In this document: positions 1-64,000 of the stretch, piece by piece
Layout: each line of letters opens with the position of its first letter
Numbering within the stretch: position 1 is the stretch's first letter
DNA from: Acidimicrobiales bacterium
GTDB taxonomy: Bacteria; Actinomycetota; Acidimicrobiia; Acidimicrobiales; Aldehydirespiratoraceae
Assembly (NCBI GenBank): GCA_041394245.1
Contig: JAWKIR010000002.1
Location: 1,412,305 to 1,476,304 of the forward strand
DNA length: 64,000 bases
Direction: 5' to 3'
Notes under the pieces: generated by a model
Told to the model about the DNA's origin: nothing
The model's input: only the letters and a program-made list of their open reading frames with translations
Database searches by the model: none
Made by a program: the position numbers and the translations under genes

Positions 1-1
1 C

Positions 2-388
2 CGCCACGACCAGGACGTGCCCGACGATGCCCGCGCCGTGCGGATGGCAGCCCACAACACGGCCCGCTGGGACCGGTCGAGGGCCCAGACACAGGCGAAG
101 CTGGATCTGATCGAGCAACTCCTCGAACTCTCGGCCGATGCCGGCGTGCCGCTGACCCACCTGGCCACGGCATGGGCCGCCGAGCACCCGGCCGTCTCGA
201 GCGTCATCATCGGCCCCCGCACGCCCGAACAGCTCGAGGACGCACTCGCCTCGGCCGACGTGCGGCTCGACGAGGGCGTGCTCGACGCGCTCGACGAGCT
301 GCTGCCCCCGGGTCTCGACATCGACACGGTCGACACCAACCGGCCCGAGCCCCACATGGCGCCGCACGCCCGGCGGCGGCGTCGCTGA
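2..388 (+). CDS. aldo/keto reductase, C-terminal fragment (5' end lies outside the window)
   Basis: The frame is open from the window edge. The ...LTHLATAWAAEHPAVSSVIIGPRTPEQLEDAL... tail is typical of AKR C-termini. Confidence 0.7.
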   Translation, partial: RHDQDVPDDARAVRMAAHNTARWDRSRAQTQAKLDLIEQLLELSADAGVPLTHLATAWAAEHPAVSSVIIGPRTPEQLEDALASADVRLDEGVLDALDELLPPGLDIDTVDTNRPEPHMAPHARRRRR

Positions 389-413
389 TCAGGGGCTGCT
401 CACGACCTGATCA
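386..413. terminator. hairpin spanning both stop codons of convergent genes
   Basis: TGATCAGG (386-393) pairs perfectly with CCTGATCA (406-413) around a 12-nt loop. The arms contain the TGA of the + gene and the TGA (tca) of the - gene. There is no U-tract. Confidence 0.3.
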
Positions 414-842
414 GTAGCCCGAGATGTAGTTGGTCAGCTGGCGGGTCTCGGTCTCGAGAGTGCGCACCCGGGCGTTGACGACGTCGCCGATGCTGACGAT
501 CCCGATCAACTCGCCGTCGTCGGTGACCGGGACGTGACGGAAGCGCCGCTCCGTCATCTCGGTCATCAATTGCTCGATGGTCGCGGTCTCGCTGCAGGTG
601 ACGACCTCCCGGGTCATCACCTCTTGCGCCGTCCGGTCGACGGCGTCGCGACCGTGTGCGGCCAGCGCCCGGACGACGTCGCGCTCGGAGATGATCCCGT
701 CGACACGGCGACCGTCGCCCGACACCACGAGGGCACCGACGCCGACGCGAGCGAGCGCCTCGACCACCTCCGTGATCGTCGCTGCGGGGTCGACGGTCGC
801 GACCGCGTTTCCCTTGCGCCGCAGGACTTCGCTGATCAGCAT
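411..842 (-). CDS. CBS-pair domain protein
   Basis: Start taken at MLISEVLRRKG (cat at 840-842). Two CBS repeats are visible (..GALVVSGDGRRVDGIISERDVV.. and ..RHVPVTDDGELIGIVSIGDVV..). Confidence 0.8.
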   Translation of the reverse strand: MLISEVLRRKGNAVATVDPAATITEVVEALARVGVGALVVSGDGRRVDGIISERDVVRALAAHGRDAVDRTAQEVMTREVVTCSETATIEQLMTEMTERRFRHVPVTDDGELIGIVSIGDVVNARVRTLETETRQLTNYISGY

Positions 843-966
843 GGTCTCCAGTGTGACACAGGTCACGTCTTCTGTCAGGAGCATGAACGGGGAGCGGGGC
901 AAGGTCCGAAGTGACAGCGATTTCGGCGGCGGATAGTTTCACATCACCGGCCGTCCGGGGGGACAG

Positions 967-2362
967 ATGCAGCATCGACGACGATTGCGCGGGTTCTGGG
1001 TGGCGGTCGCGACCGCCCTGATGGCGACCGGTTGCCTGGTCGGCCCCATCACCGGGCCTGGACAGAGCTCGCTCTCGACCGGCATCGACGTCGCCGACGT
1101 CGGCTATCAACGAGCCGAGTTCTTTCTCGGTGGCCTGGCCAGCAGCTATGGCAGCGATTCTCCGCTGTCGGCCGACGGAGTCTGGACGGTCACTCCCGAC
1201 GAGCGCCAGGAGCTCTTCTTCACCCGACTCGTGGCCTTGACGCCGACCGATCCGGCCGACTTCAGCGGCACCGTCATCGTCGAATGGATGAACGTGACAT
1301 CCGGGACCGACATCGCGGTCGACTGGCAGATGGCGCACAACAACGTGGTGCGGTCGGGCCATGCCTATGTGGCCGTCACCGCGCAATCCGTCGGGGTCAA
1401 CAACATGCTGGTGACCGACCCGTCGCTACAACAAGCTCAGCCATCCCGGCGACAGCTTCAGCTACGACATCTTCAGCCAGGCCGGGCGGGAGGTCCGGGA
1501 GAACCCGGCACTGCTCGGCGGGCTCGAACCGGAGTACGTGATCGCCACCGGCGAGTCGCAGTCGGCCAGCCGCATGATGACCTATGTCAACGCCGTCCAT
1601 CCGATCGCCGATGTGTTCGACGGGTTCATGATCCACAGCCGCGGCATCAGCGGGTCGTCGTTGCGGCAGGCACCGCTCGGCCAGATCTCGACGCCGCGAC
1701 CCACCTTCATCAGGGGCGACCTGAACGTGCCGGTCTTCGTGGTGCAGGCCGAGGACGACGTCATCCGGTCCAACACCGAGATCCGTCAGCCCGACACCTC
1801 CCAGTTCCGCATGTGGGAGCTGGCGGGCACCTCCCACATCGGCTCCTACATACTGTCGGCCGGGCCGCGAGATCCGGCCGACGGGACCGGAACCGCGCTG
1901 ATGTTCGACTTCATGCGGAACCCGCAGAGCGTCGGATGCGACAAGCCGGTGAACTCGGGACCGCACTGGTTGCTCCTCCAGGCCGCATTCGACAGCCTCG
2001 ACACGTGGGTACGCGGGGGTGGCGCGCCGCCGACCGCCGACCCGCTCGCGGCGGAATCGACCAGTCCGACCGTGTTGGCCCGGGACGCGATCGGCAACGC
2101 GCTCGGCGGTGTCCGGTCGCCGCACGTCGATGTGCCCATCGCACGGATCGACGGGCTGAACAGCGGCCTCGGGTTCTGTGGCCTCTTCGGCAGTACCACA
2201 CCCTTGACCGACGTCGAGCTGGCGGCCCTCTACCCGACCGCGGCCGATTTCATCACGCCCTGGACCGCCTCGGTCAACGCCGCGATCTCTGCAGGATTCA
2301 TCCTCCCGGTCGACGGGCCGGCTCTCATCGCGGCAGCGCAAGCATCCGGCATCGGCGCTTGA
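967..2362 (+). pseudogene. secreted alpha/beta-hydrolase-domain lipoprotein with the reading frame broken near 1423 (pseudogene or sequencing error)
   Basis: Lipobox LMATGC. The N-terminal part is in frame 1 (to ..VTDP) and continues in frame 2 (RYNKLSHPGDSFSYDIF..GESQSAS..). It is colinear with the intact paralogue at 25046-26638 (..DPTRYAPIEHPGDDFSYDIF..GESQSAG..). Confidence 0.6.
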
Positions 2363-2396
2363 CGGCGTCGACGGCCCACGAGTTCGGTCCGACGGG

Positions 2397-3323
2397 TCAG
2401 ACGACCGTCGAGCGGAACTTCTGCATGAGCCACGGCCCAGCCTCGACGGGCTCGTGCCGCGGCTTCTCGCCCGGTGCGACGCAGCCCGGAAGACACTCGA
2501 TCACCGCGTCCCAGTTGGCCATGTGGAAGAAGGCCATCGACTGACGAGGTTCGGGCCTCGGCACGACCCGATGAACGGTCGAGCGCCAACGATCGTTGGT
2601 CCACTGTGCGATCGAGTCGCCGAGGTTGACCACGAACATCTCCGGGTCGGGCGCGACGTCGACCCATGCACCGTCGGCGTCGACGATCTGCAGGCCCCCG
2701 ATCTCGTCGGTGCGCAGGATGGTGAGCGTGCCGTAGTCGGCATGGGCGCCTGCCCGCAGGGCACCGTCGGTCGGCGGCGCGGCCGGGTAGTGAATGGCCC
2801 GCATCGACGTGATCGGTCGATCGATCAGCGGGTCGAAGTGGTTCGCCGGCAGATCGAGGGCCACGGCCATCACCGACAGCAATCGTGCGGCGACCTCGCT
2901 CAGGGCGCGGTAGTAGGCGACCCAGGCCGACCGCAGCGCCGGGACCGCCGCCGGCCACAAGCTCGGTGACCGGATCCATTCCTGGTCGGGCGCCACGGAC
3001 ACATACGGTCCACAGTCGGGGCCGACCGAGAACGACTCCTTCATGTCGGGACGCGCGTCGACATCGTCGAGCGAACGGGCCAGCGTCTCGTAGCCGTAGG
3101 GCGAGAAGCCGTAGGGGTAGCCGGGTTCGGGGAACTCGACGTCGCGTTTGGCGGGCTCGGGCAGGGCGAAGAACTGCGCCGCCGTGTCCCATGCCGCTGC
3201 GGCGACGTCGGGGGCGACGACCGAGAGCGGAACGCGGAAGAAGCCGAGGCTCTCACAGGCATCGGCCATCACCCGCGCCTGCTCGTCGACGGGCGCCGAC
3301 AGATCGACGACGCCGAGTTCCAT
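2397..3323 (-). CDS. 2-oxoglutarate/Fe(II)-dependent oxygenase (isopenicillin N synthase-like family)
   Basis: Start MELGVVDLS (cat at 3321-3323). Motifs: ..RAIHYP.., ..GAHADYGTLTIL.., ..NLGD..WTNDRWRSTVHRV. The 764-aa track ORF is an over-extension. Confidence 0.8.
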   Translation of the reverse strand: MELGVVDLSAPVDEQARVMADACESLGFFRVPLSVVAPDVAAAAWDTAAQFFALPEPAKRDVEFPEPGYPYGFSPYGYETLARSLDDVDARPDMKESFSVGPDCGPYVSVAPDQEWIRSPSLWPAAVPALRSAWVAYYRALSEVAARLLSVMAVALDLPANHFDPLIDRPITSMRAIHYPAAPPTDGALRAGAHADYGTLTILRTDEIGGLQIVDADGAWVDVAPDPEMFVVNLGDSIAQWTNDRWRSTVHRVVPRPEPRQSMAFFHMANWDAVIECLPGCVAPGEKPRHEPVEAGPWLMQKFRSTVV

Positions 3324-4327
3324 CAGGCGACGGCAGCTTCGATCTCGGCCTTCACCTCGTCGGTGAGCAGCGGGATCACGTCGAGGGCGCCGAAGTTCGA
3401 GACGACCTGCTCGACCTTCGACGCGCCGGTGATCACCGTCGACACCGCCGGATTGAGCGTGCACCACGCCAACGCGAGCTGGGCCATCGTGCACCCGAGT
3501 CGATCGGCGATCGGACGCAGGTTCTCGACCTGCGCCACCGCCTCGGCCGCGGTGAGCCGACCGGCGAGCCACTCGTAGCCGTCGAGCGCGGCACGGGAGT
3601 CGGCGGGGATCCCGTCGCGGTACTTGCCGGTCAACAGCCCCGATGCGAGCGGACTCCAGATCGTGTTGCCGTAGCCGTGGTCGTCGACGAGACGGCGATA
3701 GTTCTTCTCGACGTTCTTGCGCTCGAGCAGGTTGTACTGGCTCTGCTCGGTCACCGGCTTGTGCAGGTGGTGACGCTCGGCGATGTCGATCGCCGCCTGG
3801 ATCTCGTCGGCCCGCCACTCGCTGGTTCCCCAGTAGTGGGCCTTGCCCGCGGCGATGATGTCGCTCATCGCCCACACCGTCTCCTCGATCGGCGTCTCCG
3901 GGTCGGCGCGGTGACAGTAGAGGACATCGACGAAGTCGGTCTGGAGACGTTCGAGCGACGCGTCGATCGCCTGCATCAGGTACTTGCGGTTCAGAGTCAT
4001 CCGCATGTTGGGGACGTCGCCGTGGATGCCCATGAACACCTTGGTGGTGAGCACGTAGGACCAGCGCGGCCATCCCAGTTCCTGCAGCACCCGCCCCATG
4101 ATCGCTTCGCTCTCGCCTCGGGCATAGGCCTCGGCGTTGTCGAAGAAGTTGCAGCCGGCCTCGCCGGCCGCCGCCATGCAGTCGAGCGCCAGCGAGTCGT
4201 CGAGCTGGGTGTCGAACGTGACCCAGCTCCCGAACGAGAGCACGCTGACCTTGAGACCGGTACGGCCGAGGCGCCGGTACTCCATGTTGGGGTTGACCTT
4301 CGGGGTGGTGACAGCAGGTGACGACAT
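3323..4327 (-). CDS. aldo/keto reductase, Kv-beta-subunit-like
   Basis: [21 protein letters not shown].., ..[12 protein letters not shown].., ..YCHRADP... Its TGA overlaps the ATG of the downstream oxygenase by 1 nt (TGATG). The true start may be the internal MEYRR at 4285. Confidence 0.85.
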
Positions 4328-4388
4328 GCGCCGACCGTAGCCCGGCTGCTACGAATGGCGAACACATCCGTGGCGGACAGAGGAGTCG

Positions 4389-5288
4389 ATGGTGACTGAT
4401 CCCATCCTGCTGAGCACACTCGACATGGCGCGATTCGTCGCCGACGGCTATCTGCGGTTCGATGCCGTCGTTCCCGACGAGCTCAACCGCACCGTCCTCG
4501 AGGAACTGTCGGCCCTGCTCGGCCACCCCTCCGATGATCCCGGCGAGTTCCAACCCCGCTCCGGCACCCCTCTCTCCGAGTGCTACCCGGCCGACAGCGC
4601 GCTGCGTCGCGTCTACGAACTCCCCGAGATCGCCGGCGCGATCCGATCGCTCGTCGGGGCGAACCCCGTCTTCGACCACCACGCGATCCACTTCAATCCG
4701 GCCGGTTCACCTCGCATCCAGGATCTGCACTGCGACGCGGCGATCGACAGTGACGATCCCACGTTCGACATCCAGCTCTTCTACTTCCCCCACGACGTCG
4801 GCGAGGGCGAAGGCGGCACCCGCTTCGTACCGGGCAGCCATCTTCGCAACATCCACGAGAACAGCGTCGCCCGTTATCAGCACATCGCCGGTGAGAAGTT
4901 CTTTACCGGGCCGGCGGGCACGATCCTCGTGTTCCACCAGGGCGTCTGGCACGCAGGCCAGGACAACCCGTCCGGCAACCACCGCTGGATGTTCAAGCTG
5001 CGTCTCAACCCGACGGAACCGCAGGTTCGCCTCTGGGACACCTCCGACTACGACGAGGTGGCGAAGGGTTCCTGGGATCACATGTTCGCGACCACCGCGC
5101 CGGGCGACACGGTCGCCAACGTCCTGCGCAAGATGCATCCCTGGTCCTTCGACGGCGAGTACCGGATCGAGACCATGGAACGTGTCCGCCTCTGGCGTTA
5201 CCTGAGCGACGATCCCTCGTTCGACGTCGACTGGTACCGCACCCGGATCGAGGGTCGTGCCGCCCTGCTCGAAGGGGCGCGGCGGTGA
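4389..5288 (+). CDS. phytanoyl-CoA dioxygenase (PhyH) family Fe(II)/2OG oxygenase
   Basis: ATG preceded by AGAGGAG. HxD-like LHCDAA, a later GVWHAG histidine, and a typical PhyH N-terminus (FVADGYLRFDAVV). Confidence 0.75.
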   Translation: MVTDPILLSTLDMARFVADGYLRFDAVVPDELNRTVLEELSALLGHPSDDPGEFQPRSGTPLSECYPADSALRRVYELPEIAGAIRSLVGANPVFDHHAIHFNPAGSPRIQDLHCDAAIDSDDPTFDIQLFYFPHDVGEGEGGTRFVPGSHLRNIHENSVARYQHIAGEKFFTGPAGTILVFHQGVWHAGQDNPSGNHRWMFKLRLNPTEPQVRLWDTSDYDEVAKGSWDHMFATTAPGDTVANVLRKMHPWSFDGEYRIETMERVRLWRYLSDDPSFDVDWYRTRIEGRAALLEGARR

Positions 5289-5608
5289 GCGTCGAACGCC
5301 AACAGGTCCTCCAGCTCTACACGACGAACTCCTCCTTCGCGAGCCATGTGGTCGCGTGGGCGTTCCACGACGGAACCGACGGCCAAGGGCCGGGCCTCCC
5401 CGACCGAGGCGACTCGCCGCCCTACGTCACCGGACTCGACGCCCTGCGCGACGGCTGGAGACTCCTGCAGATGTCGCAGCTCCTGCCCCCTCGTGAGGGT
5501 GAGCACCACAAGGTGTCGTATCTGCCCTTCGAGTTCCTCCTCGAGCGCGTCGTCGCGGTCGACGAAGCCATCGCGCCGAACGGCGCGCACAATCGCGGCG
5601 TGCACTGA
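5285..5608 (+). CDS. hypothetical protein (107 aa)
   Basis: GTGA overlap with the PhyH stop. Strong G/C third-position bias by eye. No family recognised. Confidence 0.5.
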   Translation: MSVERQQVLQLYTTNSSFASHVVAWAFHDGTDGQGPGLPDRGDSPPYVTGLDALRDGWRLLQMSQLLPPREGEHHKVSYLPFEFLLERVVAVDEAIAPNGAHNRGVH

Positions 5609-5640
5609 GCCGTCGCCTCGTGGCCGTCTCCGTGACACCG

Positions 5641-6774
5641 ATGCTGACGATCCGGGGCGGAACCGTTCTGCTGCCCGCCGGCAGCACCGAACGGACCGAC
5701 GTCGTGTGCCGCGGACCCGTGGTCGAGTCGGTCGGCCGCCACGGCGCGGCGGGCACCGTCGACATCGACGCGGCGGGCGCCCTCGTCCTCCCCGGGCTGG
5801 TCGACATCCACGGCGACGGATTCGAGCGCACGGTGATGCCCCGACCGGGCGTGTTCGTCGATGTCGCCGCTGCGGTCGCGGAGACCCGGAGTCACCTCCT
5901 CGCAGCCGGTATCACGACCGGCTATGTGTCGGTGACCGACGGCTGGGAGCCCGGGCTGCGCAGCCGGGAGACCCTTCGCGACCTGGTCGCCGCGCTGCGG
6001 GGATCGTCAACCGAACGGTGGGGTCCCGAGCTGCGACTCCACGTGCGCCACGAGCGGTGCAACACCGACGACATCGACGAGCTCCTCGGATGGATCGCCG
6101 ACGGCTCGATCACGATGCTGTCCTACAACGACCACACGCCGGGCGGGATCGCCATGGTCGAGGGCATCACCGAGTTGCAGGTGAAACGATCGGGACTCGG
6201 CCAGGACGCACTGGAGGCCGAACAGCGCGCTGCGGTCGCACGCCGGGAGCTGGGACGGGTGCAGGAGGAGCGACTCGCCCGGGCCGCCCACGACGCTTCC
6301 ATCGCCACGGCGAGCCATGACGCATCGAGCGACACCGACCTTCGCCGCGACCTCGCCCTCGGCGTCGACATCGCCGAGTTCCCGCTGTCGATCGAGCTGG
6401 CGCAGCGTTATCGCGACGCCGGGATCGCGATCCTCCTCGGCGCCCCCAACCTCGTGCGTGGCCATTCCCACCTCGGCAACCTGAGCGTGCGCGATGCCTG
6501 GGAGGCAGGCGTCGCCGACCTGATCTGTTCCGACTACCACTACCAGTCGATGCTCCACGCGCCATTCGTGTTGACATCTCTCGGTGCGTCGCTCCACGAG
6601 GCGTGGCACACCGTGTCGCGCGGTCCGGCCGAAGCAGCGGGCCTCTACGACCGTGGCGTGATCGAGGCCGGCGCCCGCGCCGATCTCATCGTGGTCGAAC
6701 CACCCGAATCGAGCCGTCCGGCCCGGGTGCGCGCCGTCGTGGTCGACGGCCGACTCGCGGCACTCACGCCGTGA
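5641..6774 (+). CDS. PhnM-like amidohydrolase (alpha-D-ribose 1-methylphosphonate 5-triphosphate diphosphatase family)
   Basis: Motifs colinear with E. coli PhnM as I remember it: LPGLVDIHGDGFE, SYNDHTPGG, ASHDA, IAEFP, GAPNLVRGHSHLGN, CSDYHYQSML, GARADLIVV. Alternative GTG starts at 5620 and 5632. Confidence 0.75.
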   Translation: MLTIRGGTVLLPAGSTERTDVVCRGPVVESVGRHGAAGTVDIDAAGALVLPGLVDIHGDGFERTVMPRPGVFVDVAAAVAETRSHLLAAGITTGYVSVTDGWEPGLRSRETLRDLVAALRGSSTERWGPELRLHVRHERCNTDDIDELLGWIADGSITMLSYNDHTPGGIAMVEGITELQVKRSGLGQDALEAEQRAAVARRELGRVQEERLARAAHDASIATASHDASSDTDLRRDLALGVDIAEFPLSIELAQRYRDAGIAILLGAPNLVRGHSHLGNLSVRDAWEAGVADLICSDYHYQSMLHAPFVLTSLGASLHEAWHTVSRGPAEAAGLYDRGVIEAGARADLIVVEPPESSRPARVRAVVVDGRLAALTP

Positions 6775-7283
6775 CCTCGGCCGAGCTCATCCTCTACGCG
6801 ACGCCGACCGGGCCACTCGCCACCGCGCTCGCCGAGGTCTTCGGCCGGATCACCGAACGCGGGGCGACGACCGCGCAGGACTATCCCCCGCACTGCACGC
6901 TCACCGGCTTCTTCCACCGCCATCACGACGAGATCCCGCGCATCGTCGCGGAACTCGACCACGCGGCCACCACGATGGACGGCCCCGTCGGCGGCGTCGA
7001 GATCGTCGACTTGCACCACCGTCCCGACTGGGTCGGACTGGAACTCGCCTCCGATTGGCTCCATCGGCTCACGGCGCGCTTCGTCGAACTCCACACGGTC
7101 GACAGCACCGACGACCCGCTCCGTCCGAAGGACTGGCTCCATCTGAGCATCGGCTACGGCGTCGACGACCTGCAGGCCGCCGTCGATGCAACCGACGATC
7201 TCGACATCGGCCTGGCCTGCGGGTGGGAGGTCGGGATCTGGCAGCGTCATCCCGACGGCGTCTGGTCGCGGCCGGGTCGCTGA
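6771..7283 (+). CDS. 2H (LigT-like) phosphoesterase superfamily protein
   Basis: GTGA overlap with the PhnM-like stop. Two H-x-T/S motifs (PPHCTLTGF and WLHLSIGY) lie about 90 aa apart in a 170-aa protein. Confidence 0.6.
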   Translation: MTSAELILYATPTGPLATALAEVFGRITERGATTAQDYPPHCTLTGFFHRHHDEIPRIVAELDHAATTMDGPVGGVEIVDLHHRPDWVGLELASDWLHRLTARFVELHTVDSTDDPLRPKDWLHLSIGYGVDDLQAAVDATDDLDIGLACGWEVGIWQRHPDGVWSRPGR

Positions 7284-7318
7284 CGGCGATTCCTGCTCGT
7301 TCTCTAGACTCTGGCGCC

Positions 7319-8125
7319 ATGAGCGACGCCAGCCCCGATGATCGCGTCGAACGGCTTCGGTCGCGGCGTGAACCCCCACCGCTCGTCCCCGTGACGGTGG
7401 TCGAGCGGGTCGAGGTCACCCCGCGGCTCCTCCGGCTCACGTTCGAGGCTGCCGGTATCGACGCGATGTGCGCCGAACCGGCCGCCAGCGTTCGGCTCCT
7501 CGTCCCGTCTCCGGGAACGACAGAGCTGATCCTTCCCACATGGAACGGCAACGAGTTCCTGCTGCCCGGCGACGTGCGACCCGCGTTGCGCACGTTCACC
7601 CCGCTCGCGGCCGGGGCACCCGATCGGCTCGCCCTCGAGATCGTCCGTCACGCCGGCGGCGTGGTGTCGCAATGGGCGGAACACGCCGCGGTGGGCTCCC
7701 CCGCGGCCCTCTCGGGGCCGGGACGGGGTGCGGAGTTCTCGCCCGATGCGACAACGTTCCATCTCCTCGGCGACGAAACCGCGGTACCGGCGATCGCGCA
7801 ACTACTCGATCGTCTCGCTCCCACGACGACGATCACGGTGACGGCCGAAGTCGATCGGGACGAGGCGATCCGCCCCCTTCCCCCACACCCCGGGGCGACG
7901 GTCGAGTGGGTCGTGCGGCAGCAGGGCGAGGCGCCCGGTGCACGGCTCGTCGCCGCCGCGAGCGAGCTTGCCGAGATCACCGGGACCACCCACGTCTGGG
8001 CGGCCGGCGAGGCCGCGTCGATGCAGGCGATCCGCAAGCTGCTCTTCGATCGACGCGGCGTCGCCCGATCACAGACGACGATCCGCGGCTACTGGAAGCC
8101 CGAGCGGACCGCCGATCAGGACTGA
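7319..8125 (+). CDS. siderophore-interacting protein / FAD-binding ferric reductase family (SIP, ViuB-like)
   Basis: ..RTFTP.. FAD motif, ..HLLGDETAVPAI.., ..VWAAGEAASMQAIRK..RGYWK. Confidence 0.75.
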   Translation: MSDASPDDRVERLRSRREPPPLVPVTVVERVEVTPRLLRLTFEAAGIDAMCAEPAASVRLLVPSPGTTELILPTWNGNEFLLPGDVRPALRTFTPLAAGAPDRLALEIVRHAGGVVSQWAEHAAVGSPAALSGPGRGAEFSPDATTFHLLGDETAVPAIAQLLDRLAPTTTITVTAEVDRDEAIRPLPPHPGATVEWVVRQQGEAPGARLVAAASELAEITGTTHVWAAGEAASMQAIRKLLFDRRGVARSQTTIRGYWKPERTADQD

Positions 8126-8685
8126 TCTTCGGGTGCCTCGGGGCGGGCGTCGGGCCCGTCGAGATCACCCAGCGCCTCGGCCAGACGCTCGATCATGCCC
8201 TCTTCGAGGTTCGCGTAGACCAGATGCGATCCGGTGAACCGGCGGGCCTCCTCGACGAGTGCGTCGTCGCGGAGGTCGGTGACCAGGAGCGCGACGATCG
8301 CCGACCCGGGGACGACGGCCTGGCGGAACCACTCGACCCACTCGTCGGAGATGCCGAGGTCGATCACCTTCGCGGCGATGGCGCCGGCACCGGCACCAGC
8401 GGCGATGCCTGCGGCCCAGCCGACGGGGCCGCCGATGATCAGCCCGACGAGCCCGGCCCACATCGCCCCGGAGACGGCACTGCGCCCGCTCTGGAGGTCG
8501 GTGGTCTCGACGACCTTGGTGTCGCCCTTCTCGTCCTTGACGATCAGTACCCGATCGTCGAGCACGAGATCACCGCGGGCGGCCATGCCGACGGCCGCAG
8601 TCATGAACTCCTGGGCGCGGTACAGGTCGTCGAACGAGATCCCGACCAGCGTCTGTTGTTTGCCCTCGCTCGCGTCGGCGGTCAT
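8116..8685 (-). CDS. DUF1269-type membrane protein
   Basis: Start MTADASE (cat at 8683-8685). Central Gly-rich TM segment (GAMWAGLVGLIIGGPVGWAAGIAAGAGAGAIAA) flanked by two soluble halves. ATGA overlap with the upstream BVMO. Confidence 0.6.
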   Translation of the reverse strand: MTADASEGKQQTLVGISFDDLYRAQEFMTAAVGMAARGDLVLDDRVLIVKDEKGDTKVVETTDLQSGRSAVSGAMWAGLVGLIIGGPVGWAAGIAAGAGAGAIAAKVIDLGISDEWVEWFRQAVVPGSAIVALLVTDLRDDALVEEARRFTGSHLVYANLEEGMIERLAEALGDLDGPDARPEAPEDQS

Positions 8686-10241
8686 GTACGGAGGATACGG
8701 GAGACAACCCCCGCCCGGTGCGGCGCGGCATCGACGCGGGGATTCGACAGCTCCAGCGCCTCGTCGACCACGGCACCGCGCCGGATCGCCCGATAGTCCT
8801 TGAGGTAGCTCTGATGCACCCGCCACGGCGCCTTCCACCCCTGCCGCGGGAAGAGGTGGGCCGATCGTTGGACATAGCCCGCGGTGAGACCGAGTACCGG
8901 CTCGGACGAGACACTGCGGTCGTGGTTGCGCGGGGTTGCCTGGGCCTTTCCCTGCGCCCGCATCTCGGCGAGGAGACGGGGCACGTACTCACAGGTGAGA
9001 TCGCACTTCAACGTCCACGACGCGTTGGTGTAGCCCACCGCGATCGCGAGGTTGGGCACACCCTCGAGCATCATCCCCCGATACAGCAGCCGCGACGAGA
9101 GGTCGACGACCCCACCGTCGACGACGACCTGCGTCCCGCCCAGGAAGAGCAGCTCGAGCCCGGTCGCGGTCACGACGATGTCGGCCGGCAACTCGATACC
9201 CGAACGCAGGCGGACACCGGTCGCCGTGAAGCGGTCGATCTCGTCGGTCACGACGGACACGTCGCCACGACGGATCGCCGCGAACAGCGTGCCGTCGGGA
9301 TCGGCGCAGAGGCGCTGGTCCCACGGGTCGTAGCGGGGTGTGAAGTGTGTGGCGATGTCGTAGCCGTCGGGCAGCTCGCGTTCGACGCCCTTCAGCAACA
9401 GCGATCGCACCAACTTCGGGAAGCGACGGGCGAAGCGGAAGAAGCCCTGCGAACCCAGCGCCGCGAACCAACGGACCGCAGGCCCCGACCAGCGGTCGGG
9501 CACCACCTTCTCGAGCCTGCCCACGATGGGGTTCTTGTAGGGGACGGCCGCGATGTAGGTGGGCGATCGTTGCAGCATGGTGACGTGGTCGGCCCGGTGG
9601 GTGCTCGCCGGATCGACGAGGGCCGGCACGAGGGTGACGGCGGTCGCGCCACTCCCGATGACGACGACACGGGCCCCCGACGCATCGAAGTCCTCGGGCC
9701 AGAACTGGGGATGGATCACCTGCCCCGAATAGTCTTCGAGGCCGTCGAAGTCGGGGGTGTGTCCCCGGTCGTAGCGGTAGTAGCCGGTGCACGACACGAC
9801 GAAACCGCAGGTGAGGGTGATCCGCCGGTCGGTGCCGACCTCGACCGCCGTCACGTTCCAGCAGGCCTCGGGGGTCGACCACTCGAGGGCGATCACCCGC
9901 AGGCCGAAGCGGATCTTCTCGTCGATCCCGTGTTCGGCTGCTGCGTCGACGATGTAGGCGAGGATGTCGTCGCCGTCGGCGATCGCCTTCTCGCCACGCC
10001 ATGGGCGCCACGGGTAGCCCAGCGTGTACATGTCGCTGTCGGAGCGGACACCCGGGTAGCGGAACAGATCCCACGTACCCCCGATCGCGTCGCGCGCCTC
10101 GAAGATCGCATAGGACAGGTCGGGGTCCGCCGCCTGCAGGTGATAGCCCGCGTCGATGCCGGACAGACCGGCCCCGATGACGAGGACATCCAGGTGTTCG
10201 GGGACGGCCGAGTGTTCGGGCGATGCGACCGTCTCGCTCAT
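8682..10241 (-). CDS. FAD-containing monooxygenase, EthA-like (type I Baeyer-Villiger/flavin monooxygenase)
   Basis: VLVIGAGLSGI Rossmann motif, GGTWDLFRYPG, a second VVVIGSGATAV motif. ATGA overlaps on both sides. Confidence 0.85.
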   Translation of the reverse strand: MSETVASPEHSAVPEHLDVLVIGAGLSGIDAGYHLQAADPDLSYAIFEARDAIGGTWDLFRYPGVRSDSDMYTLGYPWRPWRGEKAIADGDDILAYIVDAAAEHGIDEKIRFGLRVIALEWSTPEACWNVTAVEVGTDRRITLTCGFVVSCTGYYRYDRGHTPDFDGLEDYSGQVIHPQFWPEDFDASGARVVVIGSGATAVTLVPALVDPASTHRADHVTMLQRSPTYIAAVPYKNPIVGRLEKVVPDRWSGPAVRWFAALGSQGFFRFARRFPKLVRSLLLKGVERELPDGYDIATHFTPRYDPWDQRLCADPDGTLFAAIRRGDVSVVTDEIDRFTATGVRLRSGIELPADIVVTATGLELLFLGGTQVVVDGGVVDLSSRLLYRGMMLEGVPNLAIAVGYTNASWTLKCDLTCEYVPRLLAEMRAQGKAQATPRNHDRSVSSEPVLGLTAGYVQRSAHLFPRQGWKAPWRVHQSYLKDYRAIRRGAVVDEALELSNPRVDAAPHRAGVVSRILRT

Positions 10242-11134
10242 GCAGCCCCGGCGAGCATGTGGTTGAGTCGACCCTCGGCGCCGAACAACTCGTCTCGCCA
10301 GGCCTCGAGCAGTTCGTCGGTGTCGTGGTCGTCGGGGTGGAAGTCGCTGCGGTTGTAGTCGCGCAGGCGGCGCCACACGTCCTTGGTGAACATCGGGCTC
10401 TTGCGCAGCCGCCGGACGCTTGCCCGAAGGCGACCACGCCGGTAGGTCTCACGATCCCACAGCAGCGACAGGAAGACATTGAACGAGACCGCCCAGATGA
10501 AGCTCACCGTGATCAGGTTCATCTGCATCTTCCGGGTGCGCTCCGAACCGCCGACCGCCTTGTAGACGTCGAACGCGACCGCCTTGTGCTCGCATTCCTC
10601 GAGCGCGTGCCACAAGAACACGTCGCGCAACTCGGGCGTGCCCAGCTGCTCGCGTACCTCCTCGTTGCTCAGCAGCAACTCGGCGAGGGTGGCCGTGTAG
10701 TGCTCGAGCGCAGCGGTCGCCGCGAGATTGGCGATCGGCGAGGCCAGCCGATCCCTCACCCGGAGGCCGAAGCGGACCGAGCGCTCGATGCGCTTGGTCG
10801 GGTAGCCGAGTTCGGCCAGGCGGTCGTTGAGCACGCGGTGCTCCCTGCCGTGCACTGCTTCCTGCCCGATGAATCCGGCGACGTCGCGCTGCAGCGCCGG
10901 GTCGTCGATCCGGTCGCGGAAGTTGCGCACGGAGCGGACGAAGAAGTCCTCGCCGTCGGGGAACAGGGCGGAGAGGACGGCAGCGAGATGGCTGGCGATG
11001 AGGTCGTCATCGCCGGCGAAGTGCTTGGGGAGCGCCGCGAGCGACTCGTCGAACGAGATGCGGCGAGTGGGCACCGCCCGAGCCGGCGCGGTCTTCGCTG
11101 TGGGCACTGGGGTCGTGGTGGGCACTGTGGTCAT
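10238..11134 (-). CDS. predicted metal-dependent hydrolase (PF10118-like)
   Basis: Start MTTVPTTT (cat at 11132-11134) behind GGAGCCGGAG. ..QEAVHGREH.. and ..LEECEHKAVAFDVY.. His/Glu-rich motifs. Confidence 0.6.
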   Translation of the reverse strand: MTTVPTTTPVPTAKTAPARAVPTRRISFDESLAALPKHFAGDDDLIASHLAAVLSALFPDGEDFFVRSVRNFRDRIDDPALQRDVAGFIGQEAVHGREHRVLNDRLAELGYPTKRIERSVRFGLRVRDRLASPIANLAATAALEHYTATLAELLLSNEEVREQLGTPELRDVFLWHALEECEHKAVAFDVYKAVGGSERTRKMQMNLITVSFIWAVSFNVFLSLLWDRETYRRGRLRASVRRLRKSPMFTKDVWRRLRDYNRSDFHPDDHDTDELLEAWRDELFGAEGRLNHMLAGAA

Positions 11135-11217
11135 GGTGAGCTCCGGCTCCTGGGGAACGTGTCTGCGGATGGCGATTGGGGGATCGCGCGGCGAACGCCG
11201 CCTCGACAACCTACACG

Positions 11218-11255
11218 AATTGAGAGATTTACTCAATCCCTCAATCTGTTATGCT
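11218..11255. promoter_or_regulatory. candidate TetR operator plus extended -10 for a leaderless tetR transcript
   Basis: AT-rich island AATTGAGAGATTTACTCAATCCCTCAATC. ATTGAG (11219-24) is inverted relative to CTCAAT (11232-37), and a second direct CTCAAT lies at 11240-45. TGtTATGCT (11247-55) ends 6 nt before the tetR ATG. Confidence 0.45.
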
Positions 11256-11261
11256 CGTCAC

Positions 11262-11897
11262 ATGTCTCTCGCCCTCGGCCGCGACACTGGATTCGTGACG
11301 ATCACCGATCCCCCGACCGAGAAGGGCGCCCAGACCCGCGACGCGATCCTCACCGTGGCGATCGCCCGCTTCGGGCGCGACGGGTACCGGGCCACATCCG
11401 TTGCCGACATCGCCCGCGACGCCAACGTCAGCGGCACCCTCGCCTACGCCTACTTCGACAACAAGCGGGCACTCTTCCTCGCCGCCCTCGACGCCGACAT
11501 CGCCGCCCTCATCGAGGAAGGGGTGTCGTCGGTGCTCGAGACGCCCGGAGACCAGACCTGGCGAGACTCGCTGGTCTTCACCCTCATCGAGGCCCTCGAC
11601 CGGCGGCCGCTCGCCCGCCGGATGCTCGCCGGCCTCGAGCCCGAGGTCGCCGATCGCATCGTCGAACTTCCGGCGATGGAGGAGCTCCGATCGGCGGTCG
11701 CCGCTCGCCTCCGCGCCGATCAGGGCGTCGGACTGGTGCGAGCCGACATCGATGCCGAGACGATCGGGCACGGCATCGTCGGCATCTTCATCACGATGCT
11801 GCTCGCCGCCGTGCAGTTCGGTGCCGACGCCGGCGCGGCCCACGGACGCGAGATGCTCGCCGTCATCGAGGCCGCCGTCGATCCCCTTCCCCGCTGA
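11262..11897 (+). CDS. TetR/AcrR family transcriptional regulator
   Basis: HTH region [41 protein letters not shown]. Divergent from the EthA-like operon. Confidence 0.85.
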
Positions 11898-12015
11898 GCC
11901 CAACCGGACCCGCAGCCGACACCGCGCACGCACGGCAACCGCCGGTGCGACCACGAGGCGCCGGTGCTGTCAGACTCCGGATGTCCGCCCCATCCACCGA
12001 CCCGCAGTGAGCGCC

Positions 12016-13800
12016 ATGTCTTCAGATTCCGACGCCATCGACCCCGTCGCCGAAGCCCGCGAGCGATACGAGCGCGAGCGTGAGAAGCGCGTGCGCGACG
12101 ACGGACTCGCGCAGTACAAGGAGTTCACCGGCGACTACGCGGACTTCGACCGCGACCCCTGGGTCGTTCCGGGCTTCACGCGCGAACCGGTCGTCGAGGA
12201 ACGCCTCGCCCTCATCGTCGGTGCCGGCTTCGGCGGCATGCTCACCTCGGTCGAGCTGACCCGGCTGGGCATCCGCGACTTCCGCATCATCGACAAAGCG
12301 GGCGACTTCGGCGGCACCTGGTACTGGAACCGCTACCCGGGCTGCATGTGCGACGTCGAGTCCTACACCTACATGCCGCTGCTCGAGGAGACGGGCTACA
12401 TGCCCACCGAGAAGTACGCCAGCGCCACCGAGATCTTCGAGCACTGCCAGCGGATCGGTCGCCACTTCGACCTCTACGACCATGCCCTCTTCCAGACGGA
12501 GATGGAAACGGCCGAGTGGGACGACGACGCCGAGCACTGGAACATCACGACCACCCGCGGCGACCGCATCGCGGCGAAGTTCCTGATCACCGCCGGCGGC
12601 ATCCTCCACAAGGCGAAGCTGCCCGGCATCGAAGGCATCGAGACCTTCGCCGGACGGTCGTTCCACACCGCCCGCTGGGACTACTCCTACACCGGCGGCA
12701 GCGCGACGACGCCGATGGACAAGCTCGCCGACAAGACGGTCGGCATCATCGGTACCGGTGCGACGGCGGTCCAGGTCGTCCCCCAGCTGGCCCGCACCGC
12801 GAAGGACGTCTACGTCTTCCAGCGGACACCGTCCGCGGTCGGGGTGCGCAACAACGGCCCGACCGACGTGGAGTGGTTCTCGAGCCTCGAGCCGGGTTGG
12901 CAGGAGGAGCGCATGCGCAACTTCACGGCGGCGGTCACCGGCGAGAAGCCCGAGCAGGACCTCGTCGGCGACGGCTGGACCCGCATTCTCTGGGAGAACA
13001 CCAACATCCAGGCCGAGAGCCCCGAGCAACGCCGCGAACTCGACCAGGCCGACTTCGAGGTCATGGCGGAACTCCGCCAGCGGGTCGAGGACACCGTCCA
13101 CGATCCCGAGACGGCCGAGAAGCTCAAGCCCTGGTACGGCAAGCACTGCAAGCGGGTCTGCTTCCACGACGACTACCTGGCCGCGTTCAACGAGCCCAAC
13201 GTGCACCTCGTCGACACCGACGGCCGGGGCGTGCGCGAGATCGGTCCGGCCGGGCCCATCGTCGACGGCAAGCAGTACGACCTCGACCTGCTGATCTTCG
13301 CCTCCGGCTTCGAGGTGACCACCGGCCTGGTGCGCAGGCTGGGGTTCGACCCGGTCGGCCGCAACGGCACGCGGCTGAGCGAACGATGGGGCGACGGCGC
13401 CCACACCCTGCACGGCATCCTCACCGCGGACTTCCCGAACATGTTGGTCATCAGCACCGTGCAGGCCGGCTTCGGCACCAACTTCGTCCATTTCCTGTCC
13501 GAGTCGGCCCGTCATGTGGCGTGGATCGTGGCCACATGCGAGTCGGAGGGAATCGCCTCGATCGAGGCGACCGTCGAGGCCGAGGACGAGTGGCTGTCGG
13601 TGCTGCACGGCGTGGCCATGGGTCTCGCCGAGTATTCCCTGACCTGCACGCCGGGCTACTACAACAGCGAGGGCAGCTTCACCCCGGAGGGTGCCCGCAA
13701 TCTCGTCTACCCCGGAAGCCTGATGCACTACGCCGGCTATCTCCAGCGCTGGCGCGAATCCGGCGACATGGCGGGAACCCGCCTGACGCACACGTCCTGA
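12016..13800 (+). CDS. Baeyer-Villiger monooxygenase (cyclohexanone/phenylacetone monooxygenase-like)
   Basis: [23 protein letters not shown] fingerprint [12 protein letters not shown], second GTGATAVQ motif. Start MSSDSD at 12016. Confidence 0.85.
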
Positions 13801-13803
13801 TCT

Positions 13804-13825
13804 CCGACCGACGATCTCGGGTCGG
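13804..13825 (+). terminator. weak stem-loop after the BVMO gene
   Basis: CCGACCGA / TCGGGTCGG (one bulge) with loop CGATC. No U-tract. Confidence 0.3.
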
Positions 13826-13898
13826 CAATCTCCTAAATGATTGCACCTTAGGTTCGTCGTGCTACGTTGTCGGCGTCTTCGGAGGGGAGGGGGGGTCC

Positions 13899-14717
13899 TT
13901 GCAGCCTGACGATGCAGAGCAGGATTCGCGGCTCGGCGACAAGATCATCGCGAACGGAGTCCACCGCTACTTCGGCGGCGCCGGGTCCGAACGGATCCAT
14001 GCGATGGGTCCGGTCGACCTGACGATCCGCGACGGCGAGTTCGTGTGTCTCGTCGGACCATCGGGCTGCGGCAAGTCGACGTTCCTGCGCATGGTCGCCG
14101 GCTTGATCGGACCGAGCGAAGGCTCCGTCGAACTCTCGACCCGCTCCGACACCCAGTCGACGGCGATGGTGTTCCAGGACTATTCGATCTTCCCGTGGAA
14201 GCGGGTGATCGACAACGCCCGCTACGGCCTCGACATCCAGGGCGTGAAGAAGAAGGAAGGCAACGAACGGGCGCTCGCGTACCTCGAGAAGCTGGGGCTC
14301 GGCGAACGGGCCCGGTCGTGGCCGCACACGCTCTCGGGCGGCATGAAGCAGCGGGTGGCCATCGCCCGCGCACTCGCCGTCGAACCACAGATCCTGTTGA
14401 TGGACGAGCCGTTCGCCGCCCTCGATGCCCAGATGCGCCAGATCCTCCAGGACGAGCTCCTCGCCCTCTGGCAGGCAGACCGCCGGACCGTGCTGTTCAT
14501 CACCCACAGTCTCGAAGAGGCCGTGCTTCTCGGCGACCGCGTCCTCGTGATGTCGTCGCGCCCGGGCCGGATCATCGCCGACATCTCGGTGCCGTTCGAG
14601 CGGCCCCGCAGCAACGAGATCCGGGACAGTCCCGAATTCGCGGCGATGACCAGTCAGCTCTGGCGACTCCTGCGCGCCGAAGTCGAGCCCGACCGAGAGG
14701 AGACCGTCGAGCCATGA
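13899..14717 (+). CDS. ABC transporter ATP-binding protein (NitT/TauT nitrate/sulfonate/bicarbonate type)
   Basis: TTG start behind GGAGGGGAGGGGGGG. Walker A GPSGCGKST, signature LSGGMKQR, Walker B LLMDEP. Confidence 0.85.
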   Translation: MQPDDAEQDSRLGDKIIANGVHRYFGGAGSERIHAMGPVDLTIRDGEFVCLVGPSGCGKSTFLRMVAGLIGPSEGSVELSTRSDTQSTAMVFQDYSIFPWKRVIDNARYGLDIQGVKKKEGNERALAYLEKLGLGERARSWPHTLSGGMKQRVAIARALAVEPQILLMDEPFAALDAQMRQILQDELLALWQADRRTVLFITHSLEEAVLLGDRVLVMSSRPGRIIADISVPFERPRSNEIRDSPEFAAMTSQLWRLLRAEVEPDREETVEP

Positions 14718-15610
14718 GCGACGATCCCGTGCAAGCCGCACGCGCCGAACTCACCACCCATTCCCTCGAGCGGGTCGTGCGGGTGCCCTCACCGGCCGAC
14801 CGCGACCCCAACAAGTACCTGCGCCGGCGCCGCATCATCGAGACCACCCTCGCCGTCGCATTCCCGGTGCTGATCCTGACCCTGTGGCAGGTTGCCGCCT
14901 CGGCCGAGTGGATCGACCGCCGCTTCTATCCACCGCCGAGCGACATCGCCGGCGAGATCGGCCGCACCTTCAAGGAGAACCCGAAGGGCAACTGGTGGGT
15001 CGACATCGGGATCAGTGTCCGCCGCATGCTCTGGGGCTACGGCTGGGGTGTGTTCTTCGGCCTCCTGTTCGGCGTCACGATGGGCACGTTCCGCACCCTG
15101 CGGGTCACGCTCGAACCGACGCTCAACGCTCTCTACACCGTGCCGAAGCTCGCCCTCATCGGCATCTTCCTCATCGTGCTCGGATTCGACGACAAGCCGC
15201 TCATCGCCGTCATCGCCGTCACGGTGTTCTTCTTCGTCTGGATCCAGTCGATGGCCGCAGTGCTCGCGGTGTCGGACCAGCTCCAGGAGACGGCGAAGTC
15301 GTTCGGGAGTTCCCGCCTGCAGACGTTCCGCCACGTGATCCTGCCGGCCTCGCTCCCCCAGATCTTCCTCGGCCTGCGGGTGGCGGCCGGGGTGGCGGTG
15401 CTGACCCTCATCGGCGTGGAGTTCGTCTTCTCGCCGGGGCTCCAGGGCATCGGCTATCGGATCAACAACGCCCGCACCGTGCTCGATCCACTCCAGGCCT
15501 ACGTCGGACTCTTCGTCGCCGCGGTCCTCGGGGTGCTGTTCGTCGCGGTGATCCAGTTCCTGTCCAGGTTGGCAACACCCTGGGCATCCAATGACCGATC
15601 CGTCCTGTGA
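14714..15610 (+). CDS. ABC transporter permease (NitT/TauT type)
   Basis: ATGA overlap with the ATPase gene. Multiple TM segments and a binding-protein-dependent permease layout. Confidence 0.8.
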   Translation: MSDDPVQAARAELTTHSLERVVRVPSPADRDPNKYLRRRRIIETTLAVAFPVLILTLWQVAASAEWIDRRFYPPPSDIAGEIGRTFKENPKGNWWVDIGISVRRMLWGYGWGVFFGLLFGVTMGTFRTLRVTLEPTLNALYTVPKLALIGIFLIVLGFDDKPLIAVIAVTVFFFVWIQSMAAVLAVSDQLQETAKSFGSSRLQTFRHVILPASLPQIFLGLRVAAGVAVLTLIGVEFVFSPGLQGIGYRINNARTVLDPLQAYVGLFVAAVLGVLFVAVIQFLSRLATPWASNDRSVL

Positions 15611-15687
15611 CGGTCCGGCGCCAGCAAGCAAGTCAGACAGAGAAAGACACGGACCATCCGGTCCGTTCCAACAGGGGGTTCCCATCC

Positions 15688-16962
15688 ATGAAACGCACTT
15701 CCAAAGCGCTCCGCCTCTTGGCGGTCGCACTCACATTGACCTTGGTCGCGGTCGCATGCGGTGACGATGCCGACGACTCGACGGCGACCGACAGCGGCGA
15801 CACCAGCGACAGCGGCGACACCGGTGACAGCGGTGACAGCGGCGACAGCGGCGACGACATGGACAGTGGCGACGACATGGACAGCGGCGACGACGACGGC
15901 GACGTCGACAGTGGCTTCGTCGAGGGGTGCAGCGAAGCATCGGTGACCGATCCGTCGATCATCGACCCGAGCCGCCAGGTCGCCCGTTGCGAGCCCGGGT
16001 TCCCGGCTCCCGTGCCGCTTCCCGAGCGGGAGACCGTCGTGGTCGCATCCGCGTTCCGCCTCGAGTTCAACTCACCGCTGCTCCTCGCGATCTCACAGGG
16101 TGAGTTCGACAAGGAGAACATCGACATCGAGTTCGTCAACATCGGCTACTCCGACGCGGTTCCCCAGATGGCGAGCGGCGACATCGACGTGGCCGTGGGC
16201 GGTATCGAGATCGCTCTGTTCAACGCCGGCAACCTCGGCCTCGACGTGCGAGCGACCCTCGGCAACTACTTCCCGCCGGATGCAGGCAACTACGACGTCG
16301 CCCAGACAGGTCTGTGGTGCCGCCGCGATGCCTTCTCGAACCCGGACGATCCTGACCTGCTGGAAGTCGCCGACCTGAAGTGGTCGTCGTCGGTCGGCAA
16401 GGGCTCCGTCTCGGTGTACTACAGCATCGCCGAGATCGAGCGTCAGACCGGTCAGGACCTCGACGTGACCGACACGGTGATCGAGGCCATCCCGAATGCC
16501 GACGCCCTGACGGCGCTGCAGAACAACGGCGTCCAGTGTGCCGTGCTGCTCGACCCGTTCTGGCTCGATGCCCAGCAGGACCCGAACTTCTTCCTTGCCG
16601 CGAGCCAGACCCCGGGTGAGCCCCTCGGTCAGTACTCCTTCGGCAAGCGGCTGCTCGAGAACCGTGAGCTCGGCGTGGCGTTCGCCCGTGCATTCATCCG
16701 TTCCGTGAACACCTACTACCAGGGCGACTACCACAGCGACGACGCCGTGATGGACCTGATCTCCGCCGAGATCGACCGGCCCGTCGACGACCTTCGTCTG
16801 GTTCCCTCACTCGTCATGGACTGGGAGATCCGTGAAGGCACGACGACTCGTGTCCAGGAGCTGTTCATCGACGGCGGAACGATCACCGAATTCGACACGC
16901 CCGTCGATGAGAGCCTGATCGTCGACCGCAGCTTCTACCTCGAGGCTGTCGGCGCGAGCTGA
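15688..16962 (+). CDS. ABC substrate-binding lipoprotein (NMT1/THI5-like, NitT/TauT family) with an acidic repeat linker
   Basis: ATG behind AGGGGG. Lipobox LVAVAC. Operon position after the permease. The fold assignment is weaker than for the ATPase and permease. Confidence 0.65.
   Translation: MKRTSKALRLLAVALTLTLVAVACGDDADDSTATDSGDTSDSGDTGDSGDSGDSGDDMDSGDDMDSGDDDGDVDSGFVEGCSEASVTDPSIIDPSRQVARCEPGFPAPVPLPERETVVVASAFRLEFNSPLLLAISQGEFDKENIDIEFVNIGYSDAVPQMASGDIDVAVGGIEIALFNAGNLGLDVRATLGNYFPPDAGNYDVAQTGLWCRRDAFSNPDDPDLLEVADLKWSSSVGKGSVSVYYSIAEIERQTGQDLDVTDTVIEAIPNADALTALQNNGVQCAVLLDPFWLDAQQDPNFFLAASQTPGEPLGQYSFGKRLLENRELGVAFARAFIRSVNTYYQGDYHSDDAVMDLISAEIDRPVDDLRLVPSLVMDWEIREGTTTRVQELFIDGGTITEFDTPVDESLIVDRSFYLEAVGAS
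15790..15915 (+). repeat. in-frame GACAGCGGCGAC-based tandem repeats encoding a (DSGD..)n linker
   Basis: Encodes DSGDTS DSGDTG DSG DSG DSGDDM DSGDDM DSGDDD GDVDSG. Nucleotide units are near-identical. Confidence 0.75.
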
Positions 16963-16997
16963 CGACTCCGGTAGCGGACAACCGAAGCAACACCGAA

Positions 16998-17031
16998 GGA
17001 ACTCCCCCGACCGATGCGTCGGGGGAGTTCC
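16998..17031. terminator. bidirectional stem-loop between convergent genes
   Basis: Perfect 14-bp stem GGAACTCCCCCGAC / GTCGGGGGAGTTCC with 6-nt loop CGATGC. Confidence 0.55.
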
Positions 17032-17055
17032 TCGCGTTGCGGGCGGGACGCGCCC

Positions 17056-17994
17056 TCAGCCGAGGCGCTCGTCGACCGCAGCGGCCGCTGCCATGCCGGA
17101 GAGGAAGGCACCCTCGACCTTGGGGCCGGCGAACGCCTCGCCGGCGAGGGCCACCACCGGTGCGCTGCCCCACACGACGGTGGGTTCCGGATGGACCTCG
17201 ACGGGACCCGCGTAGCGCCATCGCTGGACCTGGGCGGCAACGATCGATGCATCACCGAGCAGCGATCCGACCCGACCCGTCGCGAACGCCACGACATCGT
17301 CGTCGGTACGCCCCCAGTACTCGTGGCTGCGATCGTTCGACAGGTGCACCGTGAGCGCCGGAACGGGCGAGATCCCCTTGGCCTGGTTGTCGGTCAGGAA
17401 GGCGAGGTCGTCGCCCTCGGCGAACTGGCAGCCGCCGTGAGGCGGCATCGCGGTCGGTGCCCGATCGAGCGTGGCGAGGATCGCGATGGTCGGCTTGTAG
17501 GCGATCCCCGCGAGTCGCGTCGCCGTCGCCGGTTCGGGCAGCAGGCCGGAGAACGACAGGATCGCGAGGCTCTGGGGTACCGGGGCCGTGACGACGTAGG
17601 CATCGGCCGGATACTCGCGGACGTCGGCGACCATGCAGCCGAGCTCCGGCTCGATCCCTGCGTCGGTCGCCATCCACTTGCACAGCGACGTCATCCCCTC
17701 GGCGCCTCGCCAACGGGGATGGCCGTCGGGTGTCGCCTGAAAGCCGTGGGTCCACTCGATGACGGCACCGGCGAGCTTCGCCCGCTCGACCACCGCGGCG
17801 AACGCCGAGGAGCGCACGGTGAAGAACTGTGCGCCGTGATCGAAACGAGCGTCGCCGATCCGGCGGCTGGCCATCCGGCCACCGACACCCCGGGCCTTGT
17901 CCAGCACCCGAACCGAGTGCCCCTGGGCGCGCAACACGCGCGCTGCCGACAGTCCGGCAATGCCCGCGCCGATGACCACGACGTCGCTGCTCAT
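17056..17994 (-). CDS. NAD(P)/FAD-dependent oxidoreductase (renalase/amine-oxidase-like, COG3380 type)
   Basis: N-terminal VVVIGAGIAGLSAA..LDKARGVGGRM dinucleotide-binding motif. C-terminal GEAF..VEGAFLSG. Confidence 0.7.
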   Translation of the reverse strand: MSSDVVVIGAGIAGLSAARVLRAQGHSVRVLDKARGVGGRMASRRIGDARFDHGAQFFTVRSSAFAAVVERAKLAGAVIEWTHGFQATPDGHPRWRGAEGMTSLCKWMATDAGIEPELGCMVADVREYPADAYVVTAPVPQSLAILSFSGLLPEPATATRLAGIAYKPTIAILATLDRAPTAMPPHGGCQFAEGDDLAFLTDNQAKGISPVPALTVHLSNDRSHEYWGRTDDDVVAFATGRVGSLLGDASIVAAQVQRWRYAGPVEVHPEPTVVWGSAPVVALAGEAFAGPKVEGAFLSGMAAAAAVDERLG

Positions 17995-18075
17995 CCCGCC
18001 ACGCTAGGCGTCGCGTCGCGGATTCGGGACCGAGGTCCCTGGCCGATCGGGCCGGTCTGTGGCCCCACTGGGGAG

Positions 18076-19143
18076 GTGAAGCGCCGTCTCCTGATCTCCC
18101 TCGCCTCGATCGCCCTCCTGCTCACCTCGTGCGCCGACGACGCCACCACGACCTCGCCGATCGGTACCAGCACGACCTCGACCCCGGCCACGACGTCGCC
18201 GCCCACGACCCCCACGTCGTCATCGCCAACGACCCCGCCGACGACACCGACAACGACCACCACGACGGTTCCCGCCCCGCTGTGCGACCCGAGCGGTCCC
18301 CTGGCCGTGATCGAGGGCGCCTTGGCGACGGCCCGGCTGGCGGTACCGACCGGATGGGACACCGACCCGACCGACACGTCGTTCGCCGAACGCACCGCAA
18401 CCGGCGAGCTCTACGCCGAACGCCTCGGCCTCGACTGTGGGCTGCTCCTCGCGGCCGACGACACCACCGGGCAATGGCTCGTCGTTGCGGCGTGGACCGG
18501 CCGACGTGCGGCGTTCGCAGTGCAGACGACCGCTCGACCGTCGGAGCCGTTCCGGGCCCAGGCGGTGGTGCGCCTCCCGGTCGGCGACCTCACCGGCGAG
18601 TACCTGTCCGACGACATGTCGCTGTGGGGCGTCTCCGGCGCCGATGACGAATCGATCGTGATCGGCCATGCCGACTACTCCTTCGGCCCCGCTGCGAAGG
18701 ACTGGGACTCCGGAACCCGCGACTTCTTCGAGCCCGAGATCAGCGTCCCGGCCGAGCAGCACGCCCTCGATGCCCTGGAGGCCGCCGGCATGCGCAACGT
18801 GGGTATCGCCCAGCCCACCGAGGTCGGCAGCGAGGAAGGCTATGCCCAGTTCATCTCGACCACCGGGCAGATCTCGGTGGCCGACGTCGCACCGACCGGC
18901 TGGTTCGACCCCATGACGCCGCGCTACTACACGGGCGAGACGAGCATCGAGACGATCGGAGGCGTCGACGTGCGCGTCACCCTGCCGAAGCCCGACGACA
19001 ACCTCGGCTTCGTCCAGGCCGCCGAAGTCGCGTTCGCCTGCGACGACTACGTGTGGCTCCTCGAACCACCCTTCAACGGGACGGCCGACGAGATGGTCGC
19101 CTCCGCCGCTGCCGTCATCGGCACCGAGGAGTGTCGGGGCTGA
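18076..19143 (+). CDS. hypothetical lipoprotein with a Thr/Pro-rich linker
   Basis: GTG start. Lipobox LLTSC followed by TTTSPIGTSTTSTPATTSPPTTPTSSSPTTPPTTPTTTTTT. No domain recognised. Confidence 0.55.
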   Translation: MKRRLLISLASIALLLTSCADDATTTSPIGTSTTSTPATTSPPTTPTSSSPTTPPTTPTTTTTTVPAPLCDPSGPLAVIEGALATARLAVPTGWDTDPTDTSFAERTATGELYAERLGLDCGLLLAADDTTGQWLVVAAWTGRRAAFAVQTTARPSEPFRAQAVVRLPVGDLTGEYLSDDMSLWGVSGADDESIVIGHADYSFGPAAKDWDSGTRDFFEPEISVPAEQHALDALEAAGMRNVGIAQPTEVGSEEGYAQFISTTGQISVADVAPTGWFDPMTPRYYTGETSIETIGGVDVRVTLPKPDDNLGFVQAAEVAFACDDYVWLLEPPFNGTADEMVASAAAVIGTEECRG

Positions 19144-19152
19144 GAGCCGGGT

Positions 19153-19593
19153 TCAGCCGCTGATGTCGGCGAACGCGGTCACCCGGTCGGGCCGGAGGCG
19201 CACGAGCCACTCGTCGTCGCCACCGTTGCGGGCACCGAAGTCCTCCGCTCTGTCCGCACCCATGTAGCGACCGCCGATACGGGTCGCGAACGCCAGGCGG
19301 GTCGTCGGTTCGTCGATGAGTTCGACCTGGCCGTCGATCTTCACGAAGCCGTACGGCGGGTGCTCCTCGTCGACCACGAGCGACACCCGAGGGTCTCGGG
19401 CGAACGCCTTCGCCTTGCCGGATGCCCTCGCGGTGTTGAACACGAGATCGAAGCCGGCGTCGTGCTCATCGAGCACGAACCAGACCGGGGTCACGGCAGG
19501 CCGACCCGATTTCGTCACCCATGCGAGCTTTCCCGTGCGGGTGCCCGTTGCCAGAAACGCCCGGGTCTCCTCGTCGTCGAGCGGTCGCGCCAT
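19153..19593 (-). CDS. PPOX-class (pyridoxamine 5'-phosphate oxidase fold) probable F420-dependent enzyme
   Basis: 146 aa. ..TGKLAWVTKSGRPAVTPVWFVLD.. split-barrel signature. Confidence 0.75.
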   Translation of the reverse strand: MARPLDDEETRAFLATGTRTGKLAWVTKSGRPAVTPVWFVLDEHDAGFDLVFNTARASGKAKAFARDPRVSLVVDEEHPPYGFVKIDGQVELIDEPTTRLAFATRIGGRYMGADRAEDFGARNGGDDEWLVRLRPDRVTAFADISG

Positions 19594-19672
19594 GACCCGA
19601 CTGTAGGCCCGGGTCGGTTCCGCGGGCCATCGGCTTCGCTAGTGTCGGCCGGACACGGCGAGAGGAGACCCC

Positions 19673-20602
19673 ATGCGGCCGTTCCGTTTCGGTGTCCAGA
19701 TCAACACGACCACGCCCGGCATGACCTGGGCCGACACCGCACGGCGGGTCGAGGACCTCGGGTTCTCGACCCTCGTCATGCCGGACCACTTCGAGGACCA
19801 GCTCGCGGTTGCCCCGGCCCTTGCCGTCGCCGCGCAGGCGACCACGACACTGCGCGTGGGCGCGCTCGTGTTCGGCAACGACTATCGCCATCCCGTCGTG
19901 CTCGCCAAGGACATGGCGACCCTCGACGTGCTGTCCGACGGCCGGATGGAGTTCGGCATCGGCGCCGGCTGGATGCGCTCCGACTACGACGCTGCGGGCA
20001 TGTCCTATGACCGACCCGGGGAACGCATCGACCGGATGCTGGAGTCGATCGAGATCATCAGAGGCCTCTTCGGCGACGGTCCCGTCGACTTCGCCGGCGA
20101 CCACTACACCATCTCGGGTCTCGACGGGCTCCCGAAGCCGGTGCAGACCCCTCCCCCGCTGCTGATCGGTGGCGGCGGGAAACGCATGTTGACCATCGCC
20201 GCGCAACACGCCGACATCGTGGGGGTCACCGCCAATCTGAAGGCCGGCGAGATCGGCCCCGATGCCGTGGCCGACATCACCCCCGCCCGGTTCGACGAGA
20301 AGCTCGAGTGGGTGCGCGACGCCGCCGGCGACCGCATGGCCGACATCGAACTCAACTCGCTCGTGATGTCGACGCAGGTGGTCGATGACCAGCAGGCGGC
20401 GATCGAGGGCACCGCCGCCCTGTTCGGACTCGACCCGGCCGAGGCCGCGGCGAGTCCGATCCTCCTGGTCGGCTCGCCGGATCAGATCGTCCGCCAGCTC
20501 GAGGAACGGCGTGAACGGTGGGGCTTCAGCTACTTCATCGTGCAGGGACTCGACACCGCCATCGCCCTCGAGCCGGTGGTGGCCCGCCTGGCCGGCGGCT
20601 GA
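19673..20602 (+). CDS. LLM-class (luciferase-like) F420-dependent oxidoreductase
   Basis: MRPFRFGVQ.., ..STLVMPDHF.., ..EFGIGAGW.. typical of the LLM family. Divergent from the PPOX gene. Confidence 0.8.
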   Translation: MRPFRFGVQINTTTPGMTWADTARRVEDLGFSTLVMPDHFEDQLAVAPALAVAAQATTTLRVGALVFGNDYRHPVVLAKDMATLDVLSDGRMEFGIGAGWMRSDYDAAGMSYDRPGERIDRMLESIEIIRGLFGDGPVDFAGDHYTISGLDGLPKPVQTPPPLLIGGGGKRMLTIAAQHADIVGVTANLKAGEIGPDAVADITPARFDEKLEWVRDAAGDRMADIELNSLVMSTQVVDDQQAAIEGTAALFGLDPAEAAASPILLVGSPDQIVRQLEERRERWGFSYFIVQGLDTAIALEPVVARLAGG

Positions 20603-20660
20603 AACCCGGCGACCGGTACCGGTCGCAGCTTTCCACCGGGCGGCGACCGTGACACGCTGA

Positions 20661-23600
20661 GTGGCCGTGATCCGACGTTTCCTCGTACTCATGGTCGCCG
20701 CCGGCCTCGGCGCGACCACCCTCGGCGCAGTCCCCCCTGCGGCCACGGCGGCGGCCGCGCAGGACGGGCGGGTCGTACCCGGCGCCGGACTGCCGCGCCC
20801 ACGCGCAGTGTTCACCCCGGGCTCGGAGGCCGACCTCGCCGCCCGACTCGAGCGGGAGCCCTATCGGAGCATCTTCCTCGACGCACACGCGCTCCACGAG
20901 GCCCGCCGCCTGAGTCGCACGCCCGGCGATCCGGATCGCAACGCCCAGAAGGACATGGCACGGGCCGCACGCTTCCTCGCCTTCGCCTACGCGCTCGACC
21001 GCACGGTCATCAACGGCGAGATCGTCCCCTTTCCCGACGACGCGACCCGCCGCGCAGCCGGCGAGATCGTGGAGGAACTCCTCCTCGGGCTCTTCAACCG
21101 CAGCCGTTTCGCCGTACCGCCGCCGATCGGCGGATGGGATCGCGACATCGACACCGCCGGCGAGATCCTCCAGTGGTCGGGGGCCTTCGACACCATGCTC
21201 GGTGCCGGTTACGACTTCGGCGGCAACGACCGGACGATCGCCGACCTGCTGATCGATCTCACCAGTGAGCTGTATCGGAACTACACGGACCCGGCGACCG
21301 CGGGTGGCGTCGCCAACCTCCACCAGAACAACCATCGATCGAAGAGCGGTGCCGCGATGGCAACCGCCGCGGTCGTCCTCGCCGAGTACGCACCCGGCGC
21401 GGCCGACGACCCCGACGGCAGCCGCGACCCACTGAAATGGTGGGACTATGGCACCACCCAGGTCGACGAGGCGCTGCGCCACATCCTCGTCACCGGCGAC
21501 GGCGCCTACTCCGAGGGGCCCCACTACCAGCGATTCACCACCGAGACGATGGCGCCGTTCTTCGGAATGTGGGACCGCATCCTCGGCGACGACGGCTGGA
21601 CGACCGCCGACGGGCGTCGCATCCCGGCGATCCACACGACCGCCCAGTTCGGTCTCACGCAGGACTGGATGCTCGCGCTCACCCTCCCCGACGGCACCCT
21701 CGCACCGATCGACGACTCCAACACCGATGAAGCCCACTACTTCGGCGCGCTGCCCGTGCTCCCCAACCGGGCCGCGTATGCCTGGAGGTGGGCCACCGCC
21801 GAGCCGGCGTTCGTGTGGGAGGCATCGACCGACCTCGCCGTCGACAGCATCGTGGCGTTCGACGACACGATCGTGCCCGCGCCGCCTGCAGGGTCGCCGA
21901 CCTCGTTCTGGTACGAGGGCGGCAATGCCGTCTTCCGGTCGGACTGGTCACCCGACGCAACGATGGTCATCGCCCAGGGCGAAGGCATCACCGCCTCCCT
22001 GTTCGGCCGCGACTCGACCGGCGCCGGTCGCTCCCCCCAGAGCCACGAACACATCGAGCCCGGCTCGTACCTGCTCTACGCCGAGGGGTCGATGCTCGTG
22101 CTCGACCCGGGCTACCTCAGCTTCGGCGCCCATGGTCAGGTGCTGGAGGCCCGCGACCACAACATGGTGCTCGTCGACGGCGTCGGACCCGAGGCGATGC
22201 TGGCCAACTCACTCGACTGGTTGTCCGATCCATACGGACCGCCACCCCAGGACGGGTTCGCGTCGATCCATTCGACCCTCGACACCGACCGCCTCGACAG
22301 TGCCGTCGTCACGACCCGCTACGGCGGCGAGACCGACATCGAGCTGCATCGCCGATTCCTGTTCGTCGACAACCGCTACCTCGTCATCGCCGACGAGATC
22401 ACGCCCGACGGTACCGGGCCGGTCGAACTCGACTGGCTGGTGCACGGCAACGGCGGTGGCAGCAGCGGCGGCACCTACGTGGCCGGCGGTGATGGCGGTA
22501 CCTGGACCCAGGGCGGCGCCCGTCTGACCACCGCGATCGCGACCTCGGTCGGGGCCCCGACGATCACCTCCCGGATCGAGGAGCACGAGTCGCCCACGGA
22601 CCGCGGACTCGCCCTCACCCACGAGGTGCAGTACGCGTCCGTCGACGCGACCGGCCCGGTTCACGCCGTCCAGGTGCTCATCCCCTCGTCGCTGTCCGAC
22701 ACCGCGCCGACCATCGCCACCGGAACCGATGCCGACGGCGCCGTCGTGGTGACGATCGACGATCCCGCCGCCGGTCGAACGGCGACGGTGTCGTGGGTCG
22801 GGGAGGATCTCGCCCTCCTCGACGTGTCATCCGATGCCGGCGACCCGATCGCCTTCGCGACCACCGACCACGTGTCGGCGGGCTCGGTCGACCTGCGAGC
22901 GCCGGGCGCTTCCGCCGTGGGGCTCTCGGCGATCGACCGCGGCGGGTGGGAGGTCATCGCCGACGATCCGGCCCATTCGCTCTACCTCGACGGTGTCGGA
23001 CCAGGACACCTCGACGGTGCGTGCGCTGCGTTCGGTACCGGGTCACAGGTGAGGATCGACCCGAGCGGATCGATCCGGTCCCGTTGGGTGGCCGATCCGC
23101 TCGACGCCCGCCCGGGCGCGGTCGTCGCGGCGGCGCCGTCCAGGGTCGGGGTCGGGACCCGGGTGCCACTCGATGGCCGCCGATCGTGCGACCCGGCCGG
23201 GGACGACCTCACGCCCTCGTGGGAGCTGGTGTCGGCACCGCGGGGTTCCTCGTGGGTACTCGACGGCACCGACGGATGGACACCCACCCTCTCGGTCGAC
23301 GCGACCGGTACGTTCCGGGTGCGCCTCACGGTGACCGACGAGGCGGGCAACGTCTCCGACCCGGTCGAGGTCGTTATCGCCGGCGGCGATCGGTGCGGCG
23401 ACGAACGCGACGACGATCTCGACGGACTCTTCGACGCGGCGGACCCCGACTGCGACGGACCGGAACCGGAACCGGCCGTCGATGCCATCGGCTTCATCAC
23501 GGACACGTCCTATATCGGCGCGATCGAGACATCGCCCGACCGAGCGGACGTGCGACGCGATCCGAGCGGCGCGATCGACTCGATCGCGATGACCGCAGTC

Positions 23601-23807
23601 GAGGGTTCCCGCGTGATGGCTGCGTACCTCCACACCGGTCACGACCCGGAGCGGGCCACGGGATTGGTCGTGCTCATCGACCCCGACTCCGGCCTGTTCC
23701 GTATCCGGTTCTGGAACGGTCGCATCATCGAGATACGTCCGGGTGTGATCGGCGGAATCGACGATGCCGCGTCGATGATCTGGATCGTCGTCGACGAACG
23801 TTCGTAG
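20661..23807 (+). CDS. secreted heparinase II/III-like (alginate-lyase-like) polysaccharide lyase family protein with a PKD-like domain and a C-terminal unknown domain
   Basis: Signal peptide. NNHRSKSG.. lyase-like N-domain. SHEHIEPGSYLLY..LDPGY (heparinase II/III-type H-x-H motif). PKD-like ..TPTLSVDATGTFRVRLTVTDEAGNVSDPVEVVI. Asp-rich CGDERDDDLDGLFDAADPDCDG. Confidence 0.55.
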   Translation: MAVIRRFLVLMVAAGLGATTLGAVPPAATAAAAQDGRVVPGAGLPRPRAVFTPGSEADLAARLEREPYRSIFLDAHALHEARRLSRTPGDPDRNAQKDMARAARFLAFAYALDRTVINGEIVPFPDDATRRAAGEIVEELLLGLFNRSRFAVPPPIGGWDRDIDTAGEILQWSGAFDTMLGAGYDFGGNDRTIADLLIDLTSELYRNYTDPATAGGVANLHQNNHRSKSGAAMATAAVVLAEYAPGAADDPDGSRDPLKWWDYGTTQVDEALRHILVTGDGAYSEGPHYQRFTTETMAPFFGMWDRILGDDGWTTADGRRIPAIHTTAQFGLTQDWMLALTLPDGTLAPIDDSNTDEAHYFGALPVLPNRAAYAWRWATAEPAFVWEASTDLAVDSIVAFDDTIVPAPPAGSPTSFWYEGGNAVFRSDWSPDATMVIAQGEGITASLFGRDSTGAGRSPQSHEHIEPGSYLLYAEGSMLVLDPGYLSFGAHGQVLEARDHNMVLVDGVGPEAMLANSLDWLSDPYGPPPQDGFASIHSTLDTDRLDSAVVTTRYGGETDIELHRRFLFVDNRYLVIADEITPDGTGPVELDWLVHGNGGGSSGGTYVAGGDGGTWTQGGARLTTAIATSVGAPTITSRIEEHESPTDRGLALTHEVQYASVDATGPVHAVQVLIPSSLSDTAPTIATGTDADGAVVVTIDDPAAGRTATVSWVGEDLALLDVSSDAGDPIAFATTDHVSAGSVDLRAPGASAVGLSAIDRGGWEVIADDPAHSLYLDGVGPGHLDGACAAFGTGSQVRIDPSGSIRSRWVADPLDARPGAVVAAAPSRVGVGTRVPLDGRRSCDPAGDDLTPSWELVSAPRGSSWVLDGTDGWTPTLSVDATGTFRVRLTVTDEAGNVSDPVEVVIAGGDRCGDERDDDLDGLFDAADPDCDGPEPEPAVDAIGFITDTSYIGAIETSPDRADVRRDPSGAIDSIAMTAVEGSRVMAAYLHTGHDPERATGLVVLIDPDSGLFRIRFWNGRIIEIRPGVIGGIDDAASMIWIVVDERS

Positions 23808-23836
23808 CCGCCGAAGATCCGACAGCGCGGGAATAC

Positions 23837-23880
23837 GTCAACTTTGACATGGTTGTACGTTCTGATACGTCAATCTTGAC
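23837..23880. promoter_or_regulatory. two palindromic operator-like sites upstream of yceI-marR
   Basis: GTCAActTTGAC (23837-48) and GTCAAtcTTGAC (23869-80), each inside a repeated ATACGTCAA..TTGAC context. Centres are 32 bp apart. Confidence 0.5.
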
Positions 23881-23915
23881 GCATCTCCGTCACACCGACC
23901 GAAAGCACGTTCACC

Positions 23916-24473
23916 ATGAGCACCACCACCTCCTCCCTCCCCCTCACCTCCGGCACCTGGCCGGTCGACGCGGCGCACAGCAGTGTCGAATTCACCGTGC
24001 GCCACCTCGGCCTCAGCAAGGTCCGCGGCCGCTTCAACGACTTCGACGCCACGCTGACCGTGGGCAGCTCGCTCGACGACGTCGCCGTCACGGCCACGAT
24101 CGGCCTCGCCAGCGTCGACACCAACAACGCCGACCGCGATGCCCATCTGCGCAGCACCGACTTCTTCGACACCGAGAGCCACCCTCGCATGACCTTCGTG
24201 TCGACCGCCATCACCGATCGCGGCGACGGCTCCTACGGTCTCACCGGCGACCTGTCCCTCAACGGCGTCACCCAGACCGTGGTCCTCGATGTCGAGTTCA
24301 ACGGCACCGAGGACTACCCGATGGACGGGTCGGTCCACGCAGGCTTCTCGGCGACCGGCGTGTTGTCGCGCAAGTCATTCGGGATCGAGTTCGACGTGCC
24401 GCTCGGGGCCGACAAGGTGGCCATCGGCGACAAGGTCAACCTCGATCTCGAGATCCAGTTCGTCCGGCCGTGA
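23916..24473 (+). CDS. YceI family protein
   Basis: ..WPVDAAHSSVEFTVRHLGLSKVRGRF..DRDAHLRS.DFFD... Confidence 0.85.
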   Translation: MSTTTSSLPLTSGTWPVDAAHSSVEFTVRHLGLSKVRGRFNDFDATLTVGSSLDDVAVTATIGLASVDTNNADRDAHLRSTDFFDTESHPRMTFVSTAITDRGDGSYGLTGDLSLNGVTQTVVLDVEFNGTEDYPMDGSVHAGFSATGVLSRKSFGIEFDVPLGADKVAIGDKVNLDLEIQFVRP

Positions 24474-24514
24474 ACACCGGAGCCGGGGCGGAGCCCCCAC
24501 CCGTCCCGGCTCCC

Positions 24515-25042
24515 ATGGCCTCAACTAGATTGCCGCCCGTGGGGAACAACGGCCGCGAAGCCGACGTGCAATGGCTCGACGACGACGAGCAGGCGGCCTG
24601 GTGGGCGCTGCTGGAAGTCGGCTCGGGCCTCTTCGACGCGTTGTCGGCAGATCTGCGCAGGATCGCCGACCTCACCCTCGAGGACTACGAGGTCCTCCAC
24701 CTGCTGTCGTCCCAGGAACACCACCGGCTGCGCATCGGCCGACTCGCCGACGAGATGCTCTCGAGCCGGACCCGGTTGTCGCAGCGGATCGACCGACTCA
24801 CCGAGCGCGGGCTCGTCGGCCGGGAACGCTGCCCGTCCGACGGACGAGCGATCAACGTCGTGCTCACCGACCGGGGCCACGCGCTGCTCGTCGACATCGC
24901 TCCGCGCCACCTCGAGTCGGTGCGCCACCATGTCTTCGATCAACTCGACCCGGACGACGTGACGGCGATGGCAACCGGTCTGGGCAAGGTCGCCGAGCAC
25001 CTCCACGCCCTGCGGGCCGGCGAAAAGCCCGCCGGCTGCTGA
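24515..25042 (+). CDS. MarR family transcriptional regulator
   Basis: ..LTLEDYEVLHLLS..RIGRLADEMLSSRTRLSQRIDRLTERGLV.R..DGRAINV.LT. Alternative GTG start at 24566. Confidence 0.8.
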   Translation: MASTRLPPVGNNGREADVQWLDDDEQAAWWALLEVGSGLFDALSADLRRIADLTLEDYEVLHLLSSQEHHRLRIGRLADEMLSSRTRLSQRIDRLTERGLVGRERCPSDGRAINVVLTDRGHALLVDIAPRHLESVRHHVFDQLDPDDVTAMATGLGKVAEHLHALRAGEKPAGC

Positions 25043-25045
25043 TCC

Positions 25046-26638
25046 CTAGGCGGGGACTGCGGCCGCGTCCGCTTCGGCGACGAGCTGTTCGACGCCCTCC
25101 GGCAGCAGGAACCCGGCATCGGCCGCCGCCTGCGCCGACTCCCGCACCTGGGTCACATAGTCCTCATGGGTCGGATAGCGCGCCGCCAGCACCTCCGCGT
25201 CGAGCGGTGTGGTCGACCCGAACAACGAGCAGATCACGCTCGCGCCGGGCCGGCTCTCACCCGTGTGGACGGCCCGGGGGACGTCGACGTCGGGCGTCCG
25301 GATCCCCCCGAGCGCGATGCCGAGCTCGTCGCGGGCGATGCGACCATCGACGATCTCGAGCTCGGGTGCCGCGGCGGGCGGCGTGCCGTCGACCACCCAT
25401 GCCACCAGGTCGCTCCAGGCTCGGCGCAACACCACCGGCTGTGGACCCTCGTTGATCGGGCCGCACAGCTCGGTGAAGTCGGGAAGCACGCGATCGGGTT
25501 CGATCTCCCGACCGGACGCGTTGCCCCACACGAGCTGCGAGATGTCGGCGTGGGCGGCACCCGCGACCTCCCACGTCACCAGGAGGTCGGTGTCGGGCTG
25601 GCGAGCCGCGAACGCTCGGGCGACATCAGTCTCCGTCTGGAACCACAGGATCGGGTCGGCGAGGTCGGTCCGGAAGTTGAGGACCGCCGGCCCCGAGGCC
25701 CCGGCCGCGAGCGCGGCGCCGCCGAGGCGGCTGTGCACGAGGAACCCGTCGTAGATGTCGGCGAGCGGGTGCACGCCGTTGATGTAGGTCGTCAACCGGC
25801 CGGCCGACTGTGATTCGCCGAGGGCGATGACGTGCTCGGGCTGCACGCCACCGAGCGGGTCGGCACCGTCGGGTCGGCGGATCGCCTGCGCCGCCTGGGA
25901 GAAGATGTCGTAGGAGAAATCGTCGCCCGGATGCTCGATCGGGGCATAGCGGGTGGGATCGGCGGTCTTGATGGGAGTGGCGGTGACGCCGGGGATCGGG
26001 ATGCCGATGCCGGGCCCGTCGACCCCGGAGAACTGCGCCGACACGCCCACCCAGGTCGTGCCCCGGCCCATGAGCTCGGGATAGAGGAAACCGAAGTCGG
26101 GATCGGCGTCCTGCCCGCCCGAGACGTTGAGCCATTCGATGCCGACGACACCGTTCGCGTCGGTGGGATCGGCCGGACGACGCACGAGGATCCGCGTCGT
26201 GAACGGCGCCGTGGCGGCTGGCTCGACCTCCCACATGCCGTCCTGGCCGAGCTCGCCGACCGGGGCGTAGCTCGTCGCCTCGCCGCTGATGAAGAACTCC
26301 TCCTCGACGTAGCCATACTCGTCGAGCACCTCGCGGGGCGCAGGGTTCGCGGGCAGACCGCCACGATCGCCGCCGGTGACGGGTCCCTCGACCGTCGCCA
26401 CGGCGACCGCATCGCCGCGCACGGGCATCGTCGTCGTCGTGGTGACGGTGGGCGTCGGGGCAACCGTCGTCGTCGCGTCCGCGATCGTCGTGGTGCTGTC
26501 GGCGATCGCCTCCGACCCGCTGCCGCCGCCCGAGCACGCACCCGCCAGGAGCACGAGGGCGATCGCCGGCGCCGACCATCGGTACACGACCGTCGGGCGA
26601 GCACACGACGGGAGGGTGTGAGGATGAGCACGGCGCAT
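25046..26638 (-). CDS. secreted alpha/beta-hydrolase-domain lipoprotein (intact paralogue of 967-2362)
   Basis: Start MRRAHPH (cat at 26636-38). Lipobox LLAGAC, Thr-rich linker, GESQSAG nucleophile-elbow-like motif. Colinear with the frameshifted copy. Confidence 0.65.
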   Translation of the reverse strand: MRRAHPHTLPSCARPTVVYRWSAPAIALVLLAGACSGGGSGSEAIADSTTTIADATTTVAPTPTVTTTTTMPVRGDAVAVATVEGPVTGGDRGGLPANPAPREVLDEYGYVEEEFFISGEATSYAPVGELGQDGMWEVEPAATAPFTTRILVRRPADPTDANGVVGIEWLNVSGGQDADPDFGFLYPELMGRGTTWVGVSAQFSGVDGPGIGIPIPGVTATPIKTADPTRYAPIEHPGDDFSYDIFSQAAQAIRRPDGADPLGGVQPEHVIALGESQSAGRLTTYINGVHPLADIYDGFLVHSRLGGAALAAGASGPAVLNFRTDLADPILWFQTETDVARAFAARQPDTDLLVTWEVAGAAHADISQLVWGNASGREIEPDRVLPDFTELCGPINEGPQPVVLRRAWSDLVAWVVDGTPPAAAPELEIVDGRIARDELGIALGGIRTPDVDVPRAVHTGESRPGASVICSLFGSTTPLDAEVLAARYPTHEDYVTQVRESAQAAADAGFLLPEGVEQLVAEADAAAVPA

Positions 26639-26706
26639 ACCGAGACGATAATCCCGGAACTTCGGTCGATTTGTGGCCCCTGGCTGCCCGGGGCGACGCT
26701 TCCCCC

Positions 26707-28254
26707 ATGCACCGCCTCCGGATCCTGCTCGCCGTCGTCCTCCTGGCCGCCGCATGCGGCACCGACGACCCGCTCGAGAACCTCGCCGCCACGCCCACAT
26801 CGCCCGTCGCCACGTCGACCACGGTCGGCGCCGACACGCCGCCGGTCTCGATGCCCGATGCCACCGAACCCCGCGACTGGGCGCTCCCGGGCGCCGACTA
26901 CCACAACTCGCGGCAGGCGATCGGCTCCTCGATCGATGCCGGCACCGTCGAACTGCTGGCCCGGGCGTGGTCCGCGGAGATGGCCGGCCCGCTCTCCACC
27001 GTGCCGATCGTGGTCGACGGCGTGGTCTATGCCCAGGCGGGCAACGGCGCAGTGAGCGCCATAGACGCGTCGACGGGCGAGGTGCGGTGGACGAGCGCAC
27101 CGACGGGATTCAACATCGGACCGTTCGGCGCAGCGGTGGCCGATGGTCGGGTCTTCGCCGTCTACGGGTCGACCGGTGTGGTCGCCCTCGACGCCGCCAC
27201 CGGCGACGAGGTCTGGGTCGCCGAGATCACCGCAACCCCGACGACGGGCATCGACATCCAGCCGGTCGTCTACGACGGGCTCGTGTTCGTCAGCACCGTG
27301 CCCGTGAGCATCAGCGGCATCTATGTCGGCGGGGATCGCGGTGTGCTCCATGCACTGGACGCGGCGACCGGTGAGGTGGTGTGGACGTTCGACACGGTCC
27401 TCGGCGACGACCTGTGGGGCAACCCCGACGTGAACTCCGGCGGCGGGTCCTGGTATCCGCCCGCGATCGATCCCGAACGGGGTCTCGTCTATTGGGGCGT
27501 GGCCAACCCGGCGCCGTTCCCCGGCACCGCCGAGTTCCCCAACGGCTCGAGCCGACCGGGTCCCAACCTCTACACGAACTCCGCGGTGGCGCTCGACATC
27601 GCGACGGGTGAGCTGCAGTGGTACCACCAGGTCATCCCGCACGACATCTTCGACCGCGACCTGGTCCACACGATGATCGTCGACCTCGCCGACGGGTCCG
27701 ACCTCGTCGTCGCCACCGGCAAGGGGGCGACCGTCGTCGGCATCGACCCCGACACCGGAGCGCCGCTGTGGGAGACACCGGTCGGTCGCCACGAGAACGA
27801 CGAACTCGACGAGATCGCTGCGGGGACGACCGTCTACCCGGGCACGTACGGCGGGGTGCTCACCCCACCGGCCTCGGCCGACGGAACCGTCTACGTCGCC
27901 ACACTCAACGCGCCGTCGACGCTCTCCCCCGACGCGACCTTCTACTTCGGGGGCGACCTGGGCACGGAACCCGGTGAGGTCGTGGCGATCGACGCGGCCT
28001 CCGGCGGCGTCCTCTGGGCCACCTCGGTTCCCGGCGATCCGTTGGGCGGTGTGGCCGTCGTCAACGACCTGCTCCTCACCGCGCTGCTCGACGGCACCGT
28101 GCTCGCGCTCTCGCGAGCCACCGGTGAGATCGTCCACGAGCTGAGCGCTCCCGGCGGGATCAACGGCTGGATGTCGGTGGTCGACGACACGATCTACGTG
28201 CCGGTGGGCCAGGCGTCGCCGCCACAGATCGTCGCGTACCGGGTCCCGGGCTGA
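26707..28254 (+). CDS. PQQ-like beta-propeller lipoprotein (quinoprotein dehydrogenase-like)
   Basis: Lipobox LLAAAC. Seven A(L/I)DAxTGxxxW-type blade motifs. PHDIFDRD resembles the quinoprotein P-H-D-x-W-D-x-D motif. Confidence 0.65.
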   Translation: MHRLRILLAVVLLAAACGTDDPLENLAATPTSPVATSTTVGADTPPVSMPDATEPRDWALPGADYHNSRQAIGSSIDAGTVELLARAWSAEMAGPLSTVPIVVDGVVYAQAGNGAVSAIDASTGEVRWTSAPTGFNIGPFGAAVADGRVFAVYGSTGVVALDAATGDEVWVAEITATPTTGIDIQPVVYDGLVFVSTVPVSISGIYVGGDRGVLHALDAATGEVVWTFDTVLGDDLWGNPDVNSGGGSWYPPAIDPERGLVYWGVANPAPFPGTAEFPNGSSRPGPNLYTNSAVALDIATGELQWYHQVIPHDIFDRDLVHTMIVDLADGSDLVVATGKGATVVGIDPDTGAPLWETPVGRHENDELDEIAAGTTVYPGTYGGVLTPPASADGTVYVATLNAPSTLSPDATFYFGGDLGTEPGEVVAIDAASGGVLWATSVPGDPLGGVAVVNDLLLTALLDGTVLALSRATGEIVHELSAPGGINGWMSVVDDTIYVPVGQASPPQIVAYRVPG

Positions 28255-28377
28255 CGACAGCGCCGCGAGTGGAATCATTCCTCCCCCGAGGCCCTCGGCG
28301 GGACTGCAGCCATCGGGACCACCCGCACTACCATCCCGTGCTGGTCGGACCGCGACGAACGGCCGAGGGGGCACAAC

Positions 28378-29613
28378 ATGCAACAGCGACGAATCGAGTA
28401 CGCCGGGTCGGTCCATGACCAGCGCGAGATCGACGCGGTCATTGCCGTGTTGACGGGCGGCCCCACCGCGTTGCGTATCGGCCGCAACGTCCGGGCGATG
28501 GAACAGCGCGTGGCCGAACTGTTCGGCATGTCCCGAGGCGTCATGGTCAACTCGGGGTCCTCCGCGCTCTACCTCGCTGTCGAACTCCTCGACCTCGACC
28601 CCGGGGACGAGATCATCACCTCGTCGGTCACCTTCTCGACCGACATCGCCCCGATGTACCGGGCCGGCCTCGTCCCCGTCTTCGTCGATGTCACCCCCGA
28701 CACATTCCAGATCGACGTCGAGCGCATCGAAGAGATGATCGGGCCGCGCACCAAGGCGATCCTCGCCCCCAACCTCATCGGCAATGCGCCCGACTGGGAT
28801 CGCATCCGCGAGATCGCCGACCGCCACGACCTGATGGTCATCGAGGACTCGTGCGATGCGCTCGGGCTCACCCTTCGCGGCACGCCGACCGGCACCCGCG
28901 CCGACATCACGGTCACCAGCTTCGCCCTGTCCCACATCATCACGGCGGCCGGCACGGGAGGCATGGTCTGCGTCCACGACGACGATCTCGCCGACCGCGC
29001 ACTCCTGCTGCGCCGTTGGGGACGCCGATCGGAGATCCAGCTGTTCGGGTCCCGCAAGGGTGAAGGCGATCGATTCTTCTCCGCCATCGACAGCGGCCCG
29101 GGCGACCGGGAACTCGAGTACGACAACCTGTTCATCTTCGACGAGGTGGGCTGGAACTTCGAACCGTCGGAGATCTCCGCGGCCTTCGGTCTGGTCCAAC
29201 TCGACAAGCTGCCCGACAATCTCGCCCGTCGGCAGCGGAGCTTCGAGCTCACCGCCGCGGGCGTGGCACGCCACCCCGACCTGTTCACGCTGCCCAGCCT
29301 CACCGACGGCGTCGAGACCGGCTGGCACATGTTCCCGTTCCTCATCAACCCGGCGTCGGGCATCCGCCGCAGCGAACTCCAGCAGTGGATGGAGTCCCAC
29401 GGCGTCGACACCCGCATGGTCTGGACCGGCAACGCCGCCCGGCAGCCGGCCTTCCACGGCAAGCCGATGCGGCTTCCCCCCGACGGGCTTCCCAATGCCG
29501 ACCACGTGATGGAGTGGGGTCTGGTGCTGCCCAACAGCCACTCGCTCGACGACGACGACTGTGCCTACATCGGCGAGTGCCTCACCGCGTTCGTCGAACG
29601 CGACGAACGCTGA
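28378..29613 (+). CDS. DegT/DnrJ/EryC1/StrS-family protein, RfbH (CDP-4-keto-6-deoxyglucose 3-dehydrase E1)-like
   Basis: NSGSSAL, GLVPVFVDV, RTKAI, IEDSCDALG, TSFALSHIITAAGTGG (His where aminotransferases carry Lys), TGNAARQPAF. Confidence 0.7.
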   Translation: MQQRRIEYAGSVHDQREIDAVIAVLTGGPTALRIGRNVRAMEQRVAELFGMSRGVMVNSGSSALYLAVELLDLDPGDEIITSSVTFSTDIAPMYRAGLVPVFVDVTPDTFQIDVERIEEMIGPRTKAILAPNLIGNAPDWDRIREIADRHDLMVIEDSCDALGLTLRGTPTGTRADITVTSFALSHIITAAGTGGMVCVHDDDLADRALLLRRWGRRSEIQLFGSRKGEGDRFFSAIDSGPGDRELEYDNLFIFDEVGWNFEPSEISAAFGLVQLDKLPDNLARRQRSFELTAAGVARHPDLFTLPSLTDGVETGWHMFPFLINPASGIRRSELQQWMESHGVDTRMVWTGNAARQPAFHGKPMRLPPDGLPNADHVMEWGLVLPNSHSLDDDDCAYIGECLTAFVERDER

Positions 29614-29615
29614 GC

Positions 29616-31004
29616 ATGCGGCACGCCTGGGCGACGGTCGCCGTCGTGGCCATGGCGACCTTCCAGGTCGCCATGACCCTGTCGGCGGTCTTCGTGGTCT
29701 TCGTCGACCTGGGCGACTATTTCCCCGAGGCGAGCAATGCCGAGCTCTCGTGGGCGATCAACTCCTTCACGATCGTGAGCGCGTCGACGGTGGTCCTCGG
29801 CGCCGCCATCGGCGACCAGTGGGGTCGCAAGCGGATCGCATTGCTGGGCACCGCACTCTTCGCCGCCGGCTCGGTCGTCGCCGGCACGGCACCCGGGGTC
29901 GGCATCCTGATCTTCGGCCGCTGCATCCAGGCCCTCGGTGCCGCACTGTCGGGGCCGTCGTCACTCGCGCTCGTGTTGGAGGCATTTCCCTTCGAGCGCC
30001 GCGGGATCGCGATCGGCGTCTTCACGATGGGCGGCGGGCTCGCCGCTGCAGCCGGCCCCGCGGTCGGCGGCTTCATCGTCGAACACCTGGGGTGGCGGTG
30101 GGCCTTCCTCGTGGTCGTGCCCGTCGGTGTGCTGTCGGTCGTCGTGGGTGCGATCGTCTTCAAGGAGAGCTACGGGGTCCGCCGCGAACGACTCCCCGAC
30201 CCCATCGGTTCGCTGATGCTGATGTTCGGCGTCGGTTCGCTGATCCTGGCTCTCGTCCAGACCGACGAGTGGGGGTGGCTCGACCGCCGCACCCTGACCG
30301 CGACGGTCGCCGGCCTGCTGCTCGTCACCGCACTGCTCGTCCGCTCCGCGCGCCATCCGGCCCCGATCATCGATCTGACCCTGTATCGCCATCGCAGCTT
30401 TCGGGCCGGCAACGTCAGCCTCGCGACGTTCGCGGCCAGCTTCTTCACGATGCAGTTCGCGGCGATCTTCTTCCTGACCGAGGTGTGGGGCTACGAGATC
30501 GGACGGGCGGGCCTGCTCGCCTCTCCCTTCTTCCTGGCCACCGGCCTGATGGGCCCCGTGGCCGGTCGCATGGTGGATCGCGTCGGCCCGCGCCCGGTCG
30601 TCGCCACCGGTGCCGCGCTCTGGACCGTTGCCATCCTGGTTCTGGCGTTGGTGATCGGCGAAGAACCTGCGATCGGGCTCTGGCTGGTGGTGGTCGTGAC
30701 CGGGGGCATCGGGTCCGGCCTGTTCTGGGGGGCCGCGCCGACCCTGGCCGTCGAGGAGCTCGACGGGCCGGGCTTCGCTCGAGCCGGCGGCATCAACCAG
30801 ACGATGCAGAACACCGGCAACGCGCTGGCCATCGCGATCGCCATCACCCTCCTCGGCAACGACCCGTCGATCACCGACTTCACGCCGGTGTTCGCGATGA
30901 TCGTCGGCGTCGGGGCGTTGACCACTGCGATCGCTTGGAGTGCCGGTCCCCGGTTGGGCCGGACTCCGGTGCCGCCGCTGCCGGCGACCACGTTCATCGA
31001 ATAG
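29616..31004 (+). CDS. MFS transporter (DHA2/EmrB-like, about 14 TM)
   Basis: ATG 2 nt after the upstream stop. ..GDQWGRKR.. MFS motif A-like. Hydrophobic throughout. Confidence 0.8.
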   Translation: MRHAWATVAVVAMATFQVAMTLSAVFVVFVDLGDYFPEASNAELSWAINSFTIVSASTVVLGAAIGDQWGRKRIALLGTALFAAGSVVAGTAPGVGILIFGRCIQALGAALSGPSSLALVLEAFPFERRGIAIGVFTMGGGLAAAAGPAVGGFIVEHLGWRWAFLVVVPVGVLSVVVGAIVFKESYGVRRERLPDPIGSLMLMFGVGSLILALVQTDEWGWLDRRTLTATVAGLLLVTALLVRSARHPAPIIDLTLYRHRSFRAGNVSLATFAASFFTMQFAAIFFLTEVWGYEIGRAGLLASPFFLATGLMGPVAGRMVDRVGPRPVVATGAALWTVAILVLALVIGEEPAIGLWLVVVVTGGIGSGLFWGAAPTLAVEELDGPGFARAGGINQTMQNTGNALAIAIAITLLGNDPSITDFTPVFAMIVGVGALTTAIAWSAGPRLGRTPVPPLPATTFIE

Positions 31005-31015
31005 GGGGAGACGAC

Positions 31016-31801
31016 ATGGCGCTGCTGGACGACCGGGTGTGTGTGGTGGTGGGCGTCGGCCCGGGCATGGGTCGAGATGCCGCCCTTCGATGCGCCGCCG
31101 AAGGTGCCGATGTCGTCCTCGCGGCGCGCTCGGCCGAGCGACTCGAGATGGTGGCGGCCGAGGTCCGCGCCCAGGGCCGCCGCGCCCTGTGCGTCCCGAC
31201 GGACGCGACCGACGATGCCTCCGTCGCCGCGCTGGTCGAGGCCACCGTCACCGAGTTCGGTCGGCTCGACGTGCTGGTCAACAATGCGTTCCGCCAGCCA
31301 CCGTTCGAGACGCTCGAAGAGGTCTCGATGGAGACCTGGAACGACAGCCTCGACATCAACTGCACTGCCGCCTTGCGCACCAGCAAGGCGGTACTCCCCA
31401 CGATGCGGGCCCAGGGGAAGGGATCGATCGTCAACGTCGCGACGATGTCGATCCGCAACAATCGACCGAACTTCGGGGCCTATGCCGCGGCGAAGTCCGC
31501 CCTCACGTCGCTCACCCGCACCCTCGCCAACGAGGTCGGCCCGGACGGCATCCGGGTCAATGCCGTCTGCCCCGGCTTCATCCTCGGCGACTCGGTGCGC
31601 ACCTATCTCGCGTCGACGGCCGCACAGAACGGCATCACCTACCAAGAGCAGTACGACCGGATCACCGAGCAGATCCCCCTCCGGTTCATTCCCGACTCGG
31701 CTCAGATCTGCGGAACCATCGTCTTCTACGCGTCGGACCTCTCGATCGCCTGCACGGGGACCAGCCTCGACGTCAACGGCGGCCAGTGGATGACCTGGTG
31801 A
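31016..31801 (+). CDS. SDR family oxidoreductase
   Basis: ATG behind GGGGGAG. VVVGVGPGMG, NNAF, YAAAK catalytic motif. Confidence 0.85.
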   Translation: MALLDDRVCVVVGVGPGMGRDAALRCAAEGADVVLAARSAERLEMVAAEVRAQGRRALCVPTDATDDASVAALVEATVTEFGRLDVLVNNAFRQPPFETLEEVSMETWNDSLDINCTAALRTSKAVLPTMRAQGKGSIVNVATMSIRNNRPNFGAYAAAKSALTSLTRTLANEVGPDGIRVNAVCPGFILGDSVRTYLASTAAQNGITYQEQYDRITEQIPLRFIPDSAQICGTIVFYASDLSIACTGTSLDVNGGQWMTW

Positions 31802-31814
31802 TCCGAGGTCGCCG

Positions 31815-32201
31815 CTAGGGGTGCGTCGGTCGGGCCTGTTCGAGGCGAAGCTCGACACCGCAGGTCGCACCGAGCTCGGTCAACGGCGCCCGCACCGAGG
31901 TTTCGGCATCCCACACCCACGCCTCGACCTCGTCGAGCCACTCCTCGAAGGCGAGCGCCTCGTTGATCCGCTTGCGCACGAAACGAGCGGCGTCGACGGT
32001 CGTCACCGCCGCGTCGATGACGCGTTCGCTCGCGTCACGGTCGGGAGCGGCGGCCACCTCCGGCGCGAGCGCAAGGGCCGACTCCACGCCGGCCGCGGCC
32101 AGCGCCTCGAGCTTTTGCGCCTCGGCCCGCTCGGAGTTCTTGCGCTCACGACGTCGAGCCTTCTTGCGCTCTTCCTTGGACTTGCCCATGGGCTCGGTCA
32201 T
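31815..32201 (-). CDS. hypothetical protein with a Lys/Arg-rich N-terminus
   Basis: Protein-like composition, unlike the overlapping + strand ORF. No family recognised. Start uncertain (32201 or 32189). Confidence 0.45.
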   Translation of the reverse strand: MTEPMGKSKEERKKARRRERKNSERAEAQKLEALAAAGVESALALAPEVAAAPDRDASERVIDAAVTTVDAARFVRKRINEALAFEEWLDEVEAWVWDAETSVRAPLTELGATCGVELRLEQARPTHP

Positions 32202-32282
32202 CCGCGCACGCTACCGAAATCGGCGCCGCGATCGATGCGAACGCCAGCGGCGACCCTCGAGTGACGACGCCATTGCTACGTT

Positions 32283-34394
32283 GTGCGTGTGGCAGCACTC
32301 GACGACGCGGATCGGCTCGCGGCGCTCCAGGACAGCGGCCTCCTCGGTGGTGACCCGCTTCCCGGTCTCGACGGCGTGCTTCGCATCGCTCGCCATGTCA
32401 TGGGCACATCGACGGTCATGTTCACCGCAGTCGACGTCGACCGCCAGGTGTTCGTCGACCACATCGGTCTGAACGAGGCCTGGGCGAGCGCCGGCCAGAC
32501 CCCGCTGTCGCACTCGTACTGTCGCCTGGTCGTCACGGGAGACGCGCCGTTGGTCGTACGCGACGCTCCGAACGACGAACGGGTGCGGAACAACCCGGCG
32601 ACCGCCGAGGCGAGCATCGGCGCCTACCTCGGCGTGCCCGTGCGATCCGTCGACGGCCACATCCTCGGTTCGCTGTGTGCGCTCGACGGCTCCCCCCGCG
32701 CCTGGACGAACGACCAGATCCGCGTCCTGACGGATCTCGCCGGTGCCATCGAGGTCGAACTCACTCTGCGCGACACCACCAGGGAGCTGGCCGACCGACT
32801 GACATCGGAGTCGCTCGAACGGGGGTTCGAGGAGTCGATGACCGCCCTCGCGGCGGCGACGTCGCGATCATGGACCGTCGACGCGGTGGTGCGCTCCATC
32901 GTCGAGAACGCGAAGGCGGCCACCGGCGCCGCGGTGGTCACCGTTGCCCTCCACGAGGACGACACCCTTCGCATCTTCGATGCCCGGGAGCCTGGCACGA
33001 GCGGCGAGGACGGATGGCACACGACCGACATCGACACCCCGTCGCCCATGACCGACGCGGCACGCAACGGGCGGACACTGATCCTCCCGGACCCACCGGC
33101 GATGGCCGAGTGGCCCGAGTTCGCCGACACGATGGCGGACCTCGACCTGCAGTCCTACATCGCGATGCCGGTGGGCACGACCGACAGCGGAGCGAGGGCG
33201 GTCATCGGCGTCGGCTGGACGAGCCCGATGAAGAGCCGCGACATGCCGCGCCCGGTCGCCCGTCTCGCCACACTGGCTCGACACGGGCTCGATCGGGCCC
33301 ACAGCCACGAGACGGCGCGGGTCCATGCCGAACTCCTCGAGACCCTCGTCCTACCCGAGACACTCCCGTCGGTTCCTGATCTCGACATCGCGGGGGTCTA
33401 TCTTCCGCCCTCGGCCGGCCAGCGGGTCGGCGGCGACCTCTACGACGCCGTGACCCGCGACGACGGGCGCATCGCGTTGATCGTCGCCGATGCGGCCGGC
33501 CACGACGTCGTCGGCTCGCTCGTCACCAGCCGGGTGCGCAACGCCTTCACGATGTTGTCCCTCGACCTTCGCAGCCCCGCCCACACGATGCGCGCCATCA
33601 ATCGCTACCTGATGCGCTCGACCATCACGACACACATCACCGCCGTCGTGGCGCTCGTCGATCTCGAAACCGGCACCGTGACCATCGCGAACGCCGGCCA
33701 CCTCCAACCCCGGCTGCGCCGCGCCGACGGGCGGGTCGATCGCGTCGGTCCGGCCGGAGAACCACTGCTCGGCCTCCAGACATTCGACTATCACGAAGCC
33801 GAGGTGCCCTTCGACGAGGGCGACAGACTACTCCTGTTCACCGACGGCCTGATCGAGTGGCGGGACCGACCGCTGACGGCGAGCGAGCAGGCGCTCGACG
33901 ACATGCTCGGCGCCCTCGGCACGGAAGGATCAGCCGCCGCCGTGGATCGCCTCTCGTCGGCGCTGCCCTCACGGGACGACGATCTGGCGCTGATGCTGCT
34001 CACGCGGCGCGCTCCGGCACGCGACCACGGGCTCGAGTTGGAGTGGCCGGCCGCCGAGATCTCGCTCGGCAACGCCCGGTCTCGATTGTCGCGATGGCTG
34101 GACGGTCATCCGCGGCTCGACGACATCGTGTTGATCGCGACCGAGCTCCTCACCAACGCCCGCACGGCCAGCGACCGGCCCGACCGACCGGTGACGCTCC
34201 GCGCCTCCCGAGACGACCACTCGGTGTGCCTACGCGTCACGAACCACGGTCCGGCACTCCCGACGGGGACACCGCCGATGCCCGACGCAGCGAACATCCG
34301 CGGACGAGGCCTCGCAATCGTCGCCGCGGTCGCAGACCTGCGCATCGAGAACGTCGACGGCCAGGTGACGGTCGAGGCCCGTCTGTCCGACTAG
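32283..34394 (+). CDS. multidomain partner-switching regulator: GAF-GAF-PP2C (SpoIIE) phosphatase-RsbW-like HATPase domain
   Basis: Two GAF-like sensor regions. PP2C motifs GGDLYD, ADAAGHD, LFTDGL. C-terminal TELLTNA N-box and GRGLAIVAAVAD G2-like box. Confidence 0.8.
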   Translation: MRVAALDDADRLAALQDSGLLGGDPLPGLDGVLRIARHVMGTSTVMFTAVDVDRQVFVDHIGLNEAWASAGQTPLSHSYCRLVVTGDAPLVVRDAPNDERVRNNPATAEASIGAYLGVPVRSVDGHILGSLCALDGSPRAWTNDQIRVLTDLAGAIEVELTLRDTTRELADRLTSESLERGFEESMTALAAATSRSWTVDAVVRSIVENAKAATGAAVVTVALHEDDTLRIFDAREPGTSGEDGWHTTDIDTPSPMTDAARNGRTLILPDPPAMAEWPEFADTMADLDLQSYIAMPVGTTDSGARAVIGVGWTSPMKSRDMPRPVARLATLARHGLDRAHSHETARVHAELLETLVLPETLPSVPDLDIAGVYLPPSAGQRVGGDLYDAVTRDDGRIALIVADAAGHDVVGSLVTSRVRNAFTMLSLDLRSPAHTMRAINRYLMRSTITTHITAVVALVDLETGTVTIANAGHLQPRLRRADGRVDRVGPAGEPLLGLQTFDYHEAEVPFDEGDRLLLFTDGLIEWRDRPLTASEQALDDMLGALGTEGSAAAVDRLSSALPSRDDDLALMLLTRRAPARDHGLELEWPAAEISLGNARSRLSRWLDGHPRLDDIVLIATELLTNARTASDRPDRPVTLRASRDDHSVCLRVTNHGPALPTGTPPMPDAANIRGRGLAIVAAVADLRIENVDGQVTVEARLSD

Positions 34395-35119
34395 GAGCGG
34401 TACTCGGGATTCTGGTCGGCCGCATTCGTGACGTGTGACCACTCCCCCACCGTGTTTCCCTCGGTCGGGAATCCTCCGCGGTCTCGCAGCATGCGGGCCG
34501 TGTGCATGAGGTTCCACGCCATGACCGTGCAGTTCTTGTTGGTGAACTCGCTGTCGTACCCGGCCGGTGTCGTCTGTCCGTCGATCTCGTCGCCGTAGCT
34601 GGGTCCGGGACCGATAGATCCGAGCCAGCCACAGTCCGCACCAGGAGGAATGACGTAGCCGATGTGTTGCAGGGCGTAGAGCACATCGCGGGCGACGGCC
34701 TTCACACCGTCCTCGTTGCCGGTCACGACACAGCCGGCCGTCTTGCCGTAGTACACGTACTGGCCCCGATCGTTGGTCTCGGCACTGTTCGCATACATCC
34801 GCTCGATCGCGAGCGTCGCCACACTCGACTTCGCTCCCAGCCAGATCGGCGAGCCGACCACCAGAATGTCGGCCGCCTCGATGCGGTCCTGGATCATCGG
34901 CCAGTCGTCGACCGGCGCGCTGTGTTCGGTCATGTCCTTGTCCATGCCGAAGGGGATCCGGTGGTCGAGTGCGTGCACCACCTCGACCGCGACCCCCTCG
35001 GCTTCCATGATCCCGGCCGCCCGCTGCACCAGTCGCATGGTGTGCGACTCGCTCGGGTCGCGTTTCAGCGAGCAGTTGAGGAAGAGGGCGGAGAGGTCGG
35101 AGAATCCCACGTCGGTCAT
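34391..35119 (-). CDS. flavodoxin-like NAD(P)H-dependent FMN reductase family protein
   Basis: Start MTDVGFSD (cat at 35117-19). ..LFLNCSLK.., ..ILVVGSPIWLG.. The stop overlaps the convergent upstream gene by 4 nt. Confidence 0.7.
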   Translation of the reverse strand: MTDVGFSDLSALFLNCSLKRDPSESHTMRLVQRAAGIMEAEGVAVEVVHALDHRIPFGMDKDMTEHSAPVDDWPMIQDRIEAADILVVGSPIWLGAKSSVATLAIERMYANSAETNDRGQYVYYGKTAGCVVTGNEDGVKAVARDVLYALQHIGYVIPPGADCGWLGSIGPGPSYGDEIDGQTTPAGYDSEFTNKNCTVMAWNLMHTARMLRDRGGFPTEGNTVGEWSHVTNAADQNPEYRS

Positions 35120-35128
35120 GGCCGGGCG

Positions 35129-35154
35129 ATACCCACCGACCGGCACCGGCAAAC
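35129..35154 (-). promoter_or_regulatory. SigF/SigB-type promoter candidate (GGTTT-N16-GGGTAT)
   Basis: Minus strand reads CAGGTTT GCCGGTGCCGGTCGGT GGGTAT CGCCCGGCC ATG. The -10 ends 9 nt before the ATG at 35119. Confidence 0.55.
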
Positions 35155-35160
35155 CTGCGG

Positions 35161-35202
35161 TTGCGTCAGGCCGCGATTGCGTCAGGCCACTATCGCGTCA
35201 GG
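35161..35202. repeat. three direct GCGTCAGG repeats with a 16-bp period
   Basis: ttGCGTCAGGcc (35161-72), ttGCGTCAGGcc (35177-88) and tcGCGTCAGG (35193-202). They lie just upstream of the -35 of the promoter candidate and overlap the antiporter stop codon. Confidence 0.6.
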
Positions 35203-36931
35203 AAGGCGCGCGGATGACGATCGCTCGTTCGTTCTCCCCGAGCGCCACCGATCGGCCTGCGAAGTGGACCCGGCCCGCGGCATCGATCACACACACGAGC
35301 TCGGAGTCGTCCTCACCCTCGTCGAGCGGGCCGTCGACGACGACGAGCGAAGCGCCCTGGGCGTAGAGCTCGCTGAGGCGTTCGGCATTGAGATGCTCGG
35401 GCAGGACGAGCCGCGGGTTCACAGTCTGCGTGGTCCCGGGTTCGGAGAGCGTTTCGAGCGCAGCGAGTCCGAAGACGTTGGCCGACCCGATCTCCTCGGC
35501 CAGGCGTTTCGCGCTGAACGCGTCGAGGTGGTCGGTTCCGGAGAGGACCACTCCCGTGCCGACCCCGATCGCAGCGATCGCTTCGTCGAATGCGTGACCG
35601 TCGAGCCTGCCCTGGAACGCGAGCAGACCGAGAGCAGCCGCCCGGTCGGCCTCCTCCTCGTCGAGTCCGAGCAACAGCGTCACCACACCGGCTTCGGTGA
35701 GTCGCTCGGCCAGCTCGATCGCGAACGGACTGCCGCCCACGATCGCCACACCGGAAGGTTCGGGCTTGGCGACCCTCAGTCGACGAGCGACCCCGCGGGC
35801 GAGCACGCTCGTCACGACGACGGTGGTCACGACCACCGTGAACACCGTGGGCACGAGGGGTCCGGGATCGATGCCCTCGTGGTCGAGTTCGATCGCGAAG
35901 AGCGACGCGACGGCCGCGGCGACCACACCGCGGGGCGCCATCACCATCAGGAAGCCCCGATCGGCTCGCCCCAATTGTGTGCCGATGGTAGAAGCCACGA
36001 CGGCCAGGGGGCGGGCGAGAACCATCAGGACAGCGGCGAGCAGGACCGAGGGAATCAGCCCATCGACCACCACGTCGAGGTCGACTCGCGCGCCGAGCAC
36101 GATGAACAGCACACCCAACACCGTGGTGCCGAGGTTCTCGTTGAATTCGGTGATGCGCGCCGCCGGAATGAACTGCTGGTTGGCGAAGGCCATTCCCAGC
36201 AACGTGACGGCCAACAAGCCTGCCTCCGGACGCAGCAGGTTCGCCGTAGCGAACGCGCCGAGCACCGCGGCCAGGGTGAGGGGCACGTGGAGACGGTCGG
36301 CGACGAGGCGACTCCGGAGCGCACCGACCAGCACCAGGGCGACGATCGCACCGACCACCGCACCGGCCCCGAAGGTGCTGAGGAGACGCAGGAGGATCCG
36401 GCCGACCGATCGCTCCTCGACGATCGCGTCGAGCACGCCGATCGCCAGCGAGGCACCGATGGGGTCGATCAGGATGCCTTCCCACTTCAGGACCGATCCG
36501 GCAGGCTCGCGGGGACGAACGACGCGCAGCAGCGGAGCGATCACGGTGGGGCCCGAGACCGTGAGGATGGCGGCCATGAGCACCGCGATGTCGGTGTCGA
36601 CATCGAAGAGCAGCAGCGTGAAGACGGTTCCCACCGCCCACGAGACGGCAACCCCGATCGTGACCAGGCGGAGTACCGGTTGACGCGCCGTCCCGAGGGA
36701 CTTCCAGTGCAACCCCGTCCCACCCTCGAAGAGGAGAATCGCGACTCCGAACGACACTCCGGTGAACAGCAGCTCACCGAAGATCTCGTCCGGGTCCATC
36801 ACTGTTCCCAGGCCCATGCCGGCGACCAGGAGGAACAGCACCGACGGAACCCGGAGTCGGGCACCGAGCATCTGGCATCCGATCGCTGCGCCGGCGATGA
36901 CGGCAACGGCGGTCTGTGGATCGGTGATCAT
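35198..36931 (-). CDS. cation:proton antiporter (CPA1, Na+/H+ exchanger family) with a C-terminal RCK/TrkA-N-like domain
   Basis: About 10-12 TM segments, then ..GVAIVGGSPFAIELAERL.. Rossmann-like cytosolic domain. Confidence 0.8.
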   Translation of the reverse strand: MITDPQTAVAVIAGAAIGCQMLGARLRVPSVLFLLVAGMGLGTVMDPDEIFGELLFTGVSFGVAILLFEGGTGLHWKSLGTARQPVLRLVTIGVAVSWAVGTVFTLLLFDVDTDIAVLMAAILTVSGPTVIAPLLRVVRPREPAGSVLKWEGILIDPIGASLAIGVLDAIVEERSVGRILLRLLSTFGAGAVVGAIVALVLVGALRSRLVADRLHVPLTLAAVLGAFATANLLRPEAGLLAVTLLGMAFANQQFIPAARITEFNENLGTTVLGVLFIVLGARVDLDVVVDGLIPSVLLAAVLMVLARPLAVVASTIGTQLGRADRGFLMVMAPRGVVAAAVASLFAIELDHEGIDPGPLVPTVFTVVVTTVVVTSVLARGVARRLRVAKPEPSGVAIVGGSPFAIELAERLTEAGVVTLLLGLDEEEADRAAALGLLAFQGRLDGHAFDEAIAAIGVGTGVVLSGTDHLDAFSAKRLAEEIGSANVFGLAALETLSEPGTTQTVNPRLVLPEHLNAERLSELYAQGASLVVVDGPLDEGEDDSELVCVIDAAGRVHFAGRSVALGENERAIVIRAPS

Positions 36932-37047
36932 CGAACGCCACCCCTCATCGCCTCGACGGCGAGCCGTCGACGCGCCTGCCGCGAGCGCGGCGCACCCGAT
37001 GAACGGATAGATTTCGCCCGAGCGTCGCGGAGCCCGGAGGACACATC

Positions 37048-37350
37048 GTGGAGATTCAGCCGATCGTGCAGGACGACGGCACCCGTGTCGCGGTGCACGG
37101 CGAAGCCGACGCCGACAATTGCCACGAACTCGGGGCCGCGCTCCTCGACGAGTCGTTGATCGGCCCCGTCCGTCTCGACCTGGCCGGGCTGTCGTTCCTC
37201 GACTCCTCGGCGGTCAGCGAGCTGCTCGGCATCCAGCAGGAGTTGGCGACACGCGGCATCGAACTGTCGATCGTCGAGACCTCGCCGGCCGTGCACCGCG
37301 TCCTCGAGATCACGGGCCTTCTCGACGTTTTCGGCATCGACGCGAGCTGA
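37048..37350 (+). CDS. STAS-domain anti-sigma-factor antagonist (RsbV/SpoIIAA/RsfA-RsfB-like)
   Basis: 100 aa, GTG start. ..LDLAGLSFLDSSAVSELL.. with the conserved Ser position. ..VLEITGL...F. Confidence 0.8.
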   Translation: MEIQPIVQDDGTRVAVHGEADADNCHELGAALLDESLIGPVRLDLAGLSFLDSSAVSELLGIQQELATRGIELSIVETSPAVHRVLEITGLLDVFGIDAS

Positions 37351-37357
37351 ACGCAAC

Positions 37358-38140
37358 TCAGCCCCGCCCGAGGCCCGTTGTGCCCGGCCCGATCTGCTCA
37401 CGGAGCGTCTCGAGCGAGCGTCGGATCAGGCGGCTCACGTGCATCTGGCTCACGCCGACCCGTTCGGCGATCTCCGATTGCGTGAGCGATCCTGCGAAGC
37501 GCAGCTCGAGAATCTCGCGTTCACGCGGCGGAAGGGTCTCGAGCAGACCACTGATCGCCATCTTGGTGTCGAACCGATCCACGTCGACATCGGTCGTCGT
37601 GAGAGCGGGTGGTGTCGCGCGGGGCGCCTCGTCGGCCGATGATGCCGCACTGTCGATGCTCGACGCCCGATAGGACCGCTGCACGTCGAGGGCCTCGAGT
37701 ACCGCGTCGGTGTCGAGTCCGGTCTCGGCGGCGATCTGATCCACGGTCGGTGACGCGCCGAGCCTGAGCGCCAGTTCGTCGACGACGGCGCGCACATGGA
37801 GCGATCGCTCCTGCAGCGACCGCGGAACGTGCACGGACCACGTGGCGTCGCGAAAGTAGCGCTTGAGCTCCCCGTCGATGGTCCGACCGGCGAAGGTGGA
37901 GAACTGCACGCCGATCGACGGGTCGAACCGGTCGACTGCCTTGACGAGTGCGAGCATCGCCACCTGACGGAGATCAGCGCTTTCGGCGCCACGGTCTCGG
38001 TAGCGAGCGGCGAAGTACTCGGCCAGCGGCACGAACGACTCGACGATCGCGTTGCGATTCGTCTCGCTCGGATCGGCGGCGAACGCCTCGAAGAGCCGGT
38101 CGCGATCCGAGGCGTTCGCCCCGGGTCGCTCAGACGGCAT
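37358..38140 (-). CDS. RNA polymerase sigma factor, SigB/SigF/SigG subfamily
   Basis: Start MPSERPG (cat at 38138-40). DLRQVAMLALVKAVDRFD, WSVHVPRSLQE, LTQSEIAERVGVSQMHVSRLIRRSL. Closely parallels M. tuberculosis SigF as I remember it. Confidence 0.9.
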   Translation of the reverse strand: MPSERPGANASDRDRLFEAFAADPSETNRNAIVESFVPLAEYFAARYRDRGAESADLRQVAMLALVKAVDRFDPSIGVQFSTFAGRTIDGELKRYFRDATWSVHVPRSLQERSLHVRAVVDELALRLGASPTVDQIAAETGLDTDAVLEALDVQRSYRASSIDSAASSADEAPRATPPALTTTDVDVDRFDTKMAISGLLETLPPREREILELRFAGSLTQSEIAERVGVSQMHVSRLIRRSLETLREQIGPGTTGLGRG

Positions 38141-38522
38141 CGACAGCGGCCTTGGCCTTCGACAGACGAATACGACGCCGTCCGCTCTCGGACTCGTCCA
38201 GCTGGAAGTCATCGACCGTCGCACCGAGGATCGCTTCGACGAGATCGTCGACACCGACCGGCGCGAGCGCCTCACCGGTGCGCACGCCGACGATCTCGAC
38301 CACGCCGTCGGACGCGTCGAGCGTCAACGTGACCTCGCCGCCGACCTCGTCGTCGGCCAGAAGCCAGGTGAGCGCCTCGGTGACGGCGAGACGGAGATCA
38401 TCGAGCTCCTCGACGTCGAACCCGGCCGCTGCGCCGACCGCGGCGGCATTCAACCGACCGACGACGAGATACCCCGGGCGAGCGGGAAACCCGATCCTGA
38501 GTTGATCGATCTCATTGGGCAC
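38130..38522 (-). CDS. anti-sigma factor, UsfX/RsbW-like with a degenerate HATPase fold
   Basis: GTG start behind GGAAGAGGA. Overlaps the sigma gene by 11 nt. DLRLAVTEALTWLL corresponds to the UsfX DLRLAVDEVCTRLI region. No DxGxG or G2 box seen. Confidence 0.65.
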   Translation of the reverse strand: MPNEIDQLRIGFPARPGYLVVGRLNAAAVGAAAGFDVEELDDLRLAVTEALTWLLADDEVGGEVTLTLDASDGVVEIVGVRTGEALAPVGVDDLVEAILGATVDDFQLDESESGRRRIRLSKAKAAVDAV

Positions 38523-38536
38523 AGCGTGTCCTCTTC

Positions 38537-38563
38537 CTGTGACGCGTCTTGCTGTGACGCGTC
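38537..38563. promoter_or_regulatory. two copies of CTGTGACGCGTC, each containing the 8-bp palindrome GACGCGTC
   Basis: 38537-48 and 38552-63, 15-bp period. They sit 15-41 nt upstream of the anti-sigma GTG. Confidence 0.4.
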
Positions 38564-38606
38564 GCCGGCACGAGGCGAAGCCTACGCGCCGGCGCGGTCC
38601 ATGGGC

Positions 38607-38750
38607 TCACGTGAAGACACTCACACCGCCGGGACCCACGAGCAGGCCGACGATGATCAGCACGGCACCGTAGGTGAACTGCTTGCGCACGACGGCGACG
38701 ATTCCGGAAACGACGAGGATGACGGCGAGGAGCCAGAGGAGAAACGACAT
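38607..38750 (-). CDS. small membrane protein (47 aa, GPGG motif)
   Basis: MSFLLWLLAVILVVSGIVAVVRKQFTYGAVLIIVGLLVGPGGVSVFT gives two TM helices. ATG behind AGGAATATCCC. Confidence 0.55.
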   Translation of the reverse strand: MSFLLWLLAVILVVSGIVAVVRKQFTYGAVLIIVGLLVGPGGVSVFT

Positions 38751-38798
38751 GGGATATTCCTGCTTTCTTGTGGTTGGTTCTTTGTGATGCTGGAAGGG

Positions 38799-38824
38799 GT
38801 ACCCGGAGCGCGGAGGTCCGAAAC
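38799..38824 (-). promoter_or_regulatory. SigF/SigB-type promoter candidate (GGGTTT-N16-GGGTAC)
   Basis: Minus strand reads CGGGTTT CGGACCTCCGCGCTCC GGGTAC, 48 nt upstream of the small-membrane-protein ATG. Confidence 0.55.
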
Positions 38825-38829
38825 CCGGT

Positions 38830-39273
38830 TCAATCGGCCCGTGCTTCGGCCATGCCGGCCCGGTAGGCGGTGGCGAGCGCCTGCTTCTCGATGTCGTCGA
38901 GCGCCTTTCCCGCCAGCTGGAACACCTCTTGTTCCTCCTCCCGGAGGTGATGCAGGAGGCGGTGCTCGAGCTCACGGGCGGTCACCAGGAACTGGGGTGC
39001 CGACATGTCGTAGCCGTCGAGCTGCTCGATGAAGTCCTCGAGTTCCTTGTGCTCGGCAACACTGTGACGCGCCATCTCCTGCGTCAGATCGTCACCCATC
39101 AGCGGCACGTAGAACTGACGTTCCTCGTGCACCGCGTGAGCGGACAACTCGTCCTTGAGTTCCTCGAACGAGGCCTCCCGGGCCTCGCTCGCGCCGGTTG
39201 TGTCGAGGAGCTCCCCGATCAGCCGACGCTGCCGTTCGTGGTCCTCGCGAAGCGCTTCGAAGATCGTCATCAT
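38830..39273 (-). CDS. hemerythrin HHE cation-binding domain protein
   Basis: Start MMTIFEAL behind AAGGA. ..REDHERQR.., ..HAVHEERQFY.., ..VAEHKELE.., ..LEHRLLHHLREEE.. His/Glu ligand pattern. Confidence 0.8.
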   Translation of the reverse strand: MMTIFEALREDHERQRRLIGELLDTTGASEAREASFEELKDELSAHAVHEERQFYVPLMGDDLTQEMARHSVAEHKELEDFIEQLDGYDMSAPQFLVTARELEHRLLHHLREEEQEVFQLAGKALDDIEKQALATAYRAGMAEARAD

Positions 39274-39339
39274 CTCGTGTCCTTTCAGGATTCCGACGTC
39301 TCGCCGTGGGCCGACGTCGTGGGCGGTGAGGGAGCGGAC

Positions 39340-39364
39340 GTACCCGACCGCGTCGGGTTCAAAC
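39340..39364 (-). promoter_or_regulatory. SigF/SigB-type promoter candidate (GGGTTT-N15-GGGTAC)
   Basis: Minus strand reads GGGGTTT GAACCCGACGCGGTC GGGTAC, 66 nt upstream of the hemerythrin ATG. Confidence 0.55.
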
Positions 39365-39397
39365 CCCCGTGTGGCCGATTGCGGGAGCATGCGCATC

Positions 39398-39423
39398 GTT
39401 TAGCTGCACGCGACGGCGGGTAT
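39398..39423 (+). promoter_or_regulatory. SigF/SigB-type promoter candidate (GTTT-N16-GGGTAT)
   Basis: ATCGTTT AGCTGCACGCGACGGC GGGTAT, 32 nt upstream of the ATG at 39456 (RBS AGGAGA). Confidence 0.6.
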
Positions 39424-39455
39424 GCCCGACGCGAACCCACACACAGGAGAACCCC

Positions 39456-39863
39456 ATGGGCGCCATCCGCAAGGCCTTGTCGATCACGACCCTCGGAGTC
39501 GTGAACTGGCGAAGCAAATCCGAACTGCTCGAGATCGAGCGTGCTGCGCTGGACGAGACGAGCGAGAAGCTCGCCGAGCAGCAGGCGAAGGCAGAACGCC
39601 TCGGCCGGCGGGCGAGGAAGGCCGAGAAGAGGGCCCGCAAGGCCGAGCTGAACGAGCTGAAGACCGCAAGGTCCGCCCGCCGCCGACGCCGCTTCCTGCG
39701 CCGCAAGCAGAAGGTGGCCCTCGCCGCGAAGGGCGCAACCGCGGATGCGAGCGCCGCCGCTTCCGCTCAGTCCCGACGCGCCCGTCGCAAGCTCCGCCGA
39801 GCGGAGAAGAAGGCTCGGTCGCAGGTCGACGCCGTCACCGACGCAGTCCACGACCTCGCCTGA
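39456..39863 (+). CDS. hypothetical Lys/Arg-rich coiled-coil-like protein (135 aa)
   Basis: ATG behind AGGAGA. ..AERLGRRARKAEKRARKAELNELKTARSARRRRRFLRRKQK... No family recognised. Confidence 0.55.
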   Translation: MGAIRKALSITTLGVVNWRSKSELLEIERAALDETSEKLAEQQAKAERLGRRARKAEKRARKAELNELKTARSARRRRRFLRRKQKVALAAKGATADASAAASAQSRRARRKLRRAEKKARSQVDAVTDAVHDLA

Positions 39864-39904
39864 GGTCTCTCACCAGGTCCTGTCACCGCCTGGCGAGCCG
39901 GCCG

Positions 39905-41335
39905 CTACGGTCCGATCATTCCGCGTTCGTCGGGGGCGAGCAGCCCCGTCGGCACGTCGGGATCCTCGAACGGCAGCGCGGGGCGGGAGTACTCGACCGT
40001 CCCGAGTGCCATGGTGAACAAGTCGACGGCGTCGCGCAGCACCGCTTCGTCGATGCCGTGCCGATCGGCGACGAGGTCGACCAGCTCCTCGCCCGATGCG
40101 CGGGCGTCACGTTGGGCGACGGCAGCGGCGTCGTAGCCGATCAGCGGCGCCAAGGCCGTCACGATCGCCTGTGATCCCTCTGCGAGCGCACGACACCGCT
40201 CGAGGTGGGGCACGACCTTCGCCACCACCTTCTCTGCGAGCATGTCGGCTGCTGCGGTCAGCAGATCCAGCGAGTCGAGCAGGTCGTGCACGATGAGCGG
40301 CAGGTAGGTGTTGAGTTCGAGCGCGCCGCGCGATCCGGCGTGGGTGATCCCAGCGTCGTTGCCGATGACTCGGGCGACGATCTGGTTCACCACCTCGGGA
40401 ATCACCGGGTTGACCTTGCCCGGCATGATCGACGACCCGGGTTGCAACTCCGGCAGCTCGATCTCGCCGAGACCGGCGGTCGGACCGCTCGCCATCAGCC
40501 GGAGATCGTTGGCGATCTTGTCGAGGGAACACGCGACGGTCTTCGCCCGTCCGGAGAGATCGACCAGGTCGTCGTGCGCTCCCTGGAGGGCGAAGTGGTT
40601 CGGACAGGGGGTCAGGTCGAGGCCGGTGGACACGGCGAGTTCGTGGATCGCCCGTTCGGCGTAGCCGGGCGGCGCATTGAGGCCGTTGCCGACCGCGGTC
40701 CCACCGAGCGGGAGCCGCCCCAGGTTCGCCATGAGCGAGTCGATCCGGGAGCGACCGTCGACCACCTGTTGGCGGTAGCCACCGAACTCCTGGCCGAGCG
40801 TGATCGGCACCGCGTCCTGCATGTGGGTGCGACCGACCTTCACGACGTGCCGGCTGTTGACCTCGTGCAACCCGAGCTCCCGCTCGAGCCGGGCGAGCGC
40901 GGACACGAGACGGTTCGCCGCCTCGAGCACTGCTATCCGGCTGCCGCTCGGCATCACGTCGTTGCTCGACTGCCCCAGATTCACATGATCGATCGGGTGA
41001 ACCGGGGTTCCGTCGAGGAGCTGTTCCGCCCGTGCCGCGACCACCTCGTTGACGTTCATGTGGGTCGATGTCGCCGAACCGGTCTGAAACACGTCGACGA
41101 CGAACTGGTCGTCCCATGCGCCGGTGCGGATCTCCTCACAGGCCGTGGCGATCGCCTCGGCGATCGGGCTCGGCAACCGTTCGGGCACCAGGTCGCACAG
41201 CACGCCGGCCGCCGCCGCCTTGATCCTCGCGACGGCGTGGACGACGGGGAGCGGGAACACGACACCGGACGCGTCGAAGTTCTCCACCGCCAGGCGGGTG
41301 TGCTCGCCGTAGAGGGGGACGCTGGGAGTCGTCAT
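39905..41335 (-). CDS. aspA: aspartate ammonia-lyase (class II fumarase/aspartase family)
   Basis: Start MTTPSVPLYGEH (cat at 41333-35). Signature GSSIMPGKVNPVIPEVVNQ is aspartase-type rather than the fumarase PTQCEA type. ATGA overlap with the upstream gene. Confidence 0.75.
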   Translation of the reverse strand: MTTPSVPLYGEHTRLAVENFDASGVVFPLPVVHAVARIKAAAAGVLCDLVPERLPSPIAEAIATACEEIRTGAWDDQFVVDVFQTGSATSTHMNVNEVVAARAEQLLDGTPVHPIDHVNLGQSSNDVMPSGSRIAVLEAANRLVSALARLERELGLHEVNSRHVVKVGRTHMQDAVPITLGQEFGGYRQQVVDGRSRIDSLMANLGRLPLGGTAVGNGLNAPPGYAERAIHELAVSTGLDLTPCPNHFALQGAHDDLVDLSGRAKTVACSLDKIANDLRLMASGPTAGLGEIELPELQPGSSIMPGKVNPVIPEVVNQIVARVIGNDAGITHAGSRGALELNTYLPLIVHDLLDSLDLLTAAADMLAEKVVAKVVPHLERCRALAEGSQAIVTALAPLIGYDAAAVAQRDARASGEELVDLVADRHGIDEAVLRDAVDLFTMALGTVEYSRPALPFEDPDVPTGLLAPDERGMIGP

Positions 41336-42747
41336 CCTCCGTCCTCGCCGAACGTCCGGTCTCTGGATGTTGCGGGGAACCGACCTGACCAGGGCGTCTC
41401 TGTCGTCCAGTCGGGCTGCACATCGGCATGCGCTCCATCGATGATCGCCCGACCGTCGACGAGGTCGACCAGCGGCGCGACCACGGGATCCGGACCCGAC
41501 CGCACACCGGCCGGGTCGGCCAACGCGTCCGGGAAGAAGGCGAGGAGTCCGTCGACGACACCCTGGATCTGGCCGGCGAGCCCGCACCGGGCACCTTCGA
41601 CCACCCTGGCCGACGAGACCTGGAGGGATTCGGCGACCGCGGGCAGGCGTTCGGCGCCGCTCCTGGCCGCGTCCAGGTGACCGGCGATCGCCAGACCCTC
41701 GGTCTTGCAGGGCAGGCACTGTCCGCAGCTCTCGACCGACAGGAACGAGGCGGCTGCCCGCGCGATCGCAACCGGATGGGTCCCCTTCGCGAAGACCCGG
41801 ATCGCCGCCGCGCCGATCGGCAGCGACGTCTCGGCGTCGGGTTGTGGGACCATCGGTCTGTCGAGGTGACCGGCCGGGATCAGCGGATACGACACGCCGT
41901 TGAGCACGGCCGCGGCATCATCGGCGCCGTCGCCGACCACGTCGCGCAACGAGGTGCCGACCGGGAACTCCTCGACTCCGGCGACAGGAACGTCGCCGCT
42001 GACGGTGGCGAGAAAGGTCGCCACCGGCCATTCGGGACGATCCGCACCGTGATACCGGATCACGTGAGCGACACGAGCAAGCGTTTCGACATTGTGGACG
42101 AGCGCGGGCGGCGGCAGGGTCCCCTCGTCGAACGGCGCAGCCATCGCAGTCGACGCGGGCGATCCCGTCCCGTCCATGTCGAGCGCGCCATGTCGCCATG
42201 GTGGTCCGATACGAGGGAAGGGCTGATGGCCGACGACCACCTCGAGCAGCGCAGACTCCTCGCCGAACAGGTACCGGTCGGGCCCGTAGACGAACACCAC
42301 CTCGGCAATGCGCTCGGTCGCCAACGCCTGCACCTCCGCTACCGCCGACTTCAGTCGGGCGACCTCGGTCGCGAAGCTCTCCTTCGTCGCGATGACGATG
42401 GTGTCGGCCCCGACGGCGCGGGCGGCGATGACCGCTCCCTCGACGACCGAATAGGGGTCCCGGCGTATCAGCATTCGATCCTTGAACGAACCGGGCTCGC
42501 CCTCGGCCGCGTTCACGACCAGCGACGGCGCCGCCTCCACGGATCGGAAGCGGTTCGTCGTCCGCCACTTCGTCGCGACCGGGAACCACGCTCCCCCGCG
42601 GCCACGAAGACCGGCCTCGTCGATGACGTCGATCGTCGCTTCGGCGCCGAGGAGGGACGCTGCGAGGATCGCGTCGCCGGCTCGGGCTCGCAGGTGATGC
42701 GAGTACGACGCGACAGGGGCGGGCGGCAGCACGGAGTTCGGGTCCAT
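41332..42747 (-). CDS. NuoF-like (complex I 51-kDa subunit family) FMN/NADH/4Fe-4S protein, stand-alone
   Basis: GLRGRGGAWFPVATKW, NAAEGEPGSFKDR, YLFGEESALLE, ESCGQCLPCK. Start MDPNSV at 42747 (alternative 42777). Confidence 0.7.
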   Translation of the reverse strand: MDPNSVLPPAPVASYSHHLRARAGDAILAASLLGAEATIDVIDEAGLRGRGGAWFPVATKWRTTNRFRSVEAAPSLVVNAAEGEPGSFKDRMLIRRDPYSVVEGAVIAARAVGADTIVIATKESFATEVARLKSAVAEVQALATERIAEVVFVYGPDRYLFGEESALLEVVVGHQPFPRIGPPWRHGALDMDGTGSPASTAMAAPFDEGTLPPPALVHNVETLARVAHVIRYHGADRPEWPVATFLATVSGDVPVAGVEEFPVGTSLRDVVGDGADDAAAVLNGVSYPLIPAGHLDRPMVPQPDAETSLPIGAAAIRVFAKGTHPVAIARAAASFLSVESCGQCLPCKTEGLAIAGHLDAARSGAERLPAVAESLQVSSARVVEGARCGLAGQIQGVVDGLLAFFPDALADPAGVRSGPDPVVAPLVDLVDGRAIIDGAHADVQPDWTTETPWSGRFPATSRDRTFGEDGG

Positions 42748-42756
42748 GGCGCCGCC

Positions 42757-42782
42757 GTACCCCTGCGCCACGCCCATCAAAC
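42757..42782 (-). promoter_or_regulatory. SigF/SigB-type promoter candidate (GTTT-N16-GGGTAC)
   Basis: Minus strand reads CATGTTT GATGGGCGTGGCGCAG GGGTAC GGCGGCGCC ATG. The -10 ends 9 nt before the ATG at 42747. Confidence 0.5.
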
Positions 42783-42790
42783 ATGGCGGT

Positions 42791-42816
42791 GTTTGGCACG
42801 ACCGGTCGGCGGGTAG
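42791..42816 (+). promoter_or_regulatory. SigF/SigB-type promoter candidate (GTTT-N16-GGGTAG)
   Basis: GGTGTTT GGCACGACCGGTCGGC GGGTAG, 34 nt upstream of the ATG at 42851. Its -35 is back to back with the divergent -35. Confidence 0.5.
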
Positions 42817-42850
42817 GGCGACCATCGACCATCGACACTCGGAGCTGAAG

Positions 42851-43303
42851 ATGACACCGCACCCGACCGACTCGAGCCCACTCGACCCCACCTTCGCGAG
42901 AGGATCGGACACTCTCGTCACGGTGCTCGCCAGCGCCGCGGCCGCGGGGTACGCGACCGCCATGACGGTGTCTCCCGGTGCCGTGATGGTTTGCGGCAAC
43001 TGTGCCGAGCACGCTGCTGCGCGTGCCGTTTCCGTCGACCGCTACCGGCGTCTGGAAGGCGCCAGCGACGCAGCTGATCTCATGCTCGTCGCCTTGGTTC
43101 GCTGTCCTCACTGCGAGATCGGCGGCACGCTCACCTTCGGCTACGGGCCGAACTCGGGAGTCGACGACGACGATTTCCTGTCGGAACTGGATCTGGGCGA
43201 CGCAACGCAACGGGCTGACGGGTTTGTCGCCGACCACGAGGCCGCCGACCACGAGAGGGCCGGTCTCCGGGACCCGGACCACGCCCAAGGAGGAACGACG
43301 TGA
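42851..43303 (+). CDS. hypothetical Zn-ribbon protein (CxxC...CxxC)
   Basis: ATG behind GGAG. VCGNCAEH ... RCPHCEIG, 37 residues apart. Acidic C-terminus. GTGA overlap with the following USP gene. Confidence 0.55.
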   Translation: MTPHPTDSSPLDPTFARGSDTLVTVLASAAAAGYATAMTVSPGAVMVCGNCAEHAAARAVSVDRYRRLEGASDAADLMLVALVRCPHCEIGGTLTFGYGPNSGVDDDDFLSELDLGDATQRADGFVADHEAADHERAGLRDPDHAQGGTT

Positions 43304-43809
43304 AGATTCTGCTGGCAGTCGACGACAGTGCGACGAGCTACGAAGCAGCGCTCGTCGTCTCACAATGGTTCGGCGACGACGCGTCGATCGTGGCACTGCA
43401 CGTCGGCACCGTCACGCCGACACTCTCGTCGACGGAGCATCTGGCCGTCGGCGGGTCCGGCTACCCCGTGTTCGCGCTTCCCGCGCTGCGAGAACGCATG
43501 ACGGAGATCACGCGCGCGGCCCGTGAGGTCGCAGCTCGCGCCGCCAACCTCACGGACGGTTCGGTCCGCACGGAGCAGGGGGATCCGGCCGACGTCATCG
43601 TCGCGGTCGCGGCCGAGATAGATGCCGACCTCATCGTGGTCGGCACCGGAGATCGATCGTGGCTCTCCCGCCTGCTCAACCCGTCGGTGAGCTCGACCGT
43701 GGCCGAGAAGGCGCCGTGCTCGGTCCTCGTCGTCCGGTCCGGCGCACTGGGTGAATCGACACTGGGTGAATCGACACTGGGGGAATCGACAGTGGGGGAA
43801 CCGACATGA
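43300..43809 (+). CDS. universal stress protein (UspA family) with a C-terminal LGEST repeat
   Basis: MKILLAVDDS.., ..ADLIVVGT.., ..VAEKAPCSVLVV... Ends in ALGESTLGESTLGESTVGEPT. Confidence 0.8.
   Translation: MKILLAVDDSATSYEAALVVSQWFGDDASIVALHVGTVTPTLSSTEHLAVGGSGYPVFALPALRERMTEITRAAREVAARAANLTDGSVRTEQGDPADVIVAVAAEIDADLIVVGTGDRSWLSRLLNPSVSSTVAEKAPCSVLVVRSGALGESTLGESTLGESTVGEPT
43747..43806 (+). repeat. 15-bp tandem repeat x4 at the 3' end of the USP gene
   Basis: CTGGGTGAATCGACA, CTGGGTGAATCGACA, CTGGGGGAATCGACA, GTGGGGGAACCGACA. The last unit supplies the A of the next gene's ATG. Confidence 0.9.
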
Positions 43810-44843
43810 CAGCGGTGCATCCGCCCCGCGTGACCACGGCTGAACTCCAACACCTCGCCCGCGGGCAGGCACCGTTCGTGTCGATCTATGTCGACACCCG
43901 CACCGCGCACCGAGACACGCTCGTGCAGCGCGTCGCCGCCGTCGCCGACGGCCTCTGCGTCCTCGGCGCGCCGGACGACATCGTGCGTCGGACGACCACG
44001 GCGTTCCTGGCGCCGCCCGCCGATCGCGCCGGCCTCGCCGTTGTCGCGTCCAGCGACGGTCGGACCGTCGTCGCGTCCTCGCCCGAACCGTTCGAGCGGG
44101 ACGTCGGTTTGTACTCCCGGGTCCCGTACCTCGGGCCGATGATCGAGATCGCCCAACAATCGATCACACATGCCGTCGTGCGCGACACCGAGCACGGCGT
44201 GCCCGACCTCACGGTGTTCGGCGCGGACGGCAGCGTCCAGACGACCACCGCGGCGGCACCACAGCGCACCGACGACGTGCTCGCGGAAGTCGTTCGCCAC
44301 GATCCGGCCGTCGTTTTCGTCGTCGGAGACGCCCCGACGTCGATGGTCACCCACCTCGAGCGAATGGTCGCCGAGAACCGCCTCCGCCCCGACTGCAGGA
44401 TCGAGCCCCTCGACGAGGGAACCGACGACGACGTCGCCGACGCCGTCGTGCGCCACGCCGCCGGCGTGGTGGCCTCCCACAAGGTCGAGTTGCTGCGCGA
44501 GTTCCGCTTCGAACGCTCGCACGGGCGGGCCGTCGACGGCATCGACGCGGTTGTCGCGGCGGTCAACGCCGGACTGGTCGCCACCTTGATCCTCAACGCC
44601 GACCCCGACGACCATCGTCGGGCGATCGTCGGCTCCGAGGGAGACATCGTCCCCCTGGACGGTCCGGTCGCCTCTCCGTCACCCGCCGTCGACGAGGTCC
44701 CGCTCGTCGACGCGCTCATCTGGGCCACTCTGGCCCGCGGGGGCGCCGGCGCGGTCATCCCGACGACCGGCGACGGCGGACCGGCCGACGACATCGGAGC
44801 GCTGCTGATCCCGCGACCGGCGAACGGTCTCATCGACCGGTGA
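43806..44843 (+). CDS. bacterial eRF1-like (baeRF / Rv2629 / Balon-like) protein; the CDS is well supported but the function is tentative
   Basis: ATGA overlap with the USP gene. 345 aa. The N-terminus ..LQHLARGQAPFVSIYVDTRTAH.. resembles the ..GPWASVYLDTS.. start of actinobacterial proteins annotated Vms1/Ankzf1- or Rv2629-like (from memory). USP neighbourhood. Confidence 0.45.
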   Translation: MTAVHPPRVTTAELQHLARGQAPFVSIYVDTRTAHRDTLVQRVAAVADGLCVLGAPDDIVRRTTTAFLAPPADRAGLAVVASSDGRTVVASSPEPFERDVGLYSRVPYLGPMIEIAQQSITHAVVRDTEHGVPDLTVFGADGSVQTTTAAAPQRTDDVLAEVVRHDPAVVFVVGDAPTSMVTHLERMVAENRLRPDCRIEPLDEGTDDDVADAVVRHAAGVVASHKVELLREFRFERSHGRAVDGIDAVVAAVNAGLVATLILNADPDDHRRAIVGSEGDIVPLDGPVASPSPAVDEVPLVDALIWATLARGGAGAVIPTTGDGGPADDIGALLIPRPANGLIDR

Positions 44844-44870
44844 CGCCGGCACCACGATCGAGGGCCTGAC

Positions 44871-46442
44871 TCAGGGATGCGCCGTGCGGAACCGGACCTC
44901 TCGCTCGAGACTGGTCGACAGCAGACCGCTGCGCTCCTCCGCCGCGAAGACCTCCAGCTCGGCGCTCTCGCCGTCGGCGACGTGCAGCTCGATGTCGAGC
45001 CGCGTGTCGGAGATGGTCACTCCGGTGCGTTCCACGACCCGTCGATAGCTGCGATCGAGCCCGATGCCCACGCGCAGCAGCCCGGCCAGGACCCGCACCG
45101 TGTGCTGGTCCTGCTCTGGGAGGGCGGAGAACTCGAGATGACGGGGCCGCGGTTCGCTCTTGCGGTGATAGCGGGCGACGAGCGCGATCAGCTCGAGCTC
45201 CTGCTCGGTGAACCCCAACAATTGCTCGGAGTTGCGGATCAGGTAGTAGGAGTGCTTGTGGTGGGCGGCGTGTGCGATGAAACGCCCGACGTTGTGGAGG
45301 ACGCCGGCCGCCTCGAGGATCTCCCGCTCGGGCTCACCCAAACCGTGGATCGGGGCGGTCTCGTCGAACAGCCCGAGTGCAAGGTCGGTCGCGTGCTTCG
45401 CATGGGCGACGTCTTCGTCGAAGCGGTCCGCAACGGCGAGCACGCTGCGGCGCCGGAGGTCGGGAAGGTGATGCAGCGCGCCCTTCGCCCCGGCCCGTCG
45501 GTCCAGCCGATCGAGAACGACCCCCTCGCGTAGCGCGTTGGGTGACACCACCATCTCGTCGATGCCGAAGGCTCGGAACAGCTGCTGCAGCAGGATCGCG
45601 CCGGCGACGATCACATCGGCGCGTGCCTCGTCGAGCCCGGCGAGATCGGCGCGATCCTCCGGCGTCGGTCGTTCGACGAGGGCGTTCACCACCGAACTGA
45701 GTCCCTCACGGGTGAGCACCAGATTGTCGATCGTCCGCACTGTCCGGCCCTCCATTCGGGCTGCCATCGTGGCGACGGTCTCGATGGTCCCCGAGCAGCC
45801 GATCGCCACCTCGTGGCCCAGTGCCCCGACCTCGTTCGCGACCGTCGAGAGGAACGACTTCAGGTACGACTTCAGCTGCCTGACCGACCCCTCGGCGACG
45901 ACACCTCCGGGCATGAAGCCGTCGGTCAGCCGAATGTGACCGAGCTTCATCGAGCGGACCAGCAGGGGTTCGGTCTCGCAGCCGACCACGATCTCCGTCG
46001 ACCCACCCCCGATGTCGATGACCAGATGGTTGCCCGATCCGACTGCGACTGCACTGAGCGCGCCCAGATGGATGAGTCGCGCCTCCTCCACACCGGCGAT
46101 CACCTCGAGGCGCACACCGGTCCGGCGGCGCACCTCGCGCAGAAACGCACGCGGATCGGCCGACTCGCGGACCGCGCTCGTCGCTACCGCGACCAGTTCG
46201 GCGTCGTAGCCCGCCGCGATCTGGGCGAACCGATCGACGGCGGCGATGGCACGTTCCACCGCATCCGGATCGAGCGACTTCATGTCGCGCTCGCCCGACC
46301 CGAGGCGGACCTTCTCGCGATCGCGGGCGATCACGTCGAGCGGTCCGAGCGGCGTCGCCCGGGCGATGACGAGGTGGACGGAGTTCGTGCCGACGTCGAT
46401 CGCCGCGAGCGGTCGTTCGGCATCGGGACTCGTGTCTGTCAC
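44871..46442 (-). CDS. Ppx/GppA family exopolyphosphatase / guanosine pentaphosphate phosphohydrolase with a C-terminal HD-like region
   Basis: AAIDVGTNSVHLVI, IDIGGGSTE, GCSGT ASKHA-fold motifs. ..HHKHSYYLI.. in the C-domain. Confidence 0.85.
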   Translation of the reverse strand: MTDTSPDAERPLAAIDVGTNSVHLVIARATPLGPLDVIARDREKVRLGSGERDMKSLDPDAVERAIAAVDRFAQIAAGYDAELVAVATSAVRESADPRAFLREVRRRTGVRLEVIAGVEEARLIHLGALSAVAVGSGNHLVIDIGGGSTEIVVGCETEPLLVRSMKLGHIRLTDGFMPGGVVAEGSVRQLKSYLKSFLSTVANEVGALGHEVAIGCSGTIETVATMAARMEGRTVRTIDNLVLTREGLSSVVNALVERPTPEDRADLAGLDEARADVIVAGAILLQQLFRAFGIDEMVVSPNALREGVVLDRLDRRAGAKGALHHLPDLRRRSVLAVADRFDEDVAHAKHATDLALGLFDETAPIHGLGEPEREILEAAGVLHNVGRFIAHAAHHKHSYYLIRNSEQLLGFTEQELELIALVARYHRKSEPRPRHLEFSALPEQDQHTVRVLAGLLRVGIGLDRSYRRVVERTGVTISDTRLDIELHVADGESAELEVFAAEERSGLLSTSLEREVRFRTAHP

Positions 46443-46516
46443 ACCGAGACCCTACGCATGCAATCGGCGTGTCCGGCGGCTTCCGCAGCGACGACGACAC
46501 GGTACGCGTTGCGTCG

Positions 46517-47023
46517 TCATGGTCGGGGTCGGCGCCGTGGGCCGCGGCGCTCCTCCATCTGTCGATTGACCTCGTCGACGAACCCCGGCGTCTGACGTCC
46601 TGCGGTGACACGACTCACTGCGACATACGAGGCCGCGCCCACCGGAATGGGGAGCCAGAAGTTGATCAGCCGGTACGCCACGACCCCGATCGATGCCTCG
46701 GCCCGAGGCGTACCGAAGCCCACGAGCGTCGGGATGAGGATCGCCTCGATGACACCGAGTCCGCCGGGACTGACCGGAACCGCCGCCATCACGTTGGCGA
46801 GGCCGTAGGCGACCAGCAGACCCACGACACCGGGACGGTGGCCGAAGGCCGACAGCATGATCCACAACGCCGCCGCGTCGAGCAACCAGTTCGCCGCGGC
46901 GAGCACCACCACCATCCGGAGACGGGAGCGGTCCCGTTCGAGCATCCTGAGCAGATCGGCCAACTGCAGCATCGACTCGCGAACCCGACGGAACTCCGGG
47001 GATCCCGCGAGCCACTTCGACAT
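46517..47023 (-). CDS. C-terminal half of a lysylphosphatidylglycerol-synthase-TM-like (UPF0104, flippase-like) membrane protein; possibly a truncated remnant
   Basis: Four TM helices with the VSPGGLGVIEA motif. The upstream in-frame sequence is non-hydrophobic and antisense to the SnoaL gene. Confidence 0.45.
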   Translation of the reverse strand: MSKWLAGSPEFRRVRESMLQLADLLRMLERDRSRLRMVVVLAAANWLLDAAALWIMLSAFGHRPGVVGLLVAYGLANVMAAVPVSPGGLGVIEAILIPTLVGFGTPRAEASIGVVAYRLINFWLPIPVGAASYVAVSRVTAGRQTPGFVDEVNRQMEERRGPRRRPRP

Positions 47024-47128
47024 CCCGGGTGACCGCACGGTCGAGATCGGAACCAGCGTCAACCTCTGATCCCGGTCGGCGCTTGCTATGGTCGCCGCCG
47101 ACCGACGAGCTCTGAGGTGGGACACGAG

Positions 47129-47563
47129 ATGGATGCCGAGACCAACAAGGCGATCGTCCGGCAGTACTGGGATGCGCTCGCCGCCCGCGACTGGGACGCC
47201 ATGATGGCGCTGCTCACCGACGACGCCGAATACACCGATGTCGGCGCGGGCGGCCGGGCCGGGATCGGACCCGAAGGGGTGGTGGCCCGCTTGAAGATCG
47301 GAATCGAGTCGCTGTCCGACTATCGGCATCTGCCCGGCGAGAAGATGATCGCCGAGGGAGATCTCGTGATGACCGAACACACCGAGCAGTGGCACTTCCA
47401 CACCGGCGAGGTCTTCGACCATTCGTTCGTCTCGGTCACCGAACTGCGTGACGGCAAGATCTTCCGCTGGCACGACTACAGCAACATCTCGAACATCTAC
47501 GACAACGCACCGCAGTGGTGGCTCGAGGACGTCGCCCGCCGGGCGAGCGAGCTACCGCAGTAG
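47129..47563 (+). CDS. SnoaL/limonene-1,2-epoxide-hydrolase-like (NTF2 fold) protein
   Basis: ATG behind GAGGTGGGA. ..NKAIVRQYWDALAARDWDAMMALLTDDAEY... Confidence 0.7.
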   Translation: MDAETNKAIVRQYWDALAARDWDAMMALLTDDAEYTDVGAGGRAGIGPEGVVARLKIGIESLSDYRHLPGEKMIAEGDLVMTEHTEQWHFHTGEVFDHSFVSVTELRDGKIFRWHDYSNISNIYDNAPQWWLEDVARRASELPQ

Positions 47564-47590
47564 CGACGCCGCCGGCTCTGCCGCGGCCGG

Positions 47591-49318
47591 TCAGGTACGG
47601 ACGAGGCGACCGGGGCGGGCGCCGGTGTCGACGCCGTAGCGCCGGGTGACGGCGCCGTTGACGATGGTGGCGACATAGCCGGTGACGTCTTGGAGGATGC
47701 GGCGACCACCGGCCGGAAGGTCGTCGACGGGACGCGGCGCATGCAGCGTGAGCCCCTCGAAGTCGATCACGTTGAGGTCGGCCCGCTTGCCGACCTCGAT
47801 CGTGCCCCGGTCGGTCAGTCCGACCGCGGCGGCGGTCTCCGCGGTCTGCTTGCGCACCACGGTCTCGAGCGGCAGCGTCGCCCCGCGGGAGCGGTCACGG
47901 GCCCAATGGGTGAGGAGGTAGGTCGTCACCGACGCGTCGCAGATCATCTTCACGTGGGCACCGCCGTCGGAGAGGCCGATGACGGTGTCGGGGTGCGTGA
48001 TCATCTCGGCCAACGGATCCCCGCTGACCTGGGGGTAGTTGGTGAACGCGCCGAGCAGGTAGTCGCCGGCCGCCAGGTGGTCGTAGAGCACGTCCCACGG
48101 ATCTCTTCCGGTCGCCGCGGCGATCCCGGCGACCGACATCTCCGGCGTGGGCTCGTAGTCGGGCTCCGGTCCGAGGGGGAACACCAGGTGCCACATGTGC
48201 GGCATCGACTCGCACAGGCCCTCGAACTGGCGACGGGGATCCGGGGCGAGGTCGTCCTCGCCGAGGATGGCGGCCTTCACCTCGGGCTTGCGAAGCTCCT
48301 CGAGGAGTTGGTCGAGCGGCAACGAATCCTCGAGGCGTCGGAAGGTGGGTCGCCGCATCAACCCGTGGTACGACGCGGCCCCGAGCAGCATGCCGCCGGG
48401 CCGCGCGCCGACCTGGGGGATGAGGTGCGCCCCCTTGGCGTTCTCCTCGGCCACCAACGCGAGCTGGTCTCGCCAGAGTTCCGGCGCACCCATGGTCTGG
48501 ACCATCAGGAACGGCACCGCCAGCCCGGCCGAGCGGGAGACGTCGGCCATGAGGGCGATCTCGCCCAGCGTCAGCTCGTGGTCGCCGCCGGTCTCCCCCA
48601 TGGGCACGACTTCGAACAACCCGCCGCCGGCCTCGACGACTGCGGCGGCAAGACCGGTCAGCTCGTCGGCCCCGGCGTAGGTACCGGGCACGAGCTCGCC
48701 GTCGAGCGACTTGTGGTTCATCGAGCGTGATGTCGAGAACCCGACCGCGCCGGCCTCGACGCCTTCACGAACGAGTCGGGCCATCTCGGCGACGTCGGCC
48801 TCGGTGGCGTCCTCGTTCTTCGCCCCGCGCTCCCCCATCACGTAGACCCGCAGCGGGGCGTGGGGCATGAACACCGCAATGTCGAGGGCGAACTCGCGGC
48901 GACCGAGCGCATCGAGGTACTCCGGGAAGGTCTCCCACTCCCACTGGATGCCTTCGTGCAGGGCCGTTCCCGGGATGTCCTCGACGCCCTCCATCAGTTC
49001 GACCAGCCAGTTCTCCTGTCCGGGCCGAACGGGGGCGAAGCCGACGCCGCAATTGCCGGCGACCACCGTCGTCACGCCATGACTGGCCGAGGGGTCGAGC
49101 ACCGGATCCCATGTGGCCTGTCCGTCGTAGTGCGTGTGGATGTCGACGAACCCCGGCGTCACGAGGAGTCCGGTGGCGTCGATCGTCTCGGTCGCGTCGC
49201 CATCGACGTCGGCACCCACCGCGACGATCACTCCGTCGGCGATGGCAATGTCGCCCACGAACCGGTCGCGGCCCGTGCCGTCGACGATCGTTCCACCCTT
49301 GATGACGAGATCGAACAT
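47591..49318 (-). CDS. N-acyl-D-amino-acid deacylase (D-aminoacylase) family amidohydrolase
   Basis: Start MFDLVIKGG (cat at 49316-18). PGFVDIHTHYD, HGVTTVVAGNCG, GLSDGGAH, GKRADLNVID. Confidence 0.8.
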   Translation of the reverse strand: MFDLVIKGGTIVDGTGRDRFVGDIAIADGVIVAVGADVDGDATETIDATGLLVTPGFVDIHTHYDGQATWDPVLDPSASHGVTTVVAGNCGVGFAPVRPGQENWLVELMEGVEDIPGTALHEGIQWEWETFPEYLDALGRREFALDIAVFMPHAPLRVYVMGERGAKNEDATEADVAEMARLVREGVEAGAVGFSTSRSMNHKSLDGELVPGTYAGADELTGLAAAVVEAGGGLFEVVPMGETGGDHELTLGEIALMADVSRSAGLAVPFLMVQTMGAPELWRDQLALVAEENAKGAHLIPQVGARPGGMLLGAASYHGLMRRPTFRRLEDSLPLDQLLEELRKPEVKAAILGEDDLAPDPRRQFEGLCESMPHMWHLVFPLGPEPDYEPTPEMSVAGIAAATGRDPWDVLYDHLAAGDYLLGAFTNYPQVSGDPLAEMITHPDTVIGLSDGGAHVKMICDASVTTYLLTHWARDRSRGATLPLETVVRKQTAETAAAVGLTDRGTIEVGKRADLNVIDFEGLTLHAPRPVDDLPAGGRRILQDVTGYVATIVNGAVTRRYGVDTGARPGRLVRT

Positions 49319-49359
49319 GCGCCGACGGTAGTGGCACCTCCGTCGGGCGACCCAACCCT

Positions 49360-49629
49360 TCAGGCCGTGATCGCGTCTCGTCCGACTCCCACACAGGTGT
49401 CGGTGGTGGCCGGCGCGGCGATGCGGTGGACGACCCGACGTTCGCTCGCGTCGTTGACCGCGTAGTGCTGCACGGCCTGCTGGTCCCAGATCAGCAGGTC
49501 GCCCTCCGTCCAGCGGTGACGGAACGCATACTCGGGCTTTTGCATGTGGCGCAGGAGCAGATCGAGCAGCATCTCCGCCTCGAGCCCGTCGAGCAACTCC
49601 TGACACCTTTCTACCGAACAAGGTAGGTG
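49360..49629 (-). pseudogene. remnant of a TauD/TfdA-family Fe(II)/2OG dioxygenase (C-terminal about 85 aa only)
   Basis: ..LLDLLLRHMQKPEYAFRHRWTEGDLLIWDQQAVQHYAVNDASERRVVHRI matches the family C-terminus. The frame opens only at 49629, inside the hairpin that follows the ABC operon. Confidence 0.55.
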
Positions 49630-49633
49630 TCAG
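49600..49633 (-). terminator. compound stem-loop after the ABC exporter operon
   Basis: CTGACAC(c ttt)CTACC gaacaa GGTAG GTGTCAG gives 12 bp with a bulge. No U-tract. Confidence 0.4.
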
Positions 49634-49643
49634 AAGGTCGCCG

Positions 49644-51542
49644 CTAGAGGATCTCGTCGCGGGCAGCGCCGGCGAACTGCGAGTTGTAGAGCCGGGCGTA
49701 GGCGCCGTTCCGCCTGAGCAGCTCGTCGTGGGATCCCTGTTCGACGATGTCGCCGTCCTCCATCACGAGGATGATGTCGGCACCACGGATCGTCGACAGA
49801 CGATGGGCGATGACGAAGCTGGTGCGGTTCTCCCGCACCGAGTTCATGGCCTCCTGGATGAGGACCTCGGTGCGGGTGTCGACCGAGCTGGTGGCCTCGT
49901 CGAGGATCAGGATCGTCGGATCGTTCAGGAATGCCCGGGCGATGGTGAGGAGCTGCTTCTCCCCCTGGCTGATGCTGTCGCCGTTCTCGGAGATGACCGT
50001 GTCGTAGCCATCCGGCAGCCGTCGCACGAAACGATCGACATAGGTGACGCGGGCTGCTTCCATGATCTCGGCCTCGGTCGCCGCGGGATTGCCGTACGCG
50101 AGGTTCTCGCGGATCGTCCCTTCGAACAGCCAGGTGTCCTGCAGGACCATGCTGATCTGGGAGCGGAGCTCGTCTCGGGGCAGCTCCGTGATGTCGTGGC
50201 CATCGAGCGTGATGCGGCCGCCGTCGATCTCGTAGAACCGCATGAGGAGGTTGACGAGGGTGGTCTTGCCCGCGCCCGTCGGGCCGACGATCGCGACGGT
50301 CTGCCCGGGTTCGGCCACGACCGACAGGTCCTCGATCAGCGGACGGTCGGCAACATAGGAGAACGCGACATGGTCGAACACGACCCGTCCCTGGACGGGG
50401 ATCGACAGGCTCGCTCCGTGCGCGTCGGGTGATTGCTCATCGGCGTCGAGGACCTCGAGCACCCGCTCGAGCGATGCGATGCCCGACTGGAACACGGTGG
50501 CCATCGAGGCGAGCTGGCTCATCGGTTGCGAGAACTGGCGGGCGTACTGGATGAGCGCCTGCATGTCGCCCACCGTGATCGCGCCGCTGGTGATCCGGAG
50601 CCCACCGATGACGGCGATCATGACGTACTGGATGTTGCCCACGAACATCATGACCGGCTGGATGAGGCTGGACAGGAACTGGGCGCCGAAGCTGGCGTCG
50701 TGGAGCTCGCGATTGTGTTCGTGGAACGCAGCCGCCACCTCGTCGCGACGGCCGAACGCGGCGACGACCTCGTGCCCGGTGAAGACCTCCTCGACGTGCC
50801 CGTTGAGCGTGCCGGTGTGCGCCCACTGGGCCATGAACCGCGGCCGGGCCCGGCCGGCGATCATCTTCATGCCCCAAAGCGACAGCGGCATCGTGACGAG
50901 GGCGACCAGCGTCATGAGCGGTGAGATCACCAGCATCATCACCACCACGCCGACCAGGGTCAGCACCGAGGTGAGGATCATGGCCATCGACTGCTGGAGG
51001 CTCTGCGACAGGTTGTCGATGTCGTTGGTGACCCGGCTGAGGAAGTCGCCTCGGGCCTGCGTGTCGAGATACGCGAGCGGCAAACGGTTCAGCTTCGCCT
51101 CGACCGATCGGCGAAGCGAGTACATGGCCCGCTGCACGATGCCCGCGAGCATGAACCCCTGGCCGTAGGAGAGCGCCCAGCTGAGGAGGTAGACGCCGCC
51201 GATGAAGAACAGGGTCGAATGGAGCTCGTCGAAGTCGATGCCGTCGGGGCTCCGCAGTCCGTCGACGATCACGTCGGTGGCGCGGCCCAAGAGGCGCGGC
51301 CCGATCACGACCAGGGAGACACTCGACACGGCGAGGAAGGCGACGATCCACACCCGGGCCCGTTCGGGGGTGAGGATCACCCAGAGCCGGCGCAACGAGG
51401 CAGTGAAGTTCTCGCTCCGCACGGTCGGCATCGCCATGCCGGAACCGAAGCTGCGGGTCCGTTCCGACGGGTTGCCGGCGTTCTCCATGATCCGGCGGTC
51501 TTCTTCGCTGGTGCGCTTGGAGTCGTCGTCGGTCGACGTCAT
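49644..51542 (-). CDS. ABC exporter, fused permease/ATPase (heterodimer partner 2)
   Basis: Start MTSTDDD (cat at 51540-42). Six-TM domain, Walker A GPTGAGKTT, signature ISQGEKQ (degenerate LSGGQ), Walker B ILILDEATS. Confidence 0.85.
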   Translation of the reverse strand: MTSTDDDSKRTSEEDRRIMENAGNPSERTRSFGSGMAMPTVRSENFTASLRRLWVILTPERARVWIVAFLAVSSVSLVVIGPRLLGRATDVIVDGLRSPDGIDFDELHSTLFFIGGVYLLSWALSYGQGFMLAGIVQRAMYSLRRSVEAKLNRLPLAYLDTQARGDFLSRVTNDIDNLSQSLQQSMAMILTSVLTLVGVVVMMLVISPLMTLVALVTMPLSLWGMKMIAGRARPRFMAQWAHTGTLNGHVEEVFTGHEVVAAFGRRDEVAAAFHEHNRELHDASFGAQFLSSLIQPVMMFVGNIQYVMIAVIGGLRITSGAITVGDMQALIQYARQFSQPMSQLASMATVFQSGIASLERVLEVLDADEQSPDAHGASLSIPVQGRVVFDHVAFSYVADRPLIEDLSVVAEPGQTVAIVGPTGAGKTTLVNLLMRFYEIDGGRITLDGHDITELPRDELRSQISMVLQDTWLFEGTIRENLAYGNPAATEAEIMEAARVTYVDRFVRRLPDGYDTVISENGDSISQGEKQLLTIARAFLNDPTILILDEATSSVDTRTEVLIQEAMNSVRENRTSFVIAHRLSTIRGADIILVMEDGDIVEQGSHDELLRRNGAYARLYNSQFAGAARDEIL

Positions 51543-53275
51543 GTCGGGGCCTCCTGACGAAGCTGCGAGTCCACGATCTCGGCATAGGTCGGGCAGGTCG
51601 TGAGCAGCGTCTCGTGCGTGCCGATCCCGACGACCTCGCCCGCTTCCAGGACGATCGTCTGGTCGGCGTCGATCACCGTCGAGATGCGCTGGGCGACGAT
51701 GATGACCGTCGCATCGCGGGTCGTCTCCTTCAGCGCCTCGCGCAGCCTCGCCGCGGTGACCACGTCGAGCGCCGAGAACGAGTCGTCGAAGACGTAGACC
51801 TCCGGGCGAACGATCAGCGCCCGGGCGATCGCCAACCGCTGGCGCTGGCCGCCCGAGAGGTTCGCGGCCCCCTGCTGCACCGGCGCGTCGAGTCCGTCCG
51901 GAAGTGCCCGCACGAAGTCGGCCGCCTGCGCAGTCTCGAGGGCGGCCCACATCTCGGCGTCGGTGGCGTCGGGTCGAGCGAAACGGAGGTTGGAGGCGAT
52001 GGTTCCGGAGAACAGGAACGGCCGCTGAGGAACGAAGCTGACGGTGGCGGCGAGCAGGTCGGCGTCGATGTCGCGCACATCGTGGCCGTTGATGCGCACG
52101 GTCCCCTCGGTCGTGTCGAACAGGCGAGGGACGAGACCGACCAGCGTCGACTTGCCGGCACCGGTGCTCCCGAGGATCGCCGTCGTCTGACCGGCCTCCG
52201 CCCGGAATCCGATCCCGTCGAGGACGGGCTTCTCGGCACCGAAGTACTGGAACCCCACACCGTCGAACTCGACGACCGCTCGCTGGGTGAACGCGGTGAC
52301 CGGCGCGGTCGACGCAGGCAAGGAGCTCGAGACCCCGAGCGTCTCGACGATGCGATCGGCGGCCACCGCGGCGCGGGGAATCATCGACAGCATGAAGGTG
52401 GCCATGACGATCGCCATGAGGATCTGGACGAGGTAGCTGAGGTAGGCGACCAGCGAGCCCAACTGCATCGTGCCGGCGTCGATCCGGTCGGCCCCGACCC
52501 ACAGCACGGCGATGCTGGCCATGTTGATCGTCAACATCACCGTGGGGAACATCCCGGCCATGATCCGCCCCGCCCGCAGCGACGCATCGGTCAGATCCTC
52601 GTTGGCCGCCGCGAAGCGGACCGACTCCTCGCGCTCGCGCACGAACGCTCTGACCACCCGGACGCCGGTGATCTGCTCCCGTACGACCAGGTTGATCCGG
52701 TCGATGTAGGTCTGCATCCGCTGGAACGCGGGCACCATGCGAGAGACGAGGAACCCGAGCACGACCACGGCGGCCGGCATGCTCACCATCAGCACCGGCG
52801 AGAGTCCCGGCTCTTCGCGCACGGCCATGATCACGCCGACGATCATCGTCATCGGCGCGGCGATCATCATCGTGCACACCAGCACCACCAGGGTCTGCAC
52901 CTGCTGCACGTCGTTGGTGATACGGGTGATGAGTGTCGGTGCGCCGAAGTGACCGACCTCGCGAGCCGAGAACGACATGACCTTGTCGAAGAGGTCGCGG
53001 CGGACGTCACGCCCGAAGGCCATCGCGGCGCGGGCGCCGAACCAGACCGCCCCGATCGAGAAGACGATCTGCAGGAGCGAGAACCCGACCATGACCGCAC
53101 CGGTTCGGCGGATGAAGTCGTTGTCGCCGGCCAGGACGCCCTGGTCGATGATCGACGCGTTGAGGGTGGGCAGCACGAGCGCGGCAGTGGTCTGCACCGC
53201 CTGCAGCACGACGACGATCGCCATGATGTTCCGGTACGGGCCGAGATGACTCCGCAACAGCCGCAGCAGACTCAT
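51539..53275 (-). CDS. ABC exporter, fused permease/ATPase (heterodimer partner 1)
   Basis: Start MSLLRLL behind GGAAGGGGGGG. GSTGAGKST, LSGGQRQR, VYVFDDSFS. ATGA overlap with partner 2. Confidence 0.85.
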   Translation of the reverse strand: MSLLRLLRSHLGPYRNIMAIVVVLQAVQTTAALVLPTLNASIIDQGVLAGDNDFIRRTGAVMVGFSLLQIVFSIGAVWFGARAAMAFGRDVRRDLFDKVMSFSAREVGHFGAPTLITRITNDVQQVQTLVVLVCTMMIAAPMTMIVGVIMAVREEPGLSPVLMVSMPAAVVVLGFLVSRMVPAFQRMQTYIDRINLVVREQITGVRVVRAFVREREESVRFAAANEDLTDASLRAGRIMAGMFPTVMLTINMASIAVLWVGADRIDAGTMQLGSLVAYLSYLVQILMAIVMATFMLSMIPRAAVAADRIVETLGVSSSLPASTAPVTAFTQRAVVEFDGVGFQYFGAEKPVLDGIGFRAEAGQTTAILGSTGAGKSTLVGLVPRLFDTTEGTVRINGHDVRDIDADLLAATVSFVPQRPFLFSGTIASNLRFARPDATDAEMWAALETAQAADFVRALPDGLDAPVQQGAANLSGGQRQRLAIARALIVRPEVYVFDDSFSALDVVTAARLREALKETTRDATVIIVAQRISTVIDADQTIVLEAGEVVGIGTHETLLTTCPTYAEIVDSQLRQEAPT

Positions 53276-53403
53276 CGTGTTTCGCCCCCCCTTCCGATCA
53301 GCCGACAACAGTTTCTAGCCAGCCGAGACCGCGACCGACGAACTCCGGCGGTCCGCCATCGCGAGGATCGACCAGGGGCCGCGCCGTCACCTACCGTCGA
53401 GTC

Positions 53404-54495
53404 GTGCGAAGATCCTGTTCGGCAATGGTGATGTGCGTGCTTCTGGCATCGGCGTGTTTGAGAACACCGGCCGAGGAAGCGGGGATCGACTTCGGCTACG
53501 CCATCGACCCGGGGCCTCTGGCGACCGACCCGATCTACCAGACGATCGTGCGCAACGATGCCACGATCGTCACCCCCGAGAATCACATGAAGTGGAGCCT
53601 GATCCATCCGGGTCCGAACACCTACGACTTCACCCTGGCCGACCAGATCGTCGCCACCGCCGCAGCGAACGGACAGTCGGTACGGGGCCACACGTTGGTG
53701 TGGCATTCGCAGCTGCCTGCGTGGGTCACCAGCGGCATCTGGACCCGCGAGACGTTGCTCTCCGTGCTCGAGGACCACATCACCACCGTCGTCTCGCACT
53801 ATCGAGACAACTTCCCCGGTGTCGTCACCCAATGGGATGTCGTGAACGAGGCGTTCCACGCCGACGGCACCCGACGAGACACCATCTGGCAGCAGGTGAT
53901 CGGCGACGACTACATCGAGCTGGCCCTGCAGTTCGCGCGAGCCGCCGACCCCGACGCCGAGCTCTACATCAACGACTTCTACGACAATGTGATCGTCGCC
54001 GCCGACAGCCAGTTGAACGGTCTGCCCGCGGGTCCGGGGGCCTCTCCCGACCGCACCGACTGCGCCCTGGTGCCGAAATGTGCGGCGACGCGGACGCTGG
54101 CGACCGACTTCTCGAACCGGGGTGTTCCGATCGACGGCATCGGCTTCCAGGCACATCTGTTCGGCCAGCAGGCCACCGACTATGCGGAGCTGGCGTCGTG
54201 GGTCGGCCCGTTGGGACTCGAGTGGGCGATCACCGAGCTCGATGTCGCGCTCCTGGCCGCCCAGGGCGACGACAACGCGGCTCTGACCGCGCAAGCCGAC
54301 GCCTACGCCAAGGTGGTCGACGCATGCGTCGGTGATCCGGCGTGCGACACGATCGTGCTGTGGGGGGTGAGCGACGCCCACAGTTGGATCCCCGGGACGA
54401 CGTTCGGCCTCCTCGATCACGGCCTGCTGTACGACCACGACAATGTGCCCAAACCGGCGTTGGTGGCCGTCTACGACAGCCTCACGGCCGAGTAG
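53404..54495 (+). CDS. endo-1,4-beta-xylanase, glycoside hydrolase family 10
   Basis: Lipobox-like LLASAC. GHTLVWHSQLP, WDVVNEA (acid/base Glu), ITELDV (nucleophile Glu). Confidence 0.85.
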   Translation: MRRSCSAMVMCVLLASACLRTPAEEAGIDFGYAIDPGPLATDPIYQTIVRNDATIVTPENHMKWSLIHPGPNTYDFTLADQIVATAAANGQSVRGHTLVWHSQLPAWVTSGIWTRETLLSVLEDHITTVVSHYRDNFPGVVTQWDVVNEAFHADGTRRDTIWQQVIGDDYIELALQFARAADPDAELYINDFYDNVIVAADSQLNGLPAGPGASPDRTDCALVPKCAATRTLATDFSNRGVPIDGIGFQAHLFGQQATDYAELASWVGPLGLEWAITELDVALLAAQGDDNAALTAQADAYAKVVDACVGDPACDTIVLWGVSDAHSWIPGTTFGLLDHGLLYDHDNVPKPALVAVYDSLTAE

Positions 54496-54537
54496 CGATC
54501 CACGCCAGGTGGCGCTGCGCCGTGTGGGGCATCGCGC

Positions 54538-55353
54538 TCAGATGCTGATCGTCGCGCCGACGAACTCGACGGTGAACGCCTCGCACCAGACGAGCGCCGT
54601 GTAGGGACCTGCGGCGAGTTCGGTGCCGGGCGCCAGTTCGTAGCTCTGGTCGCCGACATTGCCCTTGAGTGCACCGAGGTGGATCGCACCATCGGCCAGT
54701 GAGGTCTGGTCGGCGCCGGGCACGAGGTACACCTCGAGGTCGGGCCCGTTCTGGATGTCGAAGTTCTCGAATCGCAGCACCAGCGACCCGTCGGGGTTCT
54801 CGAAGATGCCGGCATCGCCCGTTCCCGAATGGCCGGCAAGGCCGACGAACGAGCCCGCACCGAGCAGCGCGGGTCCGTTGGGCGGAGGTGCCTCGGTCGT
54901 CGGCGGGGTCGTGTCGACCGTGGGCTCCTCCTCGATCGACGGGGTCGTGGGAGTCGGATTCGTCGGCGTGGCGGGGGCCGCCGGCTGGTCGGCCGAGGGC
55001 TCGTCGGCCGACGCGAGTTGCTCGGCGATCGATGTCGAGAACGCCTCGTCGACCACATCGTCGATGAAGTAGGGCGAGATCAGCCACCAGTTGACGATCG
55101 CGAACGGCACCAGCAACACGACCAGTCTCACGATCGCCGGGACGCGGTAGCGGAGCATCGCGACGAACGCGATCGCCGCGAGCACCGTGCCGCCGACGGT
55201 GAACAGGATGGTCCGGCCGTTCTCGAACGGGGCCTCGAGGATCTCCGGCTCGATGAGGACCAGCAGGAGCAGGACCGCCGCGACTGCGGCGGCAACGATC
55301 AGTTCCAGGCGGGTGATGCGGCCGACCGTACGGCGAGAGGGTGTCTCGTTCAT
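54538..55353 (-). CDS. DM13-domain membrane protein
   Basis: Three N-terminal TM helices, a Pro/Thr linker, then GSFVGLAGHSGTGDAGIFENPDGSLVLRFENFDIQNGPDLEVYL (DM13-type). Confidence 0.6.
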   Translation of the reverse strand: MNETPSRRTVGRITRLELIVAAAVAAVLLLLVLIEPEILEAPFENGRTILFTVGGTVLAAIAFVAMLRYRVPAIVRLVVLLVPFAIVNWWLISPYFIDDVVDEAFSTSIAEQLASADEPSADQPAAPATPTNPTPTTPSIEEEPTVDTTPPTTEAPPPNGPALLGAGSFVGLAGHSGTGDAGIFENPDGSLVLRFENFDIQNGPDLEVYLVPGADQTSLADGAIHLGALKGNVGDQSYELAPGTELAAGPYTALVWCEAFTVEFVGATISI

Positions 55354-55403
55354 GATGTGAGGTCAACGACCTCCGCACGAGAATCGTTCCCGACGTCGCC
55401 CCG

Positions 55404-57074
55404 TCAGGCGCCCCGCAGGACCACACCGGGCCGGCCCGAGACGTCATCGGGAACCTGCTCGCCGTCCACACGGATGGGCACGCCGTTGACGAGGACGTGT
55501 CGCATCCCGACTGGCGCGTCGGCCGTCAGCCGCTCGCCGGTGGCCGGGAAGTCCCGCACCCGCCGGAGGGGTCCTGGCGCCACGGTCGCCGGATCGAACA
55601 CCACCAGGTCCGCGGCCCGGCCCACCTCGATGACCCCGCGGTCGGCGAGTCCGTAGACCTCGGCGGGCTCCGCAGTGAGCTTGTGGATCGCCCGCTCCAG
55701 CGACATGACCTGACGTTCCCGCACCCAGTTGCCCAGGAGGTCCGTCGCGAAGCAGGCATCGCAGAGCTGGCTGACGTGAGCTCCCGAGTCGGCCAGGCCG
55801 AGCAGCACACCGTCGCGCGGGAGCAGCCAGGCGATCGCGTCCTCGTCGTTGTTCGCCAGCACCGAGCTGAACCGGGTGCGCAGGTCCTCTTCGAGCGAGA
55901 GATCCAGCACGACATCGAGTGGCGTACACCCCCGCTCCTCGGCCAGCTCGACCACGCCCCGGCCGATCAGCTCGGGATGCGCCTCGGACTCGGCAACCGA
56001 CAGCGCCGGCCAGTTCACCGGCAGCGCGCCGGACCGGCCCGACACCTCGTCCCACGCCTCCGCCCGCCACGACGGGTCGGCGTAGGCGGCGATCCGCTCC
56101 TCACGGGAGCCGTCCATGAGCTTCGCGAAGGCCGGCCGCATGTTCATCGTGAACGGCTCCTCCATGTTCATCTGGAAGATCAGCGGGCGACACGACACCT
56201 GCGGCCAGACCTCCACTCCCCCGGCGCGGGCCACGTCGTGCTCGCCGATCACCCCCTCGTGGTAGGGCCGGCCGGCGAACGTGAGCAGCGCGGTCCACGT
56301 GATCGGGCGGCCGATCTCGCGCTGCAGCGCGAACATGTCGTCGTTGGAGAACACCCCGCCCGGCAGGAGGGCGACGACACCCCGACCGGCGGCCCGAAGC
56401 GGCTCCACCAGAGCACGAACTTCGTCCAGGTCGGCGACGCGCGACGGGACCGGCCGGCCACGATCACCGTTGTGCGTCGGCGCAGCCGACGTGGCGAACC
56501 CGATGGCGCCGGCGTCGAGCGCGTCGGCGACGATCCCGCGCATCTCCTCGATCTCGTCGGCGGTCGCCGCCCGCTCGTAGGCGTCGTCGCCCATCACGTA
56601 GAGACGGACCGCGGTGTGACCGACGTAGCAGCCGTAGTTGAGGCCGACCCCGCGGGACTCGACCGCGTCGAGGTACTGGCCGAACGACTCGAACTCGGAC
56701 CACGGCACCCCGACGGTGAGCGTGTCGAGGCTCATGTCCTCGACGTGCTGGAGGGTGCGGCTCAAGATGCCGACGCCCTCGCTCCTTGTCGGCGCGATCG
56801 AGAACCCGCAGTTGCCTGCGACGACGGTGGTGACGCCATGGAACGCCGACGGCGTGAGCCCCGGGTCCCAGAAAACCTGCGCGTCGTAGTGCGTGTGGAT
56901 GTCGATGAACCCCGGGGCGACGACGTGCCCCGACGCATCGAGTTCGCGCTCGCCGTGCAAGTCCGGCCCGACTGCGGCGATGCGTCCCCCGTCGACGGCG
57001 ACGTCGGCGACCCTGCCCGGCGCGCCGGTCCCGTCGACGACGGTTCCGCCTCGGATCACGAGCTCGTACGACAT
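55404..57074 (-). CDS. N-acyl-D-amino-acid deacylase family amidohydrolase (paralogue of 47591-49318)
   Basis: Start MSYELVIRGG behind AAGGGGGA. PGFIDIHTHYD, HGVTTVVAGNCG, GLADSGAH, GRAADLVVFD. Confidence 0.8.
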   Translation of the reverse strand: MSYELVIRGGTVVDGTGAPGRVADVAVDGGRIAAVGPDLHGERELDASGHVVAPGFIDIHTHYDAQVFWDPGLTPSAFHGVTTVVAGNCGFSIAPTRSEGVGILSRTLQHVEDMSLDTLTVGVPWSEFESFGQYLDAVESRGVGLNYGCYVGHTAVRLYVMGDDAYERAATADEIEEMRGIVADALDAGAIGFATSAAPTHNGDRGRPVPSRVADLDEVRALVEPLRAAGRGVVALLPGGVFSNDDMFALQREIGRPITWTALLTFAGRPYHEGVIGEHDVARAGGVEVWPQVSCRPLIFQMNMEEPFTMNMRPAFAKLMDGSREERIAAYADPSWRAEAWDEVSGRSGALPVNWPALSVAESEAHPELIGRGVVELAEERGCTPLDVVLDLSLEEDLRTRFSSVLANNDEDAIAWLLPRDGVLLGLADSGAHVSQLCDACFATDLLGNWVRERQVMSLERAIHKLTAEPAEVYGLADRGVIEVGRAADLVVFDPATVAPGPLRRVRDFPATGERLTADAPVGMRHVLVNGVPIRVDGEQVPDDVSGRPGVVLRGA

Positions 57075-57228
57075 GTCGTCCCCCTTGTGCGACTCGCCGT
57101 AGTGAACCACGTCGCCGGCGCGCTGAACAGCGAGCTCCGCAGGCCCACGCCGGCGGAGACGGTCCGGTGCCGACCCGTCGCCGTACCGTCCGCGAGCTCG
57201 CAGGTCCCGAGGCTCCGACGCGGCCGGC

Positions 57229-58032
57229 TCAGCGGTGGCTGGCCTTGTTGTAGCGGCCGACCGACAGCGGCCCGAACACGGCGACGATGAGCGCAACCCA
57301 GCCGAGGGTGTAGAGCACCGGGTGCTGGAGCGGCCACGCGTCGGGTTCGGGGGTGCCCTCGGGGATGTTGCCGAAGAGCTCGCGGCAGGCCTGCGTGACG
57401 GTCGAGACCGGGTTCCATTCGGCGAACGCCTTCAACGGACCGGGCAGATCGTCGGACGGCACGAAGGTGTTGGCCACGAAGCTGAGCGGAAAGATCACCA
57501 TGAACGAAGCGTTGTTGACGACCTCCACGCTCGGCACGAGCAGCGCCACGTAGGCCATGATCCACGACACCGCGTAGGCGAACAGGAGCAACAGGAAGAT
57601 CCCGAGAACGGCATCGAGGATCGACCCCCGAATGCGCCAGCCGACGGCGAGGCCGGTGACGGCCATGATCAGCAGGGAGAGCAGGTTGTAGACGACGTCG
57701 CTGATGGTGCGCCCGGCCAGCACGGCGGCCCGGGACATCGGCAGCGAGCGGAACCGATCGATGATTCCCTTCTGCATGTCCTCGGCGATACCGGCGCCCG
57801 TGAACGTGGCACCGAACATGACGGTCTGGGCGAAGATGCCGGCGATCAGGAACTCGCGATAGCTGGTCCCTTCGACGGCGATCGAGTTGCCGAACACGTA
57901 GCCGAACAGCAGCACGAACATGACCGGCGACATCAGCACGAACACCATCACCTCGGGCACCCGGGTGATCTTGATCACGTTGCGCTTCGCGATGACCGCG
58001 GTGTCGGCCAACATCCAACGGAGCTGGTTCAT
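57229..58032 (-). CDS. ABC-2 type transporter permease (DrrB-like)
   Basis: Start MNQLRWML. ATGA overlap with the ATPase gene. Six TM segments. Confidence 0.8.
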   Translation of the reverse strand: MNQLRWMLADTAVIAKRNVIKITRVPEVMVFVLMSPVMFVLLFGYVFGNSIAVEGTSYREFLIAGIFAQTVMFGATFTGAGIAEDMQKGIIDRFRSLPMSRAAVLAGRTISDVVYNLLSLLIMAVTGLAVGWRIRGSILDAVLGIFLLLLFAYAVSWIMAYVALLVPSVEVVNNASFMVIFPLSFVANTFVPSDDLPGPLKAFAEWNPVSTVTQACRELFGNIPEGTPEPDAWPLQHPVLYTLGWVALIVAVFGPLSVGRYNKASHR

Positions 58033-59012
58033 CGTGCGTCCTCCGAGCCGTCGTCGGTGCGGGATCCGTTCTCGCCGGCGTGATGACCGGTGAGGGTGAG
58101 GAACACGTCGTCGAGGGTCGGTCGACGCAGCCCGACGTCGCTCACTTCGATGTGCGCCTCGCCGAGACCCTGCAGGGTGCGAGCGAGCGACTCGGCGCCT
58201 CCCGACACCGGCGCCAACAGCCGTCTCGCCGTCTCGGTGACCTCGACGTCGCCCACGGCCACGGTCGTCAACACCGACCGGGCGGTCTCCAGGTCGGCCG
58301 GATCCGCCACGATCACCTCGATGCGTTCGCCGCCGATCCGGGTCTTGAGCTCGTCGGCCGTGCCCTGGGCGATGGCCTGCCCGTGGTCGATCACCACGAT
58401 GTCGTCGGCCAGCTGGTCGGCCTCCTCCATGTACTGCGTGGTGAGCAACAGGGTGGACCCCCGCTCGACCAGCTCGCGGATGATCACCCACAGGTCGATG
58501 CGGCTGCGGGGGTCGAGCCCGGTGGTGGGCTCGTCGAGGAACAGCACGGGCGGCGACGCCACCAGCGCGCCGGCCAGATCGAGGCGGCGCCGCATGCCTC
58601 CCGAGTAGGTCTTCACCGGCCGATCGGCCGCGTCGACCAGGTCGAAGCGTTCGAGGAGTTCGGTGGCCCGGGCCCGCGACGCCTTGGCGCCCATCCGGTA
58701 GAGACGGCCGACCATGTCGAGGTTCTCGTAGCCGGTGAGCACCTCGTCGACCGCGGCGAACTGTCCCGACAGCCCGATCCGTCGCCGCACCTCGTCCGGC
58801 TCCGAGATGAGGTCGGCACCGGCGATGGTGGCCTGCCCCTCGTCGGGCACGAGCAACGTCGACAGGATCGACACCGCGGTGGTCTTGCCCGCGCCGTTGG
58901 GCCCGAGGAGACCCAGCACGGTTCCTTCGGGCACCGTGAGATCCAGCCCGGCCAGTGCGGTCACCTCGCCGTAGCGCTTCACCAGGCCGGTGGCACGGAT
59001 CGCATCAGTCAT
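58029..59012 (-). CDS. ABC transporter ATP-binding protein (DrrA/daunorubicin-resistance type)
   Basis: GPNGAGKTT, YSGGMRRRL, LFLDEPTTGLD, and a C-terminal regulatory extension. Confidence 0.85.
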   Translation of the reverse strand: MTDAIRATGLVKRYGEVTALAGLDLTVPEGTVLGLLGPNGAGKTTAVSILSTLLVPDEGQATIAGADLISEPDEVRRRIGLSGQFAAVDEVLTGYENLDMVGRLYRMGAKASRARATELLERFDLVDAADRPVKTYSGGMRRRLDLAGALVASPPVLFLDEPTTGLDPRSRIDLWVIIRELVERGSTLLLTTQYMEEADQLADDIVVIDHGQAIAQGTADELKTRIGGERIEVIVADPADLETARSVLTTVAVGDVEVTETARRLLAPVSGGAESLARTLQGLGEAHIEVSDVGLRRPTLDDVFLTLTGHHAGENGSRTDDGSEDAR

Positions 59013-59157
59013 CGTTGGTCCTCCGCCGTTCGATCAGAAGAAGAAGGTATCCGGGAGGTGTGACACTCGGCGGAGGTTTCCGGTTCCGGGCCGGGATGCC
59101 CGACCCGCGTCCGTTTGCTACAAAGAGTCCGGGACGACGTCGGGACGAGGGGGACTC

Positions 59158-61158
59158 ATGCGACGGATCGTGGTGCTGCTGTTGGCGTTCGGACTGGTGG
59201 CCACGGCCTGCCATCCGCATCGGGGCGGGCGACACCACCGCGATCCGAAGGACCGCTTCAACGGCACGATCGACCTGACCCTCGATCAGGACACGGCGTG
59301 CGAGTTCATCGGCCACGAGTGTGCGCTGCCGTTCCCGAGCAACCACTTCGCCGACCGGCGGGGCACCTCCGGCCGGATCCACCACGTCGCCATACCCGAG
59401 GTGGCCCTCCCGGTCAACGGTGCCGAAGCATCGGTCGACGCTTCGCGCCTCAACGCCAACGACGGGTTCAGCCCGGGTGCCGCCGCGCTGGCACTTGTCC
59501 CCGGCGTGGACCCCGAGGGATCGGGTCTCGCACCCGTCACCGACATCGCCCGTTCGCTCGATGCCGACTCCGGCAGCGTCGTGCTCGACGCGACCACCGG
59601 TGAGCGCTGGCCGCACTGGGCCGAGCTCGATGCCAATGCGGTCGATCCCGAGCGCCAGGTGCTCTACGTCAGGCCGGCGGAGAACTACCCGAACGGGCAT
59701 CGGATCATCGTCGCCCTGCGCAACCTGGTCGACCACGACGGCGCCCCCATCGAGCCGACCGATGCGTTCCGGGCCTACCGCGATCGCCTCCGCAGCGACG
59801 TGCGCGAGGTGGAGGCCCGCCGACCCGACATGGAGCGCATCTTCGGCGAGCTGGAGCGGGCCGGCGTCGAGCGTGGCGACCTGGTGCTCGCGTGGGAGTT
59901 CACGGTCATCTCGACCGGCGACCTCACCGCTCCACTCCTGCGCATGCGCGACGATGCGTTCCGCCGTCTCGACGGTGGATCGCCCACGTTCACCGTCGAT
60001 CGCGACGAGGTGCCCGCCGGCGCGTCGTACCGCCTGATCGAGGGCACCTACGACGTGCCGCTGTACCTCACCGGCGACGGCACGGCCGGCAACGGGCTCA
60101 ACCTCGACCGCCGGGGACGACCGACCGTCAACGGCTCGTGGTCCGCCGTGTACCGCTGCATGATCCCCGCGGTGGCGACCGGGGAGACGCCGGGCCGGGG
60201 CCTGATCTACGGCCACGGTCTTCTCGGCACGAGGAACCAGGTGACCTCGACCGGCCCCCGCCTGCTGGCCGAGAACCACAACCACGTGGTCTGCGGCACG
60301 GACCTGATCGGCATGGCCGCGGAGGACGTCCCCCACGCGATCAGGGTGCTCGGCGACGCGAGCCTCTTCCCCACCCTGGCCGACCGTCTGCTCCAGGGCC
60401 ACCTCAACACGCTGTTCCTCGGGCGTCTGATGCGCCACGCCGAGGGATTCGCCGCGCACCCTGCGTTCCAGGACGACGCCGGCGCACCCCGCCTCGACAC
60501 CTCCGAGCTCGGCTACTACGGCATCAGCCAGGGCGGGATCATGGGTCCGGTCTCCACCGCCGTCTCGACCGACTGGGACGTCGGCGTGTTCGGCGTGCCG
60601 GGCATGAACTACAGCACGCTGCTCAACCGCAGCGTCGACTTCGACACGTTCCAGCTCGTGCTCAACCCGGCCTACCCCGACAAGGTCGACCAGGCGCTGC
60701 TGTTGGACCTGATGCAGATGCTGTGGGACCGCAGCGAGGGCAACGGCTACGCGGCCTACTTCGACGAGCCGCTCCGCGGTCAGCGGGAGAAGCGGGCCCT
60801 GCTGCACGGGGCGCTGGGCGACCACCAGGTGGCCAATGTCGCGATGGACGTGATGGCCCGCACCATGGGGGCGTCGGTGGTGTGGCCGGCCGTGGCGCAG
60901 GACCGCTCGACCGACGTCGAGCCGTTCTGGGCGATCCCTCGCATCACGTCGTACCCCTTCGCCGGATCCGCCGTCGTGCTGTGGGACACCGGCTCACCCG
61001 TGCCGCCGATCACCAACACTCCCCCTCGCGACGGTGAAGACCCTCACGAGGATCCCCGTCGCCATCTCCCCGCCATCGAACAGATCGACCACTTCCTGCG
61101 GACGGGCGAGGTCATCGACGTGTGCGGCGGGGCACCCTGCGTCGCACCGGCGACCTGA
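59158..61158 (+). CDS. secreted lipoprotein, probable alpha/beta-hydrolase-fold esterase or lipase
   Basis: ATG behind GAGGGGGA. Lipobox LVATAC. GISQGG nucleophile-elbow motif, later GDHQV and EDPH as possible Asp/His triad members. Confidence 0.45.
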   Translation: MRRIVVLLLAFGLVATACHPHRGGRHHRDPKDRFNGTIDLTLDQDTACEFIGHECALPFPSNHFADRRGTSGRIHHVAIPEVALPVNGAEASVDASRLNANDGFSPGAAALALVPGVDPEGSGLAPVTDIARSLDADSGSVVLDATTGERWPHWAELDANAVDPERQVLYVRPAENYPNGHRIIVALRNLVDHDGAPIEPTDAFRAYRDRLRSDVREVEARRPDMERIFGELERAGVERGDLVLAWEFTVISTGDLTAPLLRMRDDAFRRLDGGSPTFTVDRDEVPAGASYRLIEGTYDVPLYLTGDGTAGNGLNLDRRGRPTVNGSWSAVYRCMIPAVATGETPGRGLIYGHGLLGTRNQVTSTGPRLLAENHNHVVCGTDLIGMAAEDVPHAIRVLGDASLFPTLADRLLQGHLNTLFLGRLMRHAEGFAAHPAFQDDAGAPRLDTSELGYYGISQGGIMGPVSTAVSTDWDVGVFGVPGMNYSTLLNRSVDFDTFQLVLNPAYPDKVDQALLLDLMQMLWDRSEGNGYAAYFDEPLRGQREKRALLHGALGDHQVANVAMDVMARTMGASVVWPAVAQDRSTDVEPFWAIPRITSYPFAGSAVVLWDTGSPVPPITNTPPRDGEDPHEDPRRHLPAIEQIDHFLRTGEVIDVCGGAPCVAPAT

Positions 61159-61221
61159 CGCAACCGAGGGCGACGCGGAGGCGGTGCTCATGTAGGGACG
61201 GCCGGCGCCGACTGGGAACCG

Positions 61222-63276
61222 ATGGCCTCCGCCCTTCGACTCGCGCGCCGGACCCCGCTCCTCTTCAGGTTCGGTGTCGTCTCGCTGGTCGTGGTCGTCG
61301 GCATCGGGCTCGGACTCGGTGTCGTCTTGTCGGGAACCGTCCGCGACCGGGCCATCGCCGACGCCGCCAGAACCGGCGAGGTCGCCGCGAACGTCGGGGT
61401 ACGTCCCTTCCTGGAACCCGAGGACCTGACGCGTGACTTCCGACCGCTCCCCGACGAACGTCTCGCCGCGCTGGACGAGTCGCTGGGATCGAGCCTCTCA
61501 CCCGGCGGGATCGTCCGCCTCAAGGTGTGGAACCGCCAGCACTGGGTCGTCTACTCCGACAACACCGCACTTCGGACCCGTTGGTTCGCCGGCGCCGAGA
61601 CGTTGGAACAAGCGTTCGCCGGGGAGATCACCTCGGAGATCACCGACCTCAGCGCCCCGGAGGAACGCGAGGAACGCGAGTTCGGCGAACTCCTCGCCGT
61701 GTACATCCCACTGCGGGTCGGTGCCGACGGCGAGTTCTCCGCCGACGAGACGGGCGAGGTCGTGGGCGCGTTCGAGATCTACCTGCCGTTCGCGCCGATC
61801 GCCGCCGCGATCCGGGCCGACACCAACCGCCTGTGGGCGGTGCTCACCATCGGTCTCGCGTTGCTGTATCTCTCCGTGTTCCGGATGGTGGCGAGCGCGT
61901 CGCGGCGGCTGAAGGAGCAGGCCGAGGAGAACCTCCATCTGGCGTCACACGACTCGCTCACGGGGCTGATGAACCGCGACGCGTTCGTCGCCCACCTCGC
62001 GACCCGAGCCACCCGCCTGCCCCGCCCCACCGGGTCCCGCGGCCTGGCGACAGCGGATCGCGACCTCCTGCTGCTCTGTGACCTCGACGGGTTCCAGACG
62101 ATCAACGACACCCTCGGCCACGATCGCGGCGATCGGCTGCTGCGCATCGTCGGGGAACGGATCGCGACCGACCTCCGGCCCGACGACGTCGTCGCCCGGA
62201 TGGGGGGCGACGAGTACGCCGTGCTGCTGCACGATCTCGGCGACGATCAGGTCGATTCACTGGTCGCGAGGCTCCTCGAGCGCATCGAGGAGCCGGTCGA
62301 GCTCGACGGACTCACGCTGGAGGTGCGGGCGACGTTCGGCGCGGTGCGCCTCGACGACGCGGCGACCGACGGCGAGCGGCTGCTGCAACAGGCCGACATC
62401 GCGATGTACGCCGCGAAGTCGCGACACAGCCGGCTGGAGTTCTTCCGCAACGAGCTCGACAACTACTCGAGCGACGCGCTCGCGCTGGCCTCGGAGATCC
62501 GGGTCGGGATCGGCGACGAGCAGTTCATCCTGCACTATCAGCCGAAGCTCGACCTCGCCTCCCGGGCGATCATCGGCGCCGAGGCGCTCGTGCGGTGGAA
62601 CCATCCGACTCGCGGGTTCGTCCCGCCGGGCGACTTCATCGGAACGGTCGAGCAGCTCCCGATCGGGCGACTGCTCACCGACCACGTGCTCACGATGGCG
62701 GTCGCCGAGGCCACCCGTTGGCACACCGATGGAAGGGACCTGTCCGTGTCGGTGAACCTCTCGACGCGTGACATCGCCGACCCGACGCTGGCCGACTCGA
62801 TCGCCCGGTTGCTCGCCGACTCCGGGCTCCCGGCCGGTTCGCTCGTCCTCGAGCTCACCGAATCGACGCTCCTGGTCGACCTCGACCGGGCCCTCGAGAC
62901 GCTCGGGCGGTTGCGCTCGCTCGGCTGCGGTGTCGCGATCGACGACTTCGGCACCGGGTACGCGTCGTTGAGCTATCTGTCGGAGCTTCCACTGACCGAA
63001 TTGAAGATCGACCAGAGCTTCGTCACCGGGATCGAGCTCGAGCAACGATCCCGGGCGCTGGTGGAGCACTGCATCAGCATCGGCCACAGCCTGGGGCTGG
63101 CCGTGACCGCCGAGGGCATCGAGACCGAGCCGGTCCTCGAACTCCTCGCCGACATGGGCTGCGACACCGCACAGGGCTACTTCATCGCCCGGCCCATGCC
63201 CCGGGAGGAGTTCCTCGCCTTCACCGACGAGTTCTCGGCCACGACGTTCCTCCGGGAAGGAAACCCATCGACATGA
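61222..63276 (+). CDS. membrane sensor diguanylate cyclase/phosphodiesterase (2TM extracytoplasmic domain-GGDEF-EAL)
   Basis: Two TM helices flanking a domain of about 170 aa. RPDD I-site 5 aa before GGDEY. EAL domain with AEALVRW, ELTES, DDFGTGY. Confidence 0.85.
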   Translation: MASALRLARRTPLLFRFGVVSLVVVVGIGLGLGVVLSGTVRDRAIADAARTGEVAANVGVRPFLEPEDLTRDFRPLPDERLAALDESLGSSLSPGGIVRLKVWNRQHWVVYSDNTALRTRWFAGAETLEQAFAGEITSEITDLSAPEEREEREFGELLAVYIPLRVGADGEFSADETGEVVGAFEIYLPFAPIAAAIRADTNRLWAVLTIGLALLYLSVFRMVASASRRLKEQAEENLHLASHDSLTGLMNRDAFVAHLATRATRLPRPTGSRGLATADRDLLLLCDLDGFQTINDTLGHDRGDRLLRIVGERIATDLRPDDVVARMGGDEYAVLLHDLGDDQVDSLVARLLERIEEPVELDGLTLEVRATFGAVRLDDAATDGERLLQQADIAMYAAKSRHSRLEFFRNELDNYSSDALALASEIRVGIGDEQFILHYQPKLDLASRAIIGAEALVRWNHPTRGFVPPGDFIGTVEQLPIGRLLTDHVLTMAVAEATRWHTDGRDLSVSVNLSTRDIADPTLADSIARLLADSGLPAGSLVLELTESTLLVDLDRALETLGRLRSLGCGVAIDDFGTGYASLSYLSELPLTELKIDQSFVTGIELEQRSRALVEHCISIGHSLGLAVTAEGIETEPVLELLADMGCDTAQGYFIARPMPREEFLAFTDEFSATTFLREGNPST

Positions 63277-64000
63277 TCCGCACCAACATCCGCACCGGCC
63301 TCCTGTTCGTCGCCGTGCTGTTCGTCGGCGCCTGCGGCGACGCGCCGGCGAACGAGGACGCCGGCCCCGTCTTCGCGCTCGACCGGTCGGTCGCCGACGA
63401 GATCCAACCGGTCGATCCCGACCGAACCGCAGTGGCGTCGGCACCCGTCCTGCGCTCACTGCTCCAGGCCCAGCTCACCGAACACAGCGACTTGTCGATC
63501 CTCGCGATGCGCCAAGCGGTCGACGGGACCGTGGAACCGTCCACGGTCGACGCACTGACCGCCAACACCGACTCGCTCACGCTGTCGCTCGGGTTGGTGT
63601 ACGGCCCCGAGGGCGCGGCGGCCTTCGATCAGCTGTGGACGAACCACATCGAGTTCTTCAACGACTACGCGCGGGCGATCGGGGCGGGTCGCACCGCCGA
63701 AGCCGAGCGGGCGGTCGCCGACCTCGACCACTACGAATCGGACTTCTCGAGCTACGCCGATGTCGTCACCAGCGGCAACGCCGACTTCCACGCCGTCGTG
63801 CACGTGCTCCACGGGCACATCACACAGCTGCTCGAGCAGGCCGATGCGTGGGCGACGGGCGACTTCGAACGCTCGTACTCGCTGTCGGCCGACGCACATC
63901 GGCACATGGACGTGATCGCCGGCGCGCTGGCGACCGGCATCGCGCTCCAGCAACCCGACGCGTTCCCGGGCGCGGTCGACGACCCGATCGCCGTGCGATG
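63273..64000 (+). CDS. hypothetical lipoprotein (3' end lies outside the window)
   Basis: ATGA overlap with the GGDEF-EAL stop. My translation MIRTNIRTGLLFVAVLFVGACGD... stays open to the window edge. It is not in the ORF track because no stop is reached. Confidence 0.55.
   Translation, partial: MIRTNIRTGLLFVAVLFVGACGDAPANEDAGPVFALDRSVADEIQPVDPDRTAVASAPVLRSLLQAQLTEHSDLSILAMRQAVDGTVEPSTVDALTANTDSLTLSLGLVYGPEGAAAFDQLWTNHIEFFNDYARAIGAGRTAEAERAVADLDHYESDFSSYADVVTSGNADFHAVVHVLHGHITQLLEQADAWATGDFERSYSLSADAHRHMDVIAGALATGIALQQPDAFPGAVDDPIAVR

Follow-up and report, generated by a model that had tools for sequence, protein, structure and literature searches.

A putative stress-sigma operon encoding a loop-less relative of Balon and Rv2629 with a USP and a predicted zinc-ribbon-type protein in an Acidimicrobiales genome

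Ribosome-hibernation factors of the Balon/Rv2629 type were recognized only in 2024. Accounts of how these factors work center on three elements: one is a motif at the decoding center, another a lasso loop together with a bL27 trap, and the third a hairpin for EF-Tu. [quoted passage not shown] Balon homologs, which measure 360-420 aa (bioRxiv 10.1101/2022.11.24.517861), are encoded in stress operons and act as translation inhibitors (PMC10901736). Among them is YocB of B. subtilis (PMC10901736), the gene for which is “exclusively SigB dependent” (PMC12242773). Most families of the baeRF-1 clade lack the catalytic Gln and are unconstrained in loop length, and HPF/YfiA has been reported as a conserved neighbor (Burroughs and Aravind, 2019; PMC6514570). 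In archaea, the hibernation factors HibA, an HPF-CBS protein (PMC13324472), and AHA, an AMPK-gamma-HPF protein (PMC12934967), have been described. The tunnel-occlusion factor RTOF (bioRxiv 10.1101/2024.11.25.625233) was considered as a further relative, but the protein is unrelated.

The window, the whole 64,000-nucleotide stretch of DNA that was analyzed, contains a chain of three ORFs on the plus strand (42851-43303, 43300-43809 and 43806-44843) that are joined by 4-nt overlaps. These are GTGA at 43300-43303 (ORF1/USP) and ATGA at 43806-43809 (USP/345-aa gene), both at the sites given by an earlier, sequence-only reading of this DNA. The features of the operon are as follows.

42851..43303, plus strand: ORF1, ATG start at 42851, 150 aa; GGAG (42841-42844) precedes the start by 6 nt
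43214..43303, plus strand: 3′ end of ORF1, a tail of ~28 codons that no homolog has
43300..43809, plus strand: USP gene, 169 aa, GTG start, with AAGGAGGAA upstream
43745..43806, plus strand: 4.1 tandem copies of a 15-bp unit that encodes the (LGEST)n tail at the C-terminus of the USP
43806..44843, plus strand: baeRF gene of the short-loop class, baeRF-1 clade and Rv2629/Balon lineage by sequence, 345 aa, ATG start

The database gene call for the third ORF begins at GTG 43830 and yields 337 aa. The ATG at 43806, and hence the ATGA overlap, is preferred because the N-terminal HPPxVT of the 345-aa protein is conserved in homologs that start M-x-x-HPP. All three ORFs have conserved homologs, and their GC3 values are 0.77 (ORF1), 0.79 (USP) and 0.88 (345-aa ORF). 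A scan of 42400-45200 for sigma-70 promoters and intrinsic terminators returned none, an Rfam search of 32-47 kb gave no match, and PADLOC matched none of the three operon proteins.

By profile and predicted structure, the 345-aa protein is a three-domain, aeRF1-like member of the baeRF-1 clade. The six best Foldseek matches to its AF2 model (pLDDT 70, with 50-66 in the N-domain; pTM 0.64), with E from 5e-13 to 6e-10 and probability 1.00, are all to Msmeg1130, Rv2629 and P. urativorans Balon, and include Msmeg1130 Balon on the 70S ribosome (8v9l_z, E 5e-13; 8v9j_z, 8e-13), Rv2629 (8v9k_z, E 1.6e-11) and P. urativorans Balon (about 1e-10). Behind this set come aRF1, eRF1 and Pelota, with Dom34 also significant; the global TM of ~0.5 and rmsd of ~12 Å denote a loose superposition, which a flexible protein of three domains would be expected to give. 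A wide profile of the family (A3) likewise recovers Rv2629 (E 2.2e-44), Msmeg1130 (1.4e-10), aRF1 (3.7e-5) and Pelota (6e-3), and hhalign places the close family on Rv2629 with 88.6% probability over 301 columns. The wider profile was needed, as the close-family profile reached only eRF1, at a non-significant E of 1.3, and single-sequence phmmer against the PDB found no match for the 345-aa or the 150-aa protein. At the N-terminus, LARGQAPFVSIYVD aligns to LVAAEGPFASVYFD of Rv2629. The eRF1/Pelota-like fold and the N-terminal baeRF/Rv2629 resemblance that had been proposed from the letters are thus both borne out, and the NIKS and GGQ motifs, left by that reading as a point to check, are both absent from the 345-aa sequence.

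The same absence, together with the three-domain aeRF1-like fold, characterizes Balon and Rv2629 (PDB 8V9K, 8V9J, 8V9L, 8RD8; NF052289, NF052288, NF052287). The 345-aa protein shares with Rv2629 an N-terminal GPFxSVY and a C-terminal P-x-D-G-x-GA-x-LR, which are strongly conserved in its family, P319 being invariant among 64 sequences, and the two proteins have similarly acidic pI values (4.8 and 5.0, respectively). Like most families of the baeRF-1 clade (Pfam baeRF_family2, 3, 10 and acVLRF1), the protein lacks the catalytic Gln. Its AF2 model predicts a two-strand insert in the C-terminal domain, where short strands at 272-275 and 281-283 are placed, by position, where a beta-hairpin insertion that contacts EF-Tu would be expected, and may represent one. 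Relatives of the protein match baeRF_family2, baeRF family10, acVLRF1 and aRF1_eRF1 in profile searches, and the protein itself has just a sub-threshold Pfam match, to baeRF_family3 (22.9 vs 31.5 bits). The NCBIfam model Rv2629_fam_RHF matches it at E 3e-21 and also matches all 64 of the sampled relatives, and two other Balon models match weakly. Measured against the equivalog cut-offs of NF052289, NF052288 and NF052287, its scores are 76 vs 320, 16.5 vs 480 and 14.4 vs 330 bits, and by the first of these it is not an Rv2629/Balon equivalog. The label of Rv2629/Balon-like, as originally applied, therefore holds for fold and profile kinship but not for equivalence, given the sub-cut-off score and a missing loop in the middle domain.

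That loop accounts for about 30 residues, and the 345-aa protein falls short of the length range of Balon homologs. In the hhalign alignment, GVGYPVHKPVTAGWNGYGDFQHTTEEAIRMN of Rv2629 is left unmatched; the residues in question comprise the equivalent of the GGQ loop (the lasso loop of Balon) and the start of the next Arg-rich helix. The AF2 model runs from strand 144-148 straight into helix 152-165 with no loop between them, and the anchor-to-anchor span is 27 residues, compared with 55-69 in long-loop relatives. When loop classes were counted among the 146 best-scoring near-full-length relatives, 85 proved to be short-loop and 61 long-loop, with a GGWSQRRFQ motif in 53 of the latter and none of the former. 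Those short-loop members that have a taxonomic placement are mostly from Acidimicrobiia, and Pfam baeRF models give weak matches to 4 of 37 members. The short-loop proteins thus constitute a sizeable class, with the loop wholly deleted, that Pfam and the NCBIfam equivalog models miss. Because the loop is absent, the contacts that Balon makes with the PTC, A2602 and bL27 may not form in the 345-aa protein. If short-loop proteins do hibernate ribosomes, PTC-proximal contacts would be either dispensable or supplied by partners.

The middle protein belongs to the UspA family, as first read (Pfam Usp, PF00582; E 1.2e-22, 81.4 bits vs cut-off 24, residues 2-146), and to a tightly conserved subfamily with 53-67% identity to its relatives. 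ATP-binding USPs of the MJ0577/Rv2623 type carry G-x2-G-x9-G-(S/T). In the window USP, the corresponding motif is G-T-G-D-RSWLSRLLN-P-S (G-x2-D-x9-P-S), with Asp for the second Gly and Pro for the third, and both substitutions are invariant in eight subfamily members; judged by this degenerate motif, the protein is outside the ATP-binding class, in which respect it differs from Rv2623. Its (LGEST)n tail is found in this genome alone among the USP relatives compared. Metagenome scans with the USP protein and with the degenerate GTGDRSWLSRL pattern returned nothing. A genome scan with generic USP patterns, which serves as background only, gave almost exclusively unrelated USPs, with a baeRF gene adjacent in 1 of 80 loci, a close-clade locus.

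ORF1 carries two CxxC pairs, C48-x2-C51 and C85-x2-C88, and all four cysteines are invariant in homologs. The pairs had been recorded as CxxC-N37-CxxC; both are present, but the spacing is strictly N33, 37 being the offset from the first to the third Cys. In the AF2 model (mean pLDDT 80; core mostly >88 apart from a stretch of 10 residues at 76), the first pair lies between strands 45-48 and 54-56 and the second between strands 77-84 and 91-98, and by this model ORF1 is a predicted zinc-ribbon-type protein with two CxxC knuckles at beta-hairpin turns. It has no Pfam or NCBIfam family match, and Foldseek of the model against the PDB gave nothing significant (best E 0.07). The family, which has 136 relatives in species-representative genomes and is largely confined to Acidimicrobiia, also shares the invariant motifs RRLEGASDAAD and GYGPN. 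The 3′ tail of ORF1 contains GCTGACGGGTTTGTCG (43214-43229), a perfect copy of the USP promoter's -35 region at a relative's locus (L115). Next come a tandemly duplicated 15-bp unit (43228-43256) and a degenerate -10; the tail therefore looks like a read-through of a decayed USP promoter. Zn-ribbon genes are often near genes for PP2C (13 of 79 loci), RsbW-like (8 of 79) or STAS (7 of 79) proteins, and most of 80 Zn-ribbon genome loci have neither a USP nor a baeRF partner within 4 kb.

The arrangement of these genes can be compared across the close family, which has eight contexts including the window. The flank of L200 is cut upstream, which leaves seven in which the position before baeRF is readable, and in all seven a USP gene precedes the baeRF gene. 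A Zn-ribbon gene is present in the operon in four of the eight contexts, namely the window, L112, L115 and L200; the Zn-ribbon homologs are, in L112 and L115, the 122-131-aa genes just downstream of baeRF and, in L200, the gene that follows baeRF. Within the close family, the proposition that the Zn-ribbon is unlinked to the baeRF operon is consequently wrong. Only the window has the order Zn-ribbon, USP, baeRF, and other orders are found in L112, L115 and L200. In L196-L199 (the same chromosomal position) and in L008 (next to a different gene), a USP gene of this subfamily overlaps by 4 nt the Zn-ribbon gene that follows it. Such a pair exists without any baeRF gene in at least four lineages, L012 encodes a Zn-ribbon-USP fusion, and a DSBA-like gene fills the slot between promoter and USP gene in L113 and L115. 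Hence the USP, not the Zn-ribbon protein, is the constant element of the module; the earlier idea of a Zn-ribbon accessory is sustained by its recurrence in half of the close-family operons and weakened by the constancy of the USP and by the wider Zn-ribbon family standing mostly alone. Because the USP is coupled to baeRF, Zn-ribbon or both in relatives, it is probably a regulatory or adaptor subunit.

Such partners set the locus apart from described ones. Balon neighbors RaiA, and HPF/YfiA is the neighbor reported for baeRF-1, whereas here the baeRF gene is translationally coupled to a USP gene and often accompanied by a Zn-ribbon gene; RaiA/HPF, the commonest Balon neighbor, is absent beside the 345-aa gene. 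Around the wider set of short-loop baeRF genes, neighbor clustering revealed no conserved partner. A word search of key baeRF and Balon papers found neither USP nor Zn-ribbon named as a neighbor. By their recurrent coupling, the USP subfamily and the four-Cys protein are concrete candidate regulators of a Balon-type factor. A known USP neighborhood had been invoked for Rv2629, and this is correct to the extent that the USP genes Rv2623 and Rv2624c are its regulon neighbors, but they are not operon partners (PMC3177182). In the M. tuberculosis DosR cluster (Rv2623-Rv2631, with the operon Rv2628-Rv2629-Rv2630-RtcB), USPs and Rv2629 are co-regulated in a dormancy or stress regulon within a few kb, as here, although the USPs occupy separate transcription units and control is by DevR/DosR and not by a sigma factor.

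Stress-sigma control of the window operon is suggested by its promoter and by the genes upstream.

32283..34394, plus strand: GAF-PP2C(SpoIIE)-HATPase_c_2 fusion, RsbU-like phosphatase plus RsbW-like kinase/anti-sigma module
37048..37350, plus strand: STAS-domain anti-sigma-factor antagonist (TIGR00377, 61 bits vs cut-off 53)
37358..38275, minus strand: SigB/SigF/SigG-family sigma gene (TIGR02980, 245.6 bits vs cut-off 234.35), regions 2, 3 and 4 present
39905-41329, minus strand: class II fumarase/aspartase-like gene, 3′ of the NuoF-like gene
41332..42747, minus strand: stand-alone NuoF-like flavoprotein gene, divergent from the operon
42757..42782, minus strand: divergent SigB/F-type promoter, GTTTGA-N14-GGGTAC, serving the NuoF-like/fumarase-like operon
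42791..42816, plus strand: SigB/SigF-type operon promoter, -35 GTTTGG (42791-42796), N14, -10 GGGTAG (42811-42816)

The SigB/SigF-type consensus is GTTTAA-N12-14-GGG(A/T)A(A/T), as in SCO3557p, GTTTGC-N14-GGGTAC (PMC8346170), and the operon promoter fits this group 3 consensus in its GTTT, its GGGTA and its hexamer spacer of 12-14 nt. The motif GTTT-N15-17-GGGTA occurs six times in the window against 0.04 expected, a number that none of 100 shuffles reached. The expected TSS is at ~42823, giving a leader of ~28 nt before ORF1. The mRNA from the divergent promoter is apparently leaderless, since the ATG at 42747 is only 9 nt past the -10 hexamer; two of the six window promoters are apparently of this kind. 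The back-to-back promoter pair is found also in L114 and L196-L199, and the NuoF-like/fumarase-like neighborhood is kept beside the USP operon in relatives. The motif lies 5′ of every close-family operon (L112 having a near-match, GGGAA), and upstream of 7 of ~16 wider short-loop baeRF genes, and it precedes 16 of 79 Zn-ribbon genes where ~2% would be expected. The sigma, STAS and PP2C-kinase genes lie about 4.5-10 kb upstream of the operon, with the sigma gene at 4.5 kb; the STAS protein is a partner-switching component, and the sigma gene is likely to encode the cognate sigma for the six promoters. The SigF-type promoter of the sequence-only reading is accordingly upheld by motif excess, by the sigma and partner-switching genes of the window and by conservation in relatives, but direct sigma control, regarded there as unfamiliar, has a documented precedent in the SigB control of yocB (PMC12242773). 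That gene, too, is a Balon-family gene under a SigB-type promoter (GTTT..GGGTA class), though of another phylum and subfamily and with no USP/Zn-ribbon operon partners in the cited literature. The locus affords an unusually clean picture of a regulon island of the SigB/F type in a class of actinobacteria that has received little study and is for the most part uncultured.

Together with membership in a stress regulon, another property shared with Balon and Rv2629, the sequence and model evidence makes it fairly probable that the operon is a module for ribosome hibernation, induced by stress and working non-catalytically at the A site, in which two partners are uncharacterized. A SigB/SigF-type sigma, freed under stress, would transcribe the translationally coupled operon; the 345-aa protein would then occupy the ribosomal A site in the non-catalytic, Balon/Rv2629 manner and park ribosomes upon stress-sigma release, with PTC contact reduced relative to Balon and the USP acting as regulatory or adaptor subunit; the second and optional partner would be the four-Cys Zn-ribbon protein. 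Counted against the hibernation reading were the sub-cut-off equivalog score and near-invisibility to Pfam, the missing loop, the short length, the moderate confidence of the modeled N-domain with its loose superposition, the absence of a RaiA/HPF neighbor, the Zn-ribbon gene missing from half of the close-family operons and the degenerate ATP motif of the USP.

A Pelota/Dom34-like protein that rescues or splits stalled ribosomes under stress would have the same fold, with significant Foldseek and profile matches, and would similarly lack the catalytic Gln, and non-catalytic relief of stalled ribosomes is an option raised for baeRF-1 (Burroughs and Aravind, PMC6514570). This is nonetheless unlikely, as structure and sequence alike place the hibernation factors Balon, Rv2629 and Msmeg1130 nearest among solved proteins, the N-domain follows the aeRF1/Rv2629 pattern (GPFxSxY) rather than the Sm-like barrel of Pelota, and the operon has no ABCE1-like or Hbs1-like partner gene. 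The GGWSQRRFQ of long-loop relatives recalls the GGxSQ of VLRF1-type hydrolases (PMC6514570), but activity as a peptidyl-tRNA hydrolase, or as an alternative release factor, of the aeRF1, acVLRF1 or baeRF family 10 type is scarcely credible here: that reading is rejected because the 345-aa protein, which has no GGQ, lacks the entire loop, as do 85 of 85 short-loop proteins, none of which carries the long-loop motif.

Deletion of the part that reaches the catalytic center of the ribosome could instead signify that the trio is non-ribosomal, for example a USP-centered stress-signaling or redox-sensing complex with the degenerate aeRF1-like protein as no more than a scaffold. The constancy of the USP, its pairing with Zn-ribbon in lineages without baeRF, and the Zn-ribbon loci near PP2C, RsbW-like and STAS genes would all suit such a complex; the retention of all three aeRF1 domains, of the Rv2629-type terminal motifs and of invariant P319, which points to a kept ribosome or EF-Tu interface, renders it improbable. 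It is more doubtful still that the chain arose by chance, through an unrelated Zn-ribbon cassette landing between promoter and USP gene, since the three families are together in other orders in L112, L115 and L200, and since in L008 and L196-L199 the Zn-ribbon accompanies precisely this USP subfamily and in L012 it is fused to a USP. In favor of chance are the gene order unique to the window, the ORF1 tail resembling an old USP promoter read through, the DSBA-like occupant of the slot in L113 and L115, and the many Zn-ribbon loci that have neither partner nearby.

Within the hibernation reading, the partners may be assigned more specific roles. Conceivably, though this is a speculative proposal that we regard as rather unlikely, the USP is the regulatory hub of a modular ribosome-silencing system under stress-sigma control; it would sense a small molecule and, by direct binding, gate the loop-less Balon-type factor onto or off the A site of the ribosome, with the Zn-ribbon protein providing a zinc/redox input or substituting for the aeRF1 insert. 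The C-domains of aeRF1 in archaea and eukaryotes carry a Zn-ribbon insert. Were the hub proposal true, these proteins would be the first accessory subunits for a Balon-family factor besides EF-Tu, and the module a bacterial analog of the archaeal hibernation factors fused to energy-sensing modules. As a hypothesis only, the likeness to HibA and AHA is the coupling of a ribosome-silencing domain to a small-molecule or energy-sensing module, but those are fusions of HPF and CBS folds, whereas here an aeRF1-like protein and a USP, with folds unrelated to these, are joined in an operon. The small-molecule idea takes its basis from the USP nucleotide site, which is remodeled.

The three reading frames 3′ of the promoter form an operon with translational coupling, in which ORF1 and the USP gene are joined by a GTGA junction (43300-43303) and the USP and baeRF genes by an ATGA junction (43806-43809), with coordinates and overlaps as the sequence-only reading had them:

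42851-43303, plus strand: ORF1, the Zn-ribbon protein, 150 aa, with GGAG 6 nt 5′ of the ATG
43300-43809, plus strand: USP gene, 169 aa, GTG start preceded by AAGGAGGAA
43806-44843, plus strand: baeRF gene, 345 aa from the ATG at 43806

GC3 of the three genes is 0.77, 0.79 and 0.88, respectively. The public gene call begins the baeRF gene at GTG 43830 (337 aa), but homologues keep the N-terminal HPPxVT of the protein, which favors the ATG at 43806 and with it the ATGA overlap.

The third gene encodes a protein of the aeRF1/Balon fold. Family models register it faintly: the Pfam match to baeRF_family3 is sub-threshold, the NCBIfam model Rv2629_fam_RHF matches at E 3e-21 (76 bits vs a cut-off of 320), and two other NCBIfam Balon models give faint matches. 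A word-indexed search recovered 13 close relatives at 47-59% identity, none of which has a Pfam domain, and the few with a named source are all labelled Acidimicrobiales; an exhaustive profile search extended the set to 524 cluster representatives at E ≤ 1e-3. A 64-sequence profile assembled from these matches aligns with Rv2629 (8V9K) over its full length at E 2.2e-44, followed by Msmeg1130 (E 1.4e-10), aRF1 (E 3.7e-5) and Pelota (E 6e-3), and the Rv2629 model is matched by 64/64 of the profile sequences. When an AlphaFold model of the protein (pLDDT 70, pTM 0.64) was used in a structure search, the top matches were ribosome-bound Balon (8v9l_z at 5e-13, 8v9j_z, 8v9k_z, 8rdw_B, 8rdv_B and 8rd8_B), after which came aRF1, eRF1, Pelota and Dom34. 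The kinship with baeRF proteins, Rv2629 and Balon that had been proposed from the N-terminus, and with it an eRF1/Pelota-like fold, is therefore borne out by both profile and structure. The catalytic and codon-reading motifs GGQ and NIKS, whose presence had been left as a question, are both absent from the 345-aa sequence.

In an hhalign comparison of the close family with Rv2629 (88.6% probability, 301 columns), about 30 Rv2629 residues are left without a match; they come after the three strands that open the middle domain and before the helix that follows. eRF1 has its GGQ loop here, and Balon its lasso loop (PMC10901736); the PTC-proximal element, present in Balon and Rv2629, is thus deleted in the window protein and not simply degenerate. 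The length of the segment between two conserved anchors divides 146 near-full-length relatives into two classes:

Loop classes among baeRF relatives
Short-loop class: n=85; segment of about 25-39 residues except in three shorter members; median 346 aa; GGWSQ in none
Long-loop class: n=61; segment of 55-69 residues; median 373 aa; GGWSQRRFQ-like motif in 53/61

The window protein, with 27 residues between the anchors, is short-loop, and Rv2629 is long-loop. Since loop length is reported by Burroughs and Aravind to be unconstrained in baeRF-1 families without the catalytic Gln (PMC6514570), the deletion falls within known variability; the loop-less class itself is new. Pfam is nearly blind to it, weakly matching 4 of 37 members. 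Those recovered from species-representative genomes are mostly from Acidimicrobiia, with weaker matches in Streptomyces. One Acidimicrobiales contig carries short-loop and long-loop paralogues about 1.7 kb apart. A motif conserved in long-loop relatives, GGWSQRRFQQRAEN, is GGxSQ-like and possibly catalytic. The genes behind these two observations are in related loci L106 (3204-4250 and 5918-6916) and L024 (5722-6927).

The operon promoter (42791-42816, plus strand; GTTTGG-N14-GGGTAG) fits the SigB consensus GTTTAA-N12-14-GGG(A/T)A(A/T), as well as promoters of Streptomyces SigB homologues such as GTTTGC-N14-GGGTAC (PMC8346170). The motif GTTT-N15-17-GGGTA has six exact sites in the window vs 0.04 expected, all within 35.1-42.8 kb, and four of these make up two back-to-back divergent pairs (39341-39364/39398-39422 and 42758-42782/42791-42815):

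35130-35154, minus strand: FMN reductase gene
38800-38824, minus strand: GPGG-motif small membrane protein, upstream of the sigma gene
39341-39364, minus strand: hemerythrin gene
39398-39422, plus strand: Arg/Lys-rich 135-aa protein gene
42758-42782, minus strand: NuoF-like/fumarase-like operon
42791-42815, plus strand: Zn-ribbon/USP/baeRF operon

In the FMN-reductase and NuoF-like genes, the ATG falls exactly 9 nt past the GGGTAN hexamer (35117-35130 and 42745-42758, minus strand), which suggests leaderless mRNAs. Each of the related loci examined also has the motif 5′ of its homologous operon (as a near-match, GGGAA, in L112). It precedes 7 of roughly 16 short-loop baeRF genes from the wider set, and 16 of 79 Zn-ribbon genes against a background of 0.055 per kb. 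Owing to this phylogenetic footprint, the predicted SigB/F-type control is the best-supported element after the fold, and the SigF-type promoter first proposed for the operon is upheld by consensus fit, site enrichment and recurrence alike. The promoter resides within a regulon island that holds the sigma factor together with its partner-switching regulators:

37358-38275, minus strand: SigB/F/G-family sigma factor, exceeding the TIGR02980 cut-off
37048-37350, plus strand: STAS antagonist
32283-34394, plus strand: GAF-PP2C(SpoIIE)-HATPase_c_2 fusion, uniting a phosphatase with an anti-sigma kinase

These three constitute the partner-switching set, beside which no separate RsbW gene is seen. 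The 47-aa GPGG-motif protein (38607-38750, minus strand; NF040511, 79.5 bits), encoded 330 nt upstream of the sigma gene behind its SigB/F-type promoter, may be co-transcribed with it, in which case the sigma factor would be autoregulated. Promoters of this type also precede the genes for a hemerythrin HHE-domain protein (38830-39273, minus strand) and for the 135-aa Arg/Lys-rich, coiled-coil-like protein (39456-39863, plus strand), which has no Pfam or NCBIfam family and whose composition would be compatible with binding to nucleic acids or ribosomes.

For a SigB-type stress regulon to include a baeRF/Balon-family protein is already known in kind. Sigma control had been taken as unrecognised for such genes, but yocB, the Balon homologue of B. 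subtilis, is exclusively SigB-dependent (PMC12242773), and so this aspect is not new. Balon genes occur in stress operons beside RaiA, Hsp20, OsmC/Y, HdeD, MarC/EmrB, RtcB and alternative sigma factors, in a paper whose text does not contain "universal stress" (PMC10901736); the baeRF paper reports HPF as a neighbor, and on word search contains neither "USP" nor "Zn-ribbon" (PMC6514570). The USP neighborhood cited for Rv2629 exists in part: Rv2623 and Rv2624c are nearby, but in units neighboring the DevR operon Rv2628-Rv2631 that contains Rv2629 (PMC3177182), whereas in the window the USP gene lies within the SigB/F-type baeRF operon.

The order of the three genes varies among the related loci (L-numbered) compared with the window:

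Gene arrangements, 5′ to 3′
USP, baeRF: L001-3, L004-6, L113, L114
USP, baeRF, Zn-ribbon: L112, L115
baeRF, Zn-ribbon: L200 (upstream side beyond the sequence end)
Zn-ribbon, USP, baeRF: the window only
USP, Zn-ribbon (4-nt overlap): L196-L199, L008
Zn-ribbon-USP fusion ORF: L012, Ilumatobacter

The USP is the constant element, since it occurs in arrangements with a baeRF partner, with a Zn-ribbon partner and with the two together. Its subfamily is tightly conserved (53-67% identity), with an invariant GTGDRSWLSR..PSVS that reads G-x2-D-x9-P-S, vs the ATP-binding G-x2-G-x9-G-S/T. Of 80 generic USP loci in other phyla, only the close-clade locus has a baeRF gene adjoining the USP gene, and the coupling is therefore clade-specific. 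Also new is that the loop-less class is recurrently coupled to a four-Cys protein and a single USP subfamily. The pairing of Zn-ribbon and baeRF genes noted in the window recurs in L112, L115 and L200 but not in L001-3, L004-6, L113 or L114, and the wider Zn-ribbon family is mostly stand-alone.

The L012 fusion (3929-4852, Ilumatobacter MAG) is a single 307-aa ORF that combines Zn-ribbon-family and USP domains; it lies just downstream of a tandem-USP gene, and may be an assembly or frameshift artefact. The operon of NuoF-like (stand-alone flavoprotein) and class II fumarase/aspartase-like genes (39905-42747, minus strand) has the same type of promoter and is conserved divergently from the USP operon (L112, L114, L115, L196, L198, L199), and the USP/Zn-ribbon pair of L196-L199 diverges from NuoF-like/fumarase genes as in the window. 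In L113 (2789-3433) and L115 (2696-3358), a DSBA-like gene, with its own SigB/F-type promoter in L113, sits between the NuoF-like and USP genes, the slot occupied by the Zn-ribbon gene in the window.

ORF1 has the two CxxC pairs originally described (C48-x2-C51 and C85-x2-C88), separated by 33 residues; the 37 given at the time is the Cys1-to-Cys3 offset. In an AF2 model (mean pLDDT 80; core mostly >88, with one 10-residue block at 76), the two knuckles lie at β-hairpin turns of a mixed sheet. The model has no significant structural neighbor in the PDB, nor does the sequence belong to a family in Pfam, NCBIfam or PADLOC. The invariance of RRLEGASDAAD, GYGPN and the four Cys across the family suggests that the protein has a structural zinc site as well as a conserved surface for interactions. 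Most of the 136 relatives in species-representative genomes are stand-alone, and Zn-ribbon genes frequently have PP2C, RsbW-like, STAS, NuoF-like or fumarase genes in their vicinity.

Under stress, sigma release would lead to transcription of the operon, and the baeRF protein would then act as a hibernation factor without catalysis, occupying the A site of the ribosome but making no lasso/PTC contact; its action could be modulated by the USP, alone or together with the Zn-ribbon protein. An A-site, non-catalytic hibernation role has been demonstrated for Rv2629 and Msmeg1130 (PMC10901736), and such a role is probable here. The hibernation or rescue module envisaged by the sequence-only reading gains support from the fold, the promoter and the recurrent gene linkage, from which we infer the function itself. 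Pelota-like rescue would agree with the matches to Pelota and Dom34, which rank behind Rv2629 and the Balon structures, and we consider it rather unlikely. The same low credence goes to a non-ribosomal role centred on the USP, the constant element of the arrangements.

That the Zn-ribbon gene was juxtaposed by chance is improbable: although most of its relatives stand alone, it recurs beside baeRF genes in three other loci. Least credible is an active hydrolase, for which a GGxSQ-like motif is found in long-loop relatives; the window protein has neither GGQ nor the loop.

The last ~28 codons of ORF1 are without counterpart in any homologue and may record how the window's arrangement arose. Within them, GCTGACGGGTTTGTCG (43214-43229) matches the L115 USP promoter in its -35 region at 16/16 nt, and is as far from the USP start as that region is in L115; a 15-bp tandem duplication comes next (43228-43256), and taking out one copy of the repeat gives GTTT-N16-GGGCC. 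The tail (43214-43303) would then be a decayed former USP promoter, now translated as an extension of ORF1, which would explain the GTGA overlap and would have left the USP and baeRF genes relying on the promoter before ORF1. A separate 15-bp tandem repeat (43745-43806, 4.1 copies) encodes an (LGEST)n tail on the USP that is absent from homologues. Converging on the baeRF gene across a 27-nt gap with no terminator-like hairpin, in a neighborhood not kept in relatives, is a gene for a Ppx/GppA-family phosphatase with an HD-type domain III (44871-46442, minus strand), which places a polyphosphate or (p)ppGpp-related enzyme beside the putative hibernation gene.
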